Under the pieces are notes generated by a model. That model saw only the letters and a program-made list of their open reading frames with translations. It made no database searches and was not told the DNA's origin. Below are positions 1 through 64,000 of a stretch of 64,000 nucleotides of DNA, piece after piece; within the stretch, counting starts at the first letter, position 1, and every line of letters starts with the position of its first letter. Source of the DNA: Candidatus Cloacimonadota bacterium (lineage in GTDB: Bacteria > Cloacimonadota > Cloacimonadia > G963667145); assembly GCA_963667255.1 (NCBI GenBank), contig OY762940.1, positions 73,421-137,420 on the forward strand, in the 5' to 3' direction. A program made the position numbers and the translations under genes.

Positions 1-333
1 CTATTGAGTGGCAAAGAATACAAATTTGACAATTCGTTCCAATTCTTAAAGAAGTCCTTGTCCAAATAGATGGTCTTAAAAATCGACAACACAAGCTTCT
101 CTTCTATCATCTCGCTGTGATTGTCAAAAAGACTTGCATTCAAATAAAAATAGTAGGCATCACGGTAGCGATCTTCGTAAAAAGAGTATTCGCCCAAACC
201 GAAATAATATTCAGCGGAGTGGGATAAATTGTCCGCCTTTTGCTGTAACTCAGGAATCGCCATCTCGCTGTCTGCTACCTCTATTTCCCGTGGTTCAACT
301 ATGCCTTTTTGATTTTGGGCACATGCAAACATC
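1..333 (-). CDS. Hypothetical protein, partial. The ORF runs off the window start. ATG at 333..331.
   Basis: Manual minus-strand translation from ATG 333 reads MFACAQNQKGIVEPREIEVADSEMAIPELQQKADNLSHSAEYYFGLGEYSFYEDRYRDAYYFYLN... with no stop before position 1. It is not in the ORF track because it is open-ended. Confidence 0.35.
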
Positions 334-373
334 AAAAAACAGCTAATAGACAGCCAAAAAAAATTAGAATGCA

Positions 374-1183
374 TTATTTGTAATCAATAGAATAAGTTAA
401 GAGAATCTCCCTGTTTACTTTTGAACTTTCGTTAGAATTGAACTCAGGAGCATTTACCAAAATATCGTTGAAGTTGACCTGCAAAGCCAAATTAGGTGTC
501 ACTTCCAGTTTCAAACCGGCGTTCAGATAACCTCTGCCTTTGCCCAAGAGATTTTTCTTGTCCGCTACATTCGACTTGTCGCTTTCGTAGTCGTTGATAC
601 CCACACTGTAATCAACCAGCAAATTGAGCTTATTTCCTATGGATTTATCAAAACCGAAGAAAATATCCAAATCTCTGTCTTCATCATTTTCCAAAGAGTA
701 GTTAGTTCCGAGAGACAGCCCCAAATTTCCCATAAAAAGGTAATTCTTGCTAAGCACCAAATAGATTCCCTTGGACTTGTAATCGTAGCGTTTGTAATCT
801 TTCCAATAACGACCGGAGCCTTGATTGTCAAATCCGAAAACAACAGCAGGATTTTTTTCGGTTTCGTCCATTATCCGATATTTAGCGGAAAAACCGATAA
901 TTTTTTGCCATTCAGGCTCTCTGTCTCCAACGACATTTTCTCCGGAAAAGCTAACACCAAACATAAAATACTGTACCAAACCGACATTCGCTCCGACCAT
1001 CAATCCGTCGTTTTTGAAAAGTTTGGAAGCGATTTCAGCTTCCCCTTTTTGCAAAATACCAGCGGTAGGAATACCGGCTAAACTTCTAATTTCTCTCGCA
1101 TTCAGACCCATAAAAATCGAACAAAAAACAGAAAATAAAATAATTTTTTTCATCAAAGTTTTCCCCTCTCTCAAATAACGCAT
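374..1183 (-). CDS. Hypothetical secreted protein, possibly an outer-membrane beta-barrel. The true start is likely the internal MKKIILFSV (~1153).
   Basis: ORF track 269 aa. N-terminal hydrophobic signal-like segment MKKIILFSVFCSIFMGLNA. Alternating-residue beta-rich composition. Confidence 0.45.
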   Translation of the reverse strand: MRYLREGKTLMKKIILFSVFCSIFMGLNAREIRSLAGIPTAGILQKGEAEIASKLFKNDGLMVGANVGLVQYFMFGVSFSGENVVGDREPEWQKIIGFSAKYRIMDETEKNPAVVFGFDNQGSGRYWKDYKRYDYKSKGIYLVLSKNYLFMGNLGLSLGTNYSLENDEDRDLDIFFGFDKSIGNKLNLLVDYSVGINDYESDKSNVADKKNLLGKGRGYLNAGLKLEVTPNLALQVNFNDILVNAPEFNSNESSKVNREILLTYSIDYK

Positions 1184-1186
1184 AAT

Positions 1187-2101
1187 TTACATCGCAAATT
1201 CATTGTCAATATAACTCAGAATTGTAGGCAAGTTGTTCTTTTCAGCAGATAATGTCAAATCAAACTTAATTTTTCTATACCAAGTAAGTTGTCGCTTGGC
1301 AAAGTTTCTGGAGTCCTGTTTGGCTTTTTCCACACACACCTGCAACGATGCTTTGCCCGCAAAATACGGCTCAAACTCCTTGTAGCCGACTGTGTTCAGC
1401 CCCGGTGTCCCCCAAGAATAACCTCGCTCCAACAAAGATTTTATTTCATCCAACAATCCAAGCTCCATCATCGTATCAAATCGCTTGTCAATTCTAGAGT
1501 AAAGCTCCGTCCTGTCTCGCTCCAACAAAATATTCACACATCTGAAATCGGTATCAGTTTCCACCTGTTCTTCCCAAAAAGAGGACAGAGGCTTCCCACA
1601 GCTAAAATAGACCAACAACGCTCTCTCAATCCTCGAAAAGTCGTTGGAATGCACCTTTGCCGCAATCTTCGGGTCAACCTCACATAACTTCTCATAGCGA
1701 TTTTTAATCTCGGACAATTCAGCTCGTGCATCATCGATAACCTCGGGAATATTGTTCAGCCCCTGCAAAAATGCCTTGATATAAAAGCCAGTTCCTCCGA
1801 CCAAGAGCGGAACTCTTCCCACATTATCCGCAACTATGGACTTCGCTCTTCTGACAAACTCACCAGCACTAAATCGCTCCCGCGGGTCTATCTCGCCAAC
1901 AAGAAAATGGCTCACGAGACTAAGTTCATCATCAGAAGGTTTTGCCGTCCCAATCTTCATTCCCTTGTAAATTTGTCTGGAATCGGCAGAGATGATATAG
2001 CCGTTTAGAGACTGAGCCAAACTCAAAGCCAAATCGCTCTTGCCTACGGCTGTAGGTCCTTGCAAAGCAATAAGTAATGGTTTCTTATTTTTGTTCAACA
2101 A
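1187..2101 (-). CDS. miaA: tRNA dimethylallyltransferase
   Basis: 304 aa. P-loop GPTAVGKS near the N-terminus and typical MiaA length. Sits immediately downstream of mutL (conserved mutL-miaA order). Confidence 0.9.
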   Translation of the reverse strand: MLNKNKKPLLIALQGPTAVGKSDLALSLAQSLNGYIISADSRQIYKGMKIGTAKPSDDELSLVSHFLVGEIDPRERFSAGEFVRRAKSIVADNVGRVPLLVGGTGFYIKAFLQGLNNIPEVIDDARAELSEIKNRYEKLCEVDPKIAAKVHSNDFSRIERALLVYFSCGKPLSSFWEEQVETDTDFRCVNILLERDRTELYSRIDKRFDTMMELGLLDEIKSLLERGYSWGTPGLNTVGYKEFEPYFAGKASLQVCVEKAKQDSRNFAKRQLTWYRKIKFDLTLSAEKNNLPTILSYIDNEFAM

Positions 2102-2104
2102 TTC

Positions 2105-3910
2105 CTAAGTTCTCTTGAATTTCTTTTCCAAATCAGCAATGGTAATCTTGGTGATAGTCGGTCTGCCGTGCGGACAAAAATACGGAACTTGAGTCGCAAA
2201 TAGCTCATTGATAAGGTGGAGCATCTGAATGCCCGACAACTTCTCTCCGGCTTTGATGGCAGCTTTGCAAGCGATACTGGCAGCCAAATTTTCCCGAAAA
2301 TCGCTCTTCCTCTTTAGTCGTTGCTCCAAATCCTCGAAGAAAGAGACAAAGAAATCGGCAGAATTCCAGTCCCTCAACTCCGACGGGACCTCTTGGATAA
2401 CCACGGAATTTCCGCTAAACTCCTTGATAAAAATGCCCACTTTCCCAAAATCATCAATATTTTCCCGCACAGTATCCTTCACACTTTCCGAGAGAAAAGA
2501 GGGCAAATCAACCACAATGGGAAAAGCCAATTTCTGCGTAACCACGGTAGCCCCGTTCAATCTCTGCAACACCCTCTCGTAAAGCACCCTCTCATGAGCA
2601 GCATGCTGGTCGATAGCCAACAATCCACTTTCGTCCTGAATAAAAATATAACTCTGATGCAACTGCCACGGATTGATAATGTTGAGTTCGGAATCGAGAG
2701 AAACCCTGACCGAAGAAACATCTTTCCCAGTTTCTTCCAAATCGTCATCTCCCATATTTCCACCAAAGATATCCAACTGCTCGGAAGCGACCGTTTGCGA
2801 TTTGTCCGTTTTCTTTTGCAAGCGGTTATACATCTGCTTTTCACTCTCCGCCAAAGGTGCAAGATTTTCCTTTACCCTCTCCTGCAACGCCTCGAACTTT
2901 TCTCTTTCCCATGCCAAATAAGCGGTGTTCACAGCCTTGTTTACGCAATTATATACGAGCGAAGTGTCCAAAAACCGCACTTCCTGTTTTGCCGGATGAA
3001 CATTGAAATCGACCAACTCCGCATCAATCTGCAAAAATAGAATGAACGGAGGAACTTTGTTTCCAAATTTTTTAATTGCCGGCTCGTAACCCTTGGCAAT
3101 TGCGTGAAAAATCAATGGATTTTTTACAAATCGACCGTTAATAAACAGATATTTCATATTCGGGAAAAGTTCCGAAGATTTCTCAAAATTGCCTATAAAC
3201 CCGCTCACTGTAACGGTTGGCTTTTCAAAAGAATCGACTGGGATAAACTCGGCATCGATAAATTTTTTCCCGAAAACCAACTCAACTCGCTTCAAGCTGT
3301 TTTTCATTGCAGGGTAGTCAAAAATCTTGCGGTCGTTGTGATATAGAACAAAGTGAATATCAGGATGAACGACAGTCTGACAGTGAAGATAGTTCAAAAT
3401 GTGGCGATACTCAACATCTGTCGATTTCAGGAATTTCCGTCGGGCAGGCAACTTCAGAAATAAACTGGTAACTTTGATGGTTGTGCCGTTCACACCGCTA
3501 CTTTTTTCCATCGCCTTCAGCACACCAAAATTGAAAATAATCTTGTTCGCCAACATCTCATCAGCGGTCTTGCTAACCATCTCCACTCTCGCCACAGAAG
3601 CGATGCTCGGTAGAGCCTCTCCTCTAAATCCCAAAGATTTAACCCTAAAAATGTCCGCTTCCGTCGCAATTTTGCTGGTGGCATGTCGCTCAAAAGCAAG
3701 CATCATATCTTGCGAATCCATCCCCTCACCATCATCAATAACCGTGACACCTCTCTTGCCGCCCATCAAAATCCGCACTTCGATGTTAGTCGCCTTGGCA
3801 TCGATAGAGTTCTCCACCAGTTCCTTCACAATGGAATAGGGTCGCTCGATGACCTCACCAGCAGCTATTTTGTTGGAAACTTGCTCGGACAGTATATTAA
3901 TTTTGCTCAT
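2105..3910 (-). CDS. mutL: DNA mismatch repair protein MutL
   Basis: 601 aa. N-terminal GHKL ATPase motifs (ELVENSIDA, VIDDGEGM). C-terminal dimerization domain. Confidence 0.9.
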   Translation of the reverse strand: MSKINILSEQVSNKIAAGEVIERPYSIVKELVENSIDAKATNIEVRILMGGKRGVTVIDDGEGMDSQDMMLAFERHATSKIATEADIFRVKSLGFRGEALPSIASVARVEMVSKTADEMLANKIIFNFGVLKAMEKSSGVNGTTIKVTSLFLKLPARRKFLKSTDVEYRHILNYLHCQTVVHPDIHFVLYHNDRKIFDYPAMKNSLKRVELVFGKKFIDAEFIPVDSFEKPTVTVSGFIGNFEKSSELFPNMKYLFINGRFVKNPLIFHAIAKGYEPAIKKFGNKVPPFILFLQIDAELVDFNVHPAKQEVRFLDTSLVYNCVNKAVNTAYLAWEREKFEALQERVKENLAPLAESEKQMYNRLQKKTDKSQTVASEQLDIFGGNMGDDDLEETGKDVSSVRVSLDSELNIINPWQLHQSYIFIQDESGLLAIDQHAAHERVLYERVLQRLNGATVVTQKLAFPIVVDLPSFLSESVKDTVRENIDDFGKVGIFIKEFSGNSVVIQEVPSELRDWNSADFFVSFFEDLEQRLKRKSDFRENLAASIACKAAIKAGEKLSGIQMLHLINELFATQVPYFCPHGRPTITKITIADLEKKFKRT

Positions 3911-4830
3911 TTCTTCATTTTATCCCTGGGATGATTTTTTTTGTAAATTTCCTTGATTTTGCTGAGACTGACATGCGTGTAAATCTCCGTCGTCGATAAG
4001 TTGGAATGCCCCAACATCTCTTGAACCGCTTTCAAATCTGCCCCCGCATCCAATAAGTGTGTCGCAAAAGAGTGACGAATGCTGTGCGGAGAACAGCCTT
4101 TGCTGTCAGCCACCAAGTCCAAATATCTGCCAATAATCTGTCTCAACTGGTCAGCATCCATCGGCAATCCACTCTTGGAAACAAACAAAACTTCCGTATC
4201 CCGAGGAGAGAAACTATCGCGGATTTTCAAATAATCGGACAGAGCCTGCAACGCAAATTTTCCCACAGGCACTATTCGCTGCTTATTGCCTTTTCCTATC
4301 AAATCTATCAACCCTTTTTTGAAATCTATCTGACCAATTGTGCAAGAAGCCACTTCCGAAATCCGCAGTCCACACGAATACATCAACTCCAAAATCGCCT
4401 TGTTGCGAATCCCAAATTTGTCATTATTTTCCGGAATGGACAACAGCCTTTCCATCTGATTTTTATCGAGAAAGACAGGCAAATGCGAACTGAATTTCGG
4501 CAACTTCATCCCCGCAACAAGATTGCTCTTGACCAGACCCTCTTTGAACATATAAGCATAAAAATCCTTAATCACCACCATTTTGTGCGACATCGACCTA
4601 TTGCTCAGTCCCTTCTGCATCGACTTGGCAAAATAAGCCTTCAACACAACCTTGCTCACCTTATCCAAATCCGCTTCATCTCCGAAGCCCTCTTTGATAA
4701 AACCGCTAAAATCTTTCAGTTCATTTTGATAAGAAGTGATGGTATTTTCCGCCATCTCTCTGGCTCTCATATAGTCCAAATATTTTTTAATTTTCATATC
4801 CAACATAACAAAAGAACTCTCTTTTATCAT
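3907..4830 (-). CDS. Tyrosine site-specific recombinase of the XerC/XerD family
   Basis: 307 aa. Catalytic R...HxxR...Y signature (SIRHSFATHLL, LGHSNLSTTEIYTHV). Start overlaps the mutL stop by 4 nt. Confidence 0.85.
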   Translation of the reverse strand: MIKESSFVMLDMKIKKYLDYMRAREMAENTITSYQNELKDFSGFIKEGFGDEADLDKVSKVVLKAYFAKSMQKGLSNRSMSHKMVVIKDFYAYMFKEGLVKSNLVAGMKLPKFSSHLPVFLDKNQMERLLSIPENNDKFGIRNKAILELMYSCGLRISEVASCTIGQIDFKKGLIDLIGKGNKQRIVPVGKFALQALSDYLKIRDSFSPRDTEVLFVSKSGLPMDADQLRQIIGRYLDLVADSKGCSPHSIRHSFATHLLDAGADLKAVQEMLGHSNLSTTEIYTHVSLSKIKEIYKKNHPRDKMKK

Positions 4831-4985
4831 CCATTCTAAGTCAAGGAAAAATTAGCTTATTAACCAAATCACAACAAAAATGTCAAGCAGAGTGTAACTC
4901 ACACAATTGACAAGAATTATCACTAATTTAAGGAAATTGCTTGCCTTATTTCTTACAACCAAAAAAATGTGAAACAAGAATATAA

Positions 4986-5062
4986 TCGGGGTGTGGCTCA
5001 GTCCGGTAGAGCACAGTGTTCGGGACGCTGGGGCCGTAGGTTCAAATCCTATCACCCCGACC
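4986..5062 (+). tRNA. tRNA-Pro (anticodon CGG)
   Basis: Cloverleaf: acceptor TCGGGGT/ACCCCGA, D-arm GCTCAGTCCGGTAGAGC, anticodon stem CAGTG/CGCTG with loop TTCGGGA, T-loop GGTTCAAATCC, then 3' CCA. Confidence 0.8.
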
Positions 5063-5104
5063 ATTTTTTTTTATACCCTTTATTTTATTAATGAACTATT
5101 TTAG

Positions 5105-6175
5105 ATGAATTTTAACAGAAACAACAAGAAGGTATTAGTTACAGGAGCTGCCGGCTTTATAGGTCTGCACCTGTGCCTGCGACTTCTCGACAAAGGATAC
5201 GAAGTTATCGGACTGGACAATATTAACAGCTATTACGCCGTTGAGCTAAAACACGGCAGATTAGCTGAGCTGGGAATCGAAGTTGACAAAATTCAGTGGA
5301 ACACTCTCATCTGTAGCAACTCTTTCCCCAACTTCAAATTCATCCAAGCCAATCTGGAAGACAAGACAACCATCGATAATCTCTTCTCAACCCAAAATTT
5401 CGACAACGCTTGTCATTTGGCGGCACAAGCTGGAGTTCGTTACAGCCTGATAAACCCCGATGCTTATATCCAAAGCAATATTGTGGGATTCTTGAATATT
5501 CTGGAGGCTTGCCGTCACCACAAAGTGAAAGCACTTACTTATGCAAGTTCATCGAGTGTTTACGGGATGAACGGAAAACAGCCGTTTTCCACCTCCGATA
5601 ATGTTGACCATCCCGTTTCCCTCTACGCTGCCAGCAAAAAAGCCAACGAGCTGATGGCACACACCTACTCTCATCTCTACAATCTCCCGACTACAGGATT
5701 GCGATTTTTCACTGTTTACGGACCTTGGGGCAGACCGGATATGGCACCTTTTTTATTCACAAAAGCCATCATCGAAGACAAACCCATTGATGTTTACAAT
5801 AGCGGAGATATGCAACGAGATTTCACCTACATCGACGATATCATCGAGGGTGTAATGAAAGTTATCGAAAGCCAGCCGAACGGAGCAAACCCCCAAAATC
5901 TTAATACTTCATCTTCTCTTGCCCCTTACAAAATTTACAACATCGGCAACAGTTCTCCCGTAAATCTAATGGATTTTATTTCGGCTATAGAGAAGAAACT
6001 GGACAAAAAAGCACAAATGAATTTCCTCCCTATGCAACCTGGAGATGTCCCTTCCACTTGGGCGGACACAAAAGATTTGGAAAAAGATTTTGATTATAAA
6101 CCAAATACAGATATTCAAACAGGTATCAACCATTTTATTGATTGGTATAAAGAGTTTTACAATATTTACGCTTAA
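5105..6175 (+). CDS. NAD-dependent epimerase/dehydratase of the UDP-glucuronate 4-epimerase type
   Basis: 356 aa. N-terminal Rossmann GxxGxxG (VTGAAGFIG). Catalytic YxxxK (YAASKKANE). Extended SDR length. Confidence 0.8.
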   Translation: MNFNRNNKKVLVTGAAGFIGLHLCLRLLDKGYEVIGLDNINSYYAVELKHGRLAELGIEVDKIQWNTLICSNSFPNFKFIQANLEDKTTIDNLFSTQNFDNACHLAAQAGVRYSLINPDAYIQSNIVGFLNILEACRHHKVKALTYASSSSVYGMNGKQPFSTSDNVDHPVSLYAASKKANELMAHTYSHLYNLPTTGLRFFTVYGPWGRPDMAPFLFTKAIIEDKPIDVYNSGDMQRDFTYIDDIIEGVMKVIESQPNGANPQNLNTSSSLAPYKIYNIGNSSPVNLMDFISAIEKKLDKKAQMNFLPMQPGDVPSTWADTKDLEKDFDYKPNTDIQTGINHFIDWYKEFYNIYA

Positions 6176-6206
6176 TAAAAACAAATAAATCAAAGGAGTT
6201 CTTATA

Positions 6207-7154
6207 ATGAAAGAATTAGTAGTAATTGCACTTGGTGGAAATGCCATCAAACAAGCTGGAGAAGAAGGCACAGACCAACAACAATTTACCAACATAGACA
6301 TCGCCTCCAAACAAATCGTGAAATTGAGCCAAGCTGGCTATAAGTTAGTAGTAACTCACGGCAACGGTCCTCAAGCAGGAAACCTTTTAATCCAACAAGA
6401 AGAAGGGAAATCTTTGGTTCCCGCTCTTCCTCTCAATGTTGTAGGCGGGATGACCCAAGGTCAAATAGGTTATATGTTCCAAAACAGACTGCAAAACAAT
6501 TTTAGTCTTGTAGGAAAAAATGTTTCCGCTGTATCTTTGGTAACTCAAGTTTTGGTAGATAAAGATGACCCTGATTTTAAAGACCCTTCTAAACCAGTTG
6601 GACCATTCTACACAAAAGAAGAGGCTGCTGACCTCAGAGACAATAAAGGCTATATCGTAAAAGAGGTTAAGCCCGGTGTAGAAAAAAGTTGGAGAAGAGT
6701 TGTGCCGTCTCCTGAGCCAAAAGACATCGTAGAAAAAGATGCTATTAACGCTCTTATCGCTTCAGGCGTTGTTACTATCGCTTGCGGTGGTGGTGGTATT
6801 CCTGTAAAACAAGACGGAAAGCAAATCATCGGAATCGAAGGCGTTATCGACAAAGACAAAACCGGTAATGTCCTCGCTCAGTCCGTTAACGCTGATGTTT
6901 TGATGATTTTGACAGATGTGGAAAACGCCCTTATCAACTACAACAAGCCTAACCAAAAAGCCGTTGGTTCCGTGACTGTCGATGAGATGCAAAAGCTTTT
7001 TGATGAAGGTCACTTCCTCGGTGGTTCTATGGGACCAAAAGTTGAAGCTGCTATGCGTTTCGTGAGAGCAACCGGTAAAAAAGCTATCATTACTTCTTTG
7101 GACAAAGCCGAAGACGCTCTTGCCGGCAAAACCGGAACAATCATTAGTTCGTAA
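6207..7154 (+). CDS. arcC: Carbamate kinase
   Basis: 315 aa. Amino-acid-kinase fold with N-terminal VIALGGNA and THGNGPQ motifs characteristic of carbamate kinase. Confidence 0.85.
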   Translation: MKELVVIALGGNAIKQAGEEGTDQQQFTNIDIASKQIVKLSQAGYKLVVTHGNGPQAGNLLIQQEEGKSLVPALPLNVVGGMTQGQIGYMFQNRLQNNFSLVGKNVSAVSLVTQVLVDKDDPDFKDPSKPVGPFYTKEEAADLRDNKGYIVKEVKPGVEKSWRRVVPSPEPKDIVEKDAINALIASGVVTIACGGGGIPVKQDGKQIIGIEGVIDKDKTGNVLAQSVNADVLMILTDVENALINYNKPNQKAVGSVTVDEMQKLFDEGHFLGGSMGPKVEAAMRFVRATGKKAIITSLDKAEDALAGKTGTIISS

Positions 7155-7165
7155 TTTTTAATCCA

Positions 7166-7200
7166 AAATAAAAAAGCTGAGTTTTTAACTCAGCTTTTTT
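7166..7200. terminator. Bidirectional rho-independent terminator between convergent arcC and a lipoprotein gene
   Basis: AAAAAAGCTGAGTTTTTAACTCAGCTTTTTTT. A perfect ~9-bp stem flanked by an A-run and a T-run. Confidence 0.7.
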
Positions 7201-7214
7201 TCTGCCCAAAATTT

Positions 7215-7739
7215 CTACAACTCTTGCAACGCCTTAACAACAGTATTTACAATCACAGAATAGTAAGCAAATTCACGATTTTCTTCAAATTTGCCAATGG
7301 AAGCCTTGAAAGTTCTGTAAGTATTCCCAGAGAATTTTTTCGCAGCAATTTCGGAATCGCCTTTCTTTACGATAAGTTCTATATCACAATCTACATCTGT
7401 TAACACTTTGGAACTGAAAGCGTGCAAGTTCCGATTTATCTTCAACTTCACAACCACTTCAAAATTAGAGTCTGCAGAATTTAATCCATTCTCTTCTAAT
7501 TTTCCAGAAATAAATTTCGAAAAATATTGTTCCAATTGATTTCTATTCAGACAATTATTCTCTTCAGGTTTGGTAGATTCTTCATCCTCAACTACAACCT
7601 CTTTCAAAACAAAAGTTTTCTCACTATTCGCAAACATCTGTTTTGCATCAGCAGAATTAAACGGATAATACGGCTTTTTGGTAGCACAACCAAACATTAA
7701 CACTGATGCAAAAACAAACAGCAACATTTTAATTTTCAT
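7215..7739 (-). CDS. Hypothetical lipoprotein
   Basis: 174 aa. Signal peptide plus lipobox (LMFGCATKK). Confidence 0.55.
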   Translation of the reverse strand: MKIKMLLFVFASVLMFGCATKKPYYPFNSADAKQMFANSEKTFVLKEVVVEDEESTKPEENNCLNRNQLEQYFSKFISGKLEENGLNSADSNFEVVVKLKINRNLHAFSSKVLTDVDCDIELIVKKGDSEIAAKKFSGNTYRTFKASIGKFEENREFAYYSVIVNTVVKALQEL

Positions 7740-7847
7740 TTTCTCTCCAACATCGTTTTCATTACTCTGAAATCATTCAAAAAATGTCAACACAATACAA
7801 CAAAAAAAGGCAACTTGAAAAAGTCGCCTTTGATATTTTCGTTTAAA

Positions 7848-9326
7848 TTAATCTTCCAAAAGACCTACATCTTTGTTGAATTGCTTGATTTTTTCATCCC
7901 AAAATTCCATGCAGTCAAATCTCTCATCCCAATAGTTCTCATCGAACCATTGAGCATTAATCTCTTCCACAGTCTTACCTTGTTGCTCTACCCAAGTGAA
8001 ATATTTAAGATTGTGCATTCTTCTCTTGTCAACATGCGTAAGCTCCATAGCGTATTCGGTGTCAAGTCCCATCAAAGAAGCCTTATAAGCAACAGCAGCA
8101 GCAACATTATCAAACTTGCCTTTCATCTCTGCTTGCTCTTTGAGGCGAGATTGATACATCTCCATAGAGTCTGTAGCAACTGTGAAAACGCAATCGTTTT
8201 CGTTCATCTCGTAGTATTTAGCCATCTTGATAGCACCCATCATATTAGCGATGCTGGAGATACCCAAAAGATGCAATTTGCCAATAAGGTCTTTGCTCAC
8301 GCCTTTGGCAGCAAGAAGTTTTTGACCTTCAGCCTCGTTGAATAGACGCATAATCTCCATATTAGCTTCATCGTCAATCCCAATAACCATATCAGTGCTC
8401 TTTAGATTGTGTATCCAAGGAACATGCTTGTCGCCGATACCCTCAATCTTGTGTCCACCAAATCCGTTCTCAAGCAAAGTAGGGCATTGCAAAGCCTCGC
8501 CTGCAGCCAATTTAACGGTCGGAGAATGATATTTTTTGAGATAATCTGCACAAGCAAGCGTGCCTGCAGAACCTTGAGTAAGGAAAACGCCAGCCAATCT
8601 TTGACCTTTGTCGGCATTCTTATCAAAAACCTCTTTCATCGCTCTACCGGTTACATTGTAATGCCACATACTATTGCCAAAATTCTCGAATTGGTTGAAG
8701 TTCAAAACAGCTTCGCCTCTCTCGGCAACCAACTCTTTAGCTTTATCATAAATCTCTTTCACATTGGATTCACAACCAGGTGTAGCAAAAACTTCAGCAC
8801 CAATCTTGCGAAGCCAATCAAATCTCTCTTGGCTCATCTCTTCGGGAAGGATAGCGATGGAGCTATATCCCAAAAGATAAGAATCGTAAGCACCACCACG
8901 GCAATAGTTACCAGTGGAAGGCCAAATAGCTTTTTGAGTAGTAGGGTCAAACTCGCCCATAGTCATAGCTTGGATAAGCGGACCGTAAGTTGCACCCACT
9001 TTGTGAGCTCCAGTCGGGAAGTATTTACCAACCAAAATGAAAATTCTGGCATCCACACCGGAAATAGCTTTTGGAATTTCCACGAAATTCACATCGCCAA
9101 ATCCTTTACCTTCGTGTTGAGGATCGGCAACCTCTTCGTTTTTCCAAGTGATACGGAACAAATTAGCAGGGTCCAAATCCCAAATAGACAAATCTTTCAA
9201 TTTATTTTTAATGCTTTGCGGGACAGTCTCGGGATTAATTTGTTGTGCCAAAGTCGGCAATATCACATTTCTCTTGCGACATTGCTCAACGGCGGTTTGA
9301 TAAACCTCTTTTTTGGTTTTAGCCAT
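7848..9326 (-). CDS. PLP-dependent enzyme with a tryptophan-synthase-beta-like fold (fold type II). Possibly related to OrtB (2-amino-4-ketopentanoate thiolase beta).
   Basis: 492 aa. PTGAHKVGATYG resembles the TrpB PLP-lysine motif HTGAHKIN seen in this window's trpB. No adjacent small OrtA-like partner gene. Confidence 0.5.
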   Translation of the reverse strand: MAKTKKEVYQTAVEQCRKRNVILPTLAQQINPETVPQSIKNKLKDLSIWDLDPANLFRITWKNEEVADPQHEGKGFGDVNFVEIPKAISGVDARIFILVGKYFPTGAHKVGATYGPLIQAMTMGEFDPTTQKAIWPSTGNYCRGGAYDSYLLGYSSIAILPEEMSQERFDWLRKIGAEVFATPGCESNVKEIYDKAKELVAERGEAVLNFNQFENFGNSMWHYNVTGRAMKEVFDKNADKGQRLAGVFLTQGSAGTLACADYLKKYHSPTVKLAAGEALQCPTLLENGFGGHKIEGIGDKHVPWIHNLKSTDMVIGIDDEANMEIMRLFNEAEGQKLLAAKGVSKDLIGKLHLLGISSIANMMGAIKMAKYYEMNENDCVFTVATDSMEMYQSRLKEQAEMKGKFDNVAAAVAYKASLMGLDTEYAMELTHVDKRRMHNLKYFTWVEQQGKTVEEINAQWFDENYWDERFDCMEFWDEKIKQFNKDVGLLED

Positions 9327-9361
9327 TTTCTAAATCTCCTTAAATTCATAAATATTTTAAA

Positions 9362-10231
9362 CTATTTTTTACAATCAACCCTAATTTGAGCTATAATAAT
9401 TCCTGTCAACATAAAAACGCAACCGATTAATTCTCTATCAGTTATGATTTCTCCCAAAATCAAAAATCCACCCAAAGCAGCAAATAATGTCTCAAAACTG
9501 AGAATAATCGCGGCCGAAGACGGCCCGACATTTTTCTGCCCTACTATCTGTAGCGTATAGGCAACTCCCACGGACATTATGCCTCCGTAAAGCAAAGGGA
9601 AAATACACTCCCGAACAGCACTGAGAGAAAAGCTCTCTAAAAACAGCGACAGCACCAAACTCAAAACAGCACAGAACGAATATTGCACCAAGCAAAACTC
9701 CAGAGATTCCACTTTCTGCAAAAAAATATCCACGCTGGCTACATGGAAGGCAAAAAAAATGGAACTGCAAAAAACCAAAAAATCTCCGAAATTTATCTCC
9801 CCGTCATAGCTACTCATACTCAGAAGATACAATCCCAAGAACGCAAGAAAACATCCAATCCAAACCTCTTTTCTCGCTCTCTGTCCCGTAAAAATCCCAA
9901 TTATCGGCACCAAAACAACATACAATCCTGTGATAAAACCGGTCTTGCCCGTAGTGGTATATTGGATGCCTATTTGTTGCAGAGTCGCACCGGAAAACAA
10001 AAAGAACCCGCCAATCAATCCATAGGTCAAATTCAGTTTCCCCAAAAGATTTGCTTTCTTGCCCCAAAAATAATAGACCACTGCCAAAAAAATCACACCC
10101 AGAGTAAAGCGAATCCCGTTAAAAGCAAAAGGAGACAAACTCTCTGTGCCGATTTTTTGAGCGACAAAGGCACTTCCCCAGATTAAAGCAGTAAGAAATA
10201 ACAGACCTTGAGAAAAATATTTATTCAGCAT
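9362..10231 (-). CDS. DMT-superfamily (EamA-like) transporter
   Basis: 289 aa. About 10 predicted TM helices in the two-EamA-repeat pattern. Confidence 0.75.
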   Translation of the reverse strand: MLNKYFSQGLLFLTALIWGSAFVAQKIGTESLSPFAFNGIRFTLGVIFLAVVYYFWGKKANLLGKLNLTYGLIGGFFLFSGATLQQIGIQYTTTGKTGFITGLYVVLVPIIGIFTGQRARKEVWIGCFLAFLGLYLLSMSSYDGEINFGDFLVFCSSIFFAFHVASVDIFLQKVESLEFCLVQYSFCAVLSLVLSLFLESFSLSAVRECIFPLLYGGIMSVGVAYTLQIVGQKNVGPSSAAIILSFETLFAALGGFLILGEIITDRELIGCVFMLTGIIIAQIRVDCKK

Positions 10232-10252
10232 AAGACAACTTGCAATCTGCGA

Positions 10253-11164
10253 CTATCCGAGAATTTCGGCGTAAGTTTTAAAATGAGTTTTACAGATAAA
10301 GGGAAGTTTATCAGAAGAAAATTTGGAAATGAATTTTTTGGCATCTTTTTTCACCAGTGCCGACGCTCCCTTGTGCAGAGTAAAACCGCATTTGGAAGAC
10401 AAATAATCCATCTGCCTCAAAAACTCCGCTCTTGCCAAAATGGAAGCAGCAGCAACCGCAGGGTCGTCCTCCGCCTTCTCTCTGAAAATACAGGAAATTT
10501 TTTTGAATTCGGCAGGTGCATAAGTATCCAACGCCCTCACAGAAGCAAATTTATCGATGACCGCACCCTCAAAATCTATCTGTTTTTGCAAATCCAAAAC
10601 AGCCTTAGTGTGCAGCCAAATCATCATCTGATTTAGCTTTTGCCCTTTGTCTCTGAACTGCTGATAAATCCTATTGTAATTCTTTGGTGCAACCCCGAAA
10701 ACCTTGCAATTGTTGGGATACTCGTTATACAAAATCTTGGCAATCTTCAAAATCTTCCCGTCCTCAAGTTTTTTGCAATCGTCCACACCAATCTCTCGCA
10801 AATACGGCAACATAGCTTTTTCTACTACAAAACCAGCTATCACCAAAGGTCCGAAGAAATCTCCTTTCCCCGATTCGTCTGTCCCAAGCCACTTTGACCA
10901 GTCGTGAGAACCTGCTGAACTTTCTCTACTCAACCCGCAAATATCCTGCAAAATTGCAGACAATTCAGTGGTTTTTTGCCCACCCAAAACAAAAGATACA
11001 CCTTTCTTTTGGGAAAAATAAACATTGAGGTTGTTCTTTTCGCTACCTTTTACAAAATGCAAAGCTACCCCATACGGGATAGCTTTTTTTTGAACACATT
11101 CTATGTCGGAAAATTTGAGTGCCTTATTCAGAACAGAACTTACTGCATTCTCCAGCGATGTCAT
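10253..11164 (-). CDS. rnhC: Ribonuclease HIII
   Basis: 303 aa. Active-site motif GTDESGKGDFFGPL, matching the RNase HIII GxDE(S/V)GKGDYFGP signature. An N-terminal extra domain is typical of HIII. Confidence 0.75.
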   Translation of the reverse strand: MTSLENAVSSVLNKALKFSDIECVQKKAIPYGVALHFVKGSEKNNLNVYFSQKKGVSFVLGGQKTTELSAILQDICGLSRESSAGSHDWSKWLGTDESGKGDFFGPLVIAGFVVEKAMLPYLREIGVDDCKKLEDGKILKIAKILYNEYPNNCKVFGVAPKNYNRIYQQFRDKGQKLNQMMIWLHTKAVLDLQKQIDFEGAVIDKFASVRALDTYAPAEFKKISCIFREKAEDDPAVAAASILARAEFLRQMDYLSSKCGFTLHKGASALVKKDAKKFISKFSSDKLPFICKTHFKTYAEILG

Positions 11165-12738
11165 TTCTCTTTCTCATGAGTCTTCAAATATTCTTCGGCA
11201 TTCTCAAACATTTTTTTCGTAGTCTCAGCATCTTTCAAAATCTCCAAAGACGCCTCTACATCCCTATCTATTTCAAAAATCCTCTTTTGCGAAACATTTG
11301 CCGAGAACTTTCTCCTCAAAATATTCGATTCCAGATTAACCCTTATTTTGTCGTAAATCGCATCGACACCCGATTTATCAAAATCAATTTTCTGAGTATT
11401 CTTCACATATTTCAGGAAATCGACCATCGTTCTAGAATCGGCTGTAAAATCTTCGTCAATCTTATCGGGATTCTCGTTAAAATACTTAACAGAAAACTCA
11501 AAATAGGAGTTGTTGATGATGAAATCTTTTTCCAACTTACTCAAAGTATCTTGCTCAACCTCGATATCAGGCGTAATGCCACCACCACCATAAACCTTTC
11601 GTCCGCCAAGAGTTTTGAAAGTATTGTCCTTGTTGTGCTTCTTATACTCTTTCATCTTCGCTTCGACAAACTCTTTGCTGATACTATCCTTATAATTTTT
11701 GATAATGGTATCGTTAAACGAGTTGTGCACACAGCGACCGGACGGGATATAATATTTGGCAATCGTCATCTTGATGCCTTCAGTATTGGGCAAAGTATAG
11801 GTCTGTTGCACGGAACCTTTACCATAGGATTGAGTCCCGACTATCAGAGCCTTGTCATAATCTTGCAACACTCCGGCAAAAATCTCCGAAGCACTGGCAG
11901 AGCCACCGTTTACCAAGACAATAATCGGGACATCGCTGATAGAGGCAGGATAGTTGGAGTAATAATTTTTGGTAAATCCAGCATTCTTCCCCTTAGTGGT
12001 CAATAGCAACATCTCCTTGTCAATGAACTCATCCAAGATGGTCAGAGCCTCTTGCAAAAGCCCTCCGGGGTTGCTCCTGAGGTCTAAAATATATTTTGTA
12101 GCACCTTGCTCTTTCAGTTCGTTCAAAGCACCGATGAAATCTGTTGTCGTGTTGCCATTGAATTGGCGGAGCTTAATATACCCGATACCATCAGCCAACA
12201 AAATTTTGTATGGCACACTGGATACATTGATGACAGCCCTCTCCAAATCAAACTCTTTGGTATGATTAAACCTCAACACGGTAACCTTCACTTTGGTGCC
12301 AGGCTTACCTTTCAGCAATTTAATCAATTCGTTGATATCCAAACCGACAACATCTTTTCCGTCCACTTTCACTATCTTGTCTCCGGACATCATTCCAGCT
12401 TTGGCAGCTGGAGAATCGTCTATCGGCTCAACAACGGTCACATATTCGCCCATAGTGGAAATAACTATCCCCAATCCACCGAAATGTCCGCTGGTTTGCT
12501 CAAAAAAACTCTTGAACTCCTTTGCTGTATAAAAAGCGGTATGAGGGTCAAGCTTTTCTATCATCCCCTTAATAGCACTATTTACAAGCTCTCTCGTGGA
12601 AACTTCGCCATCATAGTCCTGACTAATGAGCTTAATCACCTGCATCAATGACTGAATATCTCTAAAATTTTCCTCTTCTGTCGCAAAAGCAAACAGTGGA
12701 GCAATCATCAATAATGTTAAAATCAGTATTTTTTTCAA
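11161..12738 (-). CDS. Carboxy-terminal processing peptidase (S41 family, tail-specific protease) with PDZ domain
   Basis: 525 aa. Signal peptide. PDZ segment (GDKIVKVDGKDVVGL). S41 catalytic-region motifs (VLVNGGSASASEIFAG, GKGSVQ). Confidence 0.85.
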   Translation of the reverse strand: MKKILILTLLMIAPLFAFATEEENFRDIQSLMQVIKLISQDYDGEVSTRELVNSAIKGMIEKLDPHTAFYTAKEFKSFFEQTSGHFGGLGIVISTMGEYVTVVEPIDDSPAAKAGMMSGDKIVKVDGKDVVGLDINELIKLLKGKPGTKVKVTVLRFNHTKEFDLERAVINVSSVPYKILLADGIGYIKLRQFNGNTTTDFIGALNELKEQGATKYILDLRSNPGGLLQEALTILDEFIDKEMLLLTTKGKNAGFTKNYYSNYPASISDVPIIVLVNGGSASASEIFAGVLQDYDKALIVGTQSYGKGSVQQTYTLPNTEGIKMTIAKYYIPSGRCVHNSFNDTIIKNYKDSISKEFVEAKMKEYKKHNKDNTFKTLGGRKVYGGGGITPDIEVEQDTLSKLEKDFIINNSYFEFSVKYFNENPDKIDEDFTADSRTMVDFLKYVKNTQKIDFDKSGVDAIYDKIRVNLESNILRRKFSANVSQKRIFEIDRDVEASLEILKDAETTKKMFENAEEYLKTHEKEK

Positions 12739-13370
12739 TTTCCCTCCTTAAACTTTAAGGAAATTTCTTTTTTATTTTTCAAAAACCTCAAAACTCTCTG
12801 ATGGATTTCGACAACAGGCAAATGCCCGTCCAACACAACTACTCGGTTCGGTTCTCTTGCAGCCAAGTCATCAAATCCGGCAATCAACTTCCGATGATAC
12901 TCCGAACTCGCCAATTCAATCTTATCCTTCTCCTGACCTTGCAACCGCTTTTGCGATTCCTCAAAATCAATCCGCAAATAAAAAGTAACATCGGGCATCA
13001 AACTTCCCGTGCTAAAAGTGTTCAGCCAAATCACGCTCTCCCGTGACAAATCACCTGCAAAACTCTGATAAACCATTGAGGAGTCAATAAATCTATCGCA
13101 TATCACTTGATAATCATCTTGTAATTTGGGCAAGATATATTTAGCACAATGTTCACTCCTCACCGCACTAAACAAGAGCAAAGCACTCTTATGGCTCAAC
13201 TCAATATTCCTGTCGTGAAGCAAAATCTCTCTGATTTTTTCACCGAAAGCAAAACCACCCGGCTCTCTCGTCAAAAAACTCTTGATTTGCTTTTCCTGAA
13301 AATACTTATGCAAAAGAGAAGCCTGCGTGCTTTTACCACAAGCTTCTACTCCTTCAAAAGTTATAAACAT
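12735..13370 (-). CDS. tmk: Thymidylate kinase
   Basis: 211 aa. P-loop FEGVEACGKSTQ. Start overlaps the downstream gene by 4 nt. Confidence 0.85.
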   Translation of the reverse strand: MFITFEGVEACGKSTQASLLHKYFQEKQIKSFLTREPGGFAFGEKIREILLHDRNIELSHKSALLLFSAVRSEHCAKYILPKLQDDYQVICDRFIDSSMVYQSFAGDLSRESVIWLNTFSTGSLMPDVTFYLRIDFEESQKRLQGQEKDKIELASSEYHRKLIAGFDDLAAREPNRVVVLDGHLPVVEIHQRVLRFLKNKKEISLKFKEGN

Positions 13371-13383
13371 AAATTATATGAAA

Positions 13384-13941
13384 TTAAACTGTCAAAATAT
13401 CTTTTTCTTTGTTTTTGACAGCAACATCGACCTTTTTCGCCCAATCGTCAGTCAAAGATTGAACATCAGCAAGCAAACTCTTGCAATCGTCCTCGGAAAT
13501 ATCTCCTGCTTTCTCCATCTTCTTCGCACTGTCGTTGGCATCGCGTCTGATGTTACGAAGAGCAATCTTGCAATTTTCGCCTTTCTTCTTAACATCCTTA
13601 ACTATCTCCAATCTCTTCTCTTGCGTAAGAGGAGGAAAAGGCAATCTAATCACAATTCCGTCATTTTCGGGAGTTATGCCGAGATTGAACGACAAAATAG
13701 ATTTCTCTATCTCCTTGAGCGTAGATTTGTCCCAAGGCTGCAAAACTATCATTCTGGCTTCAGGCACGGAAATCTTGCACATTTGTTTGAGAGGCGTAGG
13801 CTGTCCGTAATAATCAACCATCACCTTATCCAGCACACCGGCGTTCGCTTTGCCAGCAACTATCCTGCTGTAATCGTCCAACAAACCATTAAAAGTATCG
13901 TTCATCTTTTTGGAGGCATTGTCCAAAGTCTCTTTCATCAT
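13384..13941 (-). CDS. frr: Ribosome recycling factor
   Basis: 185 aa. Conserved pyrH-frr gene order. Typical RRF length and charged C-terminal helix. Confidence 0.9.
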   Translation of the reverse strand: MMKETLDNASKKMNDTFNGLLDDYSRIVAGKANAGVLDKVMVDYYGQPTPLKQMCKISVPEARMIVLQPWDKSTLKEIEKSILSFNLGITPENDGIVIRLPFPPLTQEKRLEIVKDVKKKGENCKIALRNIRRDANDSAKKMEKAGDISEDDCKSLLADVQSLTDDWAKKVDVAVKNKEKDILTV

Positions 13942-13952
13942 ATCTCAACTCC

Positions 13953-14654
13953 TTAATCAGTAACCACAGTGCCAATGCTTTGATCCAGCACCACTTTCTT
14001 CAGATTTCCCTTTTTACTCACATCAAAAACCACAATTTTTTTGTTATGCTCTTTGGCGAGAGCAAAAGCCGTCGCATCCATTATCCGCAAGTTTTTTTGC
14101 AAAGCCTCTTCGTAGCCCAATTTCGTGTAAAGTTTGGCATCGGCAAATTTGTTCGGGTCCTTGTCATAAACACCGGAAACATTCGTCCCTTTTATCAGAA
14201 AATCACACTTCGTTTCGATAGCCCTCAAGACTCCCGCTGTATCCGTAGTGAAATAAGGATTGCCCACTCCTCCGGCAAAAAAACAGATGTTGCCGTCAGT
14301 CAGAGCGGACTCAGCAGAGAGCGGAGAGTAAGATTCGCAAACATATGGCATACGAACAATCGAAAAGACACGCACTTTCCCGTAGCCCTTGTTCCTAATC
14401 ACACCGCTGACCATCAAGGCATTTTGAATAGTGGCAAGCATCCCGATATTGTCTCCGGTAGGCTGATCAATCCCAACTTTTCCCGAACCAATCCCACGGA
14501 AAAGGTTGCCTCCCCCTATAACGACAGCGAGTTCTACCCCCGCTTGGTGAATCTCAATAATTTCATCAGAAATTCGATTTAAAATTTCTTCATCGAAACC
14601 CTTTCTGGCACTTCCTGCCAAAAATTCTCCACTAAGCTTGAGTAGAACCCGCAT
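13953..14654 (-). CDS. pyrH: UMP kinase
   Basis: 233 aa. Amino-acid-kinase fold (LLKLSGE, VIGGGN motifs). Sits between tsf and frr. Confidence 0.9.
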   Translation of the reverse strand: MRVLLKLSGEFLAGSARKGFDEEILNRISDEIIEIHQAGVELAVVIGGGNLFRGIGSGKVGIDQPTGDNIGMLATIQNALMVSGVIRNKGYGKVRVFSIVRMPYVCESYSPLSAESALTDGNICFFAGGVGNPYFTTDTAGVLRAIETKCDFLIKGTNVSGVYDKDPNKFADAKLYTKLGYEEALQKNLRIMDATAFALAKEHNKKIVVFDVSKKGNLKKVVLDQSIGTVVTD

Positions 14655-14683
14655 AAAATCTCTCCTATTCTAAAAGAGAACTA

Positions 14684-15277
14684 TTATTCTCCCAAAGCAA
14701 ATCTAACAAATCTACTGATTTTGATATTCTCTCCGAGTTTAGCTATCACTTCCGTAATCAAATCAGAAATTTTTTTGTCAGGGTCTTTCACAAATTCTTG
14801 CTCCAATAAAGTGTTTTGCTTGATATATTTTGCAATCTGACCGTCAACAATCTTCTCTACGATTTTCTCTGGTTTGCCCTCATTGAGAGCCTTTTGAGTA
14901 TAAATCTCTCTCTCTTTAGCCAACAAATCTTGGTCTAATTCCTCGGAACTAACAGCCAAAGGATTAGAAGCGGCAATGTGCATACAAATGTCTTTGCACA
15001 AATTTACAAAGTCATCGGTCTTAGCCACGAAATCGGTCTCACAGCTCATCTCCAAAAGAACACCAAGTTTATTGTTGGAATGAATGTAAGAGTAAACAAG
15101 CCCTTCGTTGGTGTCTCTTTCAGCTTTGCTTTCAGCCTTTGCTATACCTTTTTCGCGTAAATATTTGATAGCCGCATCTATGTCGCCGTCACACTTGGTC
15201 AAAGCCTTTTTGCAATCCATCATACCCACGCCAGTTCTCTTTCTGAGGTCCATCACCTCTTTGGCACTAATTGACAT
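14684..15277 (-). CDS. tsf: Elongation factor Ts (short form)
   Basis: 197 aa. N-terminal UBA-like EF-Ts motif (ISAKEVMDLRKRTGVGMMDCKKAL). Sits downstream of rpsB. Confidence 0.85.
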   Translation of the reverse strand: MSISAKEVMDLRKRTGVGMMDCKKALTKCDGDIDAAIKYLREKGIAKAESKAERDTNEGLVYSYIHSNNKLGVLLEMSCETDFVAKTDDFVNLCKDICMHIAASNPLAVSSEELDQDLLAKEREIYTQKALNEGKPEKIVEKIVDGQIAKYIKQNTLLEQEFVKDPDKKISDLITEVIAKLGENIKISRFVRFALGE

Positions 15278-15292
15278 TATATTACTCCTAAA

Positions 15293-16105
15293 CTATTCAA
15301 CGGAAACATTCTCCTCTGCTTCCTCATCTATCTCTTCACTTTCTTCGTCGAACTCTTCCAAACCCTCAAAATCTTGAGAATCTTGGACATCATCCTTTTG
15401 CTCTATTCCTTCGCCTTCAGTCAAAATCTTGGCACCTTCCAATACAGCTTCAGCCAAAGTGTCAAAAATAAGACTTACCGCTCTGATAGCGTCATCGTTG
15501 GAAGGAATAGGATAATCTATCATATCGGGGTCGGAATTGGTATCCACCAAAGCAACGATAGGAATATTTTTCTTCAAAGCCTCTTTGATGGCGATGTCGT
15601 CGTTGTTGGTGTCGGAAATCACAACTACACCTGGCAAACGGTCCATTTTACGAACTCCGCCCAAAGATTTGAGCTTCTTGTCGTATTTCTTTTGCATCTT
15701 GCCCACTTCAAACTTGGTGTAATTGTTGATAGAGCCGTCTTCCATCATAGAATCGAACTTGTCCAACTCTCTGATGCTCTTCCTAATCGTATTCATATTG
15801 GTAAGCATACCACCAAGCCATCTAGAGTTCACATAAAAAGCTCCGCACTTATCGGCAGCCTCTTTCACGGAATCTTTAGCTTGCTTTTTGGTGCCCACAA
15901 AAAGAACAGGTTCGCCTTTCCGAGCAACACCTTTCACAAATTCGTAAGCCTCTTCGATTTTACTAACTGTTTGACCAAGGTCAAGAATGTGGATCCCGTT
16001 TCTCTTGATGAAAATAAATTTCTTCATCTTAGGATTCCACTTATGAGTTTGGTGACCAAAGTGAACTCCAGCCTCCAATAATTGTTTCATAGATACAACT
16101 GACAT
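15293..16105 (-). CDS. rpsB: 30S ribosomal protein S2
   Basis: 270 aa. N-terminal MKQLLEAGVHFGHQT. Acidic C-terminal tail. rpsB-tsf operon. Confidence 0.9.
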   Translation of the reverse strand: MSVVSMKQLLEAGVHFGHQTHKWNPKMKKFIFIKRNGIHILDLGQTVSKIEEAYEFVKGVARKGEPVLFVGTKKQAKDSVKEAADKCGAFYVNSRWLGGMLTNMNTIRKSIRELDKFDSMMEDGSINNYTKFEVGKMQKKYDKKLKSLGGVRKMDRLPGVVVISDTNNDDIAIKEALKKNIPIVALVDTNSDPDMIDYPIPSNDDAIRAVSLIFDTLAEAVLEGAKILTEGEGIEQKDDVQDSQDFEGLEEFDEESEEIDEEAEENVSVE

Positions 16106-16235
16106 ATCATTGTCTCCTTATTTGCGGTTACTATTCCGTCTCATTCCAGGCGACATCCTGCTGACTTTGAAAATCTTCATCAAAGCACCGCTCAAGATGC
16201 ACATTGCCAATAGCGAAACGGATATTTTCAATAAA

Positions 16236-16622
16236 TTATCTCTTGGAAAATTGCGGTTTTTTACGAGCTTTCGGTCTACCAACAACTTTTCTCTCTACGA
16301 TACGGGAATCTCTGGTCAACAAACCATCTTTTTTGAGAGAACCTCGTAAAGCGTCATCATACTCCAAAAGTGCCTTGGCAACAGCCAATTTCAAAGCATC
16401 AGCTTGAGCAGATTTTCCTCCACCCTTCACAGTAGCCTTAATATCGAACTTTTCGGCAAGCTCCACCAATTGCAACGGTTGCTCTATCTTTTGTAATAAA
16501 ATATCTCTCTCAAAATAGTCTTTCATATTTAGGTCGTTGACTATTCTTTTGCCGGTACCCAGAGAAATTCTCACTTTACCAATAGCTGTCTTGCGTCTTC
16601 CAACTGCATCGAAATATTGCAT
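16236..16622 (-). CDS. rpsI: 30S ribosomal protein S9
   Basis: 128 aa. C-terminal ...RKKPQFSKR. Sits downstream of rplM. Confidence 0.9.
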   Translation of the reverse strand: MQYFDAVGRRKTAIGKVRISLGTGKRIVNDLNMKDYFERDILLQKIEQPLQLVELAEKFDIKATVKGGGKSAQADALKLAVAKALLEYDDALRGSLKKDGLLTRDSRIVERKVVGRPKARKKPQFSKR

Positions 16623-16631
16623 AAAATCTCC

Positions 16632-17060
16632 TTAAACCTCTAAATCCTGTGGATTTTGTGCTGAATGAGGATGCTCACTGCCTGCGTAAACTTTCAACTT
16701 AGTAAGCATTTTCCTACCCAAAGGACCTTTGGGCAACATTCCTTTTACAGCATGAATAATAATTTGCTCCGGTGTCTCCTGAAGCATTCTCTTGAATGAC
16801 TTTTCTTTAAGACCACTTTGATAACCACTGTAAGTCTTGTAAACTTTGCTATCTGCCTTACTACCGGTCAATCTGATCTTTTCGGCATTCACTACCACAA
16901 CGAAATCGCCCGTGTCCAGATTCGGAATAAAATAAGGTTTGTGCTTCCCTCTGAGTATAGAGGCAATTTTGGTAGATATTCTCCCCAAAACCTTATCCGT
17001 TGCATCCACCTTGAACCAAACTCTCTCGATGTCACTCATCTTTGGTGATACGGTTTTCAT
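16632..17060 (-). CDS. rplM: 50S ribosomal protein L13
   Basis: 142 aa. rplM-rpsI operon. Typical L13 length and composition. Confidence 0.9.
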   Translation of the reverse strand: MKTVSPKMSDIERVWFKVDATDKVLGRISTKIASILRGKHKPYFIPNLDTGDFVVVVNAEKIRLTGSKADSKVYKTYSGYQSGLKEKSFKRMLQETPEQIIIHAVKGMLPKGPLGRKMLTKLKVYAGSEHPHSAQNPQDLEV

Positions 17061-17341
17061 CTTTTATTTTCTCCTTAAAAAAACGCGTTGTAAATTTCTA
17101 TATCGTCTTCATAATAATTCCAAGCCACACCTTTCGGGACTATACGGCACAGCCATGAGTAGCAAAAGAAAAATAGACGGATAAAATGTCAAATACTTTT
17201 ATCTGTGTGATAGTTACAACTTTTTGAGTTGACATTTTCTTCTTTGGAAATCATTTGGGGAAAATTGAATAAAATACTAAATTGTATCGCAAGGTCTCTG
17301 GCTGGCAGTAAAGTAAAAAAGAGAAAGAAGAGGATTAGAGA

Positions 17342-17941
17342 ATGGGAAAATGGATTGTAATTATTGTCTTAACTTTGGGGATTGGTTTTATTTCTTACAA
17401 ATATATCAAAAAAAATAAAGAGAAAAAGGAAGCACAAGTCTCTTATTATTTTAAATCAAAAGCGATTAAGGCCGATATATTTAAAGTTGTTGTAGATAAA
17501 AACGCTATTGACGACTGGTCTATGTTGAATAATATAAAAAGGACTGCTTTTACTTTTGACCTCCAAGACTTCTTCATCCAAGAAAGACCTATTCTCTTCG
17601 TAGGGAATATAGTTGATATTTACAATAAAAAAGACAAAAGAATTGTTGTTATGGAATTGTCTAGTTATTATGGTGTGCGTCCTTTAGATTATTATTACCA
17701 AGTTTTGCTTTATTTAGAGATAGAGAAGAAAAGTTTGGATGTTTTTTTAAAAACAATAAATTTAGATAATATAGAAAAGTTAGAGACACTTGATTTCGAC
17801 AATAGAAATTTTGTTGCCATAGCTTTTGTAAAATCCATAGAAAGATTCGAAACACAATTAAAAATTATTGGGTCTTTGGAATATCTTAGGATGGTTGGGT
17901 CAATGGGGGTTGATGATTTTATAAAAGGGGTAGGATATTAA
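17342..17941 (+). CDS. Hypothetical membrane-anchored protein (N-terminal TM helix)
   Basis: 199 aa. N-terminal hydrophobic helix WIVIIVLTLGIGFISY. Very AT-rich gene. No recognisable family. Confidence 0.45.
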   Translation: MGKWIVIIVLTLGIGFISYKYIKKNKEKKEAQVSYYFKSKAIKADIFKVVVDKNAIDDWSMLNNIKRTAFTFDLQDFFIQERPILFVGNIVDIYNKKDKRIVVMELSSYYGVRPLDYYYQVLLYLEIEKKSLDVFLKTINLDNIEKLETLDFDNRNFVAIAFVKSIERFETQLKIIGSLEYLRMVGSMGVDDFIKGVGY

Positions 17942-17962
17942 GGTTTCTTTGGAGTAAAGGAT

Positions 17963-18277
17963 ATGAGATTAGCACATAAAAATATAATTTGTTTAGTTTT
18001 GGCGATTCTATTTTTGGGTTGTCTTTTTAAGATGCCATATTTTTATTATACAATTGTGAGGGTGTTTGGATTTGTAGGATTTGGAATTTTGGCTTACAAA
18101 GAGATTGGAAGAAACGGAGTTTGGTTGTTTTTTTGGTCTTCTTCGGCTGTTCTTACGAACCCTTTTGTTAAAATATCGCTTTCGAGTAGATTTGCTTGGA
18201 ATGTTGTCGATGTGTTGTGGGCTATAATGTTGTTAATTTATGTCTTGTTAGGTATGAAATTAGGGAGGAAGAATTAA
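17963..18277 (+). CDS. Hypothetical small integral membrane protein
   Basis: 104 aa with 3-4 predicted TM segments. Co-oriented and tightly spaced with its neighbours. Confidence 0.4.
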   Translation: MRLAHKNIICLVLAILFLGCLFKMPYFYYTIVRVFGFVGFGILAYKEIGRNGVWLFFWSSSAVLTNPFVKISLSSRFAWNVVDVLWAIMLLIYVLLGMKLGRKN

Positions 18278-18301
18278 TATGAAAAATATAGCGTTTTTTT
18301 C

Positions 18302-18784
18302 GTGTTGATAATTTCTTTTTTCTTTGGTGGATGTGCAATAAATCATACTACTGTCCCATATAGCGAGAGAAAATATGAGGTGGTTTATGATGTTCATTTG
18401 AAAAAAAACAAAATTTATAGTAAATCTATTGAGTGGATTGTGAGAAATTATAAAAATGCAAATCAAAGAACATTACCCTATGACAATGAAAAAAACGGGA
18501 AAATTGTGGCAAAGGCTTCCTCTTCTTATTATTCTTTTCTGTATACGCGTTATATAAATTATGATTACACTTTAGTAATTTCCATAAAAGAGAACAAAAT
18601 TAAAGTTTTGGGAGAGCATTTTGTAGGACACCTCCTCTATTCTGACCAAAAAACTGGCGCAACTTATGATAGGGAATTTGAAGTTTGGGAGTCAAAAGAT
18701 ATTTTAGAAATTAAGTCTAATTTAGCAGTTCTTTTTGATGAATTGTATTATTTTTTAGAGTATAACAAAGGTGATGATTTTTAG
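18302..18784 (+). CDS. Hypothetical lipoprotein
   Basis: 160 aa. Signal peptide plus lipobox FFFGGCA. Confidence 0.45.
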   Translation: MLIISFFFGGCAINHTTVPYSERKYEVVYDVHLKKNKIYSKSIEWIVRNYKNANQRTLPYDNEKNGKIVAKASSSYYSFLYTRYINYDYTLVISIKENKIKVLGEHFVGHLLYSDQKTGATYDREFEVWESKDILEIKSNLAVLFDELYYFLEYNKGDDF

Positions 18785-18817
18785 AAAAATAGCATTTTTT
18801 TCTGTCTAACGAATTGG

Positions 18818-19396
18818 TTGACGGCGAATTGCTCGTTGATTTGTTTGAAAAGAATGAATTGGGTCTCAAACCAAAAACAATTTACGAAATCGACAAAGAT
18901 TTCTTTAAAGATTTTATGGAATAATAAAGAAGGAATAAAAATGTTTGATAAAAACCTTTGGCTTTTTTTGGTAGTGATGACATCTATAAACGGTGTCGTT
19001 TGGTATTTTCGCTCAAAGAAATACATAAAAGCAAACCCTGAGCTAAAACAAGGATACAACCGACTCATTAGAGGATTTTTCATTTATTGCAATCTTCCAT
19101 GGCTCTTGATAGCGATATTCAGACATGCGGGTTTAATCCAAAACTCTTTCGATTTGGCGAAACCTCATAACTACCAAACCGGTGTCATCATTTGGCATAT
19201 TGTTGTTTCCTTCTTGGTAATTGCAGGGACATACTGGATTTTTTCACTGAAAGGAGCTGAAATACTTTGCAGCCATCCGGGTCTATTTGAAAACACCTTC
19301 AACAACAAGAACAACATCACTGTGGAGATAATCAAAAAATTTTGGCTCGTTGTTGTTCTCTCTGCTTTCATAGTTGAGCTTACACTTTGGGTTTAG
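18818..19396 (+). CDS. Hypothetical integral membrane protein. The start is more likely the internal Met at ~18941.
   Basis: 192 aa. About four hydrophobic helices after MFDKNLWLFLVVMTSINGVVWYF. The stop abuts the uvrC stop. Confidence 0.4.
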   Translation: MTANCSLICLKRMNWVSNQKQFTKSTKISLKILWNNKEGIKMFDKNLWLFLVVMTSINGVVWYFRSKKYIKANPELKQGYNRLIRGFFIYCNLPWLLIAIFRHAGLIQNSFDLAKPHNYQTGVIIWHIVVSFLVIAGTYWIFSLKGAEILCSHPGLFENTFNNKNNITVEIIKKFWLVVVLSAFIVELTLWV

Positions 19397-19397
19397 G

Positions 19398-21164
19398 CTA
19401 AAAACTCAACTCATCCTTAACCTTCTTCGCCACCGCTTCGCCCACGCCCTTAACCCGCTGAAGCTCGTCCACACTTGCTTCTCGCACACCCTGCACAGAG
19501 CCAAACTCTCGTAACAAATTATATTTGGTCTGCTCTCCCACCACCTTGTCCAGTTCACTCGTCAATGTTCGCATCGACCGCCTCTTGCGATGATAAGTGA
19601 TGGCAAATCTATGAGCCTCATCCCGCAGGTGAACTATCATCTTGAGAGCAAGCGACTTGCGAGGTAACAAAATCGATTCCGATTGACTGGGTAAAAAAAC
19701 CTCTTCTAACCGCTTCGCCAGAGAAACTATCGGAATATCCACGCTCATCTCTTCCAAGACTTCCACAGAAGACGAAAGTTGCCCTTTTCCACCATCAACC
19801 ACTATCAAATCGGGCTTTTCGTATTGGTCTAACTTCCCCAAATATCGTCGCAAAGTCTCCTGCATACTGGCAAAATCGTCTTGCCCCACGACCTCTTCCA
19901 TCTTGAAATGCATATAATTCTTTTTCTTCGGCTTGCCGTTCTCAAAGAAGACCAAAGAAGACACCGTGTCACTTCCCTGAATGGTGGAAATATCGATGCA
20001 AATAATTTTCGTGGGCAACACAGACAAATTCAGAGCCTGCTTCAACTCCAGCACCGGAGCAGCAGTCCGCACCGACCGCCGAAGATATTTGAGCCTCTCC
20101 TGCTCCACAACATCAAAAGCGTTCTGACGAGCCATCCACAGCAACTTCGAGAGATTTCCCCTCTGAGGCACAAAGAGATTCAACCTCTCCTGCAAATCCG
20201 CATCCAGCTCTTCGCTCAAATCCAACTCCACCAAAATCTGCGACGGCAACTCGTCCAATCGCGGTAAATAATACTGCTTGAGAAAAGCAACCATCACTTC
20301 CGACATCTCCTTGCCGCTAATGTTTTTCAGAGGATAGCTCTCCTTGCTAATCAATCTGCCCTCTATCAACTTCAGCACGGCGATAGCACCCAAATCCTCC
20401 TCCAAATAGCCGACAACCACATCTCGCCTCTTGCTATCCTCGAAGTAAACCGTCTGCTTTTGCGACAATTTCTGCAAACTCTCCAACTGCTCTTTGTAGC
20501 CGGCAGCTTTTTTGTAATCCATTCGCTGTGCCGCCACTTCCATCCGCTCCTGCAACTCGCCTGTGAGCTGTTTATTCTGCCCCGACAAAAATTTCTTCAC
20601 CTGCTCTATCAGCTGAAAATACTCCTGCCGACCAACCTCATCAGCCTCGCACACTCCCGAGCATTTACCGATTTGGTAATTCAGACACCGCTTCTTTCCT
20701 ATGGTATTGCACTTTCGGAACTGGAAAATCTCTTCCGCCAAATTCTTGACCCGATGCATCGCACTGCCATCTGTAAAAGGTCCAAAATAATCGCCCTTAT
20801 CGTGAATTTTCTCGCGAGTAACCACCAACTTGGGAAACTGCTCAGCGGTGATTTTCAGAAAAGGATACCGCTTGTCATCCTTGAGCAAAACATTATACTT
20901 CGGCTTGTGCTTCTTTATCAGCGTGTCTTCGAGTATCAGAGCCTCGTGAGCGTTGGAAACCATGATGTAATCCAAATCGTCAACATTCTCCACCAACTTC
21001 CGCGTTTTCAGGTCGTCCTTCACACCGGCAAAGTAACTGCGAACACGGCTCCTCAAGCTGGTCGCCTTGCCCACATAGATAATCTTCCCAGCCTTGTTCT
21101 TCATCAGATATACACCAGCTTGGTCAGGCAAAATCGACAATTTGTGCTTCAATCTATCGTTCAC
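19398..21164 (-). CDS. uvrC: Excinuclease ABC subunit C
   Basis: 588 aa. N-terminal GIY-YIG (GVYLMKNKAGKIIYVGKA). UvrBC-interaction and C-terminal RNase H-like/HhH regions. Confidence 0.9.
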   Translation of the reverse strand: MNDRLKHKLSILPDQAGVYLMKNKAGKIIYVGKATSLRSRVRSYFAGVKDDLKTRKLVENVDDLDYIMVSNAHEALILEDTLIKKHKPKYNVLLKDDKRYPFLKITAEQFPKLVVTREKIHDKGDYFGPFTDGSAMHRVKNLAEEIFQFRKCNTIGKKRCLNYQIGKCSGVCEADEVGRQEYFQLIEQVKKFLSGQNKQLTGELQERMEVAAQRMDYKKAAGYKEQLESLQKLSQKQTVYFEDSKRRDVVVGYLEEDLGAIAVLKLIEGRLISKESYPLKNISGKEMSEVMVAFLKQYYLPRLDELPSQILVELDLSEELDADLQERLNLFVPQRGNLSKLLWMARQNAFDVVEQERLKYLRRSVRTAAPVLELKQALNLSVLPTKIICIDISTIQGSDTVSSLVFFENGKPKKKNYMHFKMEEVVGQDDFASMQETLRRYLGKLDQYEKPDLIVVDGGKGQLSSSVEVLEEMSVDIPIVSLAKRLEEVFLPSQSESILLPRKSLALKMIVHLRDEAHRFAITYHRKRRSMRTLTSELDKVVGEQTKYNLLREFGSVQGVREASVDELQRVKGVGEAVAKKVKDELSF

Positions 21165-21178
21165 AGCAACCTACGAAA

Positions 21179-22717
21179 TCAACTTTTGACTCTTTTTTGA
21201 ATAAATCTCAAAAACTGCTCCACTCTCAATAGGTAAGCCAACAACAAGAACAGCAAAGCTCCACCTACGCCAAGCAAAACAAATTTTAGTAAAAGATACC
21301 AAAATCCCACGGTGACAGCAAGATAATTGTTCAAAAAATTTATCAACGCCCAAGTGGCAACTCCGGATAGCAAAATTTTCAACAACTCTAAATTGGGGAA
21401 ACTCAAGAACTCAAATCTGCGTCTCACCCACCAAAATAGAATCACGCCTTGCAAAATCGCCGAGCACATCGAAGCCATCGCCAATCCCATCGCACCGAAA
21501 TATTGCATAAACCAAACATTCAGCCCCACATTAGCCAGCAAGGCAACCACCATCACCTTCACGGGAGATTTAGTGTCGCCATGTGCGTAGAACAAACTTG
21601 TCAAAACATGATTGAAACAGAAAAAGAACAAAGCCAACGCATAGAAAACAAAAGGAGAATAAGTCATCCCCACGGCTGTGTCGTCAAACGCACCTCTGGC
21701 AAAAAGAATGGTGATATATTCTCTGCCCAAGCTGACCATCAGAGCGGTAATCGGTATCATCAGAAATCCTGACAAAACCAAAACATTGGAAAAAGTTTTT
21801 TGCAATTCAGCGTTATCTCTCTTGGCTACCAACTTGGAAAAGACGGGCAAACTCGCTGACCAAATCGGCACTCCCAACACTCCTAAAGCCAATTGCATCA
21901 ACCTATATGAATAGCTCAAACTGGATGCACTGCCGACCACCAAAAATGATGCCAAAAACAAATCAACATAGACATTAATCTGCCGAACTCCCATTCCCAT
22001 TAGCCCCGGCAAAAATCTTCGCCAAACCTTGTCCAAATTTTTGGTTTCCCAAACAAGACGAAACCGATAGCCGACTTTCCGCATAAACGGGAAATTGACC
22101 AATAGTTGCAAAACTCCGCCAACAATTATTCCCCAAGAATATGCGGTTACTTTCTCTATGGAGTCGCCACCTATCCAGTAAACAAATCCGACAATTACAA
22201 CTATCGTTCCCAAATTGAAAAAAGCCGCAGAGAATGCAGGCCAGAAGAAATAGTCGTGGTAATTCAATATCGCTATCAACATAGAAGCCACACCAATCAA
22301 AAACAGATAGGGCATCAAAATTTTGGTCAATTTGACAGTGAGCAAAACGGTATTTTCTTCCAAACCCGGAGCGATAATCTTTACCAAAAAAGGAGCAAAA
22401 ACAATCCCCAAAAAAGAAAATATCAAAAGCAATAAAGACAAAAAAGTCAGCAACGACAAGCCAAATCTAATCTGAACTCGTTTTCCCCCAGCTTGCTCCA
22501 CCTCGCCATACAGCGGGATAAAAGCCGCAGCCAACGCTCCCTCTCCAAAGAGAAGTCGCAGAAAGTTGGGAATGCGATAGGCGTAATTGAAAGCGTCCGC
22601 CAAGTAACTGACTCCGAAAAAAGCGGTGAAAATAATGTCTCGCACCAAGCCCAAAACTCTGGAAATCATCACAGCCACGGACATTGAGCCTACTTTTCGT
22701 AAAATTTTGCCACTCAT
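21179..22717 (-). CDS. murJ: Lipid II flippase MurJ (MviN)
   Basis: 512 aa polytopic membrane protein. N-terminal motif typical of MurJ/MOP superfamily (SRVLGLVRDIIFTAFFG). Confidence 0.85.
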   Translation of the reverse strand: MSGKILRKVGSMSVAVMISRVLGLVRDIIFTAFFGVSYLADAFNYAYRIPNFLRLLFGEGALAAAFIPLYGEVEQAGGKRVQIRFGLSLLTFLSLLLLIFSFLGIVFAPFLVKIIAPGLEENTVLLTVKLTKILMPYLFLIGVASMLIAILNYHDYFFWPAFSAAFFNLGTIVVIVGFVYWIGGDSIEKVTAYSWGIIVGGVLQLLVNFPFMRKVGYRFRLVWETKNLDKVWRRFLPGLMGMGVRQINVYVDLFLASFLVVGSASSLSYSYRLMQLALGVLGVPIWSASLPVFSKLVAKRDNAELQKTFSNVLVLSGFLMIPITALMVSLGREYITILFARGAFDDTAVGMTYSPFVFYALALFFFCFNHVLTSLFYAHGDTKSPVKVMVVALLANVGLNVWFMQYFGAMGLAMASMCSAILQGVILFWWVRRRFEFLSFPNLELLKILLSGVATWALINFLNNYLAVTVGFWYLLLKFVLLGVGGALLFLLLAYLLRVEQFLRFIQKRVKS

Positions 22718-22722
22718 CTCAA

Positions 22723-24219
22723 TCAGTAAATTAATTTCTCTCCAGGATGCAAAACATAAGTTTGTTCCAAACGGTTAATGTTTATCAAATAGTTCGGAGA
22801 GACATTCAACTTTTTAGCAACATCTTTTAAACTATCGCCCTTACGCACTTTATAAAATTTTTTCTCCCCATACACATAGTCACCCTTGATATGCCTGCCG
22901 TTGATAGTCAAAATTTGTCCGGGGAAAATTCTATTGCTCTTTAATTTGTTGTCCTTACGAATTACATTGGTATAAGTCTTAAACTTCTTGGCAATTTTTA
23001 CCAAATCATCGCCCTTTTCCACGCGATAATAGATATTAATCTTGTCATTTTTTTTAGCAAGCTCGGCTTCCACTTCCTTTAGCAAACTAAAATTCGGCTT
23101 GGCACTTCTCGGTATCCAAAACTCATACTCGCCAAATGGCAAAATAATGTTATTCACTTTTGCATAGCGACTTCTCTGTCGTTTATATATCTTAATCCAA
23201 AAATTGTTTTCCCAAACAGTGCTGATATTTGTCCCTTGAGCCACAGCCCATTTGTCCAGATTATGATACCCTCGCAAAGTCAATTTTATCCGCTTAAATT
23301 GCTCATCAATCGGCGGTTCTCGTTTCAAAAGCTCACCAAAAATATCTTTTTCATACTCAAAAATAATTTTGATAGCCACAGCACGCCACACATAACGATT
23401 AGTCTCCTCAGCCTGCATTATCAGTTCGGAAAAAGATTTTCCACCCTGCTGTTTTATCGCATTGTTAATGCTTCGCAAACCGGCATTGTAAGCACACATC
23501 GCTAGTAGCCAACTATCCGCTCCTTTTTTGGCAAAATAGCTTTTGTTGAATTTCAAGAGGTTAATCGCCGCTCTGGTGGATTTGTATAAGTCTCGGCGTT
23601 CATCCACAAAATTATCTATCCTGAGGTTATACTCTTTTGCCGTAGAGGGCATAAACTGCCAAATCCCCTCAGCTCCAGCCCAAGAACGAGCCATTGGGTT
23701 TAGAGCACTCTCCGCCACAGCCAAATATTTCAAATCAAAAGGAACATTCTCTTCGGCAAAAATCCTCTCAAACAGTGGGAAATAAACACCACTTCTGGAG
23801 ATATAAGTTCGGGCATTTTTCAGTTCCTGCTGAAAGATTTTTTCAAACCTCTCTTTGATTTTGGGAGAAGAGATGTCGATTCGTTCCCCAGCGAACATCA
23901 CGACTTTGGGGAGAATAAAGTCCTTATTTCCAATGACTTCGCTCATCTGACGGCTCAAAGCCTCTTTTTCTAAATAGACACTATTGAGAGTAGCAATATA
24001 CTCATCTATGACATTGTTCAATTCGGAAATTTCGGATTCTTGTTCTTCTATCAACTCTCGCAAAATTTTCAGAGAATCTCTTAAAGAATAGAGATACCTT
24101 TCATCAGTAAGTGATAAATCCGAAGAATCGGACACACGCCCTTGCACATTTGCATTTTGTTTGCACGCAGACACCAAGAATAAGAAAAAACAAAAAACAA
24201 CAAGAAACTCTTTTTTCAT
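22723..24219 (-). CDS. Membrane-bound lytic murein transglycosylase (MltD-like): SLT domain plus two C-terminal LysM domains
   Basis: 498 aa. Signal/lipobox (LVSACKQ). SLT catalytic region (ESALNPMARSWAGAEGIWQFMPSTA). LysM repeats (YRVEKGDDLVKIAKKF, YKVRKGDSLKDVAKKL). Confidence 0.8.
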   Translation of the reverse strand: MKKEFLVVFCFFLFLVSACKQNANVQGRVSDSSDLSLTDERYLYSLRDSLKILRELIEEQESEISELNNVIDEYIATLNSVYLEKEALSRQMSEVIGNKDFILPKVVMFAGERIDISSPKIKERFEKIFQQELKNARTYISRSGVYFPLFERIFAEENVPFDLKYLAVAESALNPMARSWAGAEGIWQFMPSTAKEYNLRIDNFVDERRDLYKSTRAAINLLKFNKSYFAKKGADSWLLAMCAYNAGLRSINNAIKQQGGKSFSELIMQAEETNRYVWRAVAIKIIFEYEKDIFGELLKREPPIDEQFKRIKLTLRGYHNLDKWAVAQGTNISTVWENNFWIKIYKRQRSRYAKVNNIILPFGEYEFWIPRSAKPNFSLLKEVEAELAKKNDKINIYYRVEKGDDLVKIAKKFKTYTNVIRKDNKLKSNRIFPGQILTINGRHIKGDYVYGEKKFYKVRKGDSLKDVAKKLNVSPNYLININRLEQTYVLHPGEKLIY

Positions 24220-24234
24220 CGAAACGACTGTTTA

Positions 24235-25785
24235 CTAACTTCTTACTCTTAGAAGTTGACCAACCTGAATTTTGTCAGATTGCAAGCCGTTAAGGCGTTT
24301 CAAAGTGGAAACATAAGTCCTGAATTTTTTCGCAATCTTCAACAACGAATCTCCTGATTGAACTCGATAATAGTTGCCTTTTGTTGCCACATAGCGTTGT
24401 CCCACTTGGATTTTCAGCTTTTGCCCAATTCTAATCATCGTTCCGCTTATGTTGTTGATAGCCTTGATAGCAGCAACACTTGTCCTGTATTTAGAGGCAA
24501 TAGAACCCAAATTATCGCCTTTTTGCACTCTGTATGTAATCAGCATATTTCCTTTGGACAACAATTTCTTCTCCGCAGCAGCAACCAACGCCATATTAGG
24601 CTGAGCACTCTTTTCCACCAAAATTGTATAATCCCCGGGAGGCAAAATAACATTATTAACCTTAGAATACCTGCTACGACGCATCTTATACATCTTTATC
24701 CAATAGTTATCAAGCCAAATATCGCGAATATTCGTCCCCTGTGCAATAGCCCACTCGTTGAGCGTGTGGTAACCCTTCAGATGCACTTCGACCATTTTCA
24801 TTTTATCAAAAATAGACTCCTGAAGTTCAAATTTTTTCCCGAAGAGGTCTTCTTGATTTTCAAAAATCAGCTTAATGGCAATGGCTCGCCAAACATATTG
24901 GTTGGTTTCGTCGTTCTTCATTATCAGCTCTTCAAAATCTGTGGAACCTTGCCTTTTGATATCTTTTATAACATTCCCCACACCCGCATTGTAACTGCAA
25001 GCCGTCAAAAGCCAATCGTTGCAATCGTATTTTTGGAGAAGTTTGTAACTCTGGAGCAAATAATCGGCAGCTGCATTGGTCGAAAGAAAAATGTCCCTTC
25101 GTTGGTCAACATAAGAGTTTATTTGCAATTTATACATTCTTCCTGTGGCAGGCATAAACTGCCAAATACCGTCAGCTCCAGCCCAAGAGTGAGCAATGGG
25201 ATTTAGACAGCTCTCCGCTACCGCAAGATATTTGATGTCCTCAGGAACTCCCTTCTCGCGAAAAACCTGCTCAAACAAAGGAAAATAGTAACCGCTTCTC
25301 GGAATATATTTGTGAGCGAATTTCAGTTCGTTATTGAAAATCTTTTGAAATTTGTCCCTAATCCTCGGACGAGAAATATCTATCCAATCTCCGGCAAACT
25401 TGACACGATCCGGCAAACTGAAACCAGTATTTATCTGGGCAATGCTGAGAGCTAATTCCAATTGCTCCTGCACCTTATCATTCTTCCCGAGAGACTCTTC
25501 CAACTGTTTGGACAAAGCGTCAATCTCATCATTGAGCATCTCTATCGTCCTGTCCTTTTCCACTAATTCCTTGTCCTTTTCATCCAAAACCACAGAAATC
25601 TCTCTAATCGGCTCAAAATTTACATTCGTCGTTGCAAGAACCTCCTCAATCTCTTGAAAATACTCTTTGCTCAGAGGTTGCTCCACCTGTTGAACAGCAC
25701 ATCCGAAAAGGGAAATAATGCCCAAAATTACTAAAAAACTTCTCTTAAAAAACGCCATATCCAAAAAAATCCTCCACAATTTCAT
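24235..25785 (-). CDS. Second MltD-like lytic transglycosylase with two LysM domains (tandem paralog)
   Basis: 516 aa. Same architecture as the adjacent gene (ESCLNPIAHSWAGADGIWQFMPATG; LysM: YRVQKGDNLGSIASKY, YRVQSGDSLLKIAKKF). Confidence 0.8.
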   Translation of the reverse strand: MKLWRIFLDMAFFKRSFLVILGIISLFGCAVQQVEQPLSKEYFQEIEEVLATTNVNFEPIREISVVLDEKDKELVEKDRTIEMLNDEIDALSKQLEESLGKNDKVQEQLELALSIAQINTGFSLPDRVKFAGDWIDISRPRIRDKFQKIFNNELKFAHKYIPRSGYYFPLFEQVFREKGVPEDIKYLAVAESCLNPIAHSWAGADGIWQFMPATGRMYKLQINSYVDQRRDIFLSTNAAADYLLQSYKLLQKYDCNDWLLTACSYNAGVGNVIKDIKRQGSTDFEELIMKNDETNQYVWRAIAIKLIFENQEDLFGKKFELQESIFDKMKMVEVHLKGYHTLNEWAIAQGTNIRDIWLDNYWIKMYKMRRSRYSKVNNVILPPGDYTILVEKSAQPNMALVAAAEKKLLSKGNMLITYRVQKGDNLGSIASKYRTSVAAIKAINNISGTMIRIGQKLKIQVGQRYVATKGNYYRVQSGDSLLKIAKKFRTYVSTLKRLNGLQSDKIQVGQLLRVRS

Positions 25786-26703
25786 CTATATAAACCTCAA
25801 ATCCACAGGAGCAAGCAATCTCCCATTCTCCACAAACTCTTGCCAAACTTCCAAAGTCTCTTCACTCATCCTGTCCTTAGCACCGGCAGTATATGCCCCC
25901 GTATGAGGAGTAAGATAAACATTGGTGTATCGCTGCAAAATCTCCGCCTTAGTCGGCTCTATCGAGAAAACATCCAAAGCCACACCTCTTATTTTTCCGC
26001 TATCAAGCCCACAAACCACAGCATCCTCATTCACTACACTCCCTCTTGCCACATTCAACAAAAAAAGAGGATTTTTTATCAACTCCAAACTGCCAAAATC
26101 AAAATAGTGATAAGTCTCGGAATATAGCGGACAATGAAAACTCACCATATTGCACCACAACAAACCTTCCTCATAAGAACACATCGCAAATTTTTTAGCC
26201 GATTTCCCCTCTACAAAAGGGTCAACACATTTTACCTTGGCACCTATATTCAGCAAAAAGTTCGCAACCCTGCTTCCAACTCGACCAACTCCAACAACCA
26301 GCACTCTAAGGTCAGAAAATTCCAAATTTTCAGTCAACCTATTTTTCCAACTTCCGCTCATAATTGCGTTTCGCCCAGGCTGATGACCCTTGATTAATGC
26401 CATCATCAAAGAAATCGTATGCTCAAAAGCGGAAAAAGAATTAGCCTCGGGAGTGTTGCACACAGCCACATCTCGCAGTAGAGCCTCTTGCACATCGATA
26501 TTGTCGAAGCCACTGCCGGCACGGATTATCAGCTTGAGTTTGGGAAACTCGTCCAGCAACTTTTTATCGAATTGAACACTCGTTCGGATGATTGCTATTT
26601 GACTTTCGGGATTAACTTTTTCCACAAAAGAGGAAGACAGTTTTTTCGTCTCAACCAACTGCCAAAATTTATCCGGCATCTTTTCCAATACAGAAGTCAG
26701 CAT
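25786..26703 (-). CDS. D-isomer-specific 2-hydroxyacid dehydrogenase family protein
   Basis: 305 aa. NAD-binding GVGRVG. Catalytic-domain motifs of the D-2-hydroxyacid dehydrogenase (SerA/PdxB-like) family. Confidence 0.8.
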   Translation of the reverse strand: MLTSVLEKMPDKFWQLVETKKLSSSFVEKVNPESQIAIIRTSVQFDKKLLDEFPKLKLIIRAGSGFDNIDVQEALLRDVAVCNTPEANSFSAFEHTISLMMALIKGHQPGRNAIMSGSWKNRLTENLEFSDLRVLVVGVGRVGSRVANFLLNIGAKVKCVDPFVEGKSAKKFAMCSYEEGLLWCNMVSFHCPLYSETYHYFDFGSLELIKNPLFLLNVARGSVVNEDAVVCGLDSGKIRGVALDVFSIEPTKAEILQRYTNVYLTPHTGAYTAGAKDRMSEETLEVWQEFVENGRLLAPVDLRFI

Positions 26704-26709
26704 AACCTA

Positions 26710-28143
26710 TTACAGTCTAAAAAAATTCTCAATAATTCTACTCGGGGTAATCGCAGGTGTCGCAAATTTCGTAGCCAACTTCTCCGCAGTATCGCCCACA
26801 AGGTGAGCAGCACCCAAACAAGCGGAGTCCAAATCAAGCCCTTGAGCCGCAAACGAAGCTATCGCCCCTGCCAAAACATCGCCACTGCCACCAGTCGCAA
26901 GCCCATCGTTCCCTTTGTTGATAAACCAAATCTTTGCCCCAGAGCAAAACAGAGAAACATGAGATTTCAACAAAACTTTGCACCCGAACTCCGCCACAAA
27001 ATTTTTGAGCAAACCAATTGGATTTTGCAAAACTTCTTGCGAGGTCTTCCCGCACAATCTGGCAAACTCTCCTATGTGCGGCGTGAGAACAGCACCTTTT
27101 ACTTTTTTCAAAAGCTCTCTATTCTCTGCCAAAGTATTCAGTCCGTCAGCATCAATTATCAATTTACCGTCAAAATTGTCCAAAATAAATTCCACAACTT
27201 CCACATTTTGTGTGCCAAGACCGGGACCAATCAAAACAGCATCAGCGGTTTTAGCTCTATCCAAAAAATCAAAATTTCTGGTCATCACCTCGGTCAACGA
27301 CATCTCAAAAATCTCTTCCATACCTTTCGGATGATAGAGCGTAATCAACCCCGCACCACTGTGCAGAGCCGACCGAGAACACAAAACAGCAGCACCACTG
27401 TAACCGGCAGAACCCGCCACAATAGCGAGATTGCCATAAGTTCCCTTGTGAGCCACAGGGCTTCTAACAGGCAAAATTTGCTCATCCAAATATGCGAACT
27501 TATCTGAAGAATCTGACAATTCACTATCGGGAATCCCAATAGGCACAACCATCAACTCTCCGCAAACCTCTTTCCCCCTCCCCAAAAAATGTCCGGGCTT
27601 AGCCGCTGCCATAGTCAAAGTCAAATCGGCATGCACACAGCACTCACTCAATCCGTTATCAGCACCCAGTCCGCTGGGAATGTCGATGGAAACTATTTTG
27701 GCAAAAGAAAAATTGATTAGCTCAACCATCTCTTTCAATTCTCCCTCAAGAGTTCCCCGAAACCCAATCCCCAAAAGAGCATCAACTATCAAATCGAACC
27801 CAATAGAATAGTCGGAATTGTCTAAAATTTTCAAGCCCAACTTTTCGCAGGCTTTGTAATTTTCGGCAGTTTCAGAAGAAAATTTTTGTTTATCCCCAAC
27901 AACCAAAATTGAAACATCGTAACCATATTTGTAGAGCCAACGAGCAACGACAAAGCCGTCTCCACCATTGTTTCCCACACCACACACCACAAGCACGGTA
28001 ACGCCAAATTTTTTCTGATGAATAATATCGGCACATCCTTTGCCGGCATTCTCCATCAAAACTCGAGACGGCAAAAAATACTCGCTCATAGTCAAACTAT
28101 CCAACCGCCTCATCTCGTCTTTGCTTACAATATACATCTGCAA
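26710..28143 (-). CDS. nnr: Bifunctional NAD(P)H-hydrate repair enzyme Nnr (epimerase N-domain plus ADP-dependent dehydratase C-domain)
   Basis: 477 aa. YjeF-N-like N-terminus (VLVVCGVGNNGGDGFVVARWL). Carbohydrate-kinase-like C-terminus (GPGLG, GGSGDVLAG). Confidence 0.85.
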   Translation of the reverse strand: MQMYIVSKDEMRRLDSLTMSEYFLPSRVLMENAGKGCADIIHQKKFGVTVLVVCGVGNNGGDGFVVARWLYKYGYDVSILVVGDKQKFSSETAENYKACEKLGLKILDNSDYSIGFDLIVDALLGIGFRGTLEGELKEMVELINFSFAKIVSIDIPSGLGADNGLSECCVHADLTLTMAAAKPGHFLGRGKEVCGELMVVPIGIPDSELSDSSDKFAYLDEQILPVRSPVAHKGTYGNLAIVAGSAGYSGAAVLCSRSALHSGAGLITLYHPKGMEEIFEMSLTEVMTRNFDFLDRAKTADAVLIGPGLGTQNVEVVEFILDNFDGKLIIDADGLNTLAENRELLKKVKGAVLTPHIGEFARLCGKTSQEVLQNPIGLLKNFVAEFGCKVLLKSHVSLFCSGAKIWFINKGNDGLATGGSGDVLAGAIASFAAQGLDLDSACLGAAHLVGDTAEKLATKFATPAITPSRIIENFFRL

Positions 28144-28146
28144 ACT

Positions 28147-28806
28147 CTACTTTGTTCCAAAAATTTTATCTCCGGCATCGCCCAATCCGGGCAAAATATA
28201 GCCGTTCTCGTTCAATTTTTCGTCCAAAGCGGCAACATAAATCTCAACATCGGGGTGAACTTTTTCCACTTTAGCGACACCTTCTGGAGCTGCCACCAAA
28301 AAAATCCCCTTGATGTGCTTACAACCTGTGGCTTTCAGAGCATCGATAGTGGCTATGAGCGTAGAACCGGTAGCCAACATTGGGTCTAAAATCAACGCAA
28401 CTCTCTCACTCATCGACTTCGCAAATTTCTCAAAATATTTTACGGCTTTCAGAGTTTTCTCATCTCTATAAAAACCGACCACGCTTATCTTGGCAGAAGG
28501 AATAATATCTATCACGCCATCCATCATCCCGATACCAGCACGAAGAATAGGCACAATGGTAATTTTCTTCCCCTTGATTTGTTGCACGGTAGTAGTCCCT
28601 GCCCAAGTTTTGATTACCTTGCTCTCCAACTCCAAATCGGCGGTAGCTTTATATGTAAGAAAGTGAGCTATTTCCGCAGAAAGCTCCCTGAACTCTTTTG
28701 TGGAAATATCTCTGTGCCTCAAAATCCCCAATTTGTGCTTGATAAGCGGATGTGTCTCTATGTGAACTAACATATCTAACCTCCTGTTATTCGTAGTAAT
28801 TGACAA
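28147..28806 (-). CDS. upp: Uracil phosphoribosyltransferase
   Basis: 219 aa. PRTase motif ([12 protein letters not shown]). Typical Upp length. Confidence 0.9.
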
Positions 28807-28816
28807 ATCTTTCTTG

Positions 28817-29806
28817 TCAACTGTTTTTTAATACCCTTACCTCAAACTCTCCGTATCTCTTTTTTAGCTTGTTCAGCAAATAGTTCCCATATCCGTAAAT
28901 ATAAGAAGTTTTGCTTTGCTCTATCTCCAAAACAGACAGTTCGCCCTCGTATTTTTTCAAAACTTCTTCGTAAAATTTTTCTATTTTAACCAGTTCGCCA
29001 AACGACGGATGATAAGGACCGGCAACCACTTGACTTGCATCAAGTCCAACATCGGAATGTAAACCGATTTTGATTACACGGATTTCTCTGGCTTCCAACT
29101 CGGCACACCAGTAGCTGCACAAATCCAATGCAGTTTGCAAATCAGGAGGAGAATATTCCCCCTCGTAATAGTAATCGGCTAATTTCGTCGATGCCAAAAC
29201 AATCGTGGGATAAATCCGCACTTCTTCAGGTTGCAACTCCAAAGTTGTCTGCAAGGTCAAAGCCAAACTCTCGTCACTCCACCCGAGCAAAAACGGCATC
29301 AATTGCACAGTCACTGCAAATCCCGCTTCTTTCAAAATCAGAATGGCTGCGATTGCCTGCTCACGATTATAACCTCTGCAAGAGCTTTTCAGCACCTCAT
29401 CCGAAAAAGATTGGATGCCCAGTTCCACGGTAGCGACGCCATATTTTTTGAATAAATCCAAACTCTCTTGGCTCAAACAATCGGGACGAGTTGACAAGCG
29501 AATAGTATCGCAATCTGCCAATCTTGACCTGGCAATCCTCAAATATTGTTCCTGCTCAGCCAAAGGCAAAGCCGAAAATGTTCCCCCAAAAAAAGCCACC
29601 TCTTTTTGAGAATCTTCGTTATTCAGAACAAAATTCTCAATCAGTTGAGAAATTTGAGAAAAATCCAAAGGCTGATTTTGGGCAGTAATAGTCTGTTGCT
29701 GACAATATATGCAGCGAAACGGACAGCCCGAAAAAGGCAAAAAAATAGGAAGCCTAATAGCTCCCTTTAATTTTCGTCTTCGTTTTTCTTTTTCAGTTTT
29801 CGCCAT
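28817..29806 (-). CDS. Radical SAM domain protein (ELP3/HemN-like family)
   Basis: 329 aa. CxxxCxxC cluster CPFRCIYC near the N-terminus. Its 3' end overlaps the rnc start by 40 nt. Confidence 0.75.
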
Positions 29807-30537
29807 ACATCTTTGGCAGCTTTCTGTTGAGCCGCCTTTTTATTCACTCCGGAACCTTTGCCGATAAATTTATCATCAAAATAGACCTCAACAAAAAATC
29901 GCTTGTTGTGTTCCGGACCTTTTTCGTCCACAACCTTATATTCGGGCAACGCCCTAAACTTCCCTTGATAATACTCTTGAACCAAACTCTTGTAATTTTG
30001 CAAGTAGTCTCTGGTAACCTCTTTCTCAAAATTTTTCAGACATTTCTTGTTAACGAACTTTCTCGCTTCCTCTATTCCACCGTCCAAATAAATCGCACAG
30101 ACCAAAGATTCCACAGCATCGGAGAGGATAGATTCCCTCTCTCTGCCACCACTTTTGCTCTCATCATCAGACAAAAAAAGCGTGTCGCCAAGTTGAAGAC
30201 TCCTAGCAATATGAGCCAAATATTTCTCCGACTCCACTTTGGACTTCAGCTTCGACAAGTATCCCTCTTTCTTGGTTGGGTATTTATTAAATAGACACTC
30301 CGCCACCAAGAAACCCAAAATCGCATCGCCAAAAAACTCCATTCTCTCGAACGAGCCCAACTTGCTATCCGACTTTCGCACATAGGACAAATGCGTCATA
30401 GCCACCTTCAAATAGTTAATATCTTGAAAACAGTATCCTATCTTCTTCTGCAAAATTATCGCTTTTTCACCCCATTCGTCATCCAACTGGGGAAATTTGC
30501 CTTTACCCTTTCCAAAAAAACTGAGATTAAACTTCAC
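29767..30537 (-). CDS. rnc: Ribonuclease III
   Basis: 256 aa. RNase III signature ERMEFFGDAILG. C-terminal dsRBD. Sits downstream of fabF-acpP as in many bacteria. Confidence 0.85.
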   Translation of the reverse strand: MKFNLSFFGKGKGKFPQLDDEWGEKAIILQKKIGYCFQDINYLKVAMTHLSYVRKSDSKLGSFERMEFFGDAILGFLVAECLFNKYPTKKEGYLSKLKSKVESEKYLAHIARSLQLGDTLFLSDDESKSGGRERESILSDAVESLVCAIYLDGGIEEARKFVNKKCLKNFEKEVTRDYLQNYKSLVQEYYQGKFRALPEYKVVDEKGPEHNKRFFVEVYFDDKFIGKGSGVNKKAAQQKAAKDVWRKLKKKNEDEN

Positions 30538-30542
30538 CTATT

Positions 30543-31784
30543 TTAAGCCTTATACCTTTTAAAAATTACAACTCCGTTATGTCCGCCGAAGCCGAGAGAA
30601 TTACTCAAAGCGACATTAATATCCAGCTCTTCCGCACCATTTGCTACATAATCCAAATCACACTCGGGGTCAGGATTTATGATATTAATAGTCGGATGAA
30701 CTTTCCCTGTTTCTATAGACTTGCAACACACTATCGCCTCAATAGCTGCAGCTCCACCCAGCGTGTGTCCAATCATAGATTTAGTGGAATTTATTTTCAA
30801 CTTCTTGGCATGACCACCAAAAACCGTCTTAATAGACTGCGTTTCAGAACTATCATTATACGGAGTGGAAGTTCCGTGAGCACTAATGTATTGCACCTCT
30901 TCCGGTGATACGCCGGCATCAGACAGGGCAGTTTGCATCGCTCTAACTCCACCTTCTCCACCTTCTGCTGGAGCGGTAATGTGATAAGCATCACAAGTTG
31001 CACCATAGCCGATGACTTCAGCATAAATCTTCGCACCTCTAGCCTTGGCGTGTTCCAACTCCTCAAAAACCAAAACACCTGCACCTTCTCCGATGATAAA
31101 TCCGTCCCGCTCTGCATCAAAAGGTCGGCATGCGGTTTTCACATCGTCGTTGCGAGTGGACAGTGCTTTCATCGAGCAAAATCCCGCAACTGACAACGGC
31201 GTAACAGCAGCCTCCGAGCCTCCGGTAACCACGATGTCGGCATCTCCGTATTGCAGAGCACGATAAGCCGAACCAAGAGCATGATTAGCGGATGCACACG
31301 CCGAAGAACAAGTAAAATTCGGACCTTTCAAACCAAATTTAATAGCAACACCGGCAGCCGCAGCATTAATAATCATCTTGGGAATGAACTGCGGAGACAC
31401 TCTTCTCGGCCCTTTCTCCAACAAAACCTTGGTTTCGTTTTCAAAGGTCTCCATTCCGCCGATACCACATCCCATAATGCAACCAGCTCTAAAAGAATCG
31501 AAATTCTCCTCAGCCAAATTGGCATCCTTCATCGCCTCTTCAGCAGCGACAAGCATATAAATGGAATAAGCGTCCAACTTTCTGGCCGACTTTTTATCCA
31601 AAACCTCTGCAGGATCAAAATTCTTAATCTCTCCAGCCATTTGTGCAGCAAAATCTTCAGGATCAAATTTAGTAATTCTATCTATACCATTGGTTCCCTT
31701 GAGCATAGCTTCCCAACTCTCCGAAACACTATGACCGACAGAATTAATCGTACCAAGACCTGTAACAACAACTCTCTTTTTCAT
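30543..31784 (-). CDS. fabF: 3-oxoacyl-ACP synthase II
   Basis: 413 aa. Active-site Cys context (NFTCSSACASANHAL). His-His motifs (HGTSTPYND, GHTLGGAA). Confidence 0.9.
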   Translation of the reverse strand: MKKRVVVTGLGTINSVGHSVSESWEAMLKGTNGIDRITKFDPEDFAAQMAGEIKNFDPAEVLDKKSARKLDAYSIYMLVAAEEAMKDANLAEENFDSFRAGCIMGCGIGGMETFENETKVLLEKGPRRVSPQFIPKMIINAAAAGVAIKFGLKGPNFTCSSACASANHALGSAYRALQYGDADIVVTGGSEAAVTPLSVAGFCSMKALSTRNDDVKTACRPFDAERDGFIIGEGAGVLVFEELEHAKARGAKIYAEVIGYGATCDAYHITAPAEGGEGGVRAMQTALSDAGVSPEEVQYISAHGTSTPYNDSSETQSIKTVFGGHAKKLKINSTKSMIGHTLGGAAAIEAIVCCKSIETGKVHPTINIINPDPECDLDYVANGAEELDINVALSNSLGFGGHNGVVIFKRYKA

Positions 31785-31885
31785 ACCAAATTAATTCTCC
31801 TTATAAAAAAATTACAAAAAAATAGTAGCTACTCCTTTGGTGCGAAAAACCATTTTCATTCCCAAAAAAATAGCTACTTAAAGTT

Positions 31886-32119
31886 TTAACCTAATTTCTC
31901 TTTGAGATATTCGATAGATTCTCCAACAGTTTTAAGCTTACCCGCATCTTCATCAGGAATCTCAATATCAAACTCTTCCTCAAATTTCATAATAAGCTCT
32001 ACTGTGTCGAGAGAATCTGCACCCAAATCGTCAATATAACTGGCAGAAGGGACAACCTCGGCAGCATCCACATCCAACTCATCCACGATAATATCTCTTA
32101 CTTTAGCTTCAATATCCAT
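31886..32119 (-). CDS. acpP: Acyl carrier protein
   Basis: 77 aa. Phosphopantetheine attachment motif DLGADSLD. Confidence 0.9.
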
Positions 32120-32157
32120 TTCCAGTCCTCCTAAATGGTTAACTTCTCTTATTTTTT

Positions 32158-32901
32158 TTATCTCATTACTATCCCACCATCAACATTGATGGTTTGACCA
32201 GTAATATATCTAGCTCTGTCACTCGATAGAAATAAACACAACTCCGCTACATCGTCCACAGACCCCAAGTATCCGAGGGGAATAGCAGACTTATAACCAC
32301 TTACAACCTCTTCCGGCAAACTTTCAGTCATCTCAGTTTGAATAAACCCCGGAGCAACAGCGTTACATCTGATACCACGAGAACATAGTTCCTTTGCCAC
32401 AGATTTACTGAAAGCGATAAGACCGCCTTTGCTTGCAGCATAGTTTGACTGTCCAATATTGCCCATAAGCCCTATCACAGAAGCGATATTAATGATAACG
32501 CCCGACTTCTGCTTCATCATTATTTTGCTGACCTTCTGCGTGCTGACAAAAGCACCCTTTAGGTTCACATCCATCACCATGTCCCAATCAGTCTCCTTCA
32601 TCCGCAACAAAAGAGCGTCTCTAGTAACTCCGGCATTATTTATCAAAATATCAACCGAACCAAACTGCCCCTTGACATCATCAAAAACCTTGCTCATACT
32701 CTCGCCATCGGTAACATCAGCTTTTTTGCCATCAACCGTGCCGAAAGATTTCAAAGAACAAATAGCCTTGTTTACAGCCTCTTCATCCACATCCACTATG
32801 AAAACCTTCGCTCCATTCGTAACAAAGAGTTTCGCTATACCAAGCCCTATCCCTCTGGCTGCACCTGTTATCACCGCTACTTTATCTTTCAACATCATCA
32901 C
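32158..32901 (-). CDS. fabG: 3-oxoacyl-ACP reductase
   Basis: 247 aa [11 protein letters not shown] cofactor motif. NNAG. YxxxK (YAASKGG). Confidence 0.9.
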
Positions 32902-32902
32902 T

Positions 32903-33865
32903 CTATACTTCGTTCAATTTCGCCACAACTTCAGCGACATCTTCCATCTTAGCAACATTCAAAACTCTCGCTTTTTTGTCAGTCTTTTTTATCATTCCGC
33001 TGACGGCTTTGCCCGGACCAAACTCGATGAAAACATCAACACCTTCATCCAACATTTTTTCCACAGAAGATGTCCACAGCACAGCACCATCAACCTGCTT
33101 AATCAAATTATCCTTAATCTCTGCCACATCCGTATGCAACTTCGCATCCACATTACTGACTACTGGACAGACACTGTCATTAAACTCAATTTTGTCCAAC
33201 TCTTTTGCCAAATTTTCCGTTGCAGATCTCATCAAAGGACTATGAAACGCACAACTTACCGCCAAAGGAAGTGCTCTCTTCGCACCCGCAGATTTTGCAA
33301 GTTCAGCCACTTTTTGCATAGCCTCCCTATGACCAGAGACGACAACTTGCACAGGAGAATTAAAATTCGCAACCACCGCAATCTGCCCACCGACGCTTAC
33401 CTCTTCACAAATTTTCTCAACAACGCCTATCTCCAGCCCAATAATCGCACACATACCACCATTGCTACCTTCGCCGGCAGCAGCCATAAATTTGCCTCTC
33501 TTATGCACAAGAGACAATGCGTCTTCGATATTCAAAACACCCGAAGACACCAACGCTGAGAACTCGCCAAGTGAATGCCCTGCAACAAAATTCGGAACAA
33601 TATCCACTTCACGCAAAAGAGCCCTAAGAGCCAAGCAAGAATGGAACAAAACAGTAGGTTGAGTAAATTCCGTATGTGCCAATTTTTCCTCAGGTCCATT
33701 TTGCATAATGTCCAACAAATCGAACCCCACCTCTTGCGAAAAACTATCAGCAACCTTTCTCATTTCGCCATCTAAGGCGATAAAATCCATAGCCATCCCC
33801 ACATACTGAGAACCTTGACCAGGAAAAACAAAAGCTATTTTTTTATTTTTATACATAAAATTCAC
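32903..33865 (-). CDS. fabD: Malonyl-CoA:ACP transacylase
   Basis: 320 aa. Active-site GHSLGE. Conserved position in the fab cluster. Confidence 0.9.
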   Translation of the reverse strand: MNFMYKNKKIAFVFPGQGSQYVGMAMDFIALDGEMRKVADSFSQEVGFDLLDIMQNGPEEKLAHTEFTQPTVLFHSCLALRALLREVDIVPNFVAGHSLGEFSALVSSGVLNIEDALSLVHKRGKFMAAAGEGSNGGMCAIIGLEIGVVEKICEEVSVGGQIAVVANFNSPVQVVVSGHREAMQKVAELAKSAGAKRALPLAVSCAFHSPLMRSATENLAKELDKIEFNDSVCPVVSNVDAKLHTDVAEIKDNLIKQVDGAVLWTSSVEKMLDEGVDVFIEFGPGKAVSGMIKKTDKKARVLNVAKMEDVAEVVAKLNEV

Positions 33866-33913
33866 CCCTCAAAAGAAACATTTCAACATTCCTCACAACG
33901 AGCATTAATATTA

Positions 33914-34963
33914 TCAAGAACATAAAGACCAATATCTTTTAATCCTATTTGAAATCTTGTCGTTTTTTTTGCCACTATACTCAAAGAAATCTCTGCAATA
34001 ACGAACAATTCCCGATTCGGCAGTTTGTGCCGCAAATCTGATACCACCAGCAATCGCATCCTCACTGCTGGAACCATGCCCAACTACGGTAATTCCCTTG
34101 AGACCAAGCAACAAAGCTCCACCGTAAACAGACGGGTCCATCTCCTTTTTGAACAAAGAAAAAACGGAACTCATAAACAAAACACCCACTTTAGCCCACA
34201 AACTCTTTTTGATTCCGCTTTTAAGCTTCTTGAGTATGAACTTGCTCGTTCCCTCGACAGACTTCAAGAAAATATTTCCCGTAAACCCATCACAGACAAT
34301 CACATCCACATCTCCATACACAGCAGACGGTTCCACATTGCCGATGAAATTCACGCTTTTCTCTTTTACCAAACTGTCATGCACCTTGACATAAAGTTGC
34401 GAGCCCTTGGTGTCTTCCTCGCCGATATTCAACAAACCAACCTTGGGACGGTCTATATCGTAATAAAAATGAGAGTACAGACTTCCCATTTGAGCAAATT
34501 GCACCAAAACATCAGCTTTGCAATCAGCGTTTGCACCCACATCCAAAACAATCTTCGGTCTATCCACTCCAGGGAATAGCGTAGCAATAGCGGGACGAGC
34601 AATACCTTTAATCCTACCATAATTAAGCAAGGAAGCCGCCATCACGGCACCAGTATTGCCTGCAGAAAAAACAGCATCTACTTCATTCTGAGTGGACAAC
34701 TCCAAAGCTTTTACCAAGGACGAGTCCTTCTTCTTGCGAACCGCTCTAGCACCTTTGTCTTCCATAGTGATAACCTCGCGGGCATCCACTACTTCTATCT
34801 TACTTTTATCATAAGTGTACTTGCTTAGTTCACTCTCGATTTCCTCTTGCCTGCCCACCAGCACTATCTTTCCGCAAAATCCTCTCTCAAGAGCACGAAC
34901 ACTACCGGCGACCTCACAAGCAGGAGCAAAATCTCCGCCAAAAGCATCTACAGCTATTTTCAT
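33914..34963 (-). CDS. plsX: Phosphate acyltransferase PlsX
   Basis: 349 aa. MKIAVDAFGGD N-terminus typical of PlsX. Adjacent to rpmF. Confidence 0.9.
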   Translation of the reverse strand: MKIAVDAFGGDFAPACEVAGSVRALERGFCGKIVLVGRQEEIESELSKYTYDKSKIEVVDAREVITMEDKGARAVRKKKDSSLVKALELSTQNEVDAVFSAGNTGAVMAASLLNYGRIKGIARPAIATLFPGVDRPKIVLDVGANADCKADVLVQFAQMGSLYSHFYYDIDRPKVGLLNIGEEDTKGSQLYVKVHDSLVKEKSVNFIGNVEPSAVYGDVDVIVCDGFTGNIFLKSVEGTSKFILKKLKSGIKKSLWAKVGVLFMSSVFSLFKKEMDPSVYGGALLLGLKGITVVGHGSSSEDAIAGGIRFAAQTAESGIVRYCRDFFEYSGKKNDKISNRIKRYWSLCS

Positions 34964-34969
34964 AAATTT

Positions 34970-35155
34970 CTATTGTGCGTCAGAAACCTCTACGACCTCT
35001 TTGCCACCATAGTAACCACAACTAGTACAAAGGTGATGAGGTCTTACGGTAGCACCACAATTAGAACATTCAGAAACTCCAGGCAACACAGCCTTAAAAT
35101 GAGTTCTTCTTTTTCTCTTCCTTTGTTTGGAAGTTTTTCTTTTTGGTACAGCCAT
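34970..35155 (-). CDS. rpmF: 50S ribosomal protein L32
   Basis: 61 aa. [18 protein letters not shown]-terminus and Cys-rich zinc ribbon (CSNCG...CTSCG). Confidence 0.85.
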
Positions 35156-35262
35156 TTAAATCTCCTAAAATTTAACATTCTCTAAGTTTGCAAATTTTTC
35201 TCACCCGAATATATGTCAAGTTAAATAGGTGGCAAAAAAGTTAGAAATCCCCTAAAAACTTA

Positions 35263-36546
35263 CTACAATTTATACTCAAATCCCAACGCAAAAATATTGT
35301 TCAACTTGCTATACTTGGTAGAAACAGAGCCACCAATTAAACCAGTTTCATCTTTATAATCATTAAGCATATAGGATATATTCACACCAAATTTTTCTGT
35401 AAACTTGTAGCCACCGCCGCAAGCGTAAGAGTTACAATCTAATGGAGGACTCATTTGCTCTACAAGAGTATAATCATTTGCAGGTAAGCCATTTTCAGTT
35501 CTCATATAGCCGATAGTTCCCCAAATTCTCTCGGAAAAATTGTATTTTGCAGAGAAAGCCAAATCGTAAGAATTATCAGTAACCTTATCTGCAACATTAT
35601 ATTTATTAAGATTGCTATCGTAATTGTCCCAAGTAGCATTTTTGTCGAAATAGTAAGTAAGAGAAGTAGCAAAACTCAATTTATCGTTCACCTCATAATT
35701 TGCACCAAATCCAAGAAGTGCAGGCAAATCACGACGATTTTTGTCACCATCTTTTTTGCCTTGACTAGACAAAACACTTTTGCCAAGAGTATTCGATTTA
35801 TCGTCCAATTCGAAATCAAGATTTACTTGACTCTCATAACGAAGAGCAAATCGCAATGGTTTGAAAGGAACATAATCAACACTGGCAACTCCACCAAAAC
35901 CACTGGCAGTTTCTCCATAATCTAAAGAAACAGCACCAGCAGCAGAAGTCATACTTGCTTCTACACTCTTATCTGCATAAACATATCTCGCACCCAAAGC
36001 CACGGAAACTTGGTCAGTTACTTGATAAGCACCACCAGTAGTGAAAGTATAATAAACACTATTAGCTTTTACTTTATCATCACTAAAATTAACACTGAGT
36101 GTCCCGCCATTAAGTTTTGTAGCTAAACTTGTTCCTAAAGCAAAAGTTGTAGCATTACCATCTTTGTAATCTACCGTTCCACCGCCACCATTCGTAGTGA
36201 AGCAGCCAAAAAATCCCCAATCGTTCTTCTTATAAGTTGCAAAAGCGTTAGGAATTGTCGAAGGAGTATTTTGCTCCTTTGTGACCTCTTTGCCAACTCT
36301 CGCGTCTGTGTAGGTATGCTCATAAGTTTTTAAAATATATTGGCAATCAACACTAAAATCCCAGCCTTCATAACCAAACATAATTCCAGCGGGGTTAAAT
36401 GCCGCAATATCCGGTGCATCCACGGCTGCGTTTCTGGTCGGCTCCCCTATATAGCGTGAACCAAGATTTTGCTTATTATCGATACCTCCGGCAACCAATT
36501 GCCCCACTACCATCGTTCCCAAAACCAACATTAATATTCTTTTCAT
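35263..36546 (-). CDS. Outer-membrane beta-barrel protein, possibly a FadL/TodX-like transport family member
   Basis: 427 aa. Signal peptide. Alternating beta-strand pattern. C-terminal FEYKL. Family assignment is tentative. Confidence 0.45.
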   Translation of the reverse strand: MKRILMLVLGTMVVGQLVAGGIDNKQNLGSRYIGEPTRNAAVDAPDIAAFNPAGIMFGYEGWDFSVDCQYILKTYEHTYTDARVGKEVTKEQNTPSTIPNAFATYKKNDWGFFGCFTTNGGGGTVDYKDGNATTFALGTSLATKLNGGTLSVNFSDDKVKANSVYYTFTTGGAYQVTDQVSVALGARYVYADKSVEASMTSAAGAVSLDYGETASGFGGVASVDYVPFKPLRFALRYESQVNLDFELDDKSNTLGKSVLSSQGKKDGDKNRRDLPALLGFGANYEVNDKLSFATSLTYYFDKNATWDNYDSNLNKYNVADKVTDNSYDLAFSAKYNFSERIWGTIGYMRTENGLPANDYTLVEQMSPPLDCNSYACGGGYKFTEKFGVNISYMLNDYKDETGLIGGSVSTKYSKLNNIFALGFEYKL

Positions 36547-36845
36547 TTTTTCTCCTCTTAATTTCGTCGAACCAATTTCAACTAATTATTTCGAAGTCAG
36601 ACTTTTTTTTCGGAAACAAATGTCAAAACCAAAGAGATTAAAAAACGAAAACAAACCTATGGGTAGGTTTTAGATTATATTTGAGAGAGATACAACTATT
36701 CCAAAGTTAGCTATTTGTTTAATTTTTAATAAATTAGCCTTTGAACACTTGACCAAAAAAAAGCTCTCCCACCCTATTTCGAGTGAAAGAGCTAATATAA
36801 AATTTCCAGTTTAGCTTGAGAGCTAACTATCCATTTGTAAGAACG

Positions 36846-37181
36846 CTAAAGCGTAAATTGGTGCAATCCAACTTGATTGAATTGAACAATGTTTTCCTCA
36901 ACCGACCCAATTACGCCTTTGTAAACCTTGATTTTTGCCTCGTTAAATTTCTTCAATGCACCTTTGCTAATCCCACCAACCACTACGGCATCAATTTTGT
37001 TTTCCACAAACGAAGCCATCGGATCGTATCCGTCATGGTCGGAATTTATATGTTTGTTCTCCACAGTTATAAAACCTTTTGTGCTATCATCATAGACCAC
37101 AAAAAAAGGTGCAGCGACACAACTGTCCAGCACCTTACTTTTTTCAGCGTTACCGCCGTCTACAGGGAAACAAATTTTCAT
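36846..37181 (-). CDS. Dinitrogenase FeMo-cofactor-binding domain protein (NifX/NifB C-terminal-like)
   Basis: 111 aa. MKICFPVDGG...VVVGGISKGALKKF pattern typical of the NifX/NafY-like small proteins. Confidence 0.6.
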   Translation of the reverse strand: MKICFPVDGGNAEKSKVLDSCVAAPFFVVYDDSTKGFITVENKHINSDHDGYDPMASFVENKIDAVVVGGISKGALKKFNEAKIKVYKGVIGSVEENIVQFNQVGLHQFTL

Positions 37182-37367
37182 CGCAATATCCTCCTTGGAA
37201 TTTAATCGGAATCAGATTAATAAACAAAATTTAGTAGCTCCAAAAATAAAGTCAAGAAAAAAGGTTTGCACTTTAAAACTATCCGCTAAATATTGAAAGT
37301 CAACAGATGGCAAAACAATTTTTGGAAATTATCAGACAATTAATTAACCTCGGAATAAGGAGAAAAA

Positions 37368-37697
37368 ATGAAATGGATTTTACTGTCTATCGGAATAGTC
37401 GCAGAACTTCTGGGCTCAACTTGCATGAAAATGTCGCTCGGTTTCACAAAATTATCCCCCTCAATATTCACATTCGTTTTTTGGGCAATTGGTCTTACAG
37501 TTTTTTTGTTCGCATTGAAACAGTTTGACCTGAGTTTTGCCTATGCTATATGGGCAGGTTTGGGAATCTTGGGTGTATCCTTGATAGGAATTTTCGTCTT
37601 CAAAGAACCATGCAACACTCTGAAAATAGTCTCAATCCTATTAATCGTAATCGGAGTGATTACCCTAAACATCAGCGATATTTTGATGAGAAAATAG
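37368..37697 (+). CDS. Small multidrug resistance (SMR/EmrE/SugE-family) efflux protein
   Basis: 109 aa with four TM helices. SMR signature around the conserved Glu in TM1 (ELLGSTCMK). Its 3' 162 bp is duplicated at 41199..41360. Confidence 0.8.
   Translation: MKWILLSIGIVAELLGSTCMKMSLGFTKLSPSIFTFVFWAIGLTVFLFALKQFDLSFAYAIWAGLGILGVSLIGIFVFKEPCNTLKIVSILLIVIGVITLNISDILMRK
37536..37697. repeat. Direct repeat copy 1 (3' 162 bp of the SMR gene, including the stop)
   Basis: Near-identical (3 substitutions) to 41199..41360. Confidence 0.85.
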
Positions 37698-37703
37698 TTT
37701 TCT

Positions 37704-38837
37704 TTACTTTTTCAAACCGTGTCCGGTAAAAACTGAAACAATGGTCTCGTCGCCTCTATCGCCATCTTCCAAATATTTCTCCACTCCGGCATATGCTGCC
37801 ACTGCGGTCGGTTCTACATAAATCCCCATTTTTTTTACTCGTCCCCATACATCTGCCAAAAGCCGCTCAGAAACAGTTACGAAACATCCTCCACTATCTT
37901 TAACAGCTTGCAAAATTTGCTGACATCTGATGGGCTTACTTATTGCTATTCCCTCTGCCAGAGTATCACTAACTTTGGCAACCAATAAATTCCCTTCTCC
38001 ATTTCCAAAGCTCTTAGCCAAGGGTGCACAATTCTCTGCCTGCACTCCTACAATCTTTGGTAATTTGCTGATAACTCCACCAGCCAACAACTGCTGAAAT
38101 CCCAAATAAGCACCCAAAAGCAGTGTGCCATTACCAACAGGTAAAACCACTGTATCAGGAGCAACCCAACCCAATTGCTCACTAACCTCAAAAGCAAAAG
38201 TCTTAGTCCCTTCAAAAAAATAAGGATTGTAGCTATGGCTCGCATAATAGCTATCATGAGCCAACTCCAGTGCCTTATCAGCAACATCTTGCCGACTTCC
38301 CTCTATAGCCAATAACTCGGCTCCCACTTGAGAAATCTGTTTTAGTTTGCTAAGAGAATTAGATGCTGGAACTAAAATCTTGCTTTTTATTCCAGCTTTT
38401 GCACAATAAGCGGCTATCGCAGCTCCAGCATTACCGGAAGAATCCTCAATCACTTGCTTGATTCCCAACTCTTTTATCTTGCTAACCAAAACTGTCGCTC
38501 CTCTGTCTTTGTAAGAGCCACTGGGAAAAATATGGTCGAATTTGAATAGAATATCTTTGCCTTTCACACAAATTTTTTGCAAAGATGTAAATCCCTCGCC
38601 AAAGCTAACTCTATTTTCAAAAGACACTGGTAATACATGATGATACCGCCACAAGCTGTTCTCATTTTTATCAACTTTCCCCACATCAAAAACAATATCA
38701 CTTACACAATCCAACAATCCACCACATTCACAACACCATACGGATTGAGTTTCCTCATATCTTCTGCCACATTCATTACAAATCAAATGTCCCAATTGCC
38801 TACCTCCTTCACTACTTTTTGAGCAAGAATAACGCAT
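37704..38837 (-). CDS. Threonine-synthase-like PLP-dependent enzyme with N-terminal zinc ribbon
   Basis: 377 aa. N-terminal CNECG...CCECGG zinc ribbon. PLP-lysine motif FPSGSYKDRGATV. Fold-type II PLP enzyme. Confidence 0.7.
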   Translation of the reverse strand: MRYSCSKSSEGGRQLGHLICNECGRRYEETQSVWCCECGGLLDCVSDIVFDVGKVDKNENSLWRYHHVLPVSFENRVSFGEGFTSLQKICVKGKDILFKFDHIFPSGSYKDRGATVLVSKIKELGIKQVIEDSSGNAGAAIAAYCAKAGIKSKILVPASNSLSKLKQISQVGAELLAIEGSRQDVADKALELAHDSYYASHSYNPYFFEGTKTFAFEVSEQLGWVAPDTVVLPVGNGTLLLGAYLGFQQLLAGGVISKLPKIVGVQAENCAPLAKSFGNGEGNLLVAKVSDTLAEGIAISKPIRCQQILQAVKDSGGCFVTVSERLLADVWGRVKKMGIYVEPTAVAAYAGVEKYLEDGDRGDETIVSVFTGHGLKK

Positions 38838-39514
38838 GGGTCTAACAAACTCACATCAAAATCTTTCTGTTGCATCGCCAAAGGAATCTCTGTACACCCC
38901 ATGATAATAGCTTCAGCACCTTTTTCAATCAAATCATGAGCAACACTATCCAGTCTATCTTTTGCCCAAGAAAAATCGCCACCGCTTTTTATTCCCTTTT
39001 CTCCATCATAAATAGCAGAGCTAACCAGATTTTTACCAAAATCATCAGGCAAAAGCAACTCTCCACAATCAAGCTGCGAAAAATAGTCCGCATAAACTCC
39101 ACTGCCATAAGTTCCATGAGTTGACAACAATCCTACTTTTCGCAAATTAAGATTTTTAATCTCCAAGCAAGTTTGCTCAACAAGATTCAAAAATGTTACA
39201 TCTTTATCCTGCAAAAAATCCAAAACAGGCGATAAAATAGGAGCAGAGTGGGCAGTATTGCAAGGAATGGTTAAAATCTTCGCTCCTATTTGCAATAACT
39301 TCTCCATAACATAAATAATCCCGTAGGCAGGATTCGGCAAATTCCTGTCTTGCAGATACGCACTGCGATCCCCAATCTTTTCCGAAGCAGAAATATGATA
39401 TATCTCCAAATGCTCTTGGTCTGTGCCAGCCTTAGTAGCTTCTATAATTTTTCGGTGAAAATCAACTCCGGCTAATGGACCTACACCACCAACTATCCCA
39501 ATAATTTTGCCCAT
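38783..39514 (-). CDS. Aspartate/glutamate racemase family protein
   Basis: 243 aa. N-terminal IGIVGGVGPLAG and a second catalytic-Cys region (IMGCTEIPL), typical of Asp/Glu/hydantoin racemases. Confidence 0.75.
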   Translation of the reverse strand: MGKIIGIVGGVGPLAGVDFHRKIIEATKAGTDQEHLEIYHISASEKIGDRSAYLQDRNLPNPAYGIIYVMEKLLQIGAKILTIPCNTAHSAPILSPVLDFLQDKDVTFLNLVEQTCLEIKNLNLRKVGLLSTHGTYGSGVYADYFSQLDCGELLLPDDFGKNLVSSAIYDGEKGIKSGGDFSWAKDRLDSVAHDLIEKGAEAIIMGCTEIPLAMQQKDFDVSLLDPCVILAQKVVKEVGNWDI

Positions 39515-39592
39515 AGATTCTCCTTACAAATACTATATATAAAGAGTGCCGCTCTCGGTATTCCAAAAACGACACTCAAAATTTGATTTTTT

Positions 39593-40876
39593 CTATTTCC
39601 ACTTATCCATATCAAGCAAGCCTTCACTTTTGGCAATAACAGTTGAGCAAGTCATATCTCCAGTTACATTGATACAAGTACGACCCATATCCAAAATAGC
39701 ATCAATACCCAAAATCATAGCGTAAGCAGCAGCCACAGGCGAACCAGCCTCAAGAGGCATGCCAATAGATTCCAAAACAAGCATAAGCATAATAGCACCT
39801 GCTCCGGGAACTCCTGCTGTTCCTATAGATGCCAAAACTGCCGTAACGATTACTGTGATTTGAGCACCCAAACTCAAAGGGAGCCCAACAGCAAAACCGA
39901 TAAACATCGCACAAACACCTTGATAAATTGCCGTTCCATCCATGTTAATGGTAGCACCGAGTGGCAAAGAGAACGAATAAACATCTTTGTGAATGCCCAG
40001 TTCTTCCTCAGCAGTTTTCATAGAAACAGGCAAAGTGCCACTACTGCTACGAGTAACAAAAGCAGTAATCATTGGAGCTTTTATTTTCCCCAATAATTTA
40101 ATCGGTTGTAGACCGGCAAATTTTGCAATAAGAGTATAGACTATAACTACTTGCAAAATATAGCCAATAAACGCAGCCAAAGTTACAGTTCCCAAAGGAC
40201 CAACAGCTTTCAGACCTTGTTTGCCGAAAACAACAGCAATAAGAGCAAAAACTCCGATAGGTGCGTATTGCATAACCCAACGAACTATGAGATACATAAC
40301 CTCAGCAGCAGCATCAAAAACATTGAACAAAGTCTCTCCGGCTTTTTTAATCCGCTCGTCTTTACTAATCTTGAGGTATGACAAAGCTATACCGAAAATG
40401 ATAGCAAAAAAGATTGAAGGCAAAATTTTGCCCGAAACAATACAATCAAGTGGATTTTGGGGAATAATATTCAAGAAAGTATCAGCTAAACTCGGAGCGT
40501 TAGCAACTTTGCCGGCAGCTCCACCGATATTACCAAGATTAAGCCCCAATCCGGGTTTAAAAAGATTCCCCATTACAAGTCCAACAGCTACGGCAAAAGC
40601 ACTGGTTATCAGATAAAAAACCACAGCCTTAATTCCGATTTTGCCCAATTTGGCAGGACTAATACTAGCTGCCCCAACTACCAAAGTGCTCAAAACAACA
40701 GGCATAACTATCATCTTGAGAAGTCTCACAAAAATATCTCCAAGTGGTTTTAACCAAGAGATACTCTCACCACCTGCGAGACCGACAATGGCACCTAGAA
40801 TAAGCCCCAATAAAATTCTTACCAGCAAATTTGATTTAAAATACCAATCAAACATACCACTTTTTGATTCAGACAT
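39593..40876 (-). CDS. Dicarboxylate/amino acid:cation symporter (DAACS family, GltP/SstT-like)
   Basis: 427 aa. Polytopic. Conserved DAACS motifs (SSSGTLPV, AxxNMDGTA). Confidence 0.85.
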   Translation of the reverse strand: MSESKSGMFDWYFKSNLLVRILLGLILGAIVGLAGGESISWLKPLGDIFVRLLKMIVMPVVLSTLVVGAASISPAKLGKIGIKAVVFYLITSAFAVAVGLVMGNLFKPGLGLNLGNIGGAAGKVANAPSLADTFLNIIPQNPLDCIVSGKILPSIFFAIIFGIALSYLKISKDERIKKAGETLFNVFDAAAEVMYLIVRWVMQYAPIGVFALIAVVFGKQGLKAVGPLGTVTLAAFIGYILQVVIVYTLIAKFAGLQPIKLLGKIKAPMITAFVTRSSSGTLPVSMKTAEEELGIHKDVYSFSLPLGATINMDGTAIYQGVCAMFIGFAVGLPLSLGAQITVIVTAVLASIGTAGVPGAGAIMLMLVLESIGMPLEAGSPVAAAYAMILGIDAILDMGRTCINVTGDMTCSTVIAKSEGLLDMDKWK

Positions 40877-41138
40877 TTTAAATTCCTCCTTACTTTTTCA
40901 TTGTCTCGAAATAACAAATCAAAATTTTTATTGTCAAGTGAAAAGAAGACTAAAATAGCTTTCTATTCTCTATTGACCATATTTTGAGAAAAGTAAAAAA
41001 AATCATAAAATTTATGCTTTTGCCACTGGTAAATCCTGCGGGTTACATTCAATTGAATAATTTAAAAGATATTCCCGAAAAATGAGAAGCTACAAATCAC
41101 CAAAGAAATGGAAAGGTTTGTCAACGAAGTCGGCTTAG

Positions 41139-41360
41139 TTGACAAAGTCAGAAAAACTAATTCACTTTGCGATACCACTCGTCCAAAAAAGATTGAACTT
41201 TGCCTATGCTATATGGGCAGGTTTGGGAATCTTGGGTGTATCTTTGATAGGAATTTTCGTCTTCAAAGAACCATGCAACACTCTAAAAATAGTCTCAATC
41301 CTATTAATCGTAATCGGAGTGATTACCCTAAACATCAGCGATATTTTGATGAGAAAATAA
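41139..41360 (+). pseudogene. SMR gene 3' fragment (C-terminal 52 codons) fused to 21 unrelated codons. This is direct repeat copy 2.
   Basis: The ORF-track 73-aa product ends ...FAYAIWAGLGILGVSLIGIFVFKEPCNTLKIVSILLIVIGVITLNISDILMRK, identical to the C-terminus of the 37368..37697 product. The nucleotide repeat spans 41199..41360. Confidence 0.8.
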
Positions 41361-41365
41361 TGAAA

Positions 41366-41400
41366 AAGAGAGACCGAAAATTAGTCTCTCTTAGAATGTT
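41366..41400. terminator. Bidirectional rho-independent terminator (SMR fragment / trpB)
   Basis: AAGAGAGACCGAAAATTAGTCTCTCTTAGAATGTTTT. An 8-bp perfect stem with a T-rich tail. Confidence 0.6.
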
Positions 41401-41416
41401 TTACTCAATTCTCTTT

Positions 41417-42628
41417 TTAAATAATTCCAAACTCTTTCCCGTAAGTTTTCACGACATAGTCGATATCTTTGTCGCCTCTACCGGATAAATTCACCAAAAT
41501 CGTTTGATCTTTGGGCAAAGTCGGAGCAAGTTTGAGAGCATAAGAAATGGCATGCGAAGATTCCAAAGCAGGAATAATCCCCTCTTCTCTGGAAATTTCA
41601 AAAAAAGCACTTATGGCTTCTTTATCGTTCACACTCACATAATTCACTTTGTTCAAGTCTTTTAAAAGACAATGTTCAGGTCCGACTCCCGGGTAATCCA
41701 AACCACTGGCAACAGAGTGCACTGGCAAAGGATTCCCTTCTTCATCTTGGAGCAAATAACACTTAAAGACGTGAATCATTCCCTTGCTGCCCTTGGTCAT
41801 AGTTGCCGCATGTTCTCCATCTTTGAAGGAAATTCCGGCAGGTTCTACTCCGTAAAGTTTAACCTTTTCTTCGTCCAAAAAAGCAGAAAAAATTCCCATG
41901 GCATTACTGCCTCCGCCCACACAAGCTATCACATTGTCAGGCAACGAATTGGTCATCTCTCTAAATTGCTCTTTGGCTTCCCTGCCGACAATGGACTGAA
42001 AATCTCGCACCATCATCGGAAAAGGATGAGGTCCAACTACCGAGCCGATAGCATAAAGTTGATTTATCGGGTCTTTTAGATAAGCCTGAAAAGCCACATC
42101 AACCGCTTCTTTCAAAGATTTTCCACCAACACTCACAGGAATGACATTCGCTCCCAAAATCTTCATTCTAATCACATTCGGATGCTCTTTTTCAATGTCA
42201 ATTTCGCCCATATAAATATCGCATTCCATCCCAAACAAAGCTGCCACAGTTGCCAAAGCAACTCCGTGTTGACCTGCTCCGGTTTCGGCAATTACCTTCT
42301 TCTTGCCCATTTTTTTTGCCAAAAGCACTTCGCCCAAGCAATGATTGATTTTGTGAGCACCAGTGTGGTTCAAATCTTCCCTTTTGAAATAAATTTGAGC
42401 ACCTTGCAATTTTTCGCTCAAAGATTTGGCAAAATAAACAGGGCTTGGTCTTCCCGTGTAATGCTTGTTCAAGTCGCTCAACTCTTGCAAAAAGGACTCG
42501 TCTTGTCTGATTTTCAAATATGCTTCTTCTATTTCTTTCAGCACTTTTTCCAGCTCGGGTGGCACGAAAACTCCGCCAAATTCTCCAAAATATCCATCTT
42601 GCGGTTGTGAATTTATATTATATTTCAT
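41417..42628 (-). CDS. trpB: Tryptophan synthase beta chain (TrpB1-type), with no adjacent trpA
   Basis: 403 aa. PLP-lysine motif [22 protein letters not shown]. Full-length TrpB. Confidence 0.9.
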
Positions 42629-42871
42629 AATCTACTCCTATGATTAAAGTTATGTTTTTTGTTTTGAAAATATTATTTTTTGGAAAAGATAAACTTTACA
42701 TTTCCAAATTTTTTAAAATACTATGATATTTTTAAGGGGGTTTTGAGTTTGTATATTTTTTAGACAGGCCAATGCCAAAGACAAGTTTGCCAAAGAGATT
42801 TTGCTTTTAAATTTGGATTTAACGATAAAATTAATTGTTTTTTCATAAGTCAATTCTCCTTTGCATTCTAT

Positions 42872-43444
42872 TTGCCCCGAGAAACGAAACTCAACTCTGA
42901 TGTCAAGCAAAAAATAGTCTCCCAGCGAAAACCAAAAGTAAACTTGACAAAAAGTAACTACTACAAATCAAATTATACAAAAATTTTCGAGGTCAAAATG
43001 ATATTCGACAAAATTGAAAACTACCAACTTTACGCTAATCTTAACGAAAAAATAAGCAAAGCGTTCGACTTCCTCGTGGATAACGACTTGAACAAAATGG
43101 AATTGGGGAAGCACACCATTGACGGCGAAGAGATTTTTGCCCTCTTGCAAGAATACGAAACCAAGAATTTGGACGACGGAAAGTTGGAAAAGCATTTCCA
43201 ATACTTCGACCTGCAATATATGGTAAAAGGCACAGAACTAATCGGCATTGCCTCATTTGCAAATCAAAAGTTGCTGGAAGAGAACCGAAACGAAGATTAC
43301 GGCTTTTATGTCGGAGATAGCTCACTAATCAAAATCGAAGAAGGACAATTTTTCATCTTCTTCCCCGATGACCTGCATATGCCATGCATCAAGTTTGAAC
43401 AGACTGCAAAAGTCAGGAAAGTGGTTGTTAAAATTAAATTATAA
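42872..43444 (+). CDS. YhcH/YjgK/YiaL-family protein (DUF386, TabA-like)
   Basis: 190 aa. Conserved C-terminal FFIFFPDDLHMP motif of this family. Confidence 0.65.
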   Translation: MPRETKLNSDVKQKIVSQRKPKVNLTKSNYYKSNYTKIFEVKMIFDKIENYQLYANLNEKISKAFDFLVDNDLNKMELGKHTIDGEEIFALLQEYETKNLDDGKLEKHFQYFDLQYMVKGTELIGIASFANQKLLEENRNEDYGFYVGDSSLIKIEEGQFFIFFPDDLHMPCIKFEQTAKVRKVVVKIKL

Positions 43445-43565
43445 ACCTATTGCAAAAGACCTTGAAGTTTTTTAATCTTTCGCCGATAACAGATTTTTAT
43501 TTGACAAATTTTTAGGTGTCTCTCTTTTTCGGAATCGTAAATAAATCTTCAGTTAGGAGAAAGGA

Positions 43566-44168
43566 TTGAAATCGAATAAACCGCCATTCCGCTTAATGAC
43601 AATCAAGAATTTAATCCATTTCTTTCTTCTGTCTCTTTTCCTTGTTTCCTCCGGATGTGCCTCTCTACAAGCCTCCTATTATGTTCTGACCGCTAATTTT
43701 GACGGGGAAACCGTCCTCCAAAGAGAACAAGAAGTTCAAACGCAACTAAAGCACATAATCAAAAACGCTAATCTGTTTATCATCAGAGCTTACTCTCGCT
43801 CAGCCATCTCCCCCAATATCAAAAAAACTAAAGACACCACTCACAGCTTTTATGTGTTCCTGAATAGAAATGGCAATTTCAAAACTCTCAGCTTTTGTGC
43901 AACTCGCAAAATGCCCTCTTCAGAAGGTGCATGGGCTCTGAATACAAATACGGATGTCGAGTCTTATGAGAACTACATTCACAAAAAAAATAATTGGTCT
44001 GTAGAAGAGATAAAACCCAGAAATGGCATCAGCACGCTGAAAACAGCTGAAAAAATTTTGGCAAAAATCAATAGCAACAGCACTTATTATTTCCGCTCCA
44101 CACCTAACGAAAACGACGAAACAGACAATTGCAATACCGCCCTTTTGGAAACTCTCGTAGCAAATTAA
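43566..44168 (+). CDS. Hypothetical lipoprotein
   Basis: 200 aa. Signal peptide plus lipobox LVSSGCASL. Confidence 0.5.
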   Translation: MKSNKPPFRLMTIKNLIHFFLLSLFLVSSGCASLQASYYVLTANFDGETVLQREQEVQTQLKHIIKNANLFIIRAYSRSAISPNIKKTKDTTHSFYVFLNRNGNFKTLSFCATRKMPSSEGAWALNTNTDVESYENYIHKKNNWSVEEIKPRNGISTLKTAEKILAKINSNSTYYFRSTPNENDETDNCNTALLETLVAN

Positions 44169-44435
44169 TCCTAACATCGTGCCTTGCAACTATGGACTGT
44201 AATGACCCATCTCAAAAATTTATTTTAATTTATAATTTGACAATAGTTAAGCAAAAACGCTTCTGTCTATCATAGTGATACAGTCGCTTTTAACATCGGT
44301 TTTTGTAGTAAAATATCTTTGCCTTATCATCAGTTATTTGATTCTTGCTTAGAATAAGAATTGAGTTCATTTTATCAGTAAAGAACCTTTCAAAAAGATG
44401 TATTGTGTTAAATTTATTCTAAGGAGTCCTAAAAA

Positions 44436-44636
44436 ATGGAACAAGGAACTGTTAAGTGGTTTAACGATACCAAAGGCTTTGGTTTTATCCAAAGAGACAA
44501 TGGTGGTGATCTTTTCGTTCATCATTCTAGCATCGTTGCAGAGGGTTTCAAAACTCTTGCAGAAGGAGCTCGCGTTTCTTTTGATGTTGAGGAGAGTGAC
44601 AAAGGTCCTCGTGCAGCCTCTGTAAAAGTTATCTAA
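44436..44636 (+). CDS. Cold-shock protein (CspA family)
   Basis: 66 aa. RNP motifs [15 protein letters not shown] and DLFVHHS. Long AT-rich 5' UTR. Confidence 0.9.
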
Positions 44637-44812
44637 TTTATAATAGTAAGAGACTTTTAAAGCTATCCATTTTTGGGTAGCTTTTTGTTTAGACAAATCT
44701 TTGACAATTACACAACTGCAAATTTATAGGTTGCAAAAGTGTAGAAACTCTTTTATCTCAAAAATTTTGAGAAATTAAAATCCAAACCAAATCCGAGGAA
44801 GGTAATTTAAAA

Positions 44813-46348
44813 ATGGAAAAAACCGAAACAGTTATCATCATAGATTTTGGCGGTCAATACAAACAACTCATTGCCAGAAGAGTAAGAGAAGCAAGCGTTT
44901 ATTGTCAGATATTGTCCTATACAACACCACTGGAGAAGATACTGTCTTTTGAGCCAAAAGCACTGATTTTTACAGGCGGACCTTCCAGCGTTTACGAAGA
45001 GAAATCTCCGCAAATTGACAAAAAAATCTTCGAACTGGGCATTCCCATTTTGGGAATTTGCTATGGCGGACAATTAATCGCTCACTATTTCGGCGGAACT
45101 GTAACTCAAGCAAATCAAAGAGAATACGGCAAAATCGAACTCAATCACAACCCAGAGAACGCCCTTTTCAAAAAATTGCCCAATCCTTCCACAGTTTGGA
45201 TGAGCCATACGGATTTCATCGAGTCCACTCCAAAAGGCTTTGAAATTACTGCTTCCACGAAACATTGTCCTGTAGCCGCATTGCAAAACAGCGAAAAGAA
45301 AATCTATGCTGTGCAATTCCACCCAGAAGTGGAGCACACCCAAATGGGTAGCCAGATAATCAGAAATTTCCTTTTTGAGATTTGCAACCTGAAAGGCGAC
45401 TGGAATATGAGCAGTTTTACCCATACGGCTATCGAGCAAGTGAAAAGCACCGTGCAGGACAAGAAAATCATCTGTGCTCTCTCCGGCGGTGTCGATTCGT
45501 CCGTAGCAGCGGTTTTGGTGCATCAAGCCTGCAAAGATAATCTGACCTGCATCTTCGTCGATCACGGACTTTTGCGACAAAACGAAGCCCAAGAAATAGA
45601 AGAATTGTTCCGAGATAAATTCCACTTAAACTTAATCTGTGTAAATGCAAAACAACGCTTTCTCTCTAAGTTGCAAGGAGTTAGCGACCCCGAGCGGAAA
45701 AGAAAAATTATCGGCGAAGAGTTCATCAGAGTTTTCGAGGAAGAAGCGTCCAAATTGGGCAAAATCGATTTTTTGGTGCAAGGAACTGTCTACCCCGATG
45801 TCATCGAGAGTGGCACGGATACCGCTTCGGTTATCAAGAGTCACCACAATGTGGGCGGGCTGCCTGACGATGTGCAATTCAAACTCATCGAACCTCTGCG
45901 AGAGCTTTTCAAAGACGAAGTTCGCCAAGTTGGTTTGGAGTTGGGGTTGCCCGAAGAAGTGGTGTGGAGACAGCCTTTCCCCGGTCCGGGACTCGCCATC
46001 AGGATTTTGGGTGAGATCACCGAAGAGAAAATCGCCCTCGTGCAAAAGTCTGACGCCATCCTTCGCGAAGAGATAAAAATCGCCGGATTGGACAGAGAGA
46101 TTTGGCAATATTTCACCGCTCTGCCGAACATAAAAAGCGTAGGCGTGATGGGCGACCAAAGGACATACTGCCACACTATCGCCATCCGAGCGGTGACCAG
46201 TAGCGACGGGATGACCAGCCAAGTGGCTCAAATCCCTTATCCTGTCTTGGAAAAAATATCTTCTCGGATAGTGAACGAAATCGAGAAAATCAACCGCGTA
46301 GTTTACGATATCACGAGCAAACCACCGTCAACTATCGAGTGGGAGTAG
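44813..46348 (+). CDS. guaA: GMP synthase (glutamine-hydrolysing)
   Basis: 511 aa. GATase catalytic-Cys region (GICYGGQL). PP-loop SGGVDSSV. C-terminal dimerization domain ending PPSTIEWE. Confidence 0.9.
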
Positions 46349-47071
46349 TTAGAGAAGATTTTTGAAAACTTCCCCGATTTTAGCATTGATTACCAAATTC
46401 GCTTGAGTGTCGATTTGGGTTTCGCCCTTGTTGATTAGCACCAATTTATTTCCACGATAATATTGCACCAAGCCAGCTGCGGGATAAACCACCAAAGAAG
46501 TTCCACCGATAATCAACATTTCGGCATTTTTAATAGCTTCAACTGCTCCTTTGATAACTTCTTGGTCTAAGCCTTCTTCATACAGCACCACATCAGGCTT
46601 GATGATGCCACCACACTCGCACAAAGGCACACCATCACAACTTGCCACAGCCTCCACAGGATAAAACTTGCTACACTTCTGACAATAGTTTCGCAAAACC
46701 GAGCCATGCAACTCATAAACCATCTTGCTTCCGGCAGCCTGATGAAGCCCGTCAACATTCTGCGTAACCACAGCTCTCAGCTTCCCTTGCTTCTCAATCT
46801 CCGCCAAAGCCAAATGAGCAGAGTTCGGCTTCGCATCAAGAGACAAAACTTTGTCCCGATAAAAAGTAAAAAACTTTTTCGGCTCTTTTTCAAAAAACGA
46901 ATGGCTCAACATATACTCGGGCGAATATTTGTATTTCTGCTTATAAAGTCCGTTGGGACTGCGAAAATCGGGAATCCCGCTCTCCGTGGAAACTCCTGCT
47001 CCTCCAAAGAAAACTATGTTATCACAACCATCTATCATCTTCTTCAATTGCAAAATCTTGTCGTTCATCAT
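46349..47071 (-). CDS. cobB: NAD-dependent protein deacylase (SIR2 family)
   Basis: 240 aa. GAGVSTESGIPDFR motif. Zn-binding Cys pairs (CQKC...CECGG). Confidence 0.85.
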   Translation of the reverse strand: MMNDKILQLKKMIDGCDNIVFFGGAGVSTESGIPDFRSPNGLYKQKYKYSPEYMLSHSFFEKEPKKFFTFYRDKVLSLDAKPNSAHLALAEIEKQGKLRAVVTQNVDGLHQAAGSKMVYELHGSVLRNYCQKCSKFYPVEAVASCDGVPLCECGGIIKPDVVLYEEGLDQEVIKGAVEAIKNAEMLIIGGTSLVVYPAAGLVQYYRGNKLVLINKGETQIDTQANLVINAKIGEVFKNLL

Positions 47072-47101
47072 CTCAATTTCCTCTCCAAAACCACAAACAA
47101 A

Positions 47102-47575
47102 CTAACTACAAATCTTCTTCACTATCTCTATTGGAACGGAAGTTCGCTTGGCAACCTCTTCCAAATTCATACCCGAAGCGAAAAATCTCCTCACAAAGCA
47201 CGGAACGCTTTCGCCTATTTCCACCAAATTCCCCTCAGGGTCATAAAATCTAATCGTCCTCTGACCCCACGGCTCCTCTTGCTCACGATGTAAATATTTT
47301 GGGCTATACTCGGCAATCTTTTTTAAGACTTCATCAAAACTCTCAGTCTCAAAACAAATCTCCAAATTCTGATTGCCATTTTCGCTAAATTTCCTACCCA
47401 ATTTTGCCGTTATCGGCATCTCCTCATTCAGTTCCCACAGTGCAATCCCACACTTAAATCCAATGCAACCACCAAAATCAACCTCAATTTCTTGCTCCAA
47501 CACATCCCGATAAAAAATTTTCATCTCTTCCAAGTTTTTTACCATCAACACACTCGAACTAAAATTTATCGCCAT
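47102..47575 (-). CDS. VOC (glyoxalase/bleomycin-resistance) family protein
   Basis: 157 aa. Paired beta-alpha-beta-beta-beta module pattern typical of VOC proteins. Low-specificity call. Confidence 0.55.
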   Translation of the reverse strand: MAINFSSSVLMVKNLEEMKIFYRDVLEQEIEVDFGGCIGFKCGIALWELNEEMPITAKLGRKFSENGNQNLEICFETESFDEVLKKIAEYSPKYLHREQEEPWGQRTIRFYDPEGNLVEIGESVPCFVRRFFASGMNLEEVAKRTSVPIEIVKKICS

Positions 47576-47665
47576 ATCTCCCCCTTATTTTGCCAATAAA
47601 AAATCCACTCACAAAAAATGCAAGTGGATAGGAATTATTTTGAATTATTAACAGAGTTTAGCCCT

Positions 47666-48157
47666 CTATTCCAAAATTTTCTCATAAAACTGTTCGGTTA
47701 GATTTCTTCCCCAAATTTTATGGACAACATCCTCTTTCCAAATAAACCCATTTTTTTTATATATGCTAATTGCTTGCACTAATTCATCTTCAGTCCACAA
47801 AATTATCTTACAATAATTCATCTCTCTGGCAAACTCAATTGCGTTCTGAATTAGCTGCCTGCCAATTCCCAAACCTTGAAGTGAACTATCCAAAATAAAC
47901 CATCTCAATTGAGCTGTGTCAGAGTCTTTTTTTACTATTGCTATGCAACCCAAAACTTTGCCTGCTGATTTAACAATCCAAATTCTTTCATCTCGTTCAT
48001 CTCGTGAAGCAAAATCGACCAAAGGAGAAGCAACATACGATTCAAATGTGTCATCATACCCATAATTTTTGTTATAATACTCAACATGCAGTTTGATAAC
48101 TCCTTGAATATCAACAGAGTCAATGCTATTAGTTATTATAAAATCACTTTCTCTCAT
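47666..48157 (-). CDS. GNAT family N-acetyltransferase
   Basis: 163 aa. Acetyl-CoA-binding motif LQGLGIGRQLIQNAIEFAR (Q/RxxGxG/A). Confidence 0.75.
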   Translation of the reverse strand: MRESDFIITNSIDSVDIQGVIKLHVEYYNKNYGYDDTFESYVASPLVDFASRDERDERIWIVKSAGKVLGCIAIVKKDSDTAQLRWFILDSSLQGLGIGRQLIQNAIEFAREMNYCKIILWTEDELVQAISIYKKNGFIWKEDVVHKIWGRNLTEQFYEKILE

Positions 48158-48437
48158 AAAAAACTTTCCCTACACTTTTGATATGCTCAATTAAATCAGA
48201 ATTTTCTATCTTATCAAAAATAGAAACATCAAAATTGTATGGTAACAACAAATTATCAAACTCAACTTCAATTTTAAAAAGAGTGTTCAAGCTCAATCCG
48301 TCACCAATCAAACTAATATCAATGTCAGAATTTTTTTGATAATTCCCCATTGCACGAGAACCATACAAGACCGCCTTATGAATTTCAGGAAAATTTACAA
48401 AAACCCGCTTTATTCTATCTATATTTTCTTGTCGCAA
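48144..48437 (-). CDS. Minimal nucleotidyltransferase (MNT, Pol-beta superfamily) domain protein
   Basis: 97 aa. GSRAMGN...SDIDIS motif (GS-x9-13-DxD). Overlaps the downstream GNAT start by 14 nt. Confidence 0.7.
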   Translation of the reverse strand: MRQENIDRIKRVFVNFPEIHKAVLYGSRAMGNYQKNSDIDISLIGDGLSLNTLFKIEVEFDNLLLPYNFDVSIFDKIENSDLIEHIKSVGKVFYERK

Positions 48438-48590
48438 ACCGTTGTTCCCATCTGATATCTTTTGTTTCTTCCATGTAACAGATTACCTTCACTAAAACTA
48501 TTTTGCAGTATTTCCCAAAATTCCTTTCATCGCTCCAGTCGCACCAAAAAACAAAGTGTTGATTCTTTATTAAGTTCCTTCGCCTGCTTC

Positions 48591-49418
48591 CTAAAAATTA
48601 AAGTTAACCTTTAATTCTCTCTCTTCTCCATTTCTAATAATTTTCAAAATAGATTTTTTCTGAAAATCTGGAATTGAATTCATGAGTTCAATTGCATGAT
48701 TAGCATTTCTAACAAGAACACCATCAATTTGAATAATTATATCTCCTACTAAAAGATTAGAATAAAAAGCAGGAGAATTTTCAAAAACTATGTTGATTAC
48801 TGCACCAGTATTTCTCTGAAAATAAAATCTTTGTTCTGAAGAAAGATTTCCGACACCAACACCAAATTTAAATTTCTTATTAATTTTGACAAAAAAAACT
48901 GCCAACTGATCATAGCGATCTTGATGTGTAGTAATCGGAATAGCTTTTGTCCCATATGTTGTAGCAGAACCACTATATGATCCCAAAGTCGAACTAGATC
49001 CAAGATAGCCACTAGTTAAACTACTATATGAAGTATTACCATATACATTCCCAGAAAAATAAGTAGTTTTATTATCAGGCACAAAAAAATTAGTGGTAGT
49101 AGTTCTTGTATCGGTATATGTTGAAGAAACAAGCACTAAAAGAGCTCCTACTTTTTTTGCTTGTTTGATAAGACCTCTTCTTCCTTCATACCCACCATTG
49201 AAACTTGAATATCCAATCGGTAAATATTTCATCGAACGAAGATGTTGAATATCCTTCTCAAAATTATCTGATCTAAAAATTTCAGGTTCATTTCCTTCCC
49301 CTAATGTTTCAACATCTTGAAGTTTAGAAATATCAACATATTGTTCATAAAATTTTTCATACCCACTTATAGCACAACCAAGCAGAGTAACACTAAAAAG
49401 CATCAAAAATTTTTTCAT
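48591..49418 (-). CDS. PDZ-domain lipoprotein
   Basis: 275 aa. Signal plus lipobox (LLGCAIS). C-terminal PDZ-like segment (VGDIIIQIDGVLVRNANHAIELMN). Confidence 0.55.
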   Translation of the reverse strand: MKKFLMLFSVTLLGCAISGYEKFYEQYVDISKLQDVETLGEGNEPEIFRSDNFEKDIQHLRSMKYLPIGYSSFNGGYEGRRGLIKQAKKVGALLVLVSSTYTDTRTTTTNFFVPDNKTTYFSGNVYGNTSYSSLTSGYLGSSSTLGSYSGSATTYGTKAIPITTHQDRYDQLAVFFVKINKKFKFGVGVGNLSSEQRFYFQRNTGAVINIVFENSPAFYSNLLVGDIIIQIDGVLVRNANHAIELMNSIPDFQKKSILKIIRNGEERELKVNFNF

Positions 49419-49518
49419 TCCATTTAACCCTCCCTTTTATCGAATGTAACATGTCCAAACATTGTCAGTTATGTCAAAGCTATTTTTCCCCAAAAACATC
49501 CCAATCCGAAATTACAGG

Positions 49519-49536
49519 TCAATTATCAATTATAAC
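49519..49536. repeat. 18-mer GTCAATTATCAATTATAA (copy 1 of a motif repeated downstream of RNA genes)
   Basis: Identical 18-mer at 53705..53722. A related copy lies at 59646..59664. Confidence 0.7.
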
Positions 49537-49591
49537 CTATTGAATTATCAATTAACTAAGAGGTTTTTTATTGCAAATAAAAAAGCTCTTA

Positions 49592-49712
<121 letters not shown>

Positions 49713-49877
49713 AAGAGCTTTAAACAAATCGTTATGATAAAAAAGTTGGTGAGATATTAAAAAGAAAAAAATAAGCCAATGGAACAATTAGTATCACTCG
49801 GCTGAGAGCATTACTACTCTTACACCTGTGACCTATCAACGTTGTAGTCTCCAACGGTTCTCATAGGGAAATCTATT

Positions 49878-49919
<42 letters not shown>

Positions 49920-50036
49920 TTCCAAACTTAGCTACTCGGCAATGCAGCTGACGCCACAACCGATACACCAGAGGTTTGTTCACACCGGTCCTCTCGTACT
50001 AGATGCAAATCCTCTCAAATTTCCTACTCCCACGAA

Positions 50037-50083
<47 letters not shown>

Positions 50084-50106
50084 ACTCTTTAATTGGCGAA
50101 CAGCCA

Positions 50107-50137
<31 letters not shown>

Positions 50138-50193
50138 AGTTGAGCCGACATCGAGGTGCCAAACACCGCCGTCGATATGAACTCTTAGGCGGT

Positions 50194-50226
<33 letters not shown>

Positions 50227-50384
50227 TTTGAGCAACGGCCCTTCCATACAGAGCCGCCGGATCACTAAGACCTGCTTTCGCATCTGCTCGACCCGTCAGT
50301 CTCGCAGTTAAGCTCCCTTATACCTTTATGCTCTTCGATTGATTGCCGACCAATCTGAGGGAACCTTTGTAAGCCTCCGTTACT

Positions 50385-50417
<33 letters not shown>

Positions 50418-50668
50418 ACCAGACAATGTCTGCTAGTAGGGTAACTACTAGCGTTAGTGATTCAACAACATAAGGGTGGTATTTCAAGGTTGACTCCACG
50501 GCGACTAGCGTCACCGCTTCAAAATCTCCCACCTATCCTACACATACCTCATCAAATCACAATGTCAAGCTATAGTAAAGGTTCACGGGGTCTTTCCGTC
50601 CGTTCGCGGGTAGGCGGCATCTTCACCGCCACTACAATTTCACCGAGATCCTGGTTGAGACAGTATTC

Positions 50669-50765
<97 letters not shown>

Positions 50766-51461
50766 ACTCAAGAGCTTGCACTCTCTCACTTAACCTTCCG
50801 GCACCGGGCAGGTGTCAGTCTATATACTTTCTTTTGCAAGTTTGCATAGACCTGTGTTTTTGATAAACAGTCGCTTGAATCTTTTCACTGCGGCCGGGGG
50901 CATGCTCATACCGCGAAGGTAATCACTTCCCCCGGCACCCCTTCTCCCGAAGTTACGGGGTCAATATGCCGAGTTCCTTAACCAGAATTCTCTCGAACAC
51001 CTTAGGATACTCTCCTCACCCACCTGAGTCGGTTTGGGGTACGGTCTGTTATGACATAAACGCTTAGAAGTTATTTCTTGGCAGCACTATAGGTGGACTT
51101 TGCGAGCATAAGCTCTCGTCCTGTGTCTCAGAATATTGCTCGGCGGATTTGCCAACCGAACTTCTTACGCACATTCAACACCACTTTCAGCCGGTGTCTC
51201 CACTGCAACGCCGCGTCACTCCATCACTTCCCATAACAGGTTCTGGAATATTAACCAGATTCCCATCAGCTACCCTGGAAACCAGACTCGCCTTAGGGGC
51301 CGACTAACCCTGAGCAGATTTTCTTTACTCAGGAAACCTTGGGTTTTCGGTGTGCGGACTTCTCATCCGCATTATCGCTACTCATGCTAGCATTCTCTCT
51401 TGTAGCCACTCCAGCATCTCTTACAAGACACCTTCAACGCCGACTACAATGCTCTCCTACC

Positions 51462-51770
51462 CCAAGCACCTATTTTTAACTTCAAACTTTATCAGAATTT
51501 TCAACTCTCTTTAATAAATGTCTTTTAGAATTGCCATTCTGTTTCAGCATTCTTTCTCTTTTTCTCGCATCACTTTCCGATAAATAAGCTTCATAATATA
51601 CAAGCTTCCAATTACCAAAACTTGTATACTCACTCTTACCACTCAAATGCTCAGAAATCCGTCATTTTAAATCCTTGGTGTAACCAATATAATGTAAGTT
51701 TCTATTTATTTCAGTAAATAGACATCATACATAGCTACTCCTTAATTCAAAATTAAAAATAGGTGCTTGG
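51462..51770 (-). mobile_element. 23S rRNA intervening sequence (IVS) at the helix-45 region, bounded by 18-bp perfect inverted repeats
   Basis: CCAAGCACCTATTTTTAA at 51462-51479 and TTAAAAATAGGTGCTTGG at 51753-51770. It interrupts the otherwise conserved ...ACCGAAATCGCGG | GGTAGGAGAGCATTG... 23S sequence. Confidence 0.8.
51482..51732 (-). pseudogene. Degenerate GIY-YIG nuclease-family gene inside the IVS, with two frame disruptions
   Basis: AAGGAG RBS, then ATG: MYDVYLLK*. Frame shift: NRNLHYIGYTKDLK*. Frame shift: RISEHLSGKSEYTSFGNWKLVYYEAYLSESDARKRERMLKQNGNSKRHLLKRVENSDKV*. These pieces match the GIY...YIG...R...E...N layout of small GIY-YIG proteins. Confidence 0.7.
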
Positions 51771-52447
51771 CCGCGATTTCGGTATTATACTTATCAGTCC
51801 CGATCATCTTCGGTGCATTACCACTTAACCAGTGAGCTATTACGCACTCTTTAAATGATAGCTGCTTCTAAGCTAACATCCTGGCTGTCTTTGCAATAAA
51901 ACATCCTTTCTCACTAAGTATAAATTTAGGGACCTTAATCGTCGGTTAGGGATCTTTCCCTCTCGCCCATGGAGCTTATCCCCCACAGACTGTCTCCCTT
52001 ACATCAAATTACGGTATTCGGAGTTTATTAAGGTTCGGTAGGCTTGTAGGCCCCCTAGCCTAATTAGTGCTCTACCCCCGCAATTCTAATAAGAGGCACT
52101 GCCTAAACAGTTTTCGGAGAGAACCAGATATCGCCCGGTTTGATTGGCCTTTCACCCCTACCAACAGCTCATCCACTGATTTTTCAACATCAGTTGGTTC
52201 GGTCCTCCATTTGGTTTTACCCAAACTTCAACCTGGCCATAGGTAGATCACCGGGTTTCGGGTCTAATCCTGCCAACTAAACGCGCTATTAACACTCGCT
52301 TTCGCTTCGGCTCCATCACTTTATGATTTAACCTTGCTGACAAAATTAACTCGCTAGCTCATTATACAAAAGGCACGCCATCGCCCGACAAGCAGGCTCT
52401 GACTGATTATAAACATACGGTTTCAGATACTATTTCACTCCCCTTCC

Positions 52448-52495
<48 letters not shown>

Positions 52496-52680
52496 AAAAT
52501 GTATTTAGCCTTACCGGATGGTCCCGGCAGATTCAGACAGGGTTTCACGTGCCCCGCCCTACTTGGGATACTGCTACAGCAGATACAGAATTTCGTCTAC
52601 AGGAGTTTCACCTTCTTCGCTCCAGCTTTCCAGCTAAGTTCGACTATCCTCTATCAGTCCGATATCGCAGTCCCGCAACC

Positions 52681-52759
52681 CCAAGCACCTATTTTTAACT
52701 CGTTTCTATTCTCTAATTCTGTTTGCAATTCCTTCTCAGAATTAAAAATAGGTGCTTGG
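52681..52759 (-). mobile_element. Second, miniature 23S IVS (79 bp) with the same 18-bp terminal inverted repeats, in a domain-I variable region (near E. coli position ~280)
   Basis: CCAAGCACCTATTTTTAA...TTAAAAATAGGTGCTTGG flanking a 43-bp core. Inserted after conserved GGCGAGCGAACGGGAAAGAGCC. Confidence 0.75.
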
Positions 52760-53167
52760 TTTAGGCTCTTTCCCGTTCGCTCGCCACTACTTAGGAAATC
52801 ATTATTTATTTTCTTTTCCTGCGGTTACCTTAGATGTTTCAATTCACCGCGTATGCCTCAAGTAAAGTACTTGATAGTCAGGTATAACCCTGACTGGGTT
52901 GCCCCATTCGGAAATTCCCGGGTCAAAGCTTGCTTACAGCTATCCGAGACTTATCGCAGCAAACCACGTCCTTCTTCGCCATTTTTGCGCCAAGGCATTC
53001 ACCGTATGCCCTTTCTACTTAATTTTTCGATTCTCTTTAATAATCTCACCACTTCTATAAAACTTCTTCTTAAAAGAACTATAAAATAAATTACTAGCCC
53101 AAAAATTGAGCCATTAATTTATTCTTTATACTCATCAATCAAATCGCTCATCCATCACAAAAAAAAA

Positions 53168-53243
<76 letters not shown>

Positions 53244-53322
53244 GAGGCAAATTGCAGGCAATTTGCAATTAATAAGTTATAATTAAAAATTGATAATTAC
53301 CACTCCTAACCACCAAAAACAT

Positions 53323-53670
53323 CTAATTACTCTTAGATTTTTTAACTATTGTGGTCAGAAGTTTAATTATCTCTATCAAATCACATTTGAGGCTATCAAT
53401 TTCATCCTCTGTCAAATAAGCATCTGCCAACAAATCCAGCCAGTATTCTGTTTCTCCAGCCTCTTTGAGAGCTATTGACAGTTTTGATATGAAATCTTTT
53501 TTGCTTTGAGCGTTCTGACTTTCTCTGATATTAGCACCTATCGAAGTACCGCTTCTTAAAATCTGTTTCGAAAGCACATACTCATTTTTGACAGCTGTCA
53601 GATGCCGATAAAACCTAACAATTCGCTTTGCAAACTGAAAAGCCTTGTCATAAACAATATTATCTTTCAT
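53323..53670 (-). CDS. Four-helix-bundle protein of the '23S rRNA-intervening-sequence protein' family, encoded in the 16S-23S spacer
   Basis: 115 aa. Family motifs LSKQILRSGTSIGANIRES (family consensus SIxxNIAEG) and LKEAGETEYWLDLL (AxGSxxExxxxL). Sits between tRNA-Ile and tRNA-Ala. Confidence 0.7.
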   Translation of the reverse strand: MKDNIVYDKAFQFAKRIVRFYRHLTAVKNEYVLSKQILRSGTSIGANIRESQNAQSKKDFISKLSIALKEAGETEYWLDLLADAYLTEDEIDSLKCDLIEIIKLLTTIVKKSKSN

Positions 53671-53687
53671 ATCTTCCCAAACCCCAA

Positions 53688-53716
53688 ATTATCATTTATC
53701 CATTGTCAATTATCAA
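53688..53716 (-). promoter_or_regulatory. Candidate sigma70-type promoter for the spacer ORF (TTGATA-17 nt-GATAAT on the minus strand)
   Basis: Minus strand: TTGATAATTGACAATGGATAAATGATAAT, about 18 nt upstream of ATG 53670. It overlaps the repeated 18-mer. Confidence 0.3.
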
Positions 53717-53723
53717 TTATAAA

Positions 53724-53800
<77 letters not shown>

Positions 53801-53856
53801 ATTAGGATTTAAAAAAATTATGTAGAGTAAACCAGAAGCCAATCTTTTGGTTTTTT

Positions 53857-55431
<1,575 letters not shown>

Positions 55432-55787
55432 AATAAATTGTTTGATTTGATTGACTTTATTAGGTTTACTCTACACTTCTATAAATTTTTCAAGTAACTA
55501 AATTCAACGAGAGCGATAATTGATTTTGGCGTTTTCGTGTCAAATATAATTTTCACTATTTTTTAACGCACAAAAAAAACAATGTCTTCAATTTTTGTAT
55601 TCAATATTTTCTCAACTGAAGACCTGCATTTAGACTCAAAAACTTCGCTCAATTGTGAATCTTATTTAAAACTACCTGTTTTGCCGTCAACACAATTTAT
55701 TAGCTTTCTTATTTTTATGTGGCAATGAATGGTGGTAATTGTTTATTGGAAAAGAATAAGCAATTAATGATTTGTTTTCGATACTCG

Positions 55788-55876
55788 TTCCCAAGTTTTA
55801 CTTGGGAATGCATACGAGACAAAGCATACTGTTAATTAATCAAAATATATACGCTCCCAAGCTGGAGCTTGGGAGC
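55788..55876 (-). terminator. Two tandem perfect hairpins downstream of the GIY-YIG operon, insulating it from the rRNA promoter region
   Basis: TTCCCAAGttttaCTTGGGAA (55788-55808) and GCTCCCAAGCtggaGCTTGGGAGC (55853-55876). The latter is followed on the minus strand by UAUAUUUUGAUU. Confidence 0.4.
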
Positions 55877-55885
55877 GAGAAAACA

Positions 55886-56269
55886 TTAATGATTTGTTTT
55901 ATTAAGAATTGGTTTATACTTTTCTATCAAATAAGTTTCCAAAGCCGATGTAAGAGCGTTGTCTTCTTTAGAAAAAGTCAGAACTGCTACTTGGCTATCA
56001 TCTGTCATTTTCTCCAATTTTTCATCGGTGTTAAAGTGACTCCATAATCTATTTCCAGTATCAACATTACTCTTACCAACATAAACTACTTCGCCATCTG
56101 TGGATAGGATATAAACTCCAGGTTTTTTCTCAAATCTTGCCCAATTCGCATCTCTTACACTCGCTTCTGCTCCACCCAAGAGTTCACCTTTCTTAAAAAT
56201 ATTCAACACATAATCAAAATTGTGCTTTTGAGCATAAGACTCTGCGTCCTTCAATGCTTTTCTCAACAT
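55886..56269 (-). CDS. GIY-YIG domain protein
   Basis: 127 aa. GVYILSTDGEVVYVGKSN...RLWSH...E (GIY...YVG...R...E layout). Confidence 0.6.
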   Translation of the reverse strand: MLRKALKDAESYAQKHNFDYVLNIFKKGELLGGAEASVRDANWARFEKKPGVYILSTDGEVVYVGKSNVDTGNRLWSHFNTDEKLEKMTDDSQVAVLTFSKEDNALTSALETYLIEKYKPILNKTNH

Positions 56270-56325
56270 GGAATCTCCTCTTTTATAACAATTTCTTACA
56301 ATTATTCTAAAATCAAACTTAATTT

Positions 56326-56727
56326 TTAAAGATTACCATTTATCATTTCCAAGCCTTCAGCAACCCAATCTCTTCCACGCAAAACCCAACTTTCTATTTC
56401 TTCAAATTTGCTGTTGGAAACTCCCAATAATTTGGCAATATGCAAAGCTCCTTTCTTTTCTTCTTCTGCATATTCTCCATCAACTATTGCTAATCTTATT
56501 ACTTCTTGAATAGCTACTACTTTTGCCTTAGAACTCTCTAACAATTTGCAAGCCTCTTCTACTGATAAAATAATTGTATCAAAATCCAATTTAACACCAT
56601 TCTCTTCTGCATATACCTTTAAAAATTCTTTTTCTTTATCCTTTAATTCATTATCAGCTTTCGCAATATCTACAAGCATTATCAACAACGCTTGCTTTTC
56701 ACTCATTTTTAATTGATCTAAAAACAT
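56326..56727 (-). CDS. TerB-like (tellurite-resistance TerB / DjlA-N family) protein
   Basis: 133 aa. Repeated aDG/aDN-acidic helix motifs (IAKADNELKDKEKEFL and LAIVDGEYAEEEKKGALHIAKLLGVS). Confidence 0.55.
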   Translation of the reverse strand: MFLDQLKMSEKQALLIMLVDIAKADNELKDKEKEFLKVYAEENGVKLDFDTIILSVEEACKLLESSKAKVVAIQEVIRLAIVDGEYAEEEKKGALHIAKLLGVSNSKFEEIESWVLRGRDWVAEGLEMINGNL

Positions 56728-56767
56728 TTTTTTCCTAAAATTTTACATTTTTCTAATCTATATTATT

Positions 56768-57007
56768 CTATTTAAACCATTTAGTCGCTTTGTGTAAACC
56801 ATATGCAGCTGCTCCAACAGCTACTAAAGGTGCACCTCCTACTGCAAAAACCCCTACTCCAACCGCTGTTCCTACAACTTTCTCTACAAAAAATCCAATC
56901 GTACTCGCTTTAGCTTCTTTTTCTTTCTTTCTCGCATACCATTTTATCACAAAAATTGAAATTACTACCATTACCACACAAAATAAACCAAACATTAAAT
57001 ACTTCAT
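56768..57007 (-). CDS. Small membrane protein with glycine-zipper segment
   Basis: 79 aa. TM1 then VGTAVGVGVFAVGGAPLVAVGAAAYG (GxxxG repeats). Confidence 0.4.
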   Translation of the reverse strand: MKYLMFGLFCVVMVVISIFVIKWYARKKEKEAKASTIGFFVEKVVGTAVGVGVFAVGGAPLVAVGAAAYGLHKATKWFK

Positions 57008-57044
57008 TTAATTTCCTTAAAACTAAATTTAAAAGTTGTTTTTA

Positions 57045-57713
57045 TTAATCATTTGAAGTAAGATTAATCTTATCTTCAATAAAAGTTTTCCGAGCAATAT
57101 TCCCAATGGTATTAGTAGAAACACCATCAACTGCTCCACCAACAATGCCACCAATCAGAGGGACAAGTTTGCCTAAATTAACAACACCTTTTGAGCCAGC
57201 TTTTGTAATAAACCTAAACCCAATTTTTTGATTTATAGCGGTCAAAGTTTTCCCTGAAATTTTTCCTATTGCACTATTTACAGTTTTGACCCCAGTAACT
57301 TTTGCAGCTTCCTTAAAAATGTCAACTCCAGGTGTCCCAACAAGACAACAATAAACAAGAGTTTTAACTCGATCATCTTTTAAATCATATCCTCCCATAT
57401 GAGCAATAGCCGCTATCATTCTAATTTGAACATACATTACACTTGCAAGATTTGCAGGAATTGCGACAGGCATAGTAATCATGCCTCCCACTCCTGTCAA
57501 AAATCCACTTGTACTTGTTTTGGCAATTTGATACCTTATCAGTGAATTAACACATTCAATTTTATTTTCATTTTTCTTTATATAATCTTCCGCCATTTCT
57601 ACAGCTGTTTCAAATCCTGGGAGACCATTTAAAGCCTTCTCATATGCAAAATCCAAAGCTTTTGTTATTACCCCTACTTCTTTTTTTGCTTCAATTTCTT
57701 TATTTTCTTCCAT
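57045..57713 (-). CDS. EcsC-family protein (tentative)
   Basis: 222 aa. Layout and composition resemble EcsC-family proteins. The assignment is from memory of the family and not motif-verified. Confidence 0.4.
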   Translation of the reverse strand: MEENKEIEAKKEVGVITKALDFAYEKALNGLPGFETAVEMAEDYIKKNENKIECVNSLIRYQIAKTSTSGFLTGVGGMITMPVAIPANLASVMYVQIRMIAAIAHMGGYDLKDDRVKTLVYCCLVGTPGVDIFKEAAKVTGVKTVNSAIGKISGKTLTAINQKIGFRFITKAGSKGVVNLGKLVPLIGGIVGGAVDGVSTNTIGNIARKTFIEDKINLTSND

Positions 57714-57763
57714 TCTACTAACCTCTCTTATTTAATTTCTTTTACTTCAACTAAAAAAAGGTC

Positions 57764-57800
57764 TCCCGACTATCTCGGAAGACCTTCTTTGAAATCTCTA
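57764..57800. terminator. Hairpin with an A7 run on one side and a T-rich tract on the other (bidirectional terminator-like)
   Basis: AAAAAAAGGTCTCCCGACTATCTCGGAAGACCTTCTTTG. A 10-bp stem with one mismatch. Confidence 0.4.
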
Positions 57801-57834
57801 TGAAACCGTTGACTATCAAGCCACTGACAGCCTC

Positions 57835-57929
57835 GACTGAACTGAACTGAACTGAACTGAACTGAACTGAACTGAACTGAACTGAACTGAACTGAACTGA
57901 ACTGAACTGAACTGAACTGAACTGAACTG
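57835..57929. repeat. Pentanucleotide microsatellite (ACTGA)19
   Basis: Nineteen perfect tandem copies of ACTGA, 95 bp. The ORF-track product '57770..57955' (VQFSSVQFSS...) is merely its translation. Confidence 0.95.
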
Positions 57930-57942
57930 TTTGTTTGCTTTT

Positions 57943-59054
57943 CGGGAGTGTGCAAATAACTGGGTCTGAAATAAGACCTAATTATGTTTGACAGAATAAG
58001 TTATGAACATTTATTAAAATGCCATGAGTATAATCAAAAAAAACGCTGTCCAAATTGTGATAGCTTAAACACAAAAAAGAAGGGATATATTTTCTCTGAA
58101 AGAACAACTAATCGTGGGAAAATTAAAGTCAAAACTCAACGATTTTATTGTAAAGATTGCCAAATAAGTTTTACCAATTTTGGATATAATAAGAGAACTC
58201 ATTTTGCACCAAAATTCAAAGATAAGGTTGTTACTGACTATATTTCAACCAAAAGTTCTCTTTCTGAAGTTGCTAAAAGACATGGGATTTGTAAAAATAG
58301 TATTCTTAATTGGATACCTCAGCGAGCTAATTTATATCAGGATAATGTGTTACACAGCAATATAGATGAGACAACAATTTATATTGATGGCAAGGAAATT
58401 AAGATAAACGGTAAGCGAAAAGTTGTCTTAGTCGCCAGTAGCAAACTACTTGATAAACCAATATATTACAAGATTTATGATAGAGAACATAGTAGTTCAT
58501 CTGAAGACTTTTTGAATAGACTAAAAAAAATGTATGACAACAAAATAATTGGGATTGTGTCAGATTTTGGGCGAGGGAAGTGCTTTGTTAAGCCAGTTAA
58601 CCAACTTTTTGAAGATGTTCCACATCAAATTTGCTTGGTTCATTATTTAAGAAGCGTTAATATCAATGTTCCTAAAACAAAAAAGAGTAAGTTTTTTAGA
58701 CGAAATATTTTCTTTAAGAACTTGATTAAGAGCATTTTAAATGCTGAAACTTTACAAGAAGCTGAAAATAATTTAAGTTCGCTTAATCACTATGAAAAAT
58801 TTTTTCGCCTAAAAATTCATAAGCGTTTTATTAAATCAATTAATCGAAACTTTGGTTTATTAACTGCTCATTTTCATTACGATTTTTTGGATAAAACAAC
58901 AAATAAAATTGAAAATATTAATCGACAATTGAATAGGAAATTAAAAAATTTAGACGGATTTAAATCTGAAAAAAATATGAATCATTTTTTGAAAATTTGG
59001 TTCAATAATTATTCAAAAGGAGTGGAAATTAGACCCAATTAAATGCACGCTCCC
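57943..59054 (+). mobile_element. IS-like element (~1.1 kb) with a single transposase gene, imperfect ~15-bp terminal IRs and a 7-bp direct target duplication TGCTTTT
   Basis: IRL CGGGAGTGTGCAAAT (57943-). IRR rc GGGAGCGTGCATTTA (-59054). TGCTTTT at 57936-57942 and at 59055-59061. Confidence 0.6.
57984..59042 (+). CDS. Transposase with an N-terminal zinc ribbon (IS1595-like or ISL3-like; family uncertain)
   Basis: 352 aa. CPNCDS...YCKDCQ zinc ribbon. Central DDE-like region (IVSDFGRG ... HQICLVHYLRSVN). Very AT-rich codon usage. Confidence 0.65.
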   Translation: MFDRISYEHLLKCHEYNQKKRCPNCDSLNTKKKGYIFSERTTNRGKIKVKTQRFYCKDCQISFTNFGYNKRTHFAPKFKDKVVTDYISTKSSLSEVAKRHGICKNSILNWIPQRANLYQDNVLHSNIDETTIYIDGKEIKINGKRKVVLVASSKLLDKPIYYKIYDREHSSSSEDFLNRLKKMYDNKIIGIVSDFGRGKCFVKPVNQLFEDVPHQICLVHYLRSVNINVPKTKKSKFFRRNIFFKNLIKSILNAETLQEAENNLSSLNHYEKFFRLKIHKRFIKSINRNFGLLTAHFHYDFLDKTTNKIENINRQLNRKLKNLDGFKSEKNMNHFLKIWFNNYSKGVEIRPN

Positions 59055-59667
59055 TGCTTTTCTATTTTCATAGTGCTACAAAAGTAATTTTATAGAATGA
59101 TGTCAAAACAATTTTACTTTTTACAACTCCACCTTGTTAATAGTCACATTTCATTTTGCAGAACGAGCAAAGTGACTACTCAACTTGTCAAAATTAATGT
59201 GAAAGTGACCAGTGCGATAGTCAGTTGATGGTTGATGTTTGAGGTTCTCGTATGCATTCCCCTGACCACATAAATGTAGTCTCAAAGATTAGCGGTATTT
59301 ATGTGGTCAGAGGAACGAGTGGGGCGGTGGTGCAGGAATGAAGACGGTGGTGTGTCTTCTTGCTCTTCTATTCCTCATACTCACGGAAGTGGGTATCCAT
59401 TCTTGACTCGTTTCTTAAAAAAAAGCACCTGCTGTGTCCCCTATCCCCTCTGGATTCCCGCCTACGCGGGAATGAGATGTGAAGATGGGAATGAGAGAGG
59501 TGGTTTGGGTGCAGAGAGAGGTGGGGCAAAAAAACACTGGCGAGTTCCCAACTCGACAGTGCTCCGTATTTATTCATTATTCATTCTTATCTTTTATTTA
59601 CATTTACCCTTCTCCCTGCTCCTCTAATCTCCCAAATTATCCATTATCAATTATCACTTATTAATTG

Positions 59668-60021
59668 CTAAAAGCTCTTCCCCTTAATCCTATTATTCTC
59701 ATCAAGAAGAATCACTTGTGGTTTATGCTCGGCTGCTAACTCCCTCTCAACTTGGCAATAGGAGAGAATAATCACTTTGTCGCCTCTCTGCACCATCCTC
59801 GCGGCAGCACCATTGAGGCAAATCTGACCCTCGCCTCCTTTGATAACATAAGTGGAGAACCTCGCACCATTGTCGATGTCCAAGATGTCCACCTTCTCGT
59901 TGATGAAAAAACCGGCAGCCTCTATCAATTTGGGGTCGATAGAGATAGACCCTTCGTAGTGCAAATCAGCGTCCGTCACTGTCGCTCTATGTAATTTTGC
60001 TCTTAACATTTCCACTAACAT
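59668..60021 (-). CDS. panD: Aspartate 1-decarboxylase
   Basis: 117 aa. MLRAKLHRATVTDADLHYEGSISID (pyruvoyl-forming G-S site). Typical PanD. Confidence 0.9.
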   Translation of the reverse strand: MLVEMLRAKLHRATVTDADLHYEGSISIDPKLIEAAGFFINEKVDILDIDNGARFSTYVIKGGEGQICLNGAAARMVQRGDKVIILSYCQVERELAAEHKPQVILLDENNRIKGKSF

Positions 60022-60788
60022 TTGTTTAACTCCTCCAATTTTATCAAACCTTCCAAAACCAAATCTTTATTAATTTCGTCGAAAACACCAGATTTTTCGT
60101 ATAAACCAGAAATCCCTCCAGTGCCTAAGACGAAGACCTTCTTTCCTCCAAAGCAACTATCGGTTATCTGCCTGCAAATCTCCTTGATAGCTCCAAGATT
60201 GCCGAAATACAGCCCCGACTGAATGCTCTGCACGGTGCTTTTCCCGCAGACTTCCCTCGGCTTAATTATCTCCACCATCGGCAACTTGGCTGTCCGTTGC
60301 ACGAGAGACTCCATACCGATAGCTATGCCGGGGATAATCGCTCCGCCGAGATACTCCTTGCTCTTGGTAACGATGTCAAAAGTCGTAGCTGTGCCCATAT
60401 CCACCACGATAACATCGCGATTGGGATGAAGCTCAGCAGCCGCAATGGCGTTGGCTATCCTATCGGCACCCACTTCGGACTGGTTGATATATTTTATCTG
60501 CAATCCCGTCTTCACCCCCGGCTCCAGTGCCAAGGGCGTGATGCCAAAATAGTGCATACAGCTATTTTTTATAGAATGGTTGAACTCCGGCACAACACTG
60601 CAAAAGTTTATGCTCTTGATATCTTCCGGCTCAAATCCGTTCTCCTTGATGACCGACTTCAAGAAAATCCCCATCTCATCGGAAGATATGCCCTTGTTCA
60701 TGCTCTTGCGAAAGCGAACCACTATCGACTTGCCTTGGTACAATCCCCCGTAGAGCTGGGAGTTGCCAAAATCAAGACACAATTTCAT
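60015..60788 (-). CDS. coaX: Type III pantothenate kinase
   Basis: 257 aa. LCLDFGNS N-terminal ASKHA motif. VVDMGTATTFD. GGIS. Confidence 0.85.
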   Translation of the reverse strand: MKLCLDFGNSQLYGGLYQGKSIVVRFRKSMNKGISSDEMGIFLKSVIKENGFEPEDIKSINFCSVVPEFNHSIKNSCMHYFGITPLALEPGVKTGLQIKYINQSEVGADRIANAIAAAELHPNRDVIVVDMGTATTFDIVTKSKEYLGGAIIPGIAIGMESLVQRTAKLPMVEIIKPREVCGKSTVQSIQSGLYFGNLGAIKEICRQITDSCFGGKKVFVLGTGGISGLYEKSGVFDEINKDLVLEGLIKLEELNKC

Positions 60789-61462
60789 CTATCTAATTCT
60801 CCTTTAATAAGTTCGTCCAATTTGTCCGCCAAATCCACCTTGGAGGAAGTCTGAGCCAACTGCTGTCCACTGCTGGAGTAAATCTCCGCAATATGAAACG
60901 AGGCTGTCACTTCTTGCAAATCGTTATGCACCACAAAGTCGATGCCGCCTGCTTGCAAAATCTTGGCGATTTTGGACTTCACTTCTTCATCAGAAGCAGA
61001 GTTGGTCAGCTTGAAGCCAACAACAAGCGGAGTTTTCCCCTTGAGAGCATAACTCTTCAGCTTCGGCAAAATCTTAAAATTCTTCTTCATATGCAGTTTG
61101 ATGCTCTCTCCCGAATCCATCTTGCCCTCGGAACTCGGGGACAGAAACCTGCCGTCTTCCGTCTCAATCTTTTCCAGTGAAAAGTCGCTGACAGCTGCCA
61201 AATGGATAACCGCATCAAACGGCTCGCTCCCCAATAAATCCCGCAACTGCGAGTCCAAATCCTCAAACGAACAAAACCGCATCGTCCGCAAATCGCCCGC
61301 AGGCAATTTGGCATCAACACCGTGCAGATAAACGACCTCACAGCCAAGAACGGACAATCGCTCGGCAATCTTGCTTCCAGTGCTTCCCGTAGAGAAATTC
61401 GTGATGTAGCGGACACCGTCTATCGGCTCGCGAGTGCCACCCGATGTTATCAGCACTTTCAC
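60785..61462 (-). CDS. coaB: Phosphopantothenate-cysteine ligase (CoaB domain, stand-alone ORF)
   Basis: 225 aa. ITSGGTREPIDGVRYITNFSTGSTG motif of CoaB. Its ATG overlaps the coaC stop (ATGA). Confidence 0.8.
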   Translation of the reverse strand: MKVLITSGGTREPIDGVRYITNFSTGSTGSKIAERLSVLGCEVVYLHGVDAKLPAGDLRTMRFCSFEDLDSQLRDLLGSEPFDAVIHLAAVSDFSLEKIETEDGRFLSPSSEGKMDSGESIKLHMKKNFKILPKLKSYALKGKTPLVVGFKLTNSASDEEVKSKIAKILQAGGIDFVVHNDLQEVTASFHIAEIYSSSGQQLAQTSSKVDLADKLDELIKGELDR

Positions 61463-61995
61463 AGCTTTGCCCTGATGATGCCCAAAATGTCTATCGGCTC
61501 AGGAGCTCGTCCCTTGCCCTCGGTGCCACACGCCAGATGTCCCGACTGTGGAGCGATAATCTCGGCTCCCCATTCTTGCAAAATCTCCATATTCTCCACC
61601 ACCGCAGGATGTGCCAACATATTAGTGTTCATCGCTGGGAACACGAGATAAGGCTTGCGAAAATTGTTTGCCACAAAGCACGCCGTGAGCAAGTCCTCGG
61701 CAAAGCCCATCCGAAGTCGAGCCAATGCGGAAGCCGATGCAGGATAAACCACCACTACTTCTGCCCATTCCACGAGATTGATGTGCAAAATCTTCTCCGA
61801 CTGCGAGAACATATCCGTGTAAACAGGATGACCGCTGAGAGCCTCCAACGCCGCAGGAGCGATGAATTTCAGAGCGTTATCCGTAGCCACCACCTTTACA
61901 TTGCATCCGTCTTTTCGCAAGAGCGAGACCAATTCCACCGATTTGTAAGCGGCGATAGAGCCACTGACACAGACCAAAATATTAGCGTTTGACAT
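61459..61995 (-). CDS. coaC: Phosphopantothenoylcysteine decarboxylase (CoaC flavoprotein domain, stand-alone ORF)
   Basis: 178 aa. ILVCVSGSIAAYK flavoprotein motif. PAMNTNM. Confidence 0.8.
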   Translation of the reverse strand: MSNANILVCVSGSIAAYKSVELVSLLRKDGCNVKVVATDNALKFIAPAALEALSGHPVYTDMFSQSEKILHINLVEWAEVVVVYPASASALARLRMGFAEDLLTACFVANNFRKPYLVFPAMNTNMLAHPAVVENMEILQEWGAEIIAPQSGHLACGTEGKGRAPEPIDILGIIRAKL

Positions 61996-62740
61996 TGTCT
62001 ATTAACCTCACATCGCCCAAGAAAGCGGCGACAAAAATCCTGCCGTCTTTTTCTTTCAGGTAATCCACCTTAAAACCTTTGCTCTCCAGAGCGTTCTTCA
62101 TCTCATCTACGGACAACCCCGAGCTTATCGTCTCGTGCAAAAACGGGGCAATCGCTTTGTTTTCCTCGGCAATCAATTTGTTGCGAGAGCTGAGAGCCAA
62201 ACCACTGTCCTCCCGCACGATAGGGCAACCCTCTATCACAGTATCCATAAAAAACGCCTCTGCCATACCACGAATGAGCTGAAGCTGTTGCCAGTCCTTC
62301 TCGCCAAAATACGCCTTGGTCGCCTTGGTAATGTTGAGCAACTTCATCACGACAGTCAGCACGCCAACAAAATGCCCCTCACGAGTAGCACCGCACAAAT
62401 CCAAAGAGTCCCGATGCTCGCTCACTCTATACCGAAATCCGTCGTTGTAAAGTTCGTCGTAAGTCGGCTCCAGCACATAGTCCACGCCGGCATCCGAGAG
62501 CATCTGTCTATCTCTATGCAAATCAATAGGATAGCAGTCCAAGTCGCTCTGGTTGTTAAATTGCGTAGGGTTGACAAAAATCGAAACAGCCGTGATTTTA
62601 TTCTCCGCAACAGACCTCCGAACAAGGCTCATATGCCCCTGATGCAAGAACCCCATAGTCGGCACAAACCCGACACTCATCTCCTGCAAGTCGTCAAAAA
62701 TCTCTCTCCATTCCGCAATCGATTTGACAATCTTCATCAA
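61982..62740 (-). CDS. panC: Pantoate-beta-alanine ligase
   Basis: 252 aa. FVPTMGFLHQGHMSL (HIGH-like) motif. Typical PanC length. Confidence 0.9.
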   Translation of the reverse strand: MMKIVKSIAEWREIFDDLQEMSVGFVPTMGFLHQGHMSLVRRSVAENKITAVSIFVNPTQFNNQSDLDCYPIDLHRDRQMLSDAGVDYVLEPTYDELYNDGFRYRVSEHRDSLDLCGATREGHFVGVLTVVMKLLNITKATKAYFGEKDWQQLQLIRGMAEAFFMDTVIEGCPIVREDSGLALSSRNKLIAEENKAIAPFLHETISSGLSVDEMKNALESKGFKVDYLKEKDGRIFVAAFLGDVRLIDNVKR

Positions 62741-63525
62741 AACTCCTCATCGGCAGAGGGAAATTTTTTCGCCTTTACATCTGCATCATAACTGTCCAAA
62801 GCCTCTTTTATCAGCGAGATACCTTCCATATATTTGCGGACAAACTTCGGCTTGAAGTCGGAATTTAGCCCCAGTAAATCCTGCAACACCAACACCTGAC
62901 CATCGCAATCGCAACCGGCACCAATGCCGATAGTGGGGATAGCCAACTCCTGACTAATCCTCTTGCCGACAGCACTGGGAACGCACTCCAGCACTACGGA
63001 AAAACAGCCGAGCTTTTGCAACGCGAGAGCCTCCCCCAGCAAAATATCCTCTTTGCTCTGAGTCTTGCCTTGCACTTTGTAGCCGCCCAACCCATTGACG
63101 GACTGCGGTATCAAGCCCAAGTGACCCATCACAGGCACACCGGAGCCAACTATATGCTCGATAATCTCTTCGCTACCCTTCACGCCCTCCAACTTCACGG
63201 CGTTCGCACCAGCCTGCATCAAACTCTGCACAGCGTCCATCGCCTCGGACAGACCCTTGCGATAGCTCAGAAAAGGCAAATCGCCCACCACAAAAGCACT
63301 CGGGGCTCCACGGCGGACAGCCGCCACATGCATACTCATCATCTCGACAGTAGCTGGTATGGTAGAGCCAAACCCGTGCATCGTCATCGCCAGAGAGTCT
63401 CCGACCAAGATGCAGTCCACTCCCGACGACTCCACGATAGCGGAACTCCAACTGTCATAAGCAGTTACCATAGATATGGGTATTTGCTTCTTTTTCATCT
63501 TAGCGAAATCAAGAACATTCACCAT
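62737..63525 (-). CDS. panB: 3-methyl-2-oxobutanoate hydroxymethyltransferase
   Basis: 262 aa. TAYD...LVGDSLAMT...GADAVKLEG motifs. Confidence 0.9.
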   Translation of the reverse strand: MVNVLDFAKMKKKQIPISMVTAYDSWSSAIVESSGVDCILVGDSLAMTMHGFGSTIPATVEMMSMHVAAVRRGAPSAFVVGDLPFLSYRKGLSEAMDAVQSLMQAGANAVKLEGVKGSEEIIEHIVGSGVPVMGHLGLIPQSVNGLGGYKVQGKTQSKEDILLGEALALQKLGCFSVVLECVPSAVGKRISQELAIPTIGIGAGCDCDGQVLVLQDLLGLNSDFKPKFVRKYMEGISLIKEALDSYDADVKAKKFPSADEEF

Positions 63526-63531
63526 TCCTCC

Positions 63532-64000
63532 TTATATCAGCGTTTCCCGAAAAGCCTGATAAACCTTTTGATAGGCATCTCCGTTCAACGACTCCAAATT
63601 TTTTTTCATCGTAATCTCGTCCCTACGAGCCAAAGGACCCGTGAGACAATTTTTCCAGTTCTCATCAAGATTTTGGAAAATCCTCTGCATATACGGTCGC
63701 AGCAACTCCGCTTTCAAACCCAATTTCCCCTCAAAATCGGAGAACGCTTTTTGCCACAACATCACCGTGAAATTGCCCGACAGCACACACAGTGCGTGGT
63801 ATAGAGGCTTGTCAGCGGGATTGATAGCGAATGACTGATTGGACAAATCGGGGAAAATCTCCGCAAAAGTCGGCTTGCCCCTTTCGCTAATGAACGGAAT
63901 CGCCCGATACTCCTCCAGCGAATACACCTCTCGAGAAAACGACATCAAAGGATGGTATGACGGGACGCCGTCTATGACCAGACTGCCCGAAAAGTGAATC
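63532..64000 (-). CDS. Partial ORF (continues beyond the window end). Possibly a DUF2520 / ketopantoate-reductase-like C-terminal domain protein of the pan operon.
   Basis: The reading frame stays open upstream of the track's TTG start through 64000 (…IHFSGSLVIDGVPSYHPLMSFSREVY…). Pan-operon context without a panE. Family call is tentative. Confidence 0.4.
   Translation of the reverse strand, partial: IHFSGSLVIDGVPSYHPLMSFSREVYSLEEYRAIPFISERGKPTFAEIFPDLSNQSFAINPADKPLYHALCVLSGNFTVMLWQKAFSDFEGKLGLKAELLRPYMQRIFQNLDENWKNCLTGPLARRDEITMKKNLESLNGDAYQKVYQAFRETLI

Follow-up and report, generated by a model that had tools for sequence, protein, structure and literature searches.

A direct repeat around a resident amino-acid operon of Candidatus Cloacimonadota as the probable scar of local illegitimate recombination

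The window, by which we mean the whole stretch of 64,000 nucleotides from a Candidatus Cloacimonadota bacterium that was analysed, contains an SMR efflux gene whose 3' end occurs a second time nearby, and the two copies enclose a minus-strand operon for an SDF symporter, an Asp-type racemase and a ThrC-like PLP enzyme (Table 1). The initial annotation had proposed this gene content, and a Pfam search bore it out. Members of the SMR family are four-helix proteins of about 105–110 aa. The intact gene covers positions 1–93 of the 93 positions of the family profile and its product shares 90% aa identity with the SMR protein of the relative L002; the match of the open reading frame on the second copy is limited to positions 54–93, as expected for a fragment.

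Table 1. Features of the locus, in coordinates of the window
Feature	Position	Strand	Evidence or description
SMR efflux gene, intact, 109 aa, stop TAG	37368..37697	+	PF00893, E = 6.6e-22
Repeat copy 1	37536..37697	+	SMR codons 57-109 and stop; alignment, repeat search
ThrC-like PLP enzyme	37704..38795	-	PF00291 (PALP), E = 3.4e-65
Asp/Glu-family amino-acid racemase	38783..39514	-	PF01177
SDF / DAACS-family symporter (GltP/DctA-like), first gene of the operon	39593..40876	-	PF00375, E = 5.9e-125
Leader and promoter of the operon, with CTTGACAAT (minus-strand reading)	40877..40944	-	sequence comparison
Short spacer between operon promoter and PhzF remnant	40945..40987		no significant similarity to L002, L073, L072, L075
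PhzF-family isomerase pseudogene remnant	40988..41198	+	leader and codons 1 to about 77
Repeat copy 2	41199..41360	+	5'-truncated SMR fragment, codons 57-109, stop TAA
Junction microhomology TTTGC	41199..41203	+	alignments of PhzF and SMR
Intrinsic terminator hairpin, T-tract on the minus strand	41366..41392	-	terminator scan, folding of both strands
trpB, tryptophan synthase beta subunit, stand-alone	41417..42628	-	TIGR00263, 554 bits, cut-off 392
Site of the relatives' intact PhzF (and a 33-aa ORF)	42866..42997		132 nt, significant homology absent

The PLP enzyme carries an N-terminal Cys4 zinc-ribbon motif (CxxC...CxxC). The longer open reading frame would begin at the ATG at 38837, but the TTG at 38795 is most likely the start, since L002 has an in-frame stop within the extra 14 codons and the product recorded for the source genome has the resulting length of 363 aa. 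The closest solved structures are threonine synthases, and the scores against the threonine synthase models PRK06450 of NCBIfam (291.1 bits, cut-off 301) and TIGR00260 (152 bits, cut-off 167) stay below the cut-offs. An operon shared with a racemase and a symporter is an atypical setting for a threonine synthase. The racemase scores 155 bits against TIGR00035 (cut-off 93), which places it in the broader amino-acid racemase family, and its closest solved structure is the Pyrococcus aspartate racemase 1jfl. The top NCBIfam match is the cysteate racemase CuyB (NF052483), an identity that is not supported, as the score of 157.9 bits lies below the cut-off of 190 and the partner enzyme is ThrC-like and not of the CuyA type. 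The symporter matches the models for GltP and DctA, both below cut-off, and is 94% identical in aa sequence to that of L002. The stand-alone trpB is found in other gene surroundings in L069 and L071.

The hairpin between copy 2 and trpB had been described as the SMR terminator at 41366–41400. Its place after copy 2 is correct, but it extends from 41366 to 41392. Folding covered the hairpins of the window and of the relative L073 on both strands. Since the terminator scan scores the hairpin on the minus strand only, it is primarily the terminator of trpB and not of SMR, possibly acting in both directions.

The two repeat copies align over 162 nt with 3 mismatches (98.8% identity) and are spaced 3663 nt from start to start. 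Repeat search and pairwise alignment thus agree with the length, the three substitutions and both positions first reported. No other direct repeat of at least 60 nt was found across the 64-kb window, and because the pair is the only one of this kind, chance is of no concern. The mismatches are C at 37580 and T at 41243, G at 37622 and A at 41285, and G at 37697 and A at 41360, the last of which falls on stop-codon position 3 (TAG in copy 1, TAA in copy 2); the amino acids encoded by both copies are identical. Copy 1 runs directly into the operon, as had been stated, and ends 6 nt short of the stop of the PLP gene, while copy 2 adjoins the hairpin and matches the empty site of L073. TAG hence accompanies the operon junction (copy 1 and L002) and TAA the hairpin junction (copy 2 and L073). 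Although copy 2 is a mere gene fragment, it ends exactly at the stop codon, so that the junction between copy 2 and the hairpin must predate the truncation and stem from a whole SMR gene.

The open reading frame on copy 2 (41139–41360, 73 aa) begins with codons that are foreign to SMR. The initial annotation had counted 21 novel codons here; there are 20, and they come from the pseudogene remnant of a PhzF-family isomerase. Between 41023 and 41184 the remnant is 75.5% identical to the PhzF gene of L002 (blastn), and 0 of 500 shuffles reach that score. Its start codon is lost, it carries at least 5 indels and is frameshifted, and the tblastn matches are spread over two frames. Differences from the L002 gene affect 18/71 first, 9/72 second and 28/71 third codon positions, which indicates that the fragment has spent most of its history evolving as a gene. 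The 5' part of PhzF meets SMR codon 57 head-to-tail at a microhomology of 5–6 nt, (T)TTTGC. TTTGC is common to PhzF (GTTGACTTTTGC, followed by GG) and SMR (GAGTTTTGC, followed by CTATGC), and the window reads GATTGAACTTTGCCTATGC. An apparent filler of 14 bp at this joint turned out to be PhzF sequence in the alignment. With two unrelated genes, a few shared bases and no filler, the joint has the features of microhomology-mediated illegitimate recombination. In L002 and L073 an intact PhzF lies beyond trpB, whereas it is absent from that place in the window, where the remaining 132 nt end at the start codon of YhcH; Logan contigs from two runs reproduce the adjacency of trpB and YhcH. Since PhzF was deleted beyond trpB, the event amounts to a complex local rearrangement.

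The predicted empty site was found in L073, where SMR, hairpin and trpB are contiguous, and positions 41198–42865 of the window (copy 2, hairpin and trpB) are collinear with L073rc 9792–11437 (82.3%). L002, with about 80% nucleotide identity to the window, shares the left junction of the operon exactly, between the TA and the G of the SMR stop, and no second SMR copy or repeat was found at its operon. Window positions 27375–40944 are collinear with L002 across the operon (80.5%); at 40944 the BLAST collinearity ends, so that the leader and promoter form the final collinear stretch. L002 and L073, about 97% identical, are set apart by a clean indel of 3394 bp located exactly between the TA of the SMR stop and AAGAGAGACC. 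On its right side the insert ends differently in the window and in L002, which has 140 nt without a detectable relative between operon promoter and hairpin; neither PhzF nor SMR traces were found in these 140 nt. A 235-aa ORF in L073 is a further insertion/deletion difference at the locus, and in more distant relatives this place is occupied by other genes and IS elements.

The operon has diverged to the same degree as the genes around it. Between window and L002, identity at 4-fold sites is 0.46–0.59 in the operon (PALP 0.46, racemase 0.51, SDF 0.59) compared to 0.36–0.67 in the flanks (FadL 0.46, NifX 0.67, SMR 0.49, TrpB 0.59, YhcH 0.36). The more distant L072 and L075 have the three operon genes on the same side of NifX-FadL with their orientation kept, which makes four lineages in all. 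Since the operon co-diverges with its flanks and stays on this side in four lineages, the three enclosed genes are old and native residents of this Cloacimonadota chromosome region. No GC anomaly was found in the operon, no integrase, transposase, attC or terminal inverted repeats at the locus, and no mobile-element genes in the syntenic flanks. An integron cassette or another site-specific mobile element is not supported, as no recombinase was found among the genes listed or scanned around the site and no inverted repeats at the boundaries. The three genes had been regarded as recently acquired, which disagrees with the equal 4-fold divergence and with the repeat-free L002 operon at the same left junction; that they are accessory newcomers is contradicted by their normal GC content, the conserved neighbourhood in L072 and L075 and the absence of mobile-element genes.

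We propose that the repeat is probably the scar of a local illegitimate recombination and was not left behind by a cassette that had newly arrived. The PhzF-SMR joint connects two arms. One is operon-bearing (SMR, ThrC-like enzyme, racemase, symporter, PhzF 5' part) with the SMR-operon junction known from L002, and the other is of the empty type (SMR 3' end, trpB terminator, trpB) with the junction known from L073. At a rearrangement hotspot, the operon-bearing arm would thus have become linked to the empty-type one, after two allelic arrangements of this hotspot had met in one cell, possibly through uptake of DNA from a conspecific strain. Recombination would have relied on homology at one end and on the microhomology joint at the other; the process could be called homology-facilitated illegitimate recombination or, in equivalent terms, Campbell integration of a fragment that had circularised. 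An insertion into the 3' region of SMR by a single crossover or by one-ended homology would give the observed topology. Either arm could be the newcomer; the window's own species is represented by one genome, from which we infer the order and number of events.

Copy 2 is 98.8% identical to copy 1 and free of indels, while the adjoining PhzF remnant is decayed; if both had decayed neutrally at the same pace, the 162 nt of copy 2 should contain about 4 indels, compared to 0 observed. Because copy 2 is intact beside a decayed remnant, either the intact SMR gene may convert copy 2, or the event may be recent and have used an already degenerate PhzF. This contrast is the sole observation that suggests gene conversion. 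The parent arrangement needed for the simplest form of the proposed recombination, with the operon directly beside PhzF and no trpB between them, was not seen in the genomes compared. It counts against our reading that an empty-type allele is needed in the lineage of the window, yet the outgroups suggest that the operon is ancestral, so that a long-lived presence/absence polymorphism or an early deletion would be required. A further point against it is the right junction of L002, where the 140 nt have no detectable relative, so that our reading does not account for how this junction arose.

The joint could also stem from a tandem duplication reaching from SMR codon 57 to PhzF codon 77, followed by deletions. 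Such an event classically leaves a joint of this kind, with a microhomology linking the 5' end of a downstream gene to the 3' end of the gene upstream, and the other indel differences at the locus (the 235-aa ORF in L073, the PhzF deletion in the window) are in line with it. We nevertheless regard this origin as unlikely, because three additional deletions would be required, namely of the redundant trpB in copy 1, of the operon in copy 2 and of the downstream PhzF. The operon would have been lost exactly at the stop of a non-functional SMR fragment, remaking a junction of the L073 type without selection, and the 1.9-kb direct repeats of the intermediate would readily collapse by homologous recombination. 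Instead of two complete head-to-tail units, the window contains one trpB and one operon, and the duplicated segment comprises only 162 bp. It is quite unlikely that the repeat-bracketed structure is ancient, pre-dates the split-off of L002 and L073 and was homogenised by gene conversion, with the empty site of L073 formed by recombination between the repeats and the PhzF-SMR fragment secondarily lost from L002. Such a recombination would remake the L073 junction exactly, the far better preservation of copy 2 compared to the adjoining PhzF remnant suggests conversion, and the ancestral state of the operon indicated by the outgroups would make the empty site a derived one. However, the 140 nt of L002 bear no trace of PhzF or SMR, the right end of its insert lies exactly at the hairpin, a coincidence under secondary loss, and the coding-type pattern of the PhzF remnant (9/72 second-position differences) is unexpected if it had evolved neutrally throughout the divergence, unless the remnant was converted as well.

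The initial annotation had favoured a Campbell-type integration, in which a single crossover within the 3' part of SMR recently brought in a foreign circular molecule bearing the three genes, so that the operon is new accessory DNA. Of this, the flanking direct repeats of the SMR 3' end and the empty site in L073 stand, and the 98.8% identity of the repeats and the presence or absence of the operon in the sister strains L002 and L073 would also fit. As a whole we consider it very unlikely, and its recent and foreign part is largely refuted. L002, which is about 20% diverged, shares the left junction, and operon and flanks show the same synonymous divergence; the GC content is unremarkable, L072 and L075 keep neighbourhood and orientation of the operon, the insert ends on the right in a fragment of the chromosomal neighbour gene PhzF and not in foreign DNA, and the locus is devoid of integrase or other mobile-element genes. 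An assembly artefact, either a chimera of two strains that occur together or a wrongly joined repeat, is extremely improbable, even though the source genome is a MAG from a sample with several Cloacimonadota and in a de Bruijn graph an integrated copy looks the same as a free circle beside an empty site; the Logan unitig graph indeed fits the integrated and the excised or empty state alike. An independent Logan unitig (L001, run SRR34447573) equals 37667–41228 at 100% identity and includes both the PhzF-SMR joint and the joint of the SMR TAG with the operon. It stops precisely k-1 bases inside each of the repeat copies, as expected if the reads hold both contexts, and the adjacency of trpB and YhcH recurs in two read sets.

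RecA recombination between direct repeats excises a circle, and unequal exchange can amplify the enclosed segment. At this locus recombination between the copies would release a circle of 3663 bp and restore an intact SMR-TAA-terminator site, since the amino acids encoded by both copies are the same; unequal exchange could instead amplify the operon. The case is one of ordinary genome microevolution, which has left repeats on which excision or amplification can now act.

The racemase recalls the CuyB/CuyA cysteate pathway of Bilophila (PMC11193023) by its top NCBIfam match, but its PLP partner is a relative of threonine synthase and not a CuyA-type sulfo-lyase, and no sulfite-handling genes lie near the operon. 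As in Campbell-type integration, the insert is bracketed by a duplicated homology segment (the 162-bp SMR 3' end), L073 has a single-copy empty site, and recombination of the copies would restore the gene and release a circle. It differs in that the operon is native and old, evidence of a circular or foreign donor is lacking, one end joins a fragment of a neighbouring chromosomal gene at a microhomology, and the sister lineage L002 has the operon without a duplication. Tandem-duplication junctions at microhomologies share the head-to-tail joint of a downstream-gene 5' part to an upstream-gene 3' part over 5–6 nt, whereas here only a 162-bp end is duplicated and trpB and the operon are single. 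Homology-facilitated illegitimate recombination is known from natural transformation in Acinetobacter, Pseudomonas stutzeri and Streptococcus pneumoniae. PMC6382021 and PMC8116780 use the term. The window resembles it with ordinary homology on one side (from SMR upstream or from YhcH downstream), the short joint TTTGC on the other, and the loss of recipient DNA beside the joint (PhzF 3' part), although a duplication at the anchor end is less typical than a deletion and donor and recipient alleles were not seen. Variable segments at chromosomal hotspots provide a further parallel, as L002 and L073, at about 97% identity, differ by the 3.4-kb operon between conserved flanks and several more insertion/deletion differences lie nearby; in contrast to these, the unit described here is trimmed to one promoter and three genes and, in the window, bears a gene-fragment scar.

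The 162-nt direct repeat at the 3' end of the SMR gene was recovered by repeat search and pairwise alignment as the initial annotation had described it, with three substitutions, and is the only direct repeat of at least 60 nt in the 64-kb window. The copies are spaced 3663 nt from start to start and differ at two synonymous positions (37580 C/41243 T and 37622 G/41285 A) and at the third base of the stop codon (37697 G/41360 A), which results in TAG in copy 1 and TAA in copy 2. An assembly chimera as the source of the repeat-bracketed structure is contradicted by the independent Logan unitig L001, which shows 100% identity to window 37667-41228 and stops exactly 30 nt inside either repeat copy. 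Since this identity extends across both inner junctions, they are genuine sequence and not made by the assembler. A separate 5'-truncated SMR copy (residues about 36-109, without in-frame ATG) was found in another uncultured bacterium in two datasets (L017 203-427 and L055 7007-7231).

Features of the repeat-bracketed locus (window coordinates)
Feature	Position	Strand	Remarks
Intact SMR gene	37368-37697		PF00893, full length
Repeat copy 1	37536-37697		codons 57-109, 3' end of intact SMR gene
Threonine-synthase-like PLP enzyme	start TTG 38795 (most likely)	minus	N-terminal Cys4 motif
Asp/Glu-family racemase	38783-39514	minus	reaches TIGR00035
SDF/DAACS symporter	39593-40876	minus	GltP/DctA-like, under equivalog cut-offs
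Decayed PhzF-family isomerase 5' fragment	about 40988-41198		upstream of copy 2
Repeat copy 2	41199-41360		5'-truncated SMR fragment
Hairpin	41366-41392		after copy 2
trpB	41417-42628	minus	after hairpin

The closest genome match is L002 (OY762943.1), a Candidatus Cloacimonadota MAG collinear with window 27375-40944 at 80.5%, with trpB aligning at 82.6%. Further relatives were obtained from protein-cluster look-ups and context retrieval. Among them, L073 has about 97% identity to L002 and hence belongs to the same species. In window orientation its gene order is FadL, NifX, SMR, hairpin, trpB, 235-aa ORF, PhzF, YhcH, and its SMR 3' end, hairpin and trpB are collinear at 82.3% with window 41198-42865, which comprises copy 2, hairpin and trpB. 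The comparison with relatives thus yielded the empty SMR-terminator-trpB site, collinear with the copy 2 side. L002 carries the operon at the same site as the window, with an identical left junction and without a repeat. Relative to L073, L002 has a clean 3394-bp insertion, bounded on the left by the TA of the SMR stop codon and on the right by AAGAGAGACC, the first arm of the hairpin. The stop codon follows the junction: it is TAG where the operon adjoins, as in L002 and window copy 1, and TAA where the hairpin adjoins, as in L073 and window copy 2. The 140 nt to the right of the L002 operon promoter have no detectable relation to PhzF, SMR or the window spacer; a decayed PhzF-SMR fragment as their origin was ruled out by the lack of similarity on either strand.

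The remoter Cloacimonadota relatives L072 and L074/L075 share the operon at about 72% nucleotide identity, with 4-fold sites near saturation, and L072 and L074 are without SMR at the studied locus. The SMR query returned 42 loci in the metagenome scan and 25 in the genome scan, of which only L002 shares neighbour genes; the others are SMR genes of unrelated organisms. Exact-protein look-ups with SMR, TrpB and the 126-aa junction ORF found no record. SMR proteins 61-83% identical to that of the window occur among unrelated neighbours in L003-L018 and L027-L059 (MAG labels Clostridia, Pyrinomonadaceae, Spirochaetota, Syntrophales, Lentisphaeria, Methanosarcinales, Methanomicrobiaceae and Methanobacterium), and the gene looks horizontally mobile, even across domains. 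L002 and L073 are 97-100% identical outside a FadL/Toluene_X segment of about 500 nt (L002 about 8330-8830), where identity falls to 50-83%; this segment is hypervariable and probably surface-exposed or recombined, and the window homologue is the FadL-like outer-membrane gene at 35263-36546. The 98.5% identity of window 49567-51441 to L073, compared to about 80% elsewhere, is explained by the minus-strand 5S (49593-49709) and 23S (from 49767 to past 53000) rRNA.

In L002 and L073 PhzF (TIGR00654) is intact and located on the far side of trpB. The fragment upstream of copy 2 was recognised by 75.5% blastn identity over 41023-41184, a score reached by 0 of 500 shuffles, and by tblastn matches to PhzF residues 8-36 and 36-59 in separate frames. 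Its start codon is gone. The differences from L002 PhzF amount to 18/71, 9/72 and 28/71 at the three codon positions, a coding-type pattern, from which it follows that the remnant was functional as a gene during most of its divergence. The seeming 14-bp filler ahead of copy 2 is PhzF sequence, and the joint lies at the microhomology (T)TTTGC common to PhzF (GTTGACTTTTGC/GG, the slash marking the joint) and SMR (GAGTTTTGC/CTATGC). The novel codons that the initial annotation saw fused to copy 2 are the PhzF remnant read out of frame, contributing 20 codons to a 73-aa ORF (41139-41360). The top promoter-like match of the 6-kb region, a consensus match only (TTGAGA, 16-nt spacer, TAAAAT; 10/12), lies on the plus strand at 40984-41011 in the leader of the remnant and faces the PhzF-SMR fragment and this ORF.

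At the usual place of PhzF the window has 132 nt without significant homology (42866-42997), followed by YhcH, and this adjacency was seen again in Logan contigs from two runs. Had 40945-40996 and 42866-42997 contained remnants of the PhzF 3' part or of the L073 235-aa ORF, a single cut-and-paste event would follow; this was rejected, as 20-37% of shuffles match the alignment scores. The 12-mer ACAAATCAAATT of the PhzF leader (L002, L073) occurs at window 42963-42974, 24 nt upstream of the YhcH start. This suggests an RBS-to-RBS deletion that took PhzF out and placed YhcH under the PhzF leader, the 12-mer match alone not being statistically significant. In L073 the trpB-PhzF interval contains the 235-aa membrane-protein ORF (reverse-complement 11577-12284), which has no Pfam hit, is absent from L002 and is inserted at the PhzF ribosome-binding site/start codon with ATGAAA shared; it is a second insertion/deletion difference of the hotspot.

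The initial annotation regarded the operon as a foreign cassette, recently arrived by Campbell-type insertion. The topology and the empty site agree with such an insertion, but recent foreign acquisition is contradicted by the comparison with L002, L072 and L075, and the actual arrangement is more complex than was assumed. L002 has the operon at the identical left junction without a repeat, and 4-fold-site identities between the window and L002 are alike for the operon (PALP 0.46, racemase 0.51, SDF 0.59) and its flanks (FadL 0.46, NifX 0.67, SMR 0.49, TrpB 0.59, YhcH 0.36). By this measure the operon is of the same age as its neighbouring genes. Neither GC content nor GC skew of the window gives an island signature. 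The outgroups L072 and L075 keep the operon neighbourhood, with the three genes in equal orientation on the same NifX-FadL side, 7-12 kb away, with other genes and, in L075, also IS elements intervening. In L074/L075 (ERZ25042269 ctg13201c) three or four IS copies with HTH_28/rve-type transposase are scattered among the operon, RsgA, an agmatine deiminase cluster and AsnC, with NifX-FadL adjacent, which shows reshuffling of the homologous neighbourhood in that lineage. No integrase or transposase was found among the genes that were listed or scanned for the window and for the L002 and L073 flanks. An integron cassette and a hairpin-targeting or IS200/IS605-like element were both rejected, since recombinase genes and conserved ends are missing and the left end is 6 nt from a stop codon. 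The conserved unit starts some 20 nt ahead of the -35 box, ends a few bases beyond the PLP stop and, judged by these limits, is the operon trimmed to its functional minimum.

Three points about the junctions are firm. The copy 2-hairpin junction must have formed while copy 2 was part of a complete SMR gene, because copy 2 terminates right at the stop codon and matches L073. The copy 1-operon junction, being shared with L002, predates the split of the window and L002 lineages or was passed across it. The PhzF-SMR joint is an illegitimate, microhomology-mediated event. Together they imply that the window consists of an operon-bearing arm ending in the PhzF 5' part and an empty-type arm starting inside SMR. 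By the simplest route, two allelic arrangements of the hotspot would have recombined, with homology on one side and a microhomology joint on the other, either by homology-facilitated illegitimate recombination or by Campbell integration of a circularised fragment, the products being identical. Given an operon-bearing parent in which PhzF directly adjoined the operon, and a second one without PhzF, one event could yield the window order and would also account for the missing PhzF 3' part; these parents are hypothetical, and the newcomer could equally be the trpB arm. Copy 2 shows no indels and two substitutions, compared to at least five indels in the adjoining remnant and about four expected in 162 nt under equal neutral decay. 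This argues either for gene conversion of copy 2 by the intact SMR gene or for a recent event with a PhzF that was already degenerate.

A tandem duplication of an SMR3'-to-PhzF5' unit with later deletions would also account for the PhzF-SMR joint, but it requires three more deletions, one of which would have to fall exactly on the stop codon of a fragment without function. An ancient repeat homogenised by gene conversion, with L073 resulting from recombination between the repeats, would explain the clean empty site and is consistent with the outgroups, by which the operon is ancestral. However, L002 shows nothing of the fragment, and neutral evolution over the whole divergence fits the PhzF remnant poorly. 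We consider it very improbable that the repeats are a maintained, gene-converted recombination switch rather than a passive scar, by which the operon would be released in a 3.66-kb circle, leaving SMR intact again, and could re-enter any SMR-bearing strain via the shared 162 bp; the same holds for a weaker variant, in which the PhzF leader would drive expression of the truncated, two-helix SMR ORF (41139-41360) and this ORF would have an independent function.

The initial annotation took the hairpin for the original SMR terminator. In the consensus scan, hairpin 41392-41366 scored as a terminator on the minus strand only (tail TTTCATTATT), and in L073 folding gave -18.8 kcal/mol in trpB sense with a U-tract and -7.7 kcal/mol in SMR sense. 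It is therefore primarily the predicted terminator of trpB and may stop SMR transcripts as well. Since copy 1 lacks a terminator, SMR transcripts probably run antisense into the PLP gene. The trpB gene with about 200 nt upstream (window 41410-42850) forms a stand-alone unit without adjacent trpA. L069 and L071, relatives with more than 90% TrpB amino acid identity, were uninformative for the SMR locus, as trpB is all they have in common with the window; in these Cloacimonadota genomes the unit is about 80% identical in nucleotides and has another context, PgpA-trpB-CvpA-MazG-HisH-HisF.

For the PLP gene, TTG 38795 is the most likely start rather than 38837, because L002 has an in-frame stop within the extra codons and the product on record for the window genome has 363 aa. 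The enzyme scores 291 bits with PRK06450 (NCBIfam profile search, cut-off 301) and shares 52-57% identity with annotated threonine synthases from many phyla. The closest solved structure to the racemase is the Pyrococcus aspartate racemase. Cysteate metabolism of the CuyB type was discarded as operon role, since the CuyB score is under the cut-off and the partner enzyme is of the wrong type. The assignments can be taken as valid at the family level only; the gene identities of the proposed amino-acid catabolism cassette hold at that level, while "catabolism" was an interpretation. In L072 a TetR-family gene lies directly upstream of the operon. A terminator-like hairpin with a 15-bp stem and T-rich tail between symporter and racemase (39577-39544, minus strand) may act as internal attenuator or partial terminator.

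In three close genomes the locus is thus seen with the operon, empty, and as a hybrid scarred by a gene fragment, a nucleotide-resolved case of gene-order hotspot evolution in the uncultured phylum Cloacimonadota. Since the bracketed genes are here of the same age as their neighbours, repeat-bracketed genes and an empty site in a relative alone should not be taken as proof of recent horizontal acquisition. The repeats predict RecA-dependent excision with restoration of SMR, or amplification of the operon, and such strain heterogeneity could mislead both the assembly of MAGs and the calling of pangenomes. If the repeats did function as a switch, the operon would be a recombinase-free mobile cassette, which could account for its presence or absence in sister strains. 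No new molecular mechanism is implied: the structure is the scar of a rearrangement in a gene-order hotspot and as such the product of a known kind of event.

What the first reader, a model, noticed from the sequence alone, without database searches (positions are those of the whole stretch)
51462..51770. 309-bp IVS at the helix-45 region of the 23S rRNA carries a pseudogenized GIY-YIG endonuclease gene with its own RBS
The 23S gene is interrupted between conserved ...CCGAAATCGCGG and GGTAGGAGAGCATTG by a 309-bp block. Its ends are a perfect 18-bp inverted repeat (CCAAGCACCTATTTTTAA / TTAAAAATAGGTGCTTGG), a textbook RNase III substrate stem.

Read in rRNA orientation, the insert contains AAGGAG-N5-ATG followed by three frame-shifted pieces: MYDVYLLK*, NRNLHYIGYTKDLK*, and RISEHLSGKSEYTSFGNWKLVYYEAYLSESDARKRERMLKQNGNSKRHLLKRVENSDKV*. 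Together these reconstruct the GIY...YIG...R...E...N layout of small stand-alone GIY-YIG proteins.

An IVS that hosts the decaying remains of a GIY-YIG gene suggests these rRNA insertions are, or were, mobile selfish elements. I do not recall a GIY-YIG-bearing 23S IVS being reported; GIY-YIG genes are known from group I introns.
Basis: partly seen in the sequence, partly recalled or inferred. Interest (0 to 1): 0.85.

Follow-up and report, generated by a model that had tools for sequence, protein, structure and literature searches.

The report
Decayed nuclease gene inside rRNA hairpin element
The 23S rRNA gene of this Cloacimonadota bacterium carries a hairpin-bounded insert at helix 45 holding a freshly broken copy of a small GIY-YIG nuclease gene; this kind of insert was already known in CPR bacteria, but a second, gene-less copy with identical ends elsewhere in the same rRNA gene suggests these inserts move.

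Summary
A 309-nt block (51462-51770, minus strand) replaces helix 45 (E. coli 1164-1185) of a complete 23S gene. It has an 18-bp perfect inverted repeat (27 bp as RNA), AAGGAG-N5-ATG and a broken GIY-YIG gene (Pfam E=5.7e-11 when repaired).

Corrections: the lesions are one 4-nt slip deletion, one in-frame CGA>TGA and Y3D, not three frameshifted pieces. The protein is a minimal Slx1/UPF0213-type GIY-YIG, not an I-TevI-type homing enzyme.

An intact copy that differs only at these lesions appears to sit in another rrn operon of the same genome. Relatives carry intact copies at the same site under strong purifying selection (dN/dS 0.06).

The novelty claim fails: GIY-YIG ORFs in non-intron rRNA insertions are published for CPR bacteria. 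This is a new member, in Cloacimonadota.

New here:
- The same 23S holds a 79-nt ORF-less element with identical arms (52681-52759).
- A sister genome has empty and filled sites swapped at three other helices.
- Arms share a CC-N-R-GCAC motif across phyla.
- Other relatives sit directly 5' of tRNA genes.

This supports a mobile hairpin element. Excision by RNase III and nuclease-driven mobility remain inferred.

The parts
49767..53024 (-). Host 23S rRNA gene, complete. It is part of a 16S - tRNA-Ile - tRNA-Ala - 23S - 5S operon.
   Evidence: Rfam LSU_rRNA_bacteria, 2721 bits, model positions 1-2925. tRNA identities.
51462..51770 (-). Helix-45 intervening sequence: a 309-nt hairpin-bounded element carrying the GIY-YIG pseudogene. 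It replaces E. coli 23S positions 1164-1185.
   Evidence: GC is 30.4% against 47.8% for the rest of the 23S. No Rfam family was found inside it.
51744..51770 (-). 5' arm of the terminal stem in rRNA orientation. The outer 18 nt, CCAAGCACCTATTTTTAA (51753-51770), pair perfectly. The stem extends to 27 bp as RNA.
51462..51488 (-). 3' arm of the terminal stem. The outer 18 nt, TTAAAAATAGGTGCTTGG (51462-51479), pair perfectly. The gene's TGA stop codon (51482-51484) lies inside this arm.
51738..51743 (-). Shine-Dalgarno sequence AAGGAG, 5 nt upstream of the ATG. It is conserved in the intact sister copy.
   Evidence: The anti-SD CCTCCTTT is at the 16S 3' end.
51706..51732 (-). Piece 1 of the pseudogene: ATG...MYDVYLLK then TAA. 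It contains Y3D (GAT at 51724-51726) and ends because of a 4-nt deletion, the loss of one GAAA unit of GAAAGAAA between 51709 and 51708.
   Evidence: Y3 is at least 90% conserved in the family.
51662..51706 (-). Piece 2: NRNLHYIGYTKDLK. It ends at an in-frame TGA (51662-51664) where intact relatives encode Arg (CGA/CGT).
51482..51661 (-). Piece 3, in the same frame as piece 2: RISEHLSGK...RVENSDKV then TGA. The 54-aa TTG-started ORF 51482-51646 is the only part a gene caller sees (P0003).
52681..52759 (-). Second element in the same 23S (rRNA positions 266-344), 79 nt and ORF-less. Its 18-bp arms are identical to those of the helix-45 IVS. It also shares the first ~37 nt, including a degenerate SD (AAGGAA), and the last ~21 nt. 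In the sister genome a native 20-nt hairpin occupies this site.
   Evidence: The arm occurs 4 times in the window, all within the 23S, against 0.12 expected.

Best explanation
The block is one copy of a hairpin-bounded selfish element that lives in the tips of rRNA helices. Its cargo is an ~84-aa minimal GIY-YIG nuclease of the Slx1/UPF0213 type.

How it most likely works:
1. The element has no promoter of its own and is transcribed as part of the rrn precursor. This is shown indirectly: all 28 rRNA-embedded relatives are co-oriented with the rRNA, and the insert shows no promoter signal above chance.
2. Its inverted-repeat ends extend helix 45 into a ~27-bp double-stranded RNA stem. RNase III cuts this stem and removes the element, leaving a fragmented but functional 23S. 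This is inferred from the anatomy and from the experimentally characterised Coxiella and Salmonella helix-45 IVSs.
3. The precursor or the released ~270-nt RNA serves as mRNA, with AAGGAG-N5-ATG just inside the stem. In intact copies the nuclease is made. This is inferred from dN/dS of 0.06 and the conserved SD.
4. The nuclease promotes spread or retention of the element at DNA level, probably by recognising hairpin or cruciform structure or the conserved CC-N-R-GCAC termini rather than a long target sequence. Whole native hairpins are then replaced by the element. This is inferred from identical arms at different helices, swapped filled and empty sites between sister genomes, ORF-less derivatives, and site-specific protein clades.

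In this window's copy the nuclease gene has just died through a GAAA slip deletion, a CGA>TGA change and Y3D. The stem and leader, which are needed to get the insert out of the ribosome, are untouched. An intact copy apparently persists in another rrn operon of the same 1.59-Mb genome.
For: Anatomy and site:
- establish the insert, its stem and its helix-45 position.
- It is not an intron. No ribozyme family appears at gathering threshold or at E<=10, and only ~54 nt of the insert are non-coding.

The gene:
- Pfam GIY-YIG at E=5.7e-11 for the repaired protein and 2.1e-16 for the intact P0001.
- AF2 model at pLDDT 89.5. The best PDB matches are UPF0213 1ZG2 and Slx1, followed by I-TevI and UvrC.

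Recent decay:
- Restoring GAAA and changing TGA back to CGA gives P0001 exactly, except for Y3D.
- P0001, the window's remnant P0003, the window's spacer ORF P0020 and a second spacer-ORF variant P0021 are each recorded on one contig of 1,587,896 bp.

Selection:
- dN/dS is 0.064 against the intact sister gene.
- The leader is 95% and the last 48 nt are 96% identical between the sister genomes, against 78% for the ORF interior.

Same site in relatives:
- L001 and L082-L090 all carry intact ORFs at E. coli 1163/1186.

Breadth:
- Of the 80 closest relatives among species-representative genomes, 28 lie inside 16S or 23S genes, and all 28 are on the rRNA strand. The recurring hairpin tips are 23S helix 25, helix 45, the helix 68 tip and ~131/177, and 16S helix 6 and helix 17.
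- 20 of 30 rRNA-associated loci have a bracketing stem with z<-3.

Mobility:
- A 79-nt ORF-less copy with identical 18-bp arms sits at 52681-52759.
- The sister genome has a native hairpin at that site, but carries 70-nt elements with the same arms at two other helices where the window has native hairpins.
- ORF-less copies with matching arms also occur in Patescibacteria (L011), Desulfobacterales (L016) and Parcubacteria (L050) loci.
- The GCAC motif is in 20 of 38 arms, against 2.7 expected and a maximum of 10 in 2000 shuffles.
- Protein clades follow insertion site across host groups.

Precedent:
- The Coxiella helix-45 IVS has a 28-bp stem, an ORF in the loop, RNase III excision shown experimentally, 1.2- and 1.7-kb fragments, and a decaying ORF. 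The predicted fragments here are 1254 and 1695 nt.
Against: - No RNA data exist, so excision and 23S fragmentation are unproven.
- No empty helix-45 allele was found in any relative. Mobility is therefore shown for the sibling elements at other helices, not for this copy.
- An 84-aa protein with no DNA-binding domain is unlike any characterised homing endonuclease. Its nearest characterised relative, Slx1, is a host repair enzyme.
- No target-site duplications are seen. The filled sites have dissimilar native sequences, so no known transposition or homing mechanism fits cleanly.
- The tree is a neighbour-joining tree of an ~85-aa protein without support values.
- The 80 loci were found through peptide words such as WKLVYYEA, so the fractions are not unbiased.
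Confidence: 0.7

Rival explanations
1. Domesticated or host-beneficial gene. The small Slx1-like nuclease is a cellular DNA-repair or rDNA-maintenance factor that happens to be parked in stable-RNA transcription units for strong expression. The hairpin arms exist only for RNase III processing. The arm-sharing copies at other helices arose by ectopic gene conversion between rRNA hairpins, without any help from the nuclease.
For: - The closest characterised structural relative is Slx1, a structure-specific repair nuclease that maintains rDNA.
- Purifying selection is strong.
- Many family members sit directly 5' of tRNA genes without bracketing stems, which looks like ordinary co-transcription.
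- About 30 of the 80 loci are neither in rRNA nor adjacent to a tRNA gene.
Against: - A host-essential gene would not be lost so readily in one operon, nor replaced by ORF-less hairpins.
- Elements with the same termini appear at unrelated sites and in non-rRNA loci across phyla. The conserved end motif is not explained by RNase III, which has little sequence preference (established knowledge).
- Gene conversion does not explain the first arrival at a new helix.
Confidence: 0.17
2. Self-excising IVS. The encoded GIY-YIG protein acts on RNA. It recognises the conserved CC-N-R-GCAC stem and cuts the element out of the pre-rRNA itself. The dead copy here depends on protein supplied by the intact copy in the other operon.
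For: - The stem-end motif is conserved across phyla and across sites.
- Termini are conserved far above the level of synonymous sites.
- An intact and a dead copy coexist in one genome.
- The protein is strongly basic, with net charge about +8 counted from the sequence.
Against: - Characterised GIY-YIG enzymes are DNA nucleases (PMC1564403).
- RNase III is sufficient for every IVS tested so far.
- The ORF-less copies in non-rRNA DNA have no obvious need for RNA excision.
Confidence: 0.06
3. Retained expansion segment. The 309 nt stay in the mature 23S as an enlarged helix 45, and the ORF is a relic without any present function.
For: - Helix 45 is a surface hairpin that tolerates length variation.
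- There are no RNA data for this organism.
Against: - The perfect 18-bp / 27-bp stem is conserved at 100% between sister genomes while the interior diverges.
- The SD and the intact ORFs are maintained under purifying selection in relatives.
- Every experimentally studied helix-45 insert of this anatomy is excised.
Confidence: 0.06
4. Group I or group II intron carrying a degenerate homing-endonuclease gene.
For: - GIY-YIG genes are classic group I intron cargo.
Against: - No intron family is detected at the gathering threshold or at E<=10.
- Only ~54 nt lie outside the ORF.
- The site is a variable hairpin tip, not a conserved core site.
- Tsurumaki et al. likewise found all CPR GIY-YIG ORFs outside introns.
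Confidence: 0.01

Closest known systems
Helix-45 IVS of Coxiella burnetii, with relatives in Leptospira, Brucella, Xanthomonas and Haemophilus, carrying the S23p / PF05635 ORF (Warrier et al. 2016, PMC4990558)
   Same: - Same rRNA helix.
- Same layout: a ~28-bp terminal inverted-repeat stem with the ORF filling the loop, on the rRNA strand.
- Same predicted 23S fragments (~1.2 and ~1.7 kb).
- The ORF is decaying while the stem is kept.
- It has long been suspected to be a selfish element.
- This window also has a full-length PF05635 ORF, but in the tRNA-Ile/tRNA-Ala spacer.
   Different: - The cargo is a GIY-YIG nuclease, not the four-helix-bundle S23p.
- A strong SD lies inside the stem, whereas in Coxiella the weak SD is cut off by RNase III.
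- Excision is not demonstrated here.
- ORF-less copies sharing the arms are present at other helices.
GIY-YIG ORFs in non-intron rRNA insertion sequences of CPR/Patescibacteria (Brown et al. 2015, as cited by Tsurumaki et al. 2024, PMC11270868)
   Same: - The same kind of object: a GIY-YIG ORF inside a 16S or 23S insertion that resembles neither a group I nor a group II intron, scattered over several sites.
- Several of the relatives found here are those CPR cases.
   Different: - The host is a Cloacimonadota bacterium. Further non-CPR hosts found here include Deferribacter, Methylococcales, Desulfobacterota, Nitrospirales and SAR324.
- That paper catalogued the ORFs and considered them outside homing. 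I found no mention there, in the passages read, of shared termini, ORF-less derivatives, filled/empty polymorphism or tRNA-adjacent lineages.
Prokaryotic Slx1-like / UPF0213 minimal GIY-YIG proteins (BH0048 1ZG2, EF2693 1YWL; Dunin-Horkawicz et al. 2006, PMC1564403)
   Same: - Best sequence and structure matches.
- A stand-alone ~85-100-aa catalytic domain with no accessory domain.
- The same beta-beta-alpha-beta-alpha-alpha topology.
   Different: - Only about 36% identity.
- The UPF0213 proteins have no known function and no reported link to rRNA or tRNA genes.
- This subfamily has its own hallmark motif, WKLVYYEAYLS.
Free-standing GIY-YIG homing endonucleases of phage T4 (SegB in the tRNA gene cluster, PMC2330249) and intron-encoded I-TevI
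   Same: - GIY-YIG catalytic fold.
- Selfish genes lodged among stable-RNA genes.
- Site-specific lineages.
   Different: - Seg and I-TevI proteins carry DNA-binding domains and recognise long targets, whereas this protein is the bare domain.
- Phage families match only marginally, and 1 of 50,697 phage genomes has a weak relative.
MITEs with their autonomous parents, and REP sequences with RAYT genes (own knowledge, not tested against those families here)
   Same: - A protein-coding copy flanked by inverted repeats, plus short ORF-less palindromic copies that share the same ends and are scattered at other sites.
   Different: - No target-site duplication.
- No DDE or Y1 transposase.
- Insertions replace pre-existing hairpins, largely inside stable-RNA genes.

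Membership tests
RNase III-type 23S rRNA intervening sequence (helix-45 IVS) | Replaces or extends the helix-45 hairpin (E. coli 1164-1185) of an otherwise complete 23S gene | tested here: met
   The Rfam alignment places the insert in the hairpin after CCGAA..GCGG. Pairwise alignment to E. coli rrl maps window 23S 1255-1563 onto 1164-1185.
RNase III-type 23S rRNA intervening sequence (helix-45 IVS) | Terminal inverted repeats forming a long (about 20 bp or more) double-stranded stem | tested here: met
   18 bp perfect and 27 bp with G-U pairs. Fold z = -8.1. Shuffles reach at most 11 bp.
RNase III-type 23S rRNA intervening sequence (helix-45 IVS) | Excised by RNase III without re-ligation, leaving a fragmented 23S | not testable with these tools
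   This needs RNA data. The predicted fragments are 1254 + 1695 nt, or 265 + 910 + 1695 nt if the second element is also removed.
RNase III-type 23S rRNA intervening sequence (helix-45 IVS) | Sporadic presence or absence among related genomes or operons | tested here: inconclusive
   The helix-45 copy is present in every relative recovered. The sibling elements at three other helices are present or absent between the two sister genomes.
GIY-YIG nuclease superfamily (Pfam PF01541) | Profile match above the curated threshold | tested here: met
   Repaired window protein 43 bits, intact P0001 60.4 bits, cutoff 22.6.
GIY-YIG nuclease superfamily (Pfam PF01541) | Core fold and catalytic Tyr (GIY), Tyr-x-Gly (YIG), Arg and Glu | tested here: met
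   AF2 model at pLDDT 89.5 with strands E2-9, E15-20 and E43-51 plus helices. Foldseek hits GIY-YIG structures only. Y5, Y16, G18, R26 and E49 are invariant or nearly invariant in the family and are present in the window's codons.
GIY-YIG nuclease superfamily (Pfam PF01541) | An open, translatable gene | tested here: not met
   A 4-nt deletion plus an in-frame TGA, plus Y3D at a residue conserved in at least 90% of the family. This copy is a pseudogene.
Slx1-like / UPF0213 minimal GIY-YIG branch | Closest to 1ZG2, 1YWL and Slx1 rather than to UvrC or I-TevI, with no accessory domain | tested here: met
   phmmer gives 1ZG2 at E=3e-6 and 1YWL at 6.5e-3. Foldseek ranks 1ZG2, then Slx1, then I-TevI and UvrC. 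The protein is 84 aa with a single domain. The branch definition comes from PMC1564403.
Slx1-like / UPF0213 minimal GIY-YIG branch | Absence of the conserved C-terminal Asn of the UvrC / homing-endonuclease lineage | tested here: inconclusive
   No Asn column is invariant or nearly invariant in the 17-sequence alignment. The Cloacimonadota proteins do have N67 and N69, and no structural superposition of that position was made.
GIY-YIG homing endonucleases (I-TevI, Seg proteins) | Catalytic domain joined to a DNA-binding module that reads a long target | tested here: not met
   84 aa in total. Pfam finds only overlapping GIY-YIG-type matches (PF01541, PF13455, PF10544) and no DNA-binding module.
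GIY-YIG homing endonucleases (I-TevI, Seg proteins) | Cleaves the element-free allele at or near the insertion site | not testable with these tools
   This needs a biochemical assay. The empty-site sequences to use are known.
Group I / group II intron | Ribozyme core recognisable by covariance model | tested here: not met
   No intron family is found in the window at the gathering threshold or in the insert at E<=10. Only ~54 nt are non-coding.
CPR-type rRNA insertion sequence with GIY-YIG ORF | GIY-YIG ORF inside a non-intron insertion of a 16S or 23S gene | tested here: met
   The definition comes from PMC11270868.
CPR-type rRNA insertion sequence with GIY-YIG ORF | Host belongs to CPR/Patescibacteria | tested here: not met
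   The closest representative genome is a Candidatus Cloacimonadota MAG (OY762943.1). Its 23S is 98.5% identical to the window's outside the elements.
Autonomous element with MITE-like derivatives | ORF-bearing and ORF-less copies share terminal inverted repeats | tested here: met
   Arms are identical at 18/18, and the leader and tail are also shared. The same is seen in L011, L016 and L050.
Autonomous element with MITE-like derivatives | Target-site duplication flanking insertions | tested here: not met
   No duplication is present. The flanks are unchanged and the whole native hairpin is replaced.

The most novel reading that the evidence does not exclude
These are a previously unrecognised class of bacterial mobile element. 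It is a hairpin-bounded cassette with conserved ends (CC-N-R-GCAC ... GTGC-Y-N-GG) whose only gene is a bare Slx1-like GIY-YIG nuclease. The element is expressed by riding on stable-RNA transcripts. It spreads by structure-directed replacement of existing hairpins at rRNA helix tips and other sites, and it leaves MITE-like ORF-less satellites. If so, classical 23S/16S intervening sequences would be the footprints of such elements, which would answer the 35-year-old question of where IVSs come from.
Probability: 0.35. Interest if true: 0.85.

Novelty: new member of a known kind. Interest (0 to 1): 0.62.

Why it matters
Intervening sequences that fragment bacterial 23S rRNA have been known since 1990. 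They have repeatedly been suspected of being mobile, but no mobility function has ever been tied to them. GIY-YIG ORFs in CPR rRNA insertions have been catalogued but set aside as 'outside homing'.

This locus and its relatives offer a concrete, testable system:
- a nuclease gene inside the IVS;
- an intact and a freshly dead allele, apparently in one genome;
- ORF-less copies with identical ends at other helices;
- defined empty sites in a sister genome;
- a conserved end motif across phyla.

If the nuclease acts on these hairpins, that would explain how IVSs arise and spread, and why they sit at helix tips. It would also explain part of the unusual rRNA gene structure of Patescibacteria, and it would assign a function to the uncharacterised UPF0213-like branch.

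On the practical side, such inserts break rRNA gene callers and 16S/23S-based surveys.

If the nuclease does not act on these hairpins, the finding is simply one more ORF-bearing IVS, now in a new phylum.

Tried and rejected
Dead ends:
- A metagenome scan with the 25-nt 23S flank just upstream of helix 45, meant to catch empty and filled alleles, returned nothing.
- NCBIfam has no model for this protein.
- The literature search for UPF0213/YhbQ returned nothing. The search for GIY-YIG with miniature inverted repeats returned nothing relevant to bacteria. The Patescibacteria tRNA-intron paper does not mention GIY-YIG.

Tests that did not work:
- I suspected that recurring 20-mers upstream of some 'free' loci were 3' ends of other structured RNAs. 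Rfam found only tRNAs. Those 20-mers turned out to be the elements' own conserved arms.
- A mirrored 4-mer test for the arm motif was uninformative because AT-rich words dominate. It was replaced by a test on the arms themselves against shuffles.
- The first duplex script timed out, and one script crashed on a zero dS. Both were rerun.

Rejected:
- Group I/II intron.
- An internal sigma-70 promoter driving the ORF: 2 sites against 1.8 expected, and neither is placed upstream of the ATG on the gene's strand.
- A phage homing-endonuclease origin.
- TGA read as a sense codon: the gene's own stop codon is TGA, in both the window and the sister copy.
Full report
**1. Observation**

The window carries one rrn operon on the minus strand: 16S at 53866-55431, tRNA-Ile, tRNA-Ala, 23S at 49767-53024 and 5S at 49593-49709. 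The 23S matches the bacterial LSU model end to end but is 3258 nt long.

In rRNA orientation the sequence reads ...CCGAAATCGCGG, then a 309-nt block (51770 down to 51462), then GGTAGGAGAGCATTG....
- The block's ends are an 18-bp perfect inverted repeat. The longest in 200 shuffles of the block was 11 bp.
- As RNA the stem runs to 27 bp with G-U pairs, and the element folds at z = -8.1.
- The Rfam alignment puts the block in the hairpin that follows CCGAA..GCGG.
- Alignment to an E. coli rrl gene (L091) maps it exactly onto positions 1164-1185. By established numbering that is helix 45, one of the two classical IVS sites.
- The block is 30% GC against 48% for the rest of the gene.

**2. The gene remnant**

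AAGGAG lies 5 nt before an ATG, and the 16S 3' end carries the anti-SD sequence.
- Joined together, they match Pfam GIY-YIG at E=5.7e-11 over nearly the whole profile. The C-terminal piece alone passes the curated cutoff.
- Aligning against an intact relative shows the true lesions: loss of one GAAA unit from GAAAGAAA, which shifts the frame; an in-frame TGA where relatives have an Arg codon; and Y3D at a residue conserved in at least 90% of the family.
- Pieces 2 and 3 therefore share one frame. This corrects 'three frame-shifted pieces'.
- TGA is a genuine stop codon here, because it also terminates the intact gene.

**3. Intact copies**

A search of 5.8 billion proteins returned P0001, an intact 84-aa protein. 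Undoing the two disabling lesions in the window reproduces P0001 exactly, apart from Y3D.

P0001, the window's own 54-aa remnant (P0003), the window's spacer ORF (P0020) and a second variant of that spacer ORF (P0021) are each recorded on one contig of 1,587,896 bp. The simplest reading is at least two rrn operons in one 1.59-Mb genome, one with a live nuclease gene and this one with a freshly dead copy. I could not fetch that DNA, so this step is inferred.

A sister genome, Candidatus Cloacimonadota MAG OY762943.1 (L001/L002), has an intact 84-aa ORF at the identical site, with the same stem and SD. Its 23S is 98.5% identical to the window's outside the elements. More distant relatives, with 23S 75-85% identical, carry intact P0004 or P0006 at the same site with a recognisably homologous stem.

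Between the window and the sister genome, dN/dS is 0.064. The leader and the last 48 nt are 95-96% identical, against 78% for the ORF interior. So the protein was under selection until very recently, and the termini are under still stronger selection as nucleic acid.

**4. What kind of nuclease**
- The AF2 model is confident, at pLDDT 89.5.
- The best PDB matches by sequence and by fold are the uncharacterised UPF0213 proteins 1ZG2 and 1YWL, then eukaryotic Slx1. The I-TevI and UvrC catalytic domains come after those.
- Dunin-Horkawicz et al. 2006 place 1ZG2 and 1YWL in the prokaryotic Slx1-like cluster. This is the minimal stand-alone form and is distinct from the lineage containing the homing endonucleases.
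- The protein has no second domain.
- Phage protein families match only marginally, and 1 of 50,697 phage genomes has a weak relative.
- It is therefore a GIY-YIG nuclease, but it does not meet the defining architecture of known GIY-YIG homing endonucleases.

**5. What the insert is not**

No intron ribozyme or any other Rfam family is detectable in the insert, even at E<=10. Only about 54 nt are non-coding. No promoter signal exceeds the chance level.

**6. Breadth**

A scan of one genome per species found 305 relatives, and the best 80 were fetched. I mapped them with the window's rRNA and with E. coli rRNA.
- 28 lie inside 16S or 23S genes, and all 28 are on the rRNA strand.
- The recurring sites are hairpin tips: 23S 540/553 (helix 25; 14 loci), 1164-1185 (helix 45), 1866/1875, 131/177, and 16S ~68 and ~439.
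- Two more lie just upstream of a 16S gene.
- Hosts include Patescibacteria, Deferribacter, Methylococcales, Desulfobacterota, Nitrospirales, SAR324 and Verrucomicrobia.
- In 20 of 30 rRNA-associated loci a long stem brackets the ORF at z<-3.
- Unexpectedly, in 15 other loci the ORF ends 0-20 nt before a same-strand tRNA gene, or overlaps it by 2 nt. The tRNAs are Trp, Ser, Glu, Val and Cys.
- A neighbour-joining tree groups the proteins by site: 6 of 6 Trp, 5 of 5 Ser, and helix-25 clades that mix phyla. The tree has no support values and rests on a short protein.
- The 80 loci were found through peptide words, so these fractions are not unbiased.

**7. Prior knowledge**
- Tsurumaki et al. 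2024 (PMC11270868), citing Brown et al. 2015, report LAGLIDADG and GIY-YIG ORFs in CPR rRNA insertions. [quoted passage not shown]
- Warrier et al. 2016 (PMC4990558) show that the Coxiella helix-45 IVS is 428 nt long, has a 28-bp stem and carries an S23p ORF. RNase III excises it to give 1.2- and 1.7-kb fragments, and its ORF is decaying. They also review the old hypothesis that IVS ORFs once served mobility.
This is a new member of a known kind, in a non-CPR phylum.

**8. New evidence for mobility**

While checking extra length in the 23S, I found that 52681-52759 (rRNA positions 266-344) is a 79-nt hairpin whose 18-bp arms are identical to those of the helix-45 IVS. The arm occurs four times in the 64-kb window, all inside the 23S, against 0.12 expected. 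This element also shares the first ~37 nt, including a degenerate SD (AAGGAA), and the last ~21 nt. That is what an internal-deletion derivative would look like.

The sister genome differs at three sites:
- At this site it has only a native 20-nt hairpin.
- At 23S ~150-176 it has a 70-nt element with the same arms, where the window has a native hairpin.
- At helix 25 it has another 70-nt element, where the window again has a native hairpin.

In each case the flanks are unchanged and the whole native hairpin is replaced, with no target-site duplication.

The pattern repeats elsewhere:
- A Patescibacteria 23S (L011) has two ~100-nt ORF-less copies, one of them with compensatory arm changes.
- A Desulfobacterales operon (L016) has copies at the 16S helix-44 tip and at 23S 2789/2806.
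- A non-rRNA Parcubacteria locus (L050) has a 120-nt copy.

Across phyla and sites the outer arms share a CC-N-R-GCAC-Y-T motif. GCAC occurs in 20 of 38 arms, against 2.7 expected and a maximum of 10 in 2000 shuffles. The tRNA-adjacent lineages lack bracketing stems.

**9. Mechanism, and what is shown versus inferred**

Shown:
- the site, the stem and the SD;
- the GIY-YIG identity and the exact lesions;
- intact orthologues under purifying selection;
- strict co-orientation with the rRNA;
- arm-sharing ORF-less copies;
- filled/empty polymorphism at sibling sites;
- the conserved end motif.

Inferred:
- transcription only from the rrn promoter;
- RNase III excision and 23S fragmentation;
- translation from the precursor or from the excised RNA;
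- the same-genome location of the intact allele;
- the nuclease being the agent of spread.

Because the filled sites have dissimilar native sequences and the enzyme is a bare Slx1-like domain, structure-directed or end-motif-directed action is more plausible than classical sequence-specific homing. This last step is the least certain. Rivals are a host-beneficial nuclease merely parked in stable-RNA operons, an RNA-level self-excision role, and a retained expansion segment.

**10. Verdict**

The surrounding evidence turns the long-standing question of whether IVSs are mobile into an experiment with defined substrates, which keeps the interest moderately high.

Noticed in passing
window 52681-52759 (minus strand; 23S positions 266-344): A second, 79-nt ORF-less hairpin element sits in the same 23S gene. 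Its 18-bp arms are identical to those of the helix-45 IVS. The sister genome L001 has only a native 20-nt hairpin at this site.
   Followed up: yes
window 53323-53670 (minus strand), between tRNA-Ile (53724-53800) and tRNA-Ala (53168-53243): A full-length 115-aa PF05635 '23S rRNA intervening sequence protein' ORF (E=9e-30) sits in the 16S-23S spacer, not in the 23S. It is bracketed by imperfect inverted repeats (21 nt at 86%, 38 nt at 74%). The same gene is at the same place in L001, and a second variant (P0021) exists on a contig of the same length. The operon therefore hosts two different 'IVS-type' ORFs.
   Followed up: partly
L001 4810-4879 and 5280-5349 (23S ~150-176 region and helix 25): The sister Cloacimonadota genome carries two 70-nt ORF-less elements at sites where the window has native hairpins. 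Their arms are CCAAGCACCTATTTAA and CCAAGCACATATTTAA, the latter differing by a compensatory change.
   Followed up: yes
L006, L024, L034, L035, L036, L048, L049, L052, L054, L059, L060, L061, L074, L075, L081: In 15 relatives, mostly Patescibacteria, the GIY-YIG ORF ends 0-20 nt before a same-strand tRNA gene (Trp, Ser, Glu, Val or Cys) or overlaps it by 2 nt. The proteins form tRNA-specific clades, and these loci lack bracketing stems. I found no report of this arrangement in the searched literature.
   Followed up: partly
L011 3297-3396 and 3475-3572; L016 1531-1636, 2207-2233 and 5604-5709; L050 2848-2967; L040 1644-1683; L065 7881-7947: Other phyla have ORF-less hairpin elements that share arms with the ORF-bearing copy in the same locus. 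They include copies at the 16S helix-44 tip and at 23S 2789/2806, and some in non-rRNA DNA.
   Followed up: partly
L016 about 3562-4000 (23S helix 45 of a Desulfobacterales MAG): This locus has a GIY-YIG element at helix 25 and also an insert of about 440 nt at helix 45. I did not examine the content of that second insert.
   Followed up: no
L031, L055, L067, L079: In these loci the reading frame that starts with the GIY-YIG domain runs on to 253-671 aa. This could be a fusion to other domains or read-through, and it was not examined.
   Followed up: no
L001 899-1996 and 11063-12255: In the sister genome, transposase-like genes (HTH/rve, and Transposase_mut PF00872) flank the rrn operon on both sides.
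   Followed up: no

Follow-up and report, generated by a model that had tools for sequence, protein, structure and literature searches.

MITEs pair with an autonomous partner, the Correia elements of Neisseria being an example that is processed by RNase III. Known IVSs of 23S rRNA lie at helices H25 and H45 in Salmonella, Yersinia and Campylobacter and at H9 in alphaproteobacteria, with ORF-bearing forms in Leptospira and Coxiella; H9, H25 and H45 are the sites listed as classical (PMC4990558). In other bacteria, RNase III removes IVSs by cutting within the stem that their repeats form and, as stated in the Coxiella paper, IVS mobility and the function of the IVS ORFs have been unresolved since 1990-93 (PMC4990558). 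GIY-YIG ORFs have been described in non-intron rRNA insertions of CPR bacteria (Tsurumaki et al. 2024, PMC11270868, citing Brown et al. 2015), the conclusion being that these ORFs probably do not spread by homing (PMC11270868).

The 64-kb stretch of DNA analysed here (the window) carries two inserts, of 79 and 309 bp, in a single 23S rRNA gene. As in 23S IVSs, a stem-loop extension stands in for the tip of a surface helix, the inverted-repeat stem measures 20-28 bp, occurrence among relatives is sporadic and some copies carry a sense-strand ORF prone to decay; in IVSs, too, mobility was long suspected but never shown (PMC4990558). The present inserts differ from those IVSs in using a non-classical site (helix 15 / ES5L), in encoding a GIY-YIG nuclease in place of the four-helix-bundle IVP/S23p protein, in carrying one terminal repeat that recurs at five 23S helices as well as in RNase P RNA, 16S leaders and 6S-like RNAs across phyla, and in combining full-length and miniature (mini) copies within one gene. 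The likeness to the CPR insertions (PMC11270868) lies in small GIY-YIG ORFs within sequences that are neither group I nor group II introns, at several less-conserved rRNA sites; the 309-bp insert is itself a non-intron rRNA insertion with such an ORF, its host, to judge from the closest genome (L001), being a member of the Cloacimonadota and not of the CPR. In contrast to the CPR case, however, ORF-bearing hosts are here found in Cloacimonadota, Acidobacteriota and others, and ORF-less copies occur in RNase P RNA of Spirochaetota. The main text of PMC11270868, moreover, mentions neither inverted repeats (0 occurrences) nor miniature derivatives nor copies outside rRNA.

A small and a large insert with the same ends

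The rRNA operon of the window is on the minus strand (16S, 53866-55431; 5S, 49593-49709) and its 23S gene measures 3258 nt, against 2925 positions in the model. The features of the gene and of the small insert are as follows:

49767..53024, minus strand: 23S rRNA gene containing the two inserts (full-length match to Rfam RF02541, 2721 bits)
52681..52759, minus strand: 79-bp miniature element, without ORF, in the tip of the helix-15 / ES5L hairpin
52739..52759, minus strand: 5′ arm of the mini in RNA sense, CCAAGCACCTATTTTTAATTC (21-bp perfect stem)
52681..52701, minus strand: 3′ arm of the mini in RNA sense, GAGTTAAAAATAGGTGCTTGG (21-bp perfect stem)
52716..52737, minus strand: segment of the mini core resembling nt 194-217 of the large-element ORF, GAGAAGGAATTGCAAACAGAAT (local alignment)

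With stop codons in every frame, the 79-bp mini has no coding capacity. When folded, its complementary termini pair perfectly over 21 bp (MFE -31 kcal/mol, z = -5.1), a long duplex of the size expected for an RNase III-type substrate (~20 bp or more). Comparison of the filled window site with the empty site of L001, a Cloacimonadota genome whose 23S is 96.5% identical to that of the window, shows that the mini is a stem-loop extension replacing a native helix tip, as in IVSs. The native hairpin lies between helices 14 and 16 (helix 15 / ES5L, ~E. coli nt 270); in the bacterial consensus it is a 7-bp hairpin at positions 274-296 of the Rfam LSU model, between the H13/H14 and H16/H18 arms. The site was placed by the Rfam consensus structure via L030, a distant lineage with a mini at the identical position of its 23S, and L001 served as the empty-site reference. 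E. coli 23S is devoid of a helix at this place, nt 266-275 being labelled 'H14,H16', ES5(L) (PMC2441807, Table 2). The first-pass annotation had put the insert at roughly E. coli position 280, which should read nearer nt 270, but it had rightly placed it outside the classical H9, H25 and H45 sites, between H14 and H16 (PMC4990558, PMC2441807); helix 15 / ES5L is absent from the list of classical sites in PMC4990558. The classical location being a matter of custom and not of strict definition, the mini is an IVS at a new site. All five 23S sites used by the element tolerate insertions in E. coli (PMC2441807, Table 2).

The claim that this insert has the same 18-bp inverted repeats as the 309-bp IVS proved exact. 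The 18-mer CCAAGCACCTATTTTTAA ends both inserts (52681-52698 and 52742-52759 in the small one, 51462-51479 and 51753-51770 in the large one), so that on both arms the mini agrees at 18 of 18 positions with the ends of a longer, coding element from the same genome. The same annotation had allowed that the 18-mer might simply be common in this genome outside inverted repeats. It occurs exactly four times in the window, each time as an insert end, with no further match at up to three mismatches; chance expectation in the window is 0.10, and none of 100 shuffles reached four copies. A search of 596 Gb of reference genomes found the 18-mer paired at a single locus, the helix-45 element of the related Cloacimonadota genome L001. 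On the 5′ side (RNA sense) identity between the inserts continues past the 18-mer, covering 24 nt with one mismatch, and the common sequence runs only ~6 nt beyond the repeat; on the 3′ side, 23 nt are 100% identical, the last 3 nt being flanking rRNA.

MAFFT aligned the remaining core of the mini to the 3′ part of the large-element ORF. Within the large insert, the 43-nt core aligns best with ORF nt 194-217, agreeing in 20 of 24 columns, a score equalled in 12 of 1000 shuffles; the resemblance is only marginally significant (p about 0.01; 0.012). A likeness of the core to the sub-terminal region of the large IVS had been proposed: there is a modest match, but it falls mainly in the ORF segment and not next to the termini.

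The large insert and its nuclease gene

The 309-bp insert occupies helix 45 and consists almost wholly of ORF and repeats; an Rfam scan of the window found no intron families. Its features are:

51462..51770, minus strand: 309-bp element with an ORF, inserted in helix 45 and ending in the same repeats
51744..51770, minus strand: 5′ arm of the large element, stem extending to ~27 bp (fold)
51462..51489, minus strand: 3′ arm of the large element, overlapping the ORF at its last codons and stop (fold)
51738..51743, minus strand: Shine-Dalgarno-like AAGGAG, 5 nt upstream of the ATG (sequence)
51482..51732, minus strand: decayed GIY-YIG ORF (three-frame translation; alignment to the L001 ORF)

The insert folds into a ~27-bp stem (z = -7.5), and the arrangement of AAGGAG and ATG is also seen in L001, L016 and L018. 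Three lesions interrupt the window ORF: a Y3D change, a 4-nt deletion that shifts the frame at codons 9-10 (~51702-51714) and a TGA in place of Arg25 (51662-51664). Once repaired, the reading scores with Pfam PF01541 (E 8.8e-15) and is identical to a database protein, P0002. A sense reading of TGA was rejected, as the L001 ORF, P0002 and seven of seven context-checked homologs use standard stops, and the window ORF also carries the 4-nt deletion. To judge from these lesions, the large window copy is a pseudogene. The intact copy encoding P0002 apparently lies on the same 1.59-Mb contig, and the two together appear to form a gain-and-decay pattern. Between the window and L001 ORFs, pN/pS is 0.12 at pS = 0.62, and both 18-nt repeats are unaltered across this divergence, a sequence comparison indicating that the ORF has been under purifying selection while the repeats stayed frozen.

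Within the ORF family, the catalytic residues Y2, Y3, Y5, Y16-I-G, R26, H30 and E49 are invariant. The protein matches 1zg2 by sequence (E 3.2e-6), and its predicted structure is a single domain of 84 aa (pLDDT 88.8) for which Foldseek returned 1zg2 (TM 0.57, 37% identity), Slx1 (TM 0.62-0.64) and I-TevI (0.44-0.48); the TIGR01453 score is 20.6 bits against a cutoff of 56. These data predict an Slx1/UPF0213-like GIY-YIG nuclease, closer to these folds than to I-TevI.

The catalytic domain, the home in an rRNA gene and the apparent coexistence of an intact and a decayed copy are reminiscent of GIY-YIG homing endonuclease genes, such as those of I-TevI and of group I intron endonucleases, with their cycle of gain, decay and loss and, by analogy, the insert may likewise be kept silent through removal from the RNA. 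I-TevI, however, is 245 aa long, with a separate DNA-binding domain and one long cognate target, whereas here there is no intron and no DNA-binding domain, and at least five 23S sites plus other genes are used. An 84-aa catalytic domain lacking a DNA-binding domain is not an obvious site-specific enzyme. Also unlike homing genes, the element has conserved ends, a transposon-like trait.

ORF homologs lie inside 23S in 9 of 11 sampled lineages, always on the sense strand, at H9, H25, H45 and H63. The other two (P0032 and P0067) are free-standing genes, one of them still bounded by repeats. Full-length copies span ~300-345 bp and are built of a left repeat, a Shine-Dalgarno sequence, a GIY-YIG ORF of 81-88 aa and a right repeat. 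ORF-bearing copies with the same repeat core are found at other helices and in other phyla: the core AGCACCTATTT is common to Cloacimonadota (H45), Thermotomaculum (H25) and one further lineage (H45), whose proteins are 57-58% identical.

Filled and empty sites in 23S and other stable RNAs

Comparison of the window with L001 (64 kb of the former genome and 8 kb of the latter were inspected) gave the following occupancy, listed with the unoccupied sites of the window:

Helix 9: window empty, L001 filled
Helix 15: window filled, L001 empty
Helix 25: window empty, L001 filled
Helix 45: window filled, L001 filled (L001 ORF intact)
52858..52874, minus strand: unoccupied helix-9 hairpin, TCAAGTACTTTACTTGA; L001 has a 70-bp mini
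52383..52397, minus strand: unoccupied helix-25 hairpin, GCCTGCTTGTCGGGC; L001 has a 70-bp mini
50892..50941, minus strand: unoccupied helix-63 region (flank mapping, window 23S positions 2094/2127 and 2091/2151)

The helix-63 site is filled in other lineages, by an ORF-bearing copy in L080 and by a mini in L065. The helix-15 mini is sporadic among close relatives, being missing from L001. An unrelated sequence of similar length in a relative at this position had been named as the sign of a normal variable loop; L001 has a 20-nt native hairpin, CCAGCTGACTTGTTAGCTGG. The H9 and H25 minis of L001 carry the same termini as the window elements. The H9 mini shares an exact 14/14 match with the ORF, a score reached by none of 1000 shuffles; the H25 mini gave no significant match to it. 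Some minis thus appear to contain ORF fragments, which argues for their descent from ORF-bearing copies. At H9, H15 and H25, alignment of the empty with the filled site revealed no target-site duplication, the native hairpin being replaced.

These data bear on the proposal that the small insert is a MITE-like deletion derivative. As in MITEs, the mini is short and non-coding and ends like a longer coding element; it may also be one of several dispersed copies and derive its core partly from the partner. Termini, size and lack of an ORF speak for the proposal. The parallel ends at the target-site duplication, which is missing, and at the transposase. Whereas MITEs land at a short target motif, the element replaces hairpin tips in structured-RNA genes, and its partner encodes no known transposase but a minimal GIY-YIG nuclease of the UPF0213/Slx1 type. 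We know of no transposase of that class.

Besides the one mini in the 64-kb window and the two in L001, a metagenome scan gave 61 short copies, in RNase P RNA (three of them in one Treponema gene), 23S (also at the H15 site), 16S leaders and 6S-like rod RNAs. The third of the Treponema modules lies after P18, in a variable stretch at model positions 315-335 in the Rfam alignment, which ruled out helix P18 itself as its site. Since the search pattern fixed 11 nt per arm, those bases are conserved among the matches by construction; the YCC/GGR flanks, which lie outside the pattern, are kept in 44-51 of 58 short copies. In 49 of 60 copies the host sequence goes on pairing beyond the module, as compared to 6% of control positions. 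From the information content of the pattern, possibly up to about ten of 57 contigs are chance or unrelated hairpins. The host gene was identified for about half of the metagenome copies, leaving roughly 30 contexts without one. Altogether, the same palindromic element caps hairpins in stable RNA genes, those for rRNA and RNase P RNA among them, and does so in three or more bacterial phyla.

Two hosts, in L024 and L046, were considered as tmRNA because of a smpB-like spacing. This assignment was dropped, as ARAGORN found no tmRNA and Rfam returned nothing at E <= 0.01; by inference, both look like 6S-type rods. Several 6S-like host RNAs are missed by Rfam. Phage was rejected as a vehicle, as a search of 2.9 million viral contigs for paired repeats at mini or ORF length found none. 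Literature searches returned no account of the module from genes for RNase P RNA or 6S RNA, nor anything on UPF0213/YhbQ or on GIY-YIG proteins with terminal repeats.

Origin and RNA fate of the inserts

We consider it rather probable that the 79-bp segment derives by internal deletion from a compact palindromic element, of which it is a non-autonomous copy, and that this element spreads by nuclease-driven hairpin copying and is excised or tolerated at the RNA level. According to this scheme, the element would take over the tip of a short, surface-exposed hairpin, here helix 15 (ES5L). The Slx1/UPF0213-like nuclease, translated from the rRNA precursor or from excised RNA, would cut hairpin- or cruciform-forming DNA at such sites, and the broken hairpin would then receive a copy of a resident palindromic element through repair or template switching. 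This copying may be aided where the outer repeat (CCAGC/GCTGG-like) briefly matches the native stem. Minis that lack the ORF would persist and perhaps spread in trans. The 21-bp duplex of the repeats would, as in the IVSs that have been characterised, be an RNase III substrate; with the insert cut out or tolerated, the ribosome should still function. A comparable union of a DNA-level mobility function with an RNA-level removal device, making insertions harmless, is found in IStrons (PMC4227781). There, however, removal is by a self-splicing ribozyme, whereas here it would fall to the host RNase III acting on the repeat duplex, and the mobility proteins are unrelated (PMC4227781).

Could the conserved stem instead be an RNA module of benefit to the host, be it a processing signal or a protein-binding hairpin co-regulating stable RNAs, with the GIY-YIG ORF as an occasional passenger? 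The sequence of the stem is kept far beyond the needs of pairing, in contrast to hypervariable loops, the only places where the module sits are the helix tips of abundant structured RNAs, an RNase P gene retains a 28-nt copy that is nearly all stem, and changes in the repeat are compensated on the opposite arm (e.g., at H25 of L001, CACATATTT / AAATATGTG). Still, we find this account unlikely. Two genomes with 96.5% identical 23S differ in the occupancy of three of the four sites, a turnover typical of selfish DNA and not of a required module; furthermore, the module is missing from most bacteria, repeat subtypes follow ORF subtypes, apparent ORF fragments occur inside minis and one free-standing ORF copy between protein-coding genes keeps the repeat. 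Such a copy, bounded by repeats, is also at odds with movement at the RNA level, in which an excised hairpin would be ligated or reverse-spliced into the loops of abundant RNAs, then reverse transcribed and recombined into the genome. That all hosts are abundant stable RNAs, that insertion points coincide with RNA hairpin loops and that replacement is exact and leaves no target-site duplication would suit this route. Nevertheless, its probability seems very low: the superfamily of the enzyme is one of DNA nucleases, the element is accompanied by neither a reverse transcriptase nor a ribozyme, and Rfam scans of the window and of the other loci returned no intron family.

The remaining accounts deny mobility altogether. 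One holds that the inserts are immobile expansion segments of independent origin, between which the stem was copied by intragenic gene conversion or concerted evolution; it draws on the fact that identity is mainly in the stems, with little convincing likeness in the mini core, and on the native GGGGT found just 3′ of the stem at both sites. The multi-site, multi-phylum distribution already largely refutes this reading, which we regard as highly improbable: the same termini appear at two more helices in L001, whose helix 15 is empty, the core repeat recurs in other phyla and in non-rRNA genes, and the distant L030 has a mini at the exact same helix-15 site. The other takes the insert for an ordinary, lineage-specific variable loop or expansion segment whose likeness to the helix-45 element is coincidental. 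Although ES5L is known to vary and to accept insertions (PMC2441807, Table 2), this is hardly credible and is already refuted by the four exact 18-mers (against 0.1 expected), by the empty helix-15 site of the close relative L001 and by the spread of the family over sites, genes and phyla.

These findings support the element family, with a full-length and an internally deleted member, that the first-pass annotation had set against a lineage-specific expansion segment, and extend it to further sites and phyla; transposition or homing, as it had put it, may be suggested by sequence patterns. More tentatively, at slightly less than an even chance, the nuclease-bearing palindromic element may represent an unrecognised class of mobile element: a palindromic cassette with a ~15-nt terminal repeat (YCCAGCACCTATTTT) and a minimal Slx1-like GIY-YIG nuclease, which would copy itself into hairpin tips of stable RNAs (23S, 16S leader, RNase P RNA, 6S-like) across phyla, be rendered harmless by processing or tolerance of its repeat duplex, and decay to minis (55-80 nt) and micros (28 nt), the window insert being a mini. 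The pair of repeat and nuclease could be a new structure-guided DNA-cutting system.

With a defined terminal repeat, a small nuclease under selection, full-length and mini copies in one gene and near-identical genomes that differ in their filled sites, the locus offers a testable system for IVS mobility. If both inserts are excised from pre-23S and, as is usual for IVSs, the ends are not religated, the 23S would be fragmented into a predicted three pieces, of 265, 910 and 1695 nt, and not the four fragments that had been anticipated. Since RNase P RNA is among the stable RNAs whose helices the module caps, cleavage at these positions would mean that some bacteria make do with an RNase P RNA in pieces. 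Inserts of this kind disturb rRNA-based annotation, primers and ncRNA models.

Two inserts with common termini in one 23S gene

The features of the rRNA operon that carries the 79-bp insert are listed below; tRNA-Ile and tRNA-Ala lie in its 16S-23S spacer.

49593-49709, minus strand: 5S rRNA gene
49767-53024, minus strand: 23S rRNA gene, 3258 nt against a 2925-position model
51462-51770, minus strand: 309-bp insert in the 23S gene
51482-51732, minus strand: decayed GIY-YIG ORF, three lesions
52681-52759, minus strand: 79-bp insert in the 23S gene
53866-55431, minus strand: 16S rRNA gene

Even with up to three mismatches allowed, a search of the 64-kb window for the 18-mer CCAAGCACCTATTTTTAA gives exactly four occurrences, against a chance expectation of 0.10, and every one is an exact copy at an insert end. 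The likeness extends past the 18-mer: at the 5′ RNA end the two inserts match over 24 nt with one mismatch, and at the 3′ RNA end they are exact over 23 nt, the final 3 nt of which belong to the rRNA. The predicted fold of the 79-bp insert is a stem of 21 uninterrupted base pairs (z = -5.1); that of the 309-bp insert has a stem measuring about 27 bp (z = -7.5). The four copies and the stems confirm the first-pass annotation in that both inserts are bounded by identical 18-bp inverted repeats; its concern that the 18-mer might simply be common outside inverted repeats is not borne out in the window.

A scan of 185,579 reference genomes for the 18-mer returned 13 matches. Twelve were single, about 17 such matches being expected by chance from the size of the collection, as we estimate; the one paired match was in L001, the chromosome of a related Cloacimonadota MAG whose 23S is 96.5% identical to that of the window, indels excluded. 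At the site of the 79-bp insert, all that is present in L001 is a native hairpin of 20 nt (CCAGCTGACTTGTTAGCTGG), not the unrelated sequence of similar length that would have pointed to a normal variable loop. Conversely, L001 carries 70-bp miniature copies (minis) with near-identical termini at helix 9 (CCAAGCACCTATTTAA...TTAAATAGGTGCTTGG) and helix 25 (CCAAGCACATATTTAA...TTAAATATGTGCTTGG), where the window has short native hairpins; a C-to-A change in the repeat of the helix-25 mini is compensated on the opposite arm. Occupancy is thus unlike at three of four sites. Comparison of filled and empty sites in the window and L001 reveals that the native hairpin is replaced, with no target-site duplication. 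The cassette is repeat-bounded, with rapid presence/absence turnover, and the 79-bp insert is likely an ORF-less member of a spreading family of this kind.

In L030, a locus from a distant lineage, a short ORF-less repeat-stem copy (module) occupies exactly the same place in 23S. In the Rfam alignment it has supplanted a native hairpin of 7 bp (LSU model positions 274-296) between the H13/H14 and H16/H18 arms; we take this hairpin to be helix 15 of the standard numbering. E. coli has no helix there: nt 266-275, labelled ‘H14,H16’, correspond to expansion segment ES5(L) and tolerate insertions (Yokoyama & Suzuki, PMC2441807, Table 2). By the same table, each of the five 23S sites of the family corresponds in E. 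coli to an expansion-segment site that tolerates insertions. The position first proposed, near E. coli nt 280, is therefore corrected to about nt 270; the placement outside the classical intervening sequence (IVS) sites stands, as these are given as helices 9, 25 and 45 (PMC4990558).

The 79-bp insert had also been read as an internally deleted derivative of the large one. Beyond the termini, its core best matches ORF nt 194-217 (20 of 24 aligned columns), a score equalled in 12 of 1000 shuffles. The helix-9 mini of L001 contains a perfect 14-mer from ORF nt 48-62 (0 of 1000 shuffles), and the helix-25 mini has no significant match to the ORF. At the sequence level, these results support descent of the minis from ORF-bearing copies by internal deletion, only moderately so for the window's own copy. 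The size series of ORF-bearing, mini and micro elements is extended by a 28-nt copy, nearly all stem (CCAGCACCTATT-ATTA-AATAGGTGCTGG), in a Treponema RNase P RNA gene (L022 4279-4306); a 65-nt copy follows about 35 nt downstream of it.

The nuclease ORF and its distribution

Frame translation of the 309-bp insert identified a small GIY-YIG protein whose reading is broken by a frameshift near the start and by a TGA in frame; the repaired reading matches Pfam PF01541 (E 8.8e-15). The helix-45 element of L001 has the ORF intact (84 aa), and by comparison the window ORF carries Y3D, a 4-nt deletion at codons 9-10 and a change of Arg25 to TGA. It is a very recent pseudogene. Between the two ORFs pN/pS is 0.12 at pS = 0.62, and both 18-nt repeats are unchanged across the same divergence; the catalytic GIY-YIG residues are invariant across the family. 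The ORF is under purifying selection, with occasional decay. Database protein P0002 is exactly the repaired reading, and P0006 is a 54-aa fragment such as a gene caller would derive from the broken copy. As the longest carrier contig is for each of them one of 1,587,896 bp, it is probable that the source genome contains a second rRNA operon, in which the ORF is intact. The nearest solved relative by sequence is UPF0213 protein BH0048; the AlphaFold model (pLDDT 88.8) gives TM scores of 0.57 with UPF0213, 0.62-0.64 with Slx1, 0.44-0.48 with I-TevI and 0.50 with UvrC.

Of the roughly 1000 database homologs of the L001 protein, nine could be placed in genomic context, and seven of these lie inside 23S genes, on the sense strand every time.

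Homologs located inside 23S genes, by site
Helix 9: L014/15 and L077/78 (two genomes)
Helix 25: L016/17 (Thermotomaculum hydrothermale) and L081/82 (one other)
Helix 45: L018/19 and L079 (metagenomes)
Helix 63 region: L080 (metagenome)

With the window and L001 included, the ORF lies in 23S in 9 of 11 sampled lineages and is a free-standing gene in two. All family elements measure 304-347 nt and are organised alike: between two repeats lies a Shine-Dalgarno sequence followed by an ORF starting MYYVY. Cloacimonadota (helix 45), Thermotomaculum (helix 25) and the L018 lineage (helix 45), whose proteins are only 57-58% identical, have the repeat core AGCACCTATTT in common, and graded variants (GAGCACCTCACTAAAC, CAGCACTTACTTTG, GGGCACTAAATC, GCCCTCACTT) are present in other lineages. 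The repeat is conserved across phyla far past the needs of pairing.

One free-standing homolog (L083 146-516; also L084, L085) lies amid protein-coding genes, bracketed by a related repeat (AGGCCGCACCTTT / AAAGGTGCGGCCT) whose right arm overlaps the final codons; the cassette is therefore not strictly confined to stable-RNA genes. Another (L086 3501-3761) has no repeat.

Modules in other stable-RNA genes

When metagenomes were scanned for the 11-nt core in paired form, its arms separated by 30-60 nt, 61 copies came to light on 57 contigs. Just outside the query, 2-3 bases keep to the pattern YCC/GGR in 44-51 of 58 copies, and the resulting 15-nt consensus, YCCAGCACCTATTTT, is the repeat of the Thermotomaculum ORF-bearing element. 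These flanks, the hypervariable loops, the location of nearly all copies in non-coding gaps and the outward pairing of host sequence from the module (49 of 60 copies, versus 6% of control positions) indicate that most copies are genuine family members; by our estimate, as many as about ten may be unrelated hairpins or chance matches. ORF-less derivatives sit at helix tips of several stable RNAs. About 30 contexts fall outside the identified host classes, and no copies were found in viral contigs.

Hosts of module copies
Class A RNase P RNA genes: nine copies on seven contigs
L039, 1580-2115, minus strand: RNase P RNA gene, 536 nt against a 367-position model, with modules at 1607-1671, 1852-1915 and 2035-2101
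23S, L030: helix-15 copy, plus a variant copy at helix 25
23S, L065: helix-63 site
16S leaders: L036, L069
Rod-like hairpins: L024 6485-6549, L029, L033, L048, L051, L055, L063, L064, L067, L076

The single RNase P RNA gene of L039, assigned by RpoD to a termite-gut Treponema/Leadbettera, has its three modules at model positions 20-43, 126-150 and 315-335, the first two presumably P3 and P12; two of the three have similar loops. If cleaved like IVSs, they would leave the ribozyme RNA in four pieces. At 607 and 669 nt, the RNase P genes of L022 and L023 are long enough that additional divergent inserts are probable.

In about a dozen cases the module forms the tip of a long, rod-like hairpin whose arms measure about 90 nt and whose flanks, folded without the module, give z = -6 to -14. 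Such hosts look like 6S RNAs. Rfam gave no match to them even at E <= 0.01, and they may be 6S variants hidden from current models by the insert, or another RNA class. The rod RNA of L028 holds, at about 5540-5600, a further hairpin whose repeat is a variant form (CCCAGCACCTGGAC...GTCCAGGTACTGG); together with the helix-25 variant of L030 (CCAGCACCTAATATTTT...), this indicates that repeat subtypes coexist in one RNA. Clusters of copies with conserved flanks include L032, L038 and L066, as well as L031, L035, L047 and L054, whose 78-nt copies have an extra internal half-site, CAGGTAGGTGCTGG. L045 has two copies 1.5 kb apart (827-881, 2357-2411) with identical flanks.

Proposed mode of spread and the spacer ORF

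At the RNA level, RNase III would be expected to cut the repeat duplex, by analogy with IVSs of other bacteria for which such cleavage is established (PMC4990558). Excision of both inserts would produce three 23S pieces (265, 910 and 1695 nt), one fewer than first predicted. The ORF is probably expressed from the rRNA transcript; that it always lies in the sense orientation and has a Shine-Dalgarno sequence of its own fits this. The nuclease is Slx1-like and lacks a DNA-binding domain; it would act on hairpin or cruciform DNA instead of a long sequence, after which break repair or template switching between palindromes would place copies of the element in new hairpins. Copying may be assisted where the outer repeat matches a native stem over a short stretch, as with CCAGC...GCTGG at the empty helix-15 site and CAAG...CTTG at the empty helix-9 site. 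We lean towards this mechanism in full. Its main rival holds that the stem is an RNA module of benefit to the host; against this speak the differing occupancy between close relatives, the presence of ORF fragments in minis and the way in which repeat subtypes vary together with ORF subtypes. The mobile-family interpretation of the first-pass annotation gains support, and is considerably extended, from occupancy turnover, the cross-phylum family and the copies beyond rRNA.

IVSs with terminal repeats and ORFs are already known, their mobility having been proposed in 1990-93 and still being called unresolved (PMC4990558), as are GIY-YIG ORFs in non-intron rRNA insertions of CPR bacteria, for which Tsurumaki et al. 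concluded that spread by homing is improbable (PMC11270868). Our literature search returned no account of a terminal repeat common to several helices and phyla, of miniature derivatives, of a helix-15 IVS or of copies in RNase P or 6S-like RNA genes. Unlike a MITE, the element is without target-site duplication, and we know of no transposase of this nuclease's class, so that, as far as can be judged, it departs from MITEs on two counts; from homing endonucleases it departs on three, having neither an intron nor a DNA-binding domain and not being tied to a single target site. It behaves in part like each without belonging to either. We class the 79-bp insert as an IVS at a new site, within a new and wider element family.

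The 16S-23S spacer of the window holds, in the tRNA-Ile/tRNA-Ala interval and sense to the rRNA transcript, a 115-aa ORF (53323-53670, minus strand) of the other classic IVS protein family (23S_rRNA_IVP, Pfam PF05635, E 9.4e-30), so that both IVS-associated ORF families are present in one operon. The same ORF is intact in the L001 spacer. A 17-nt inverted repeat (53282-53298 / 53708-53724) flanks the ORF in the window. An exact 18-nt direct repeat, GTCAATTATCAATTATAA, lies just past 5S (49518-49535) and just past tRNA-Ile (53705-53722), the latter copy forming a stem around the spacer ORF. The copy after 5S (49519-49541) is complementary to 53271-53293, upstream of tRNA-Ala (23 nt, 87%), a pairing that is probably a long-range processing stem enclosing tRNA-Ala, 23S and 5S.
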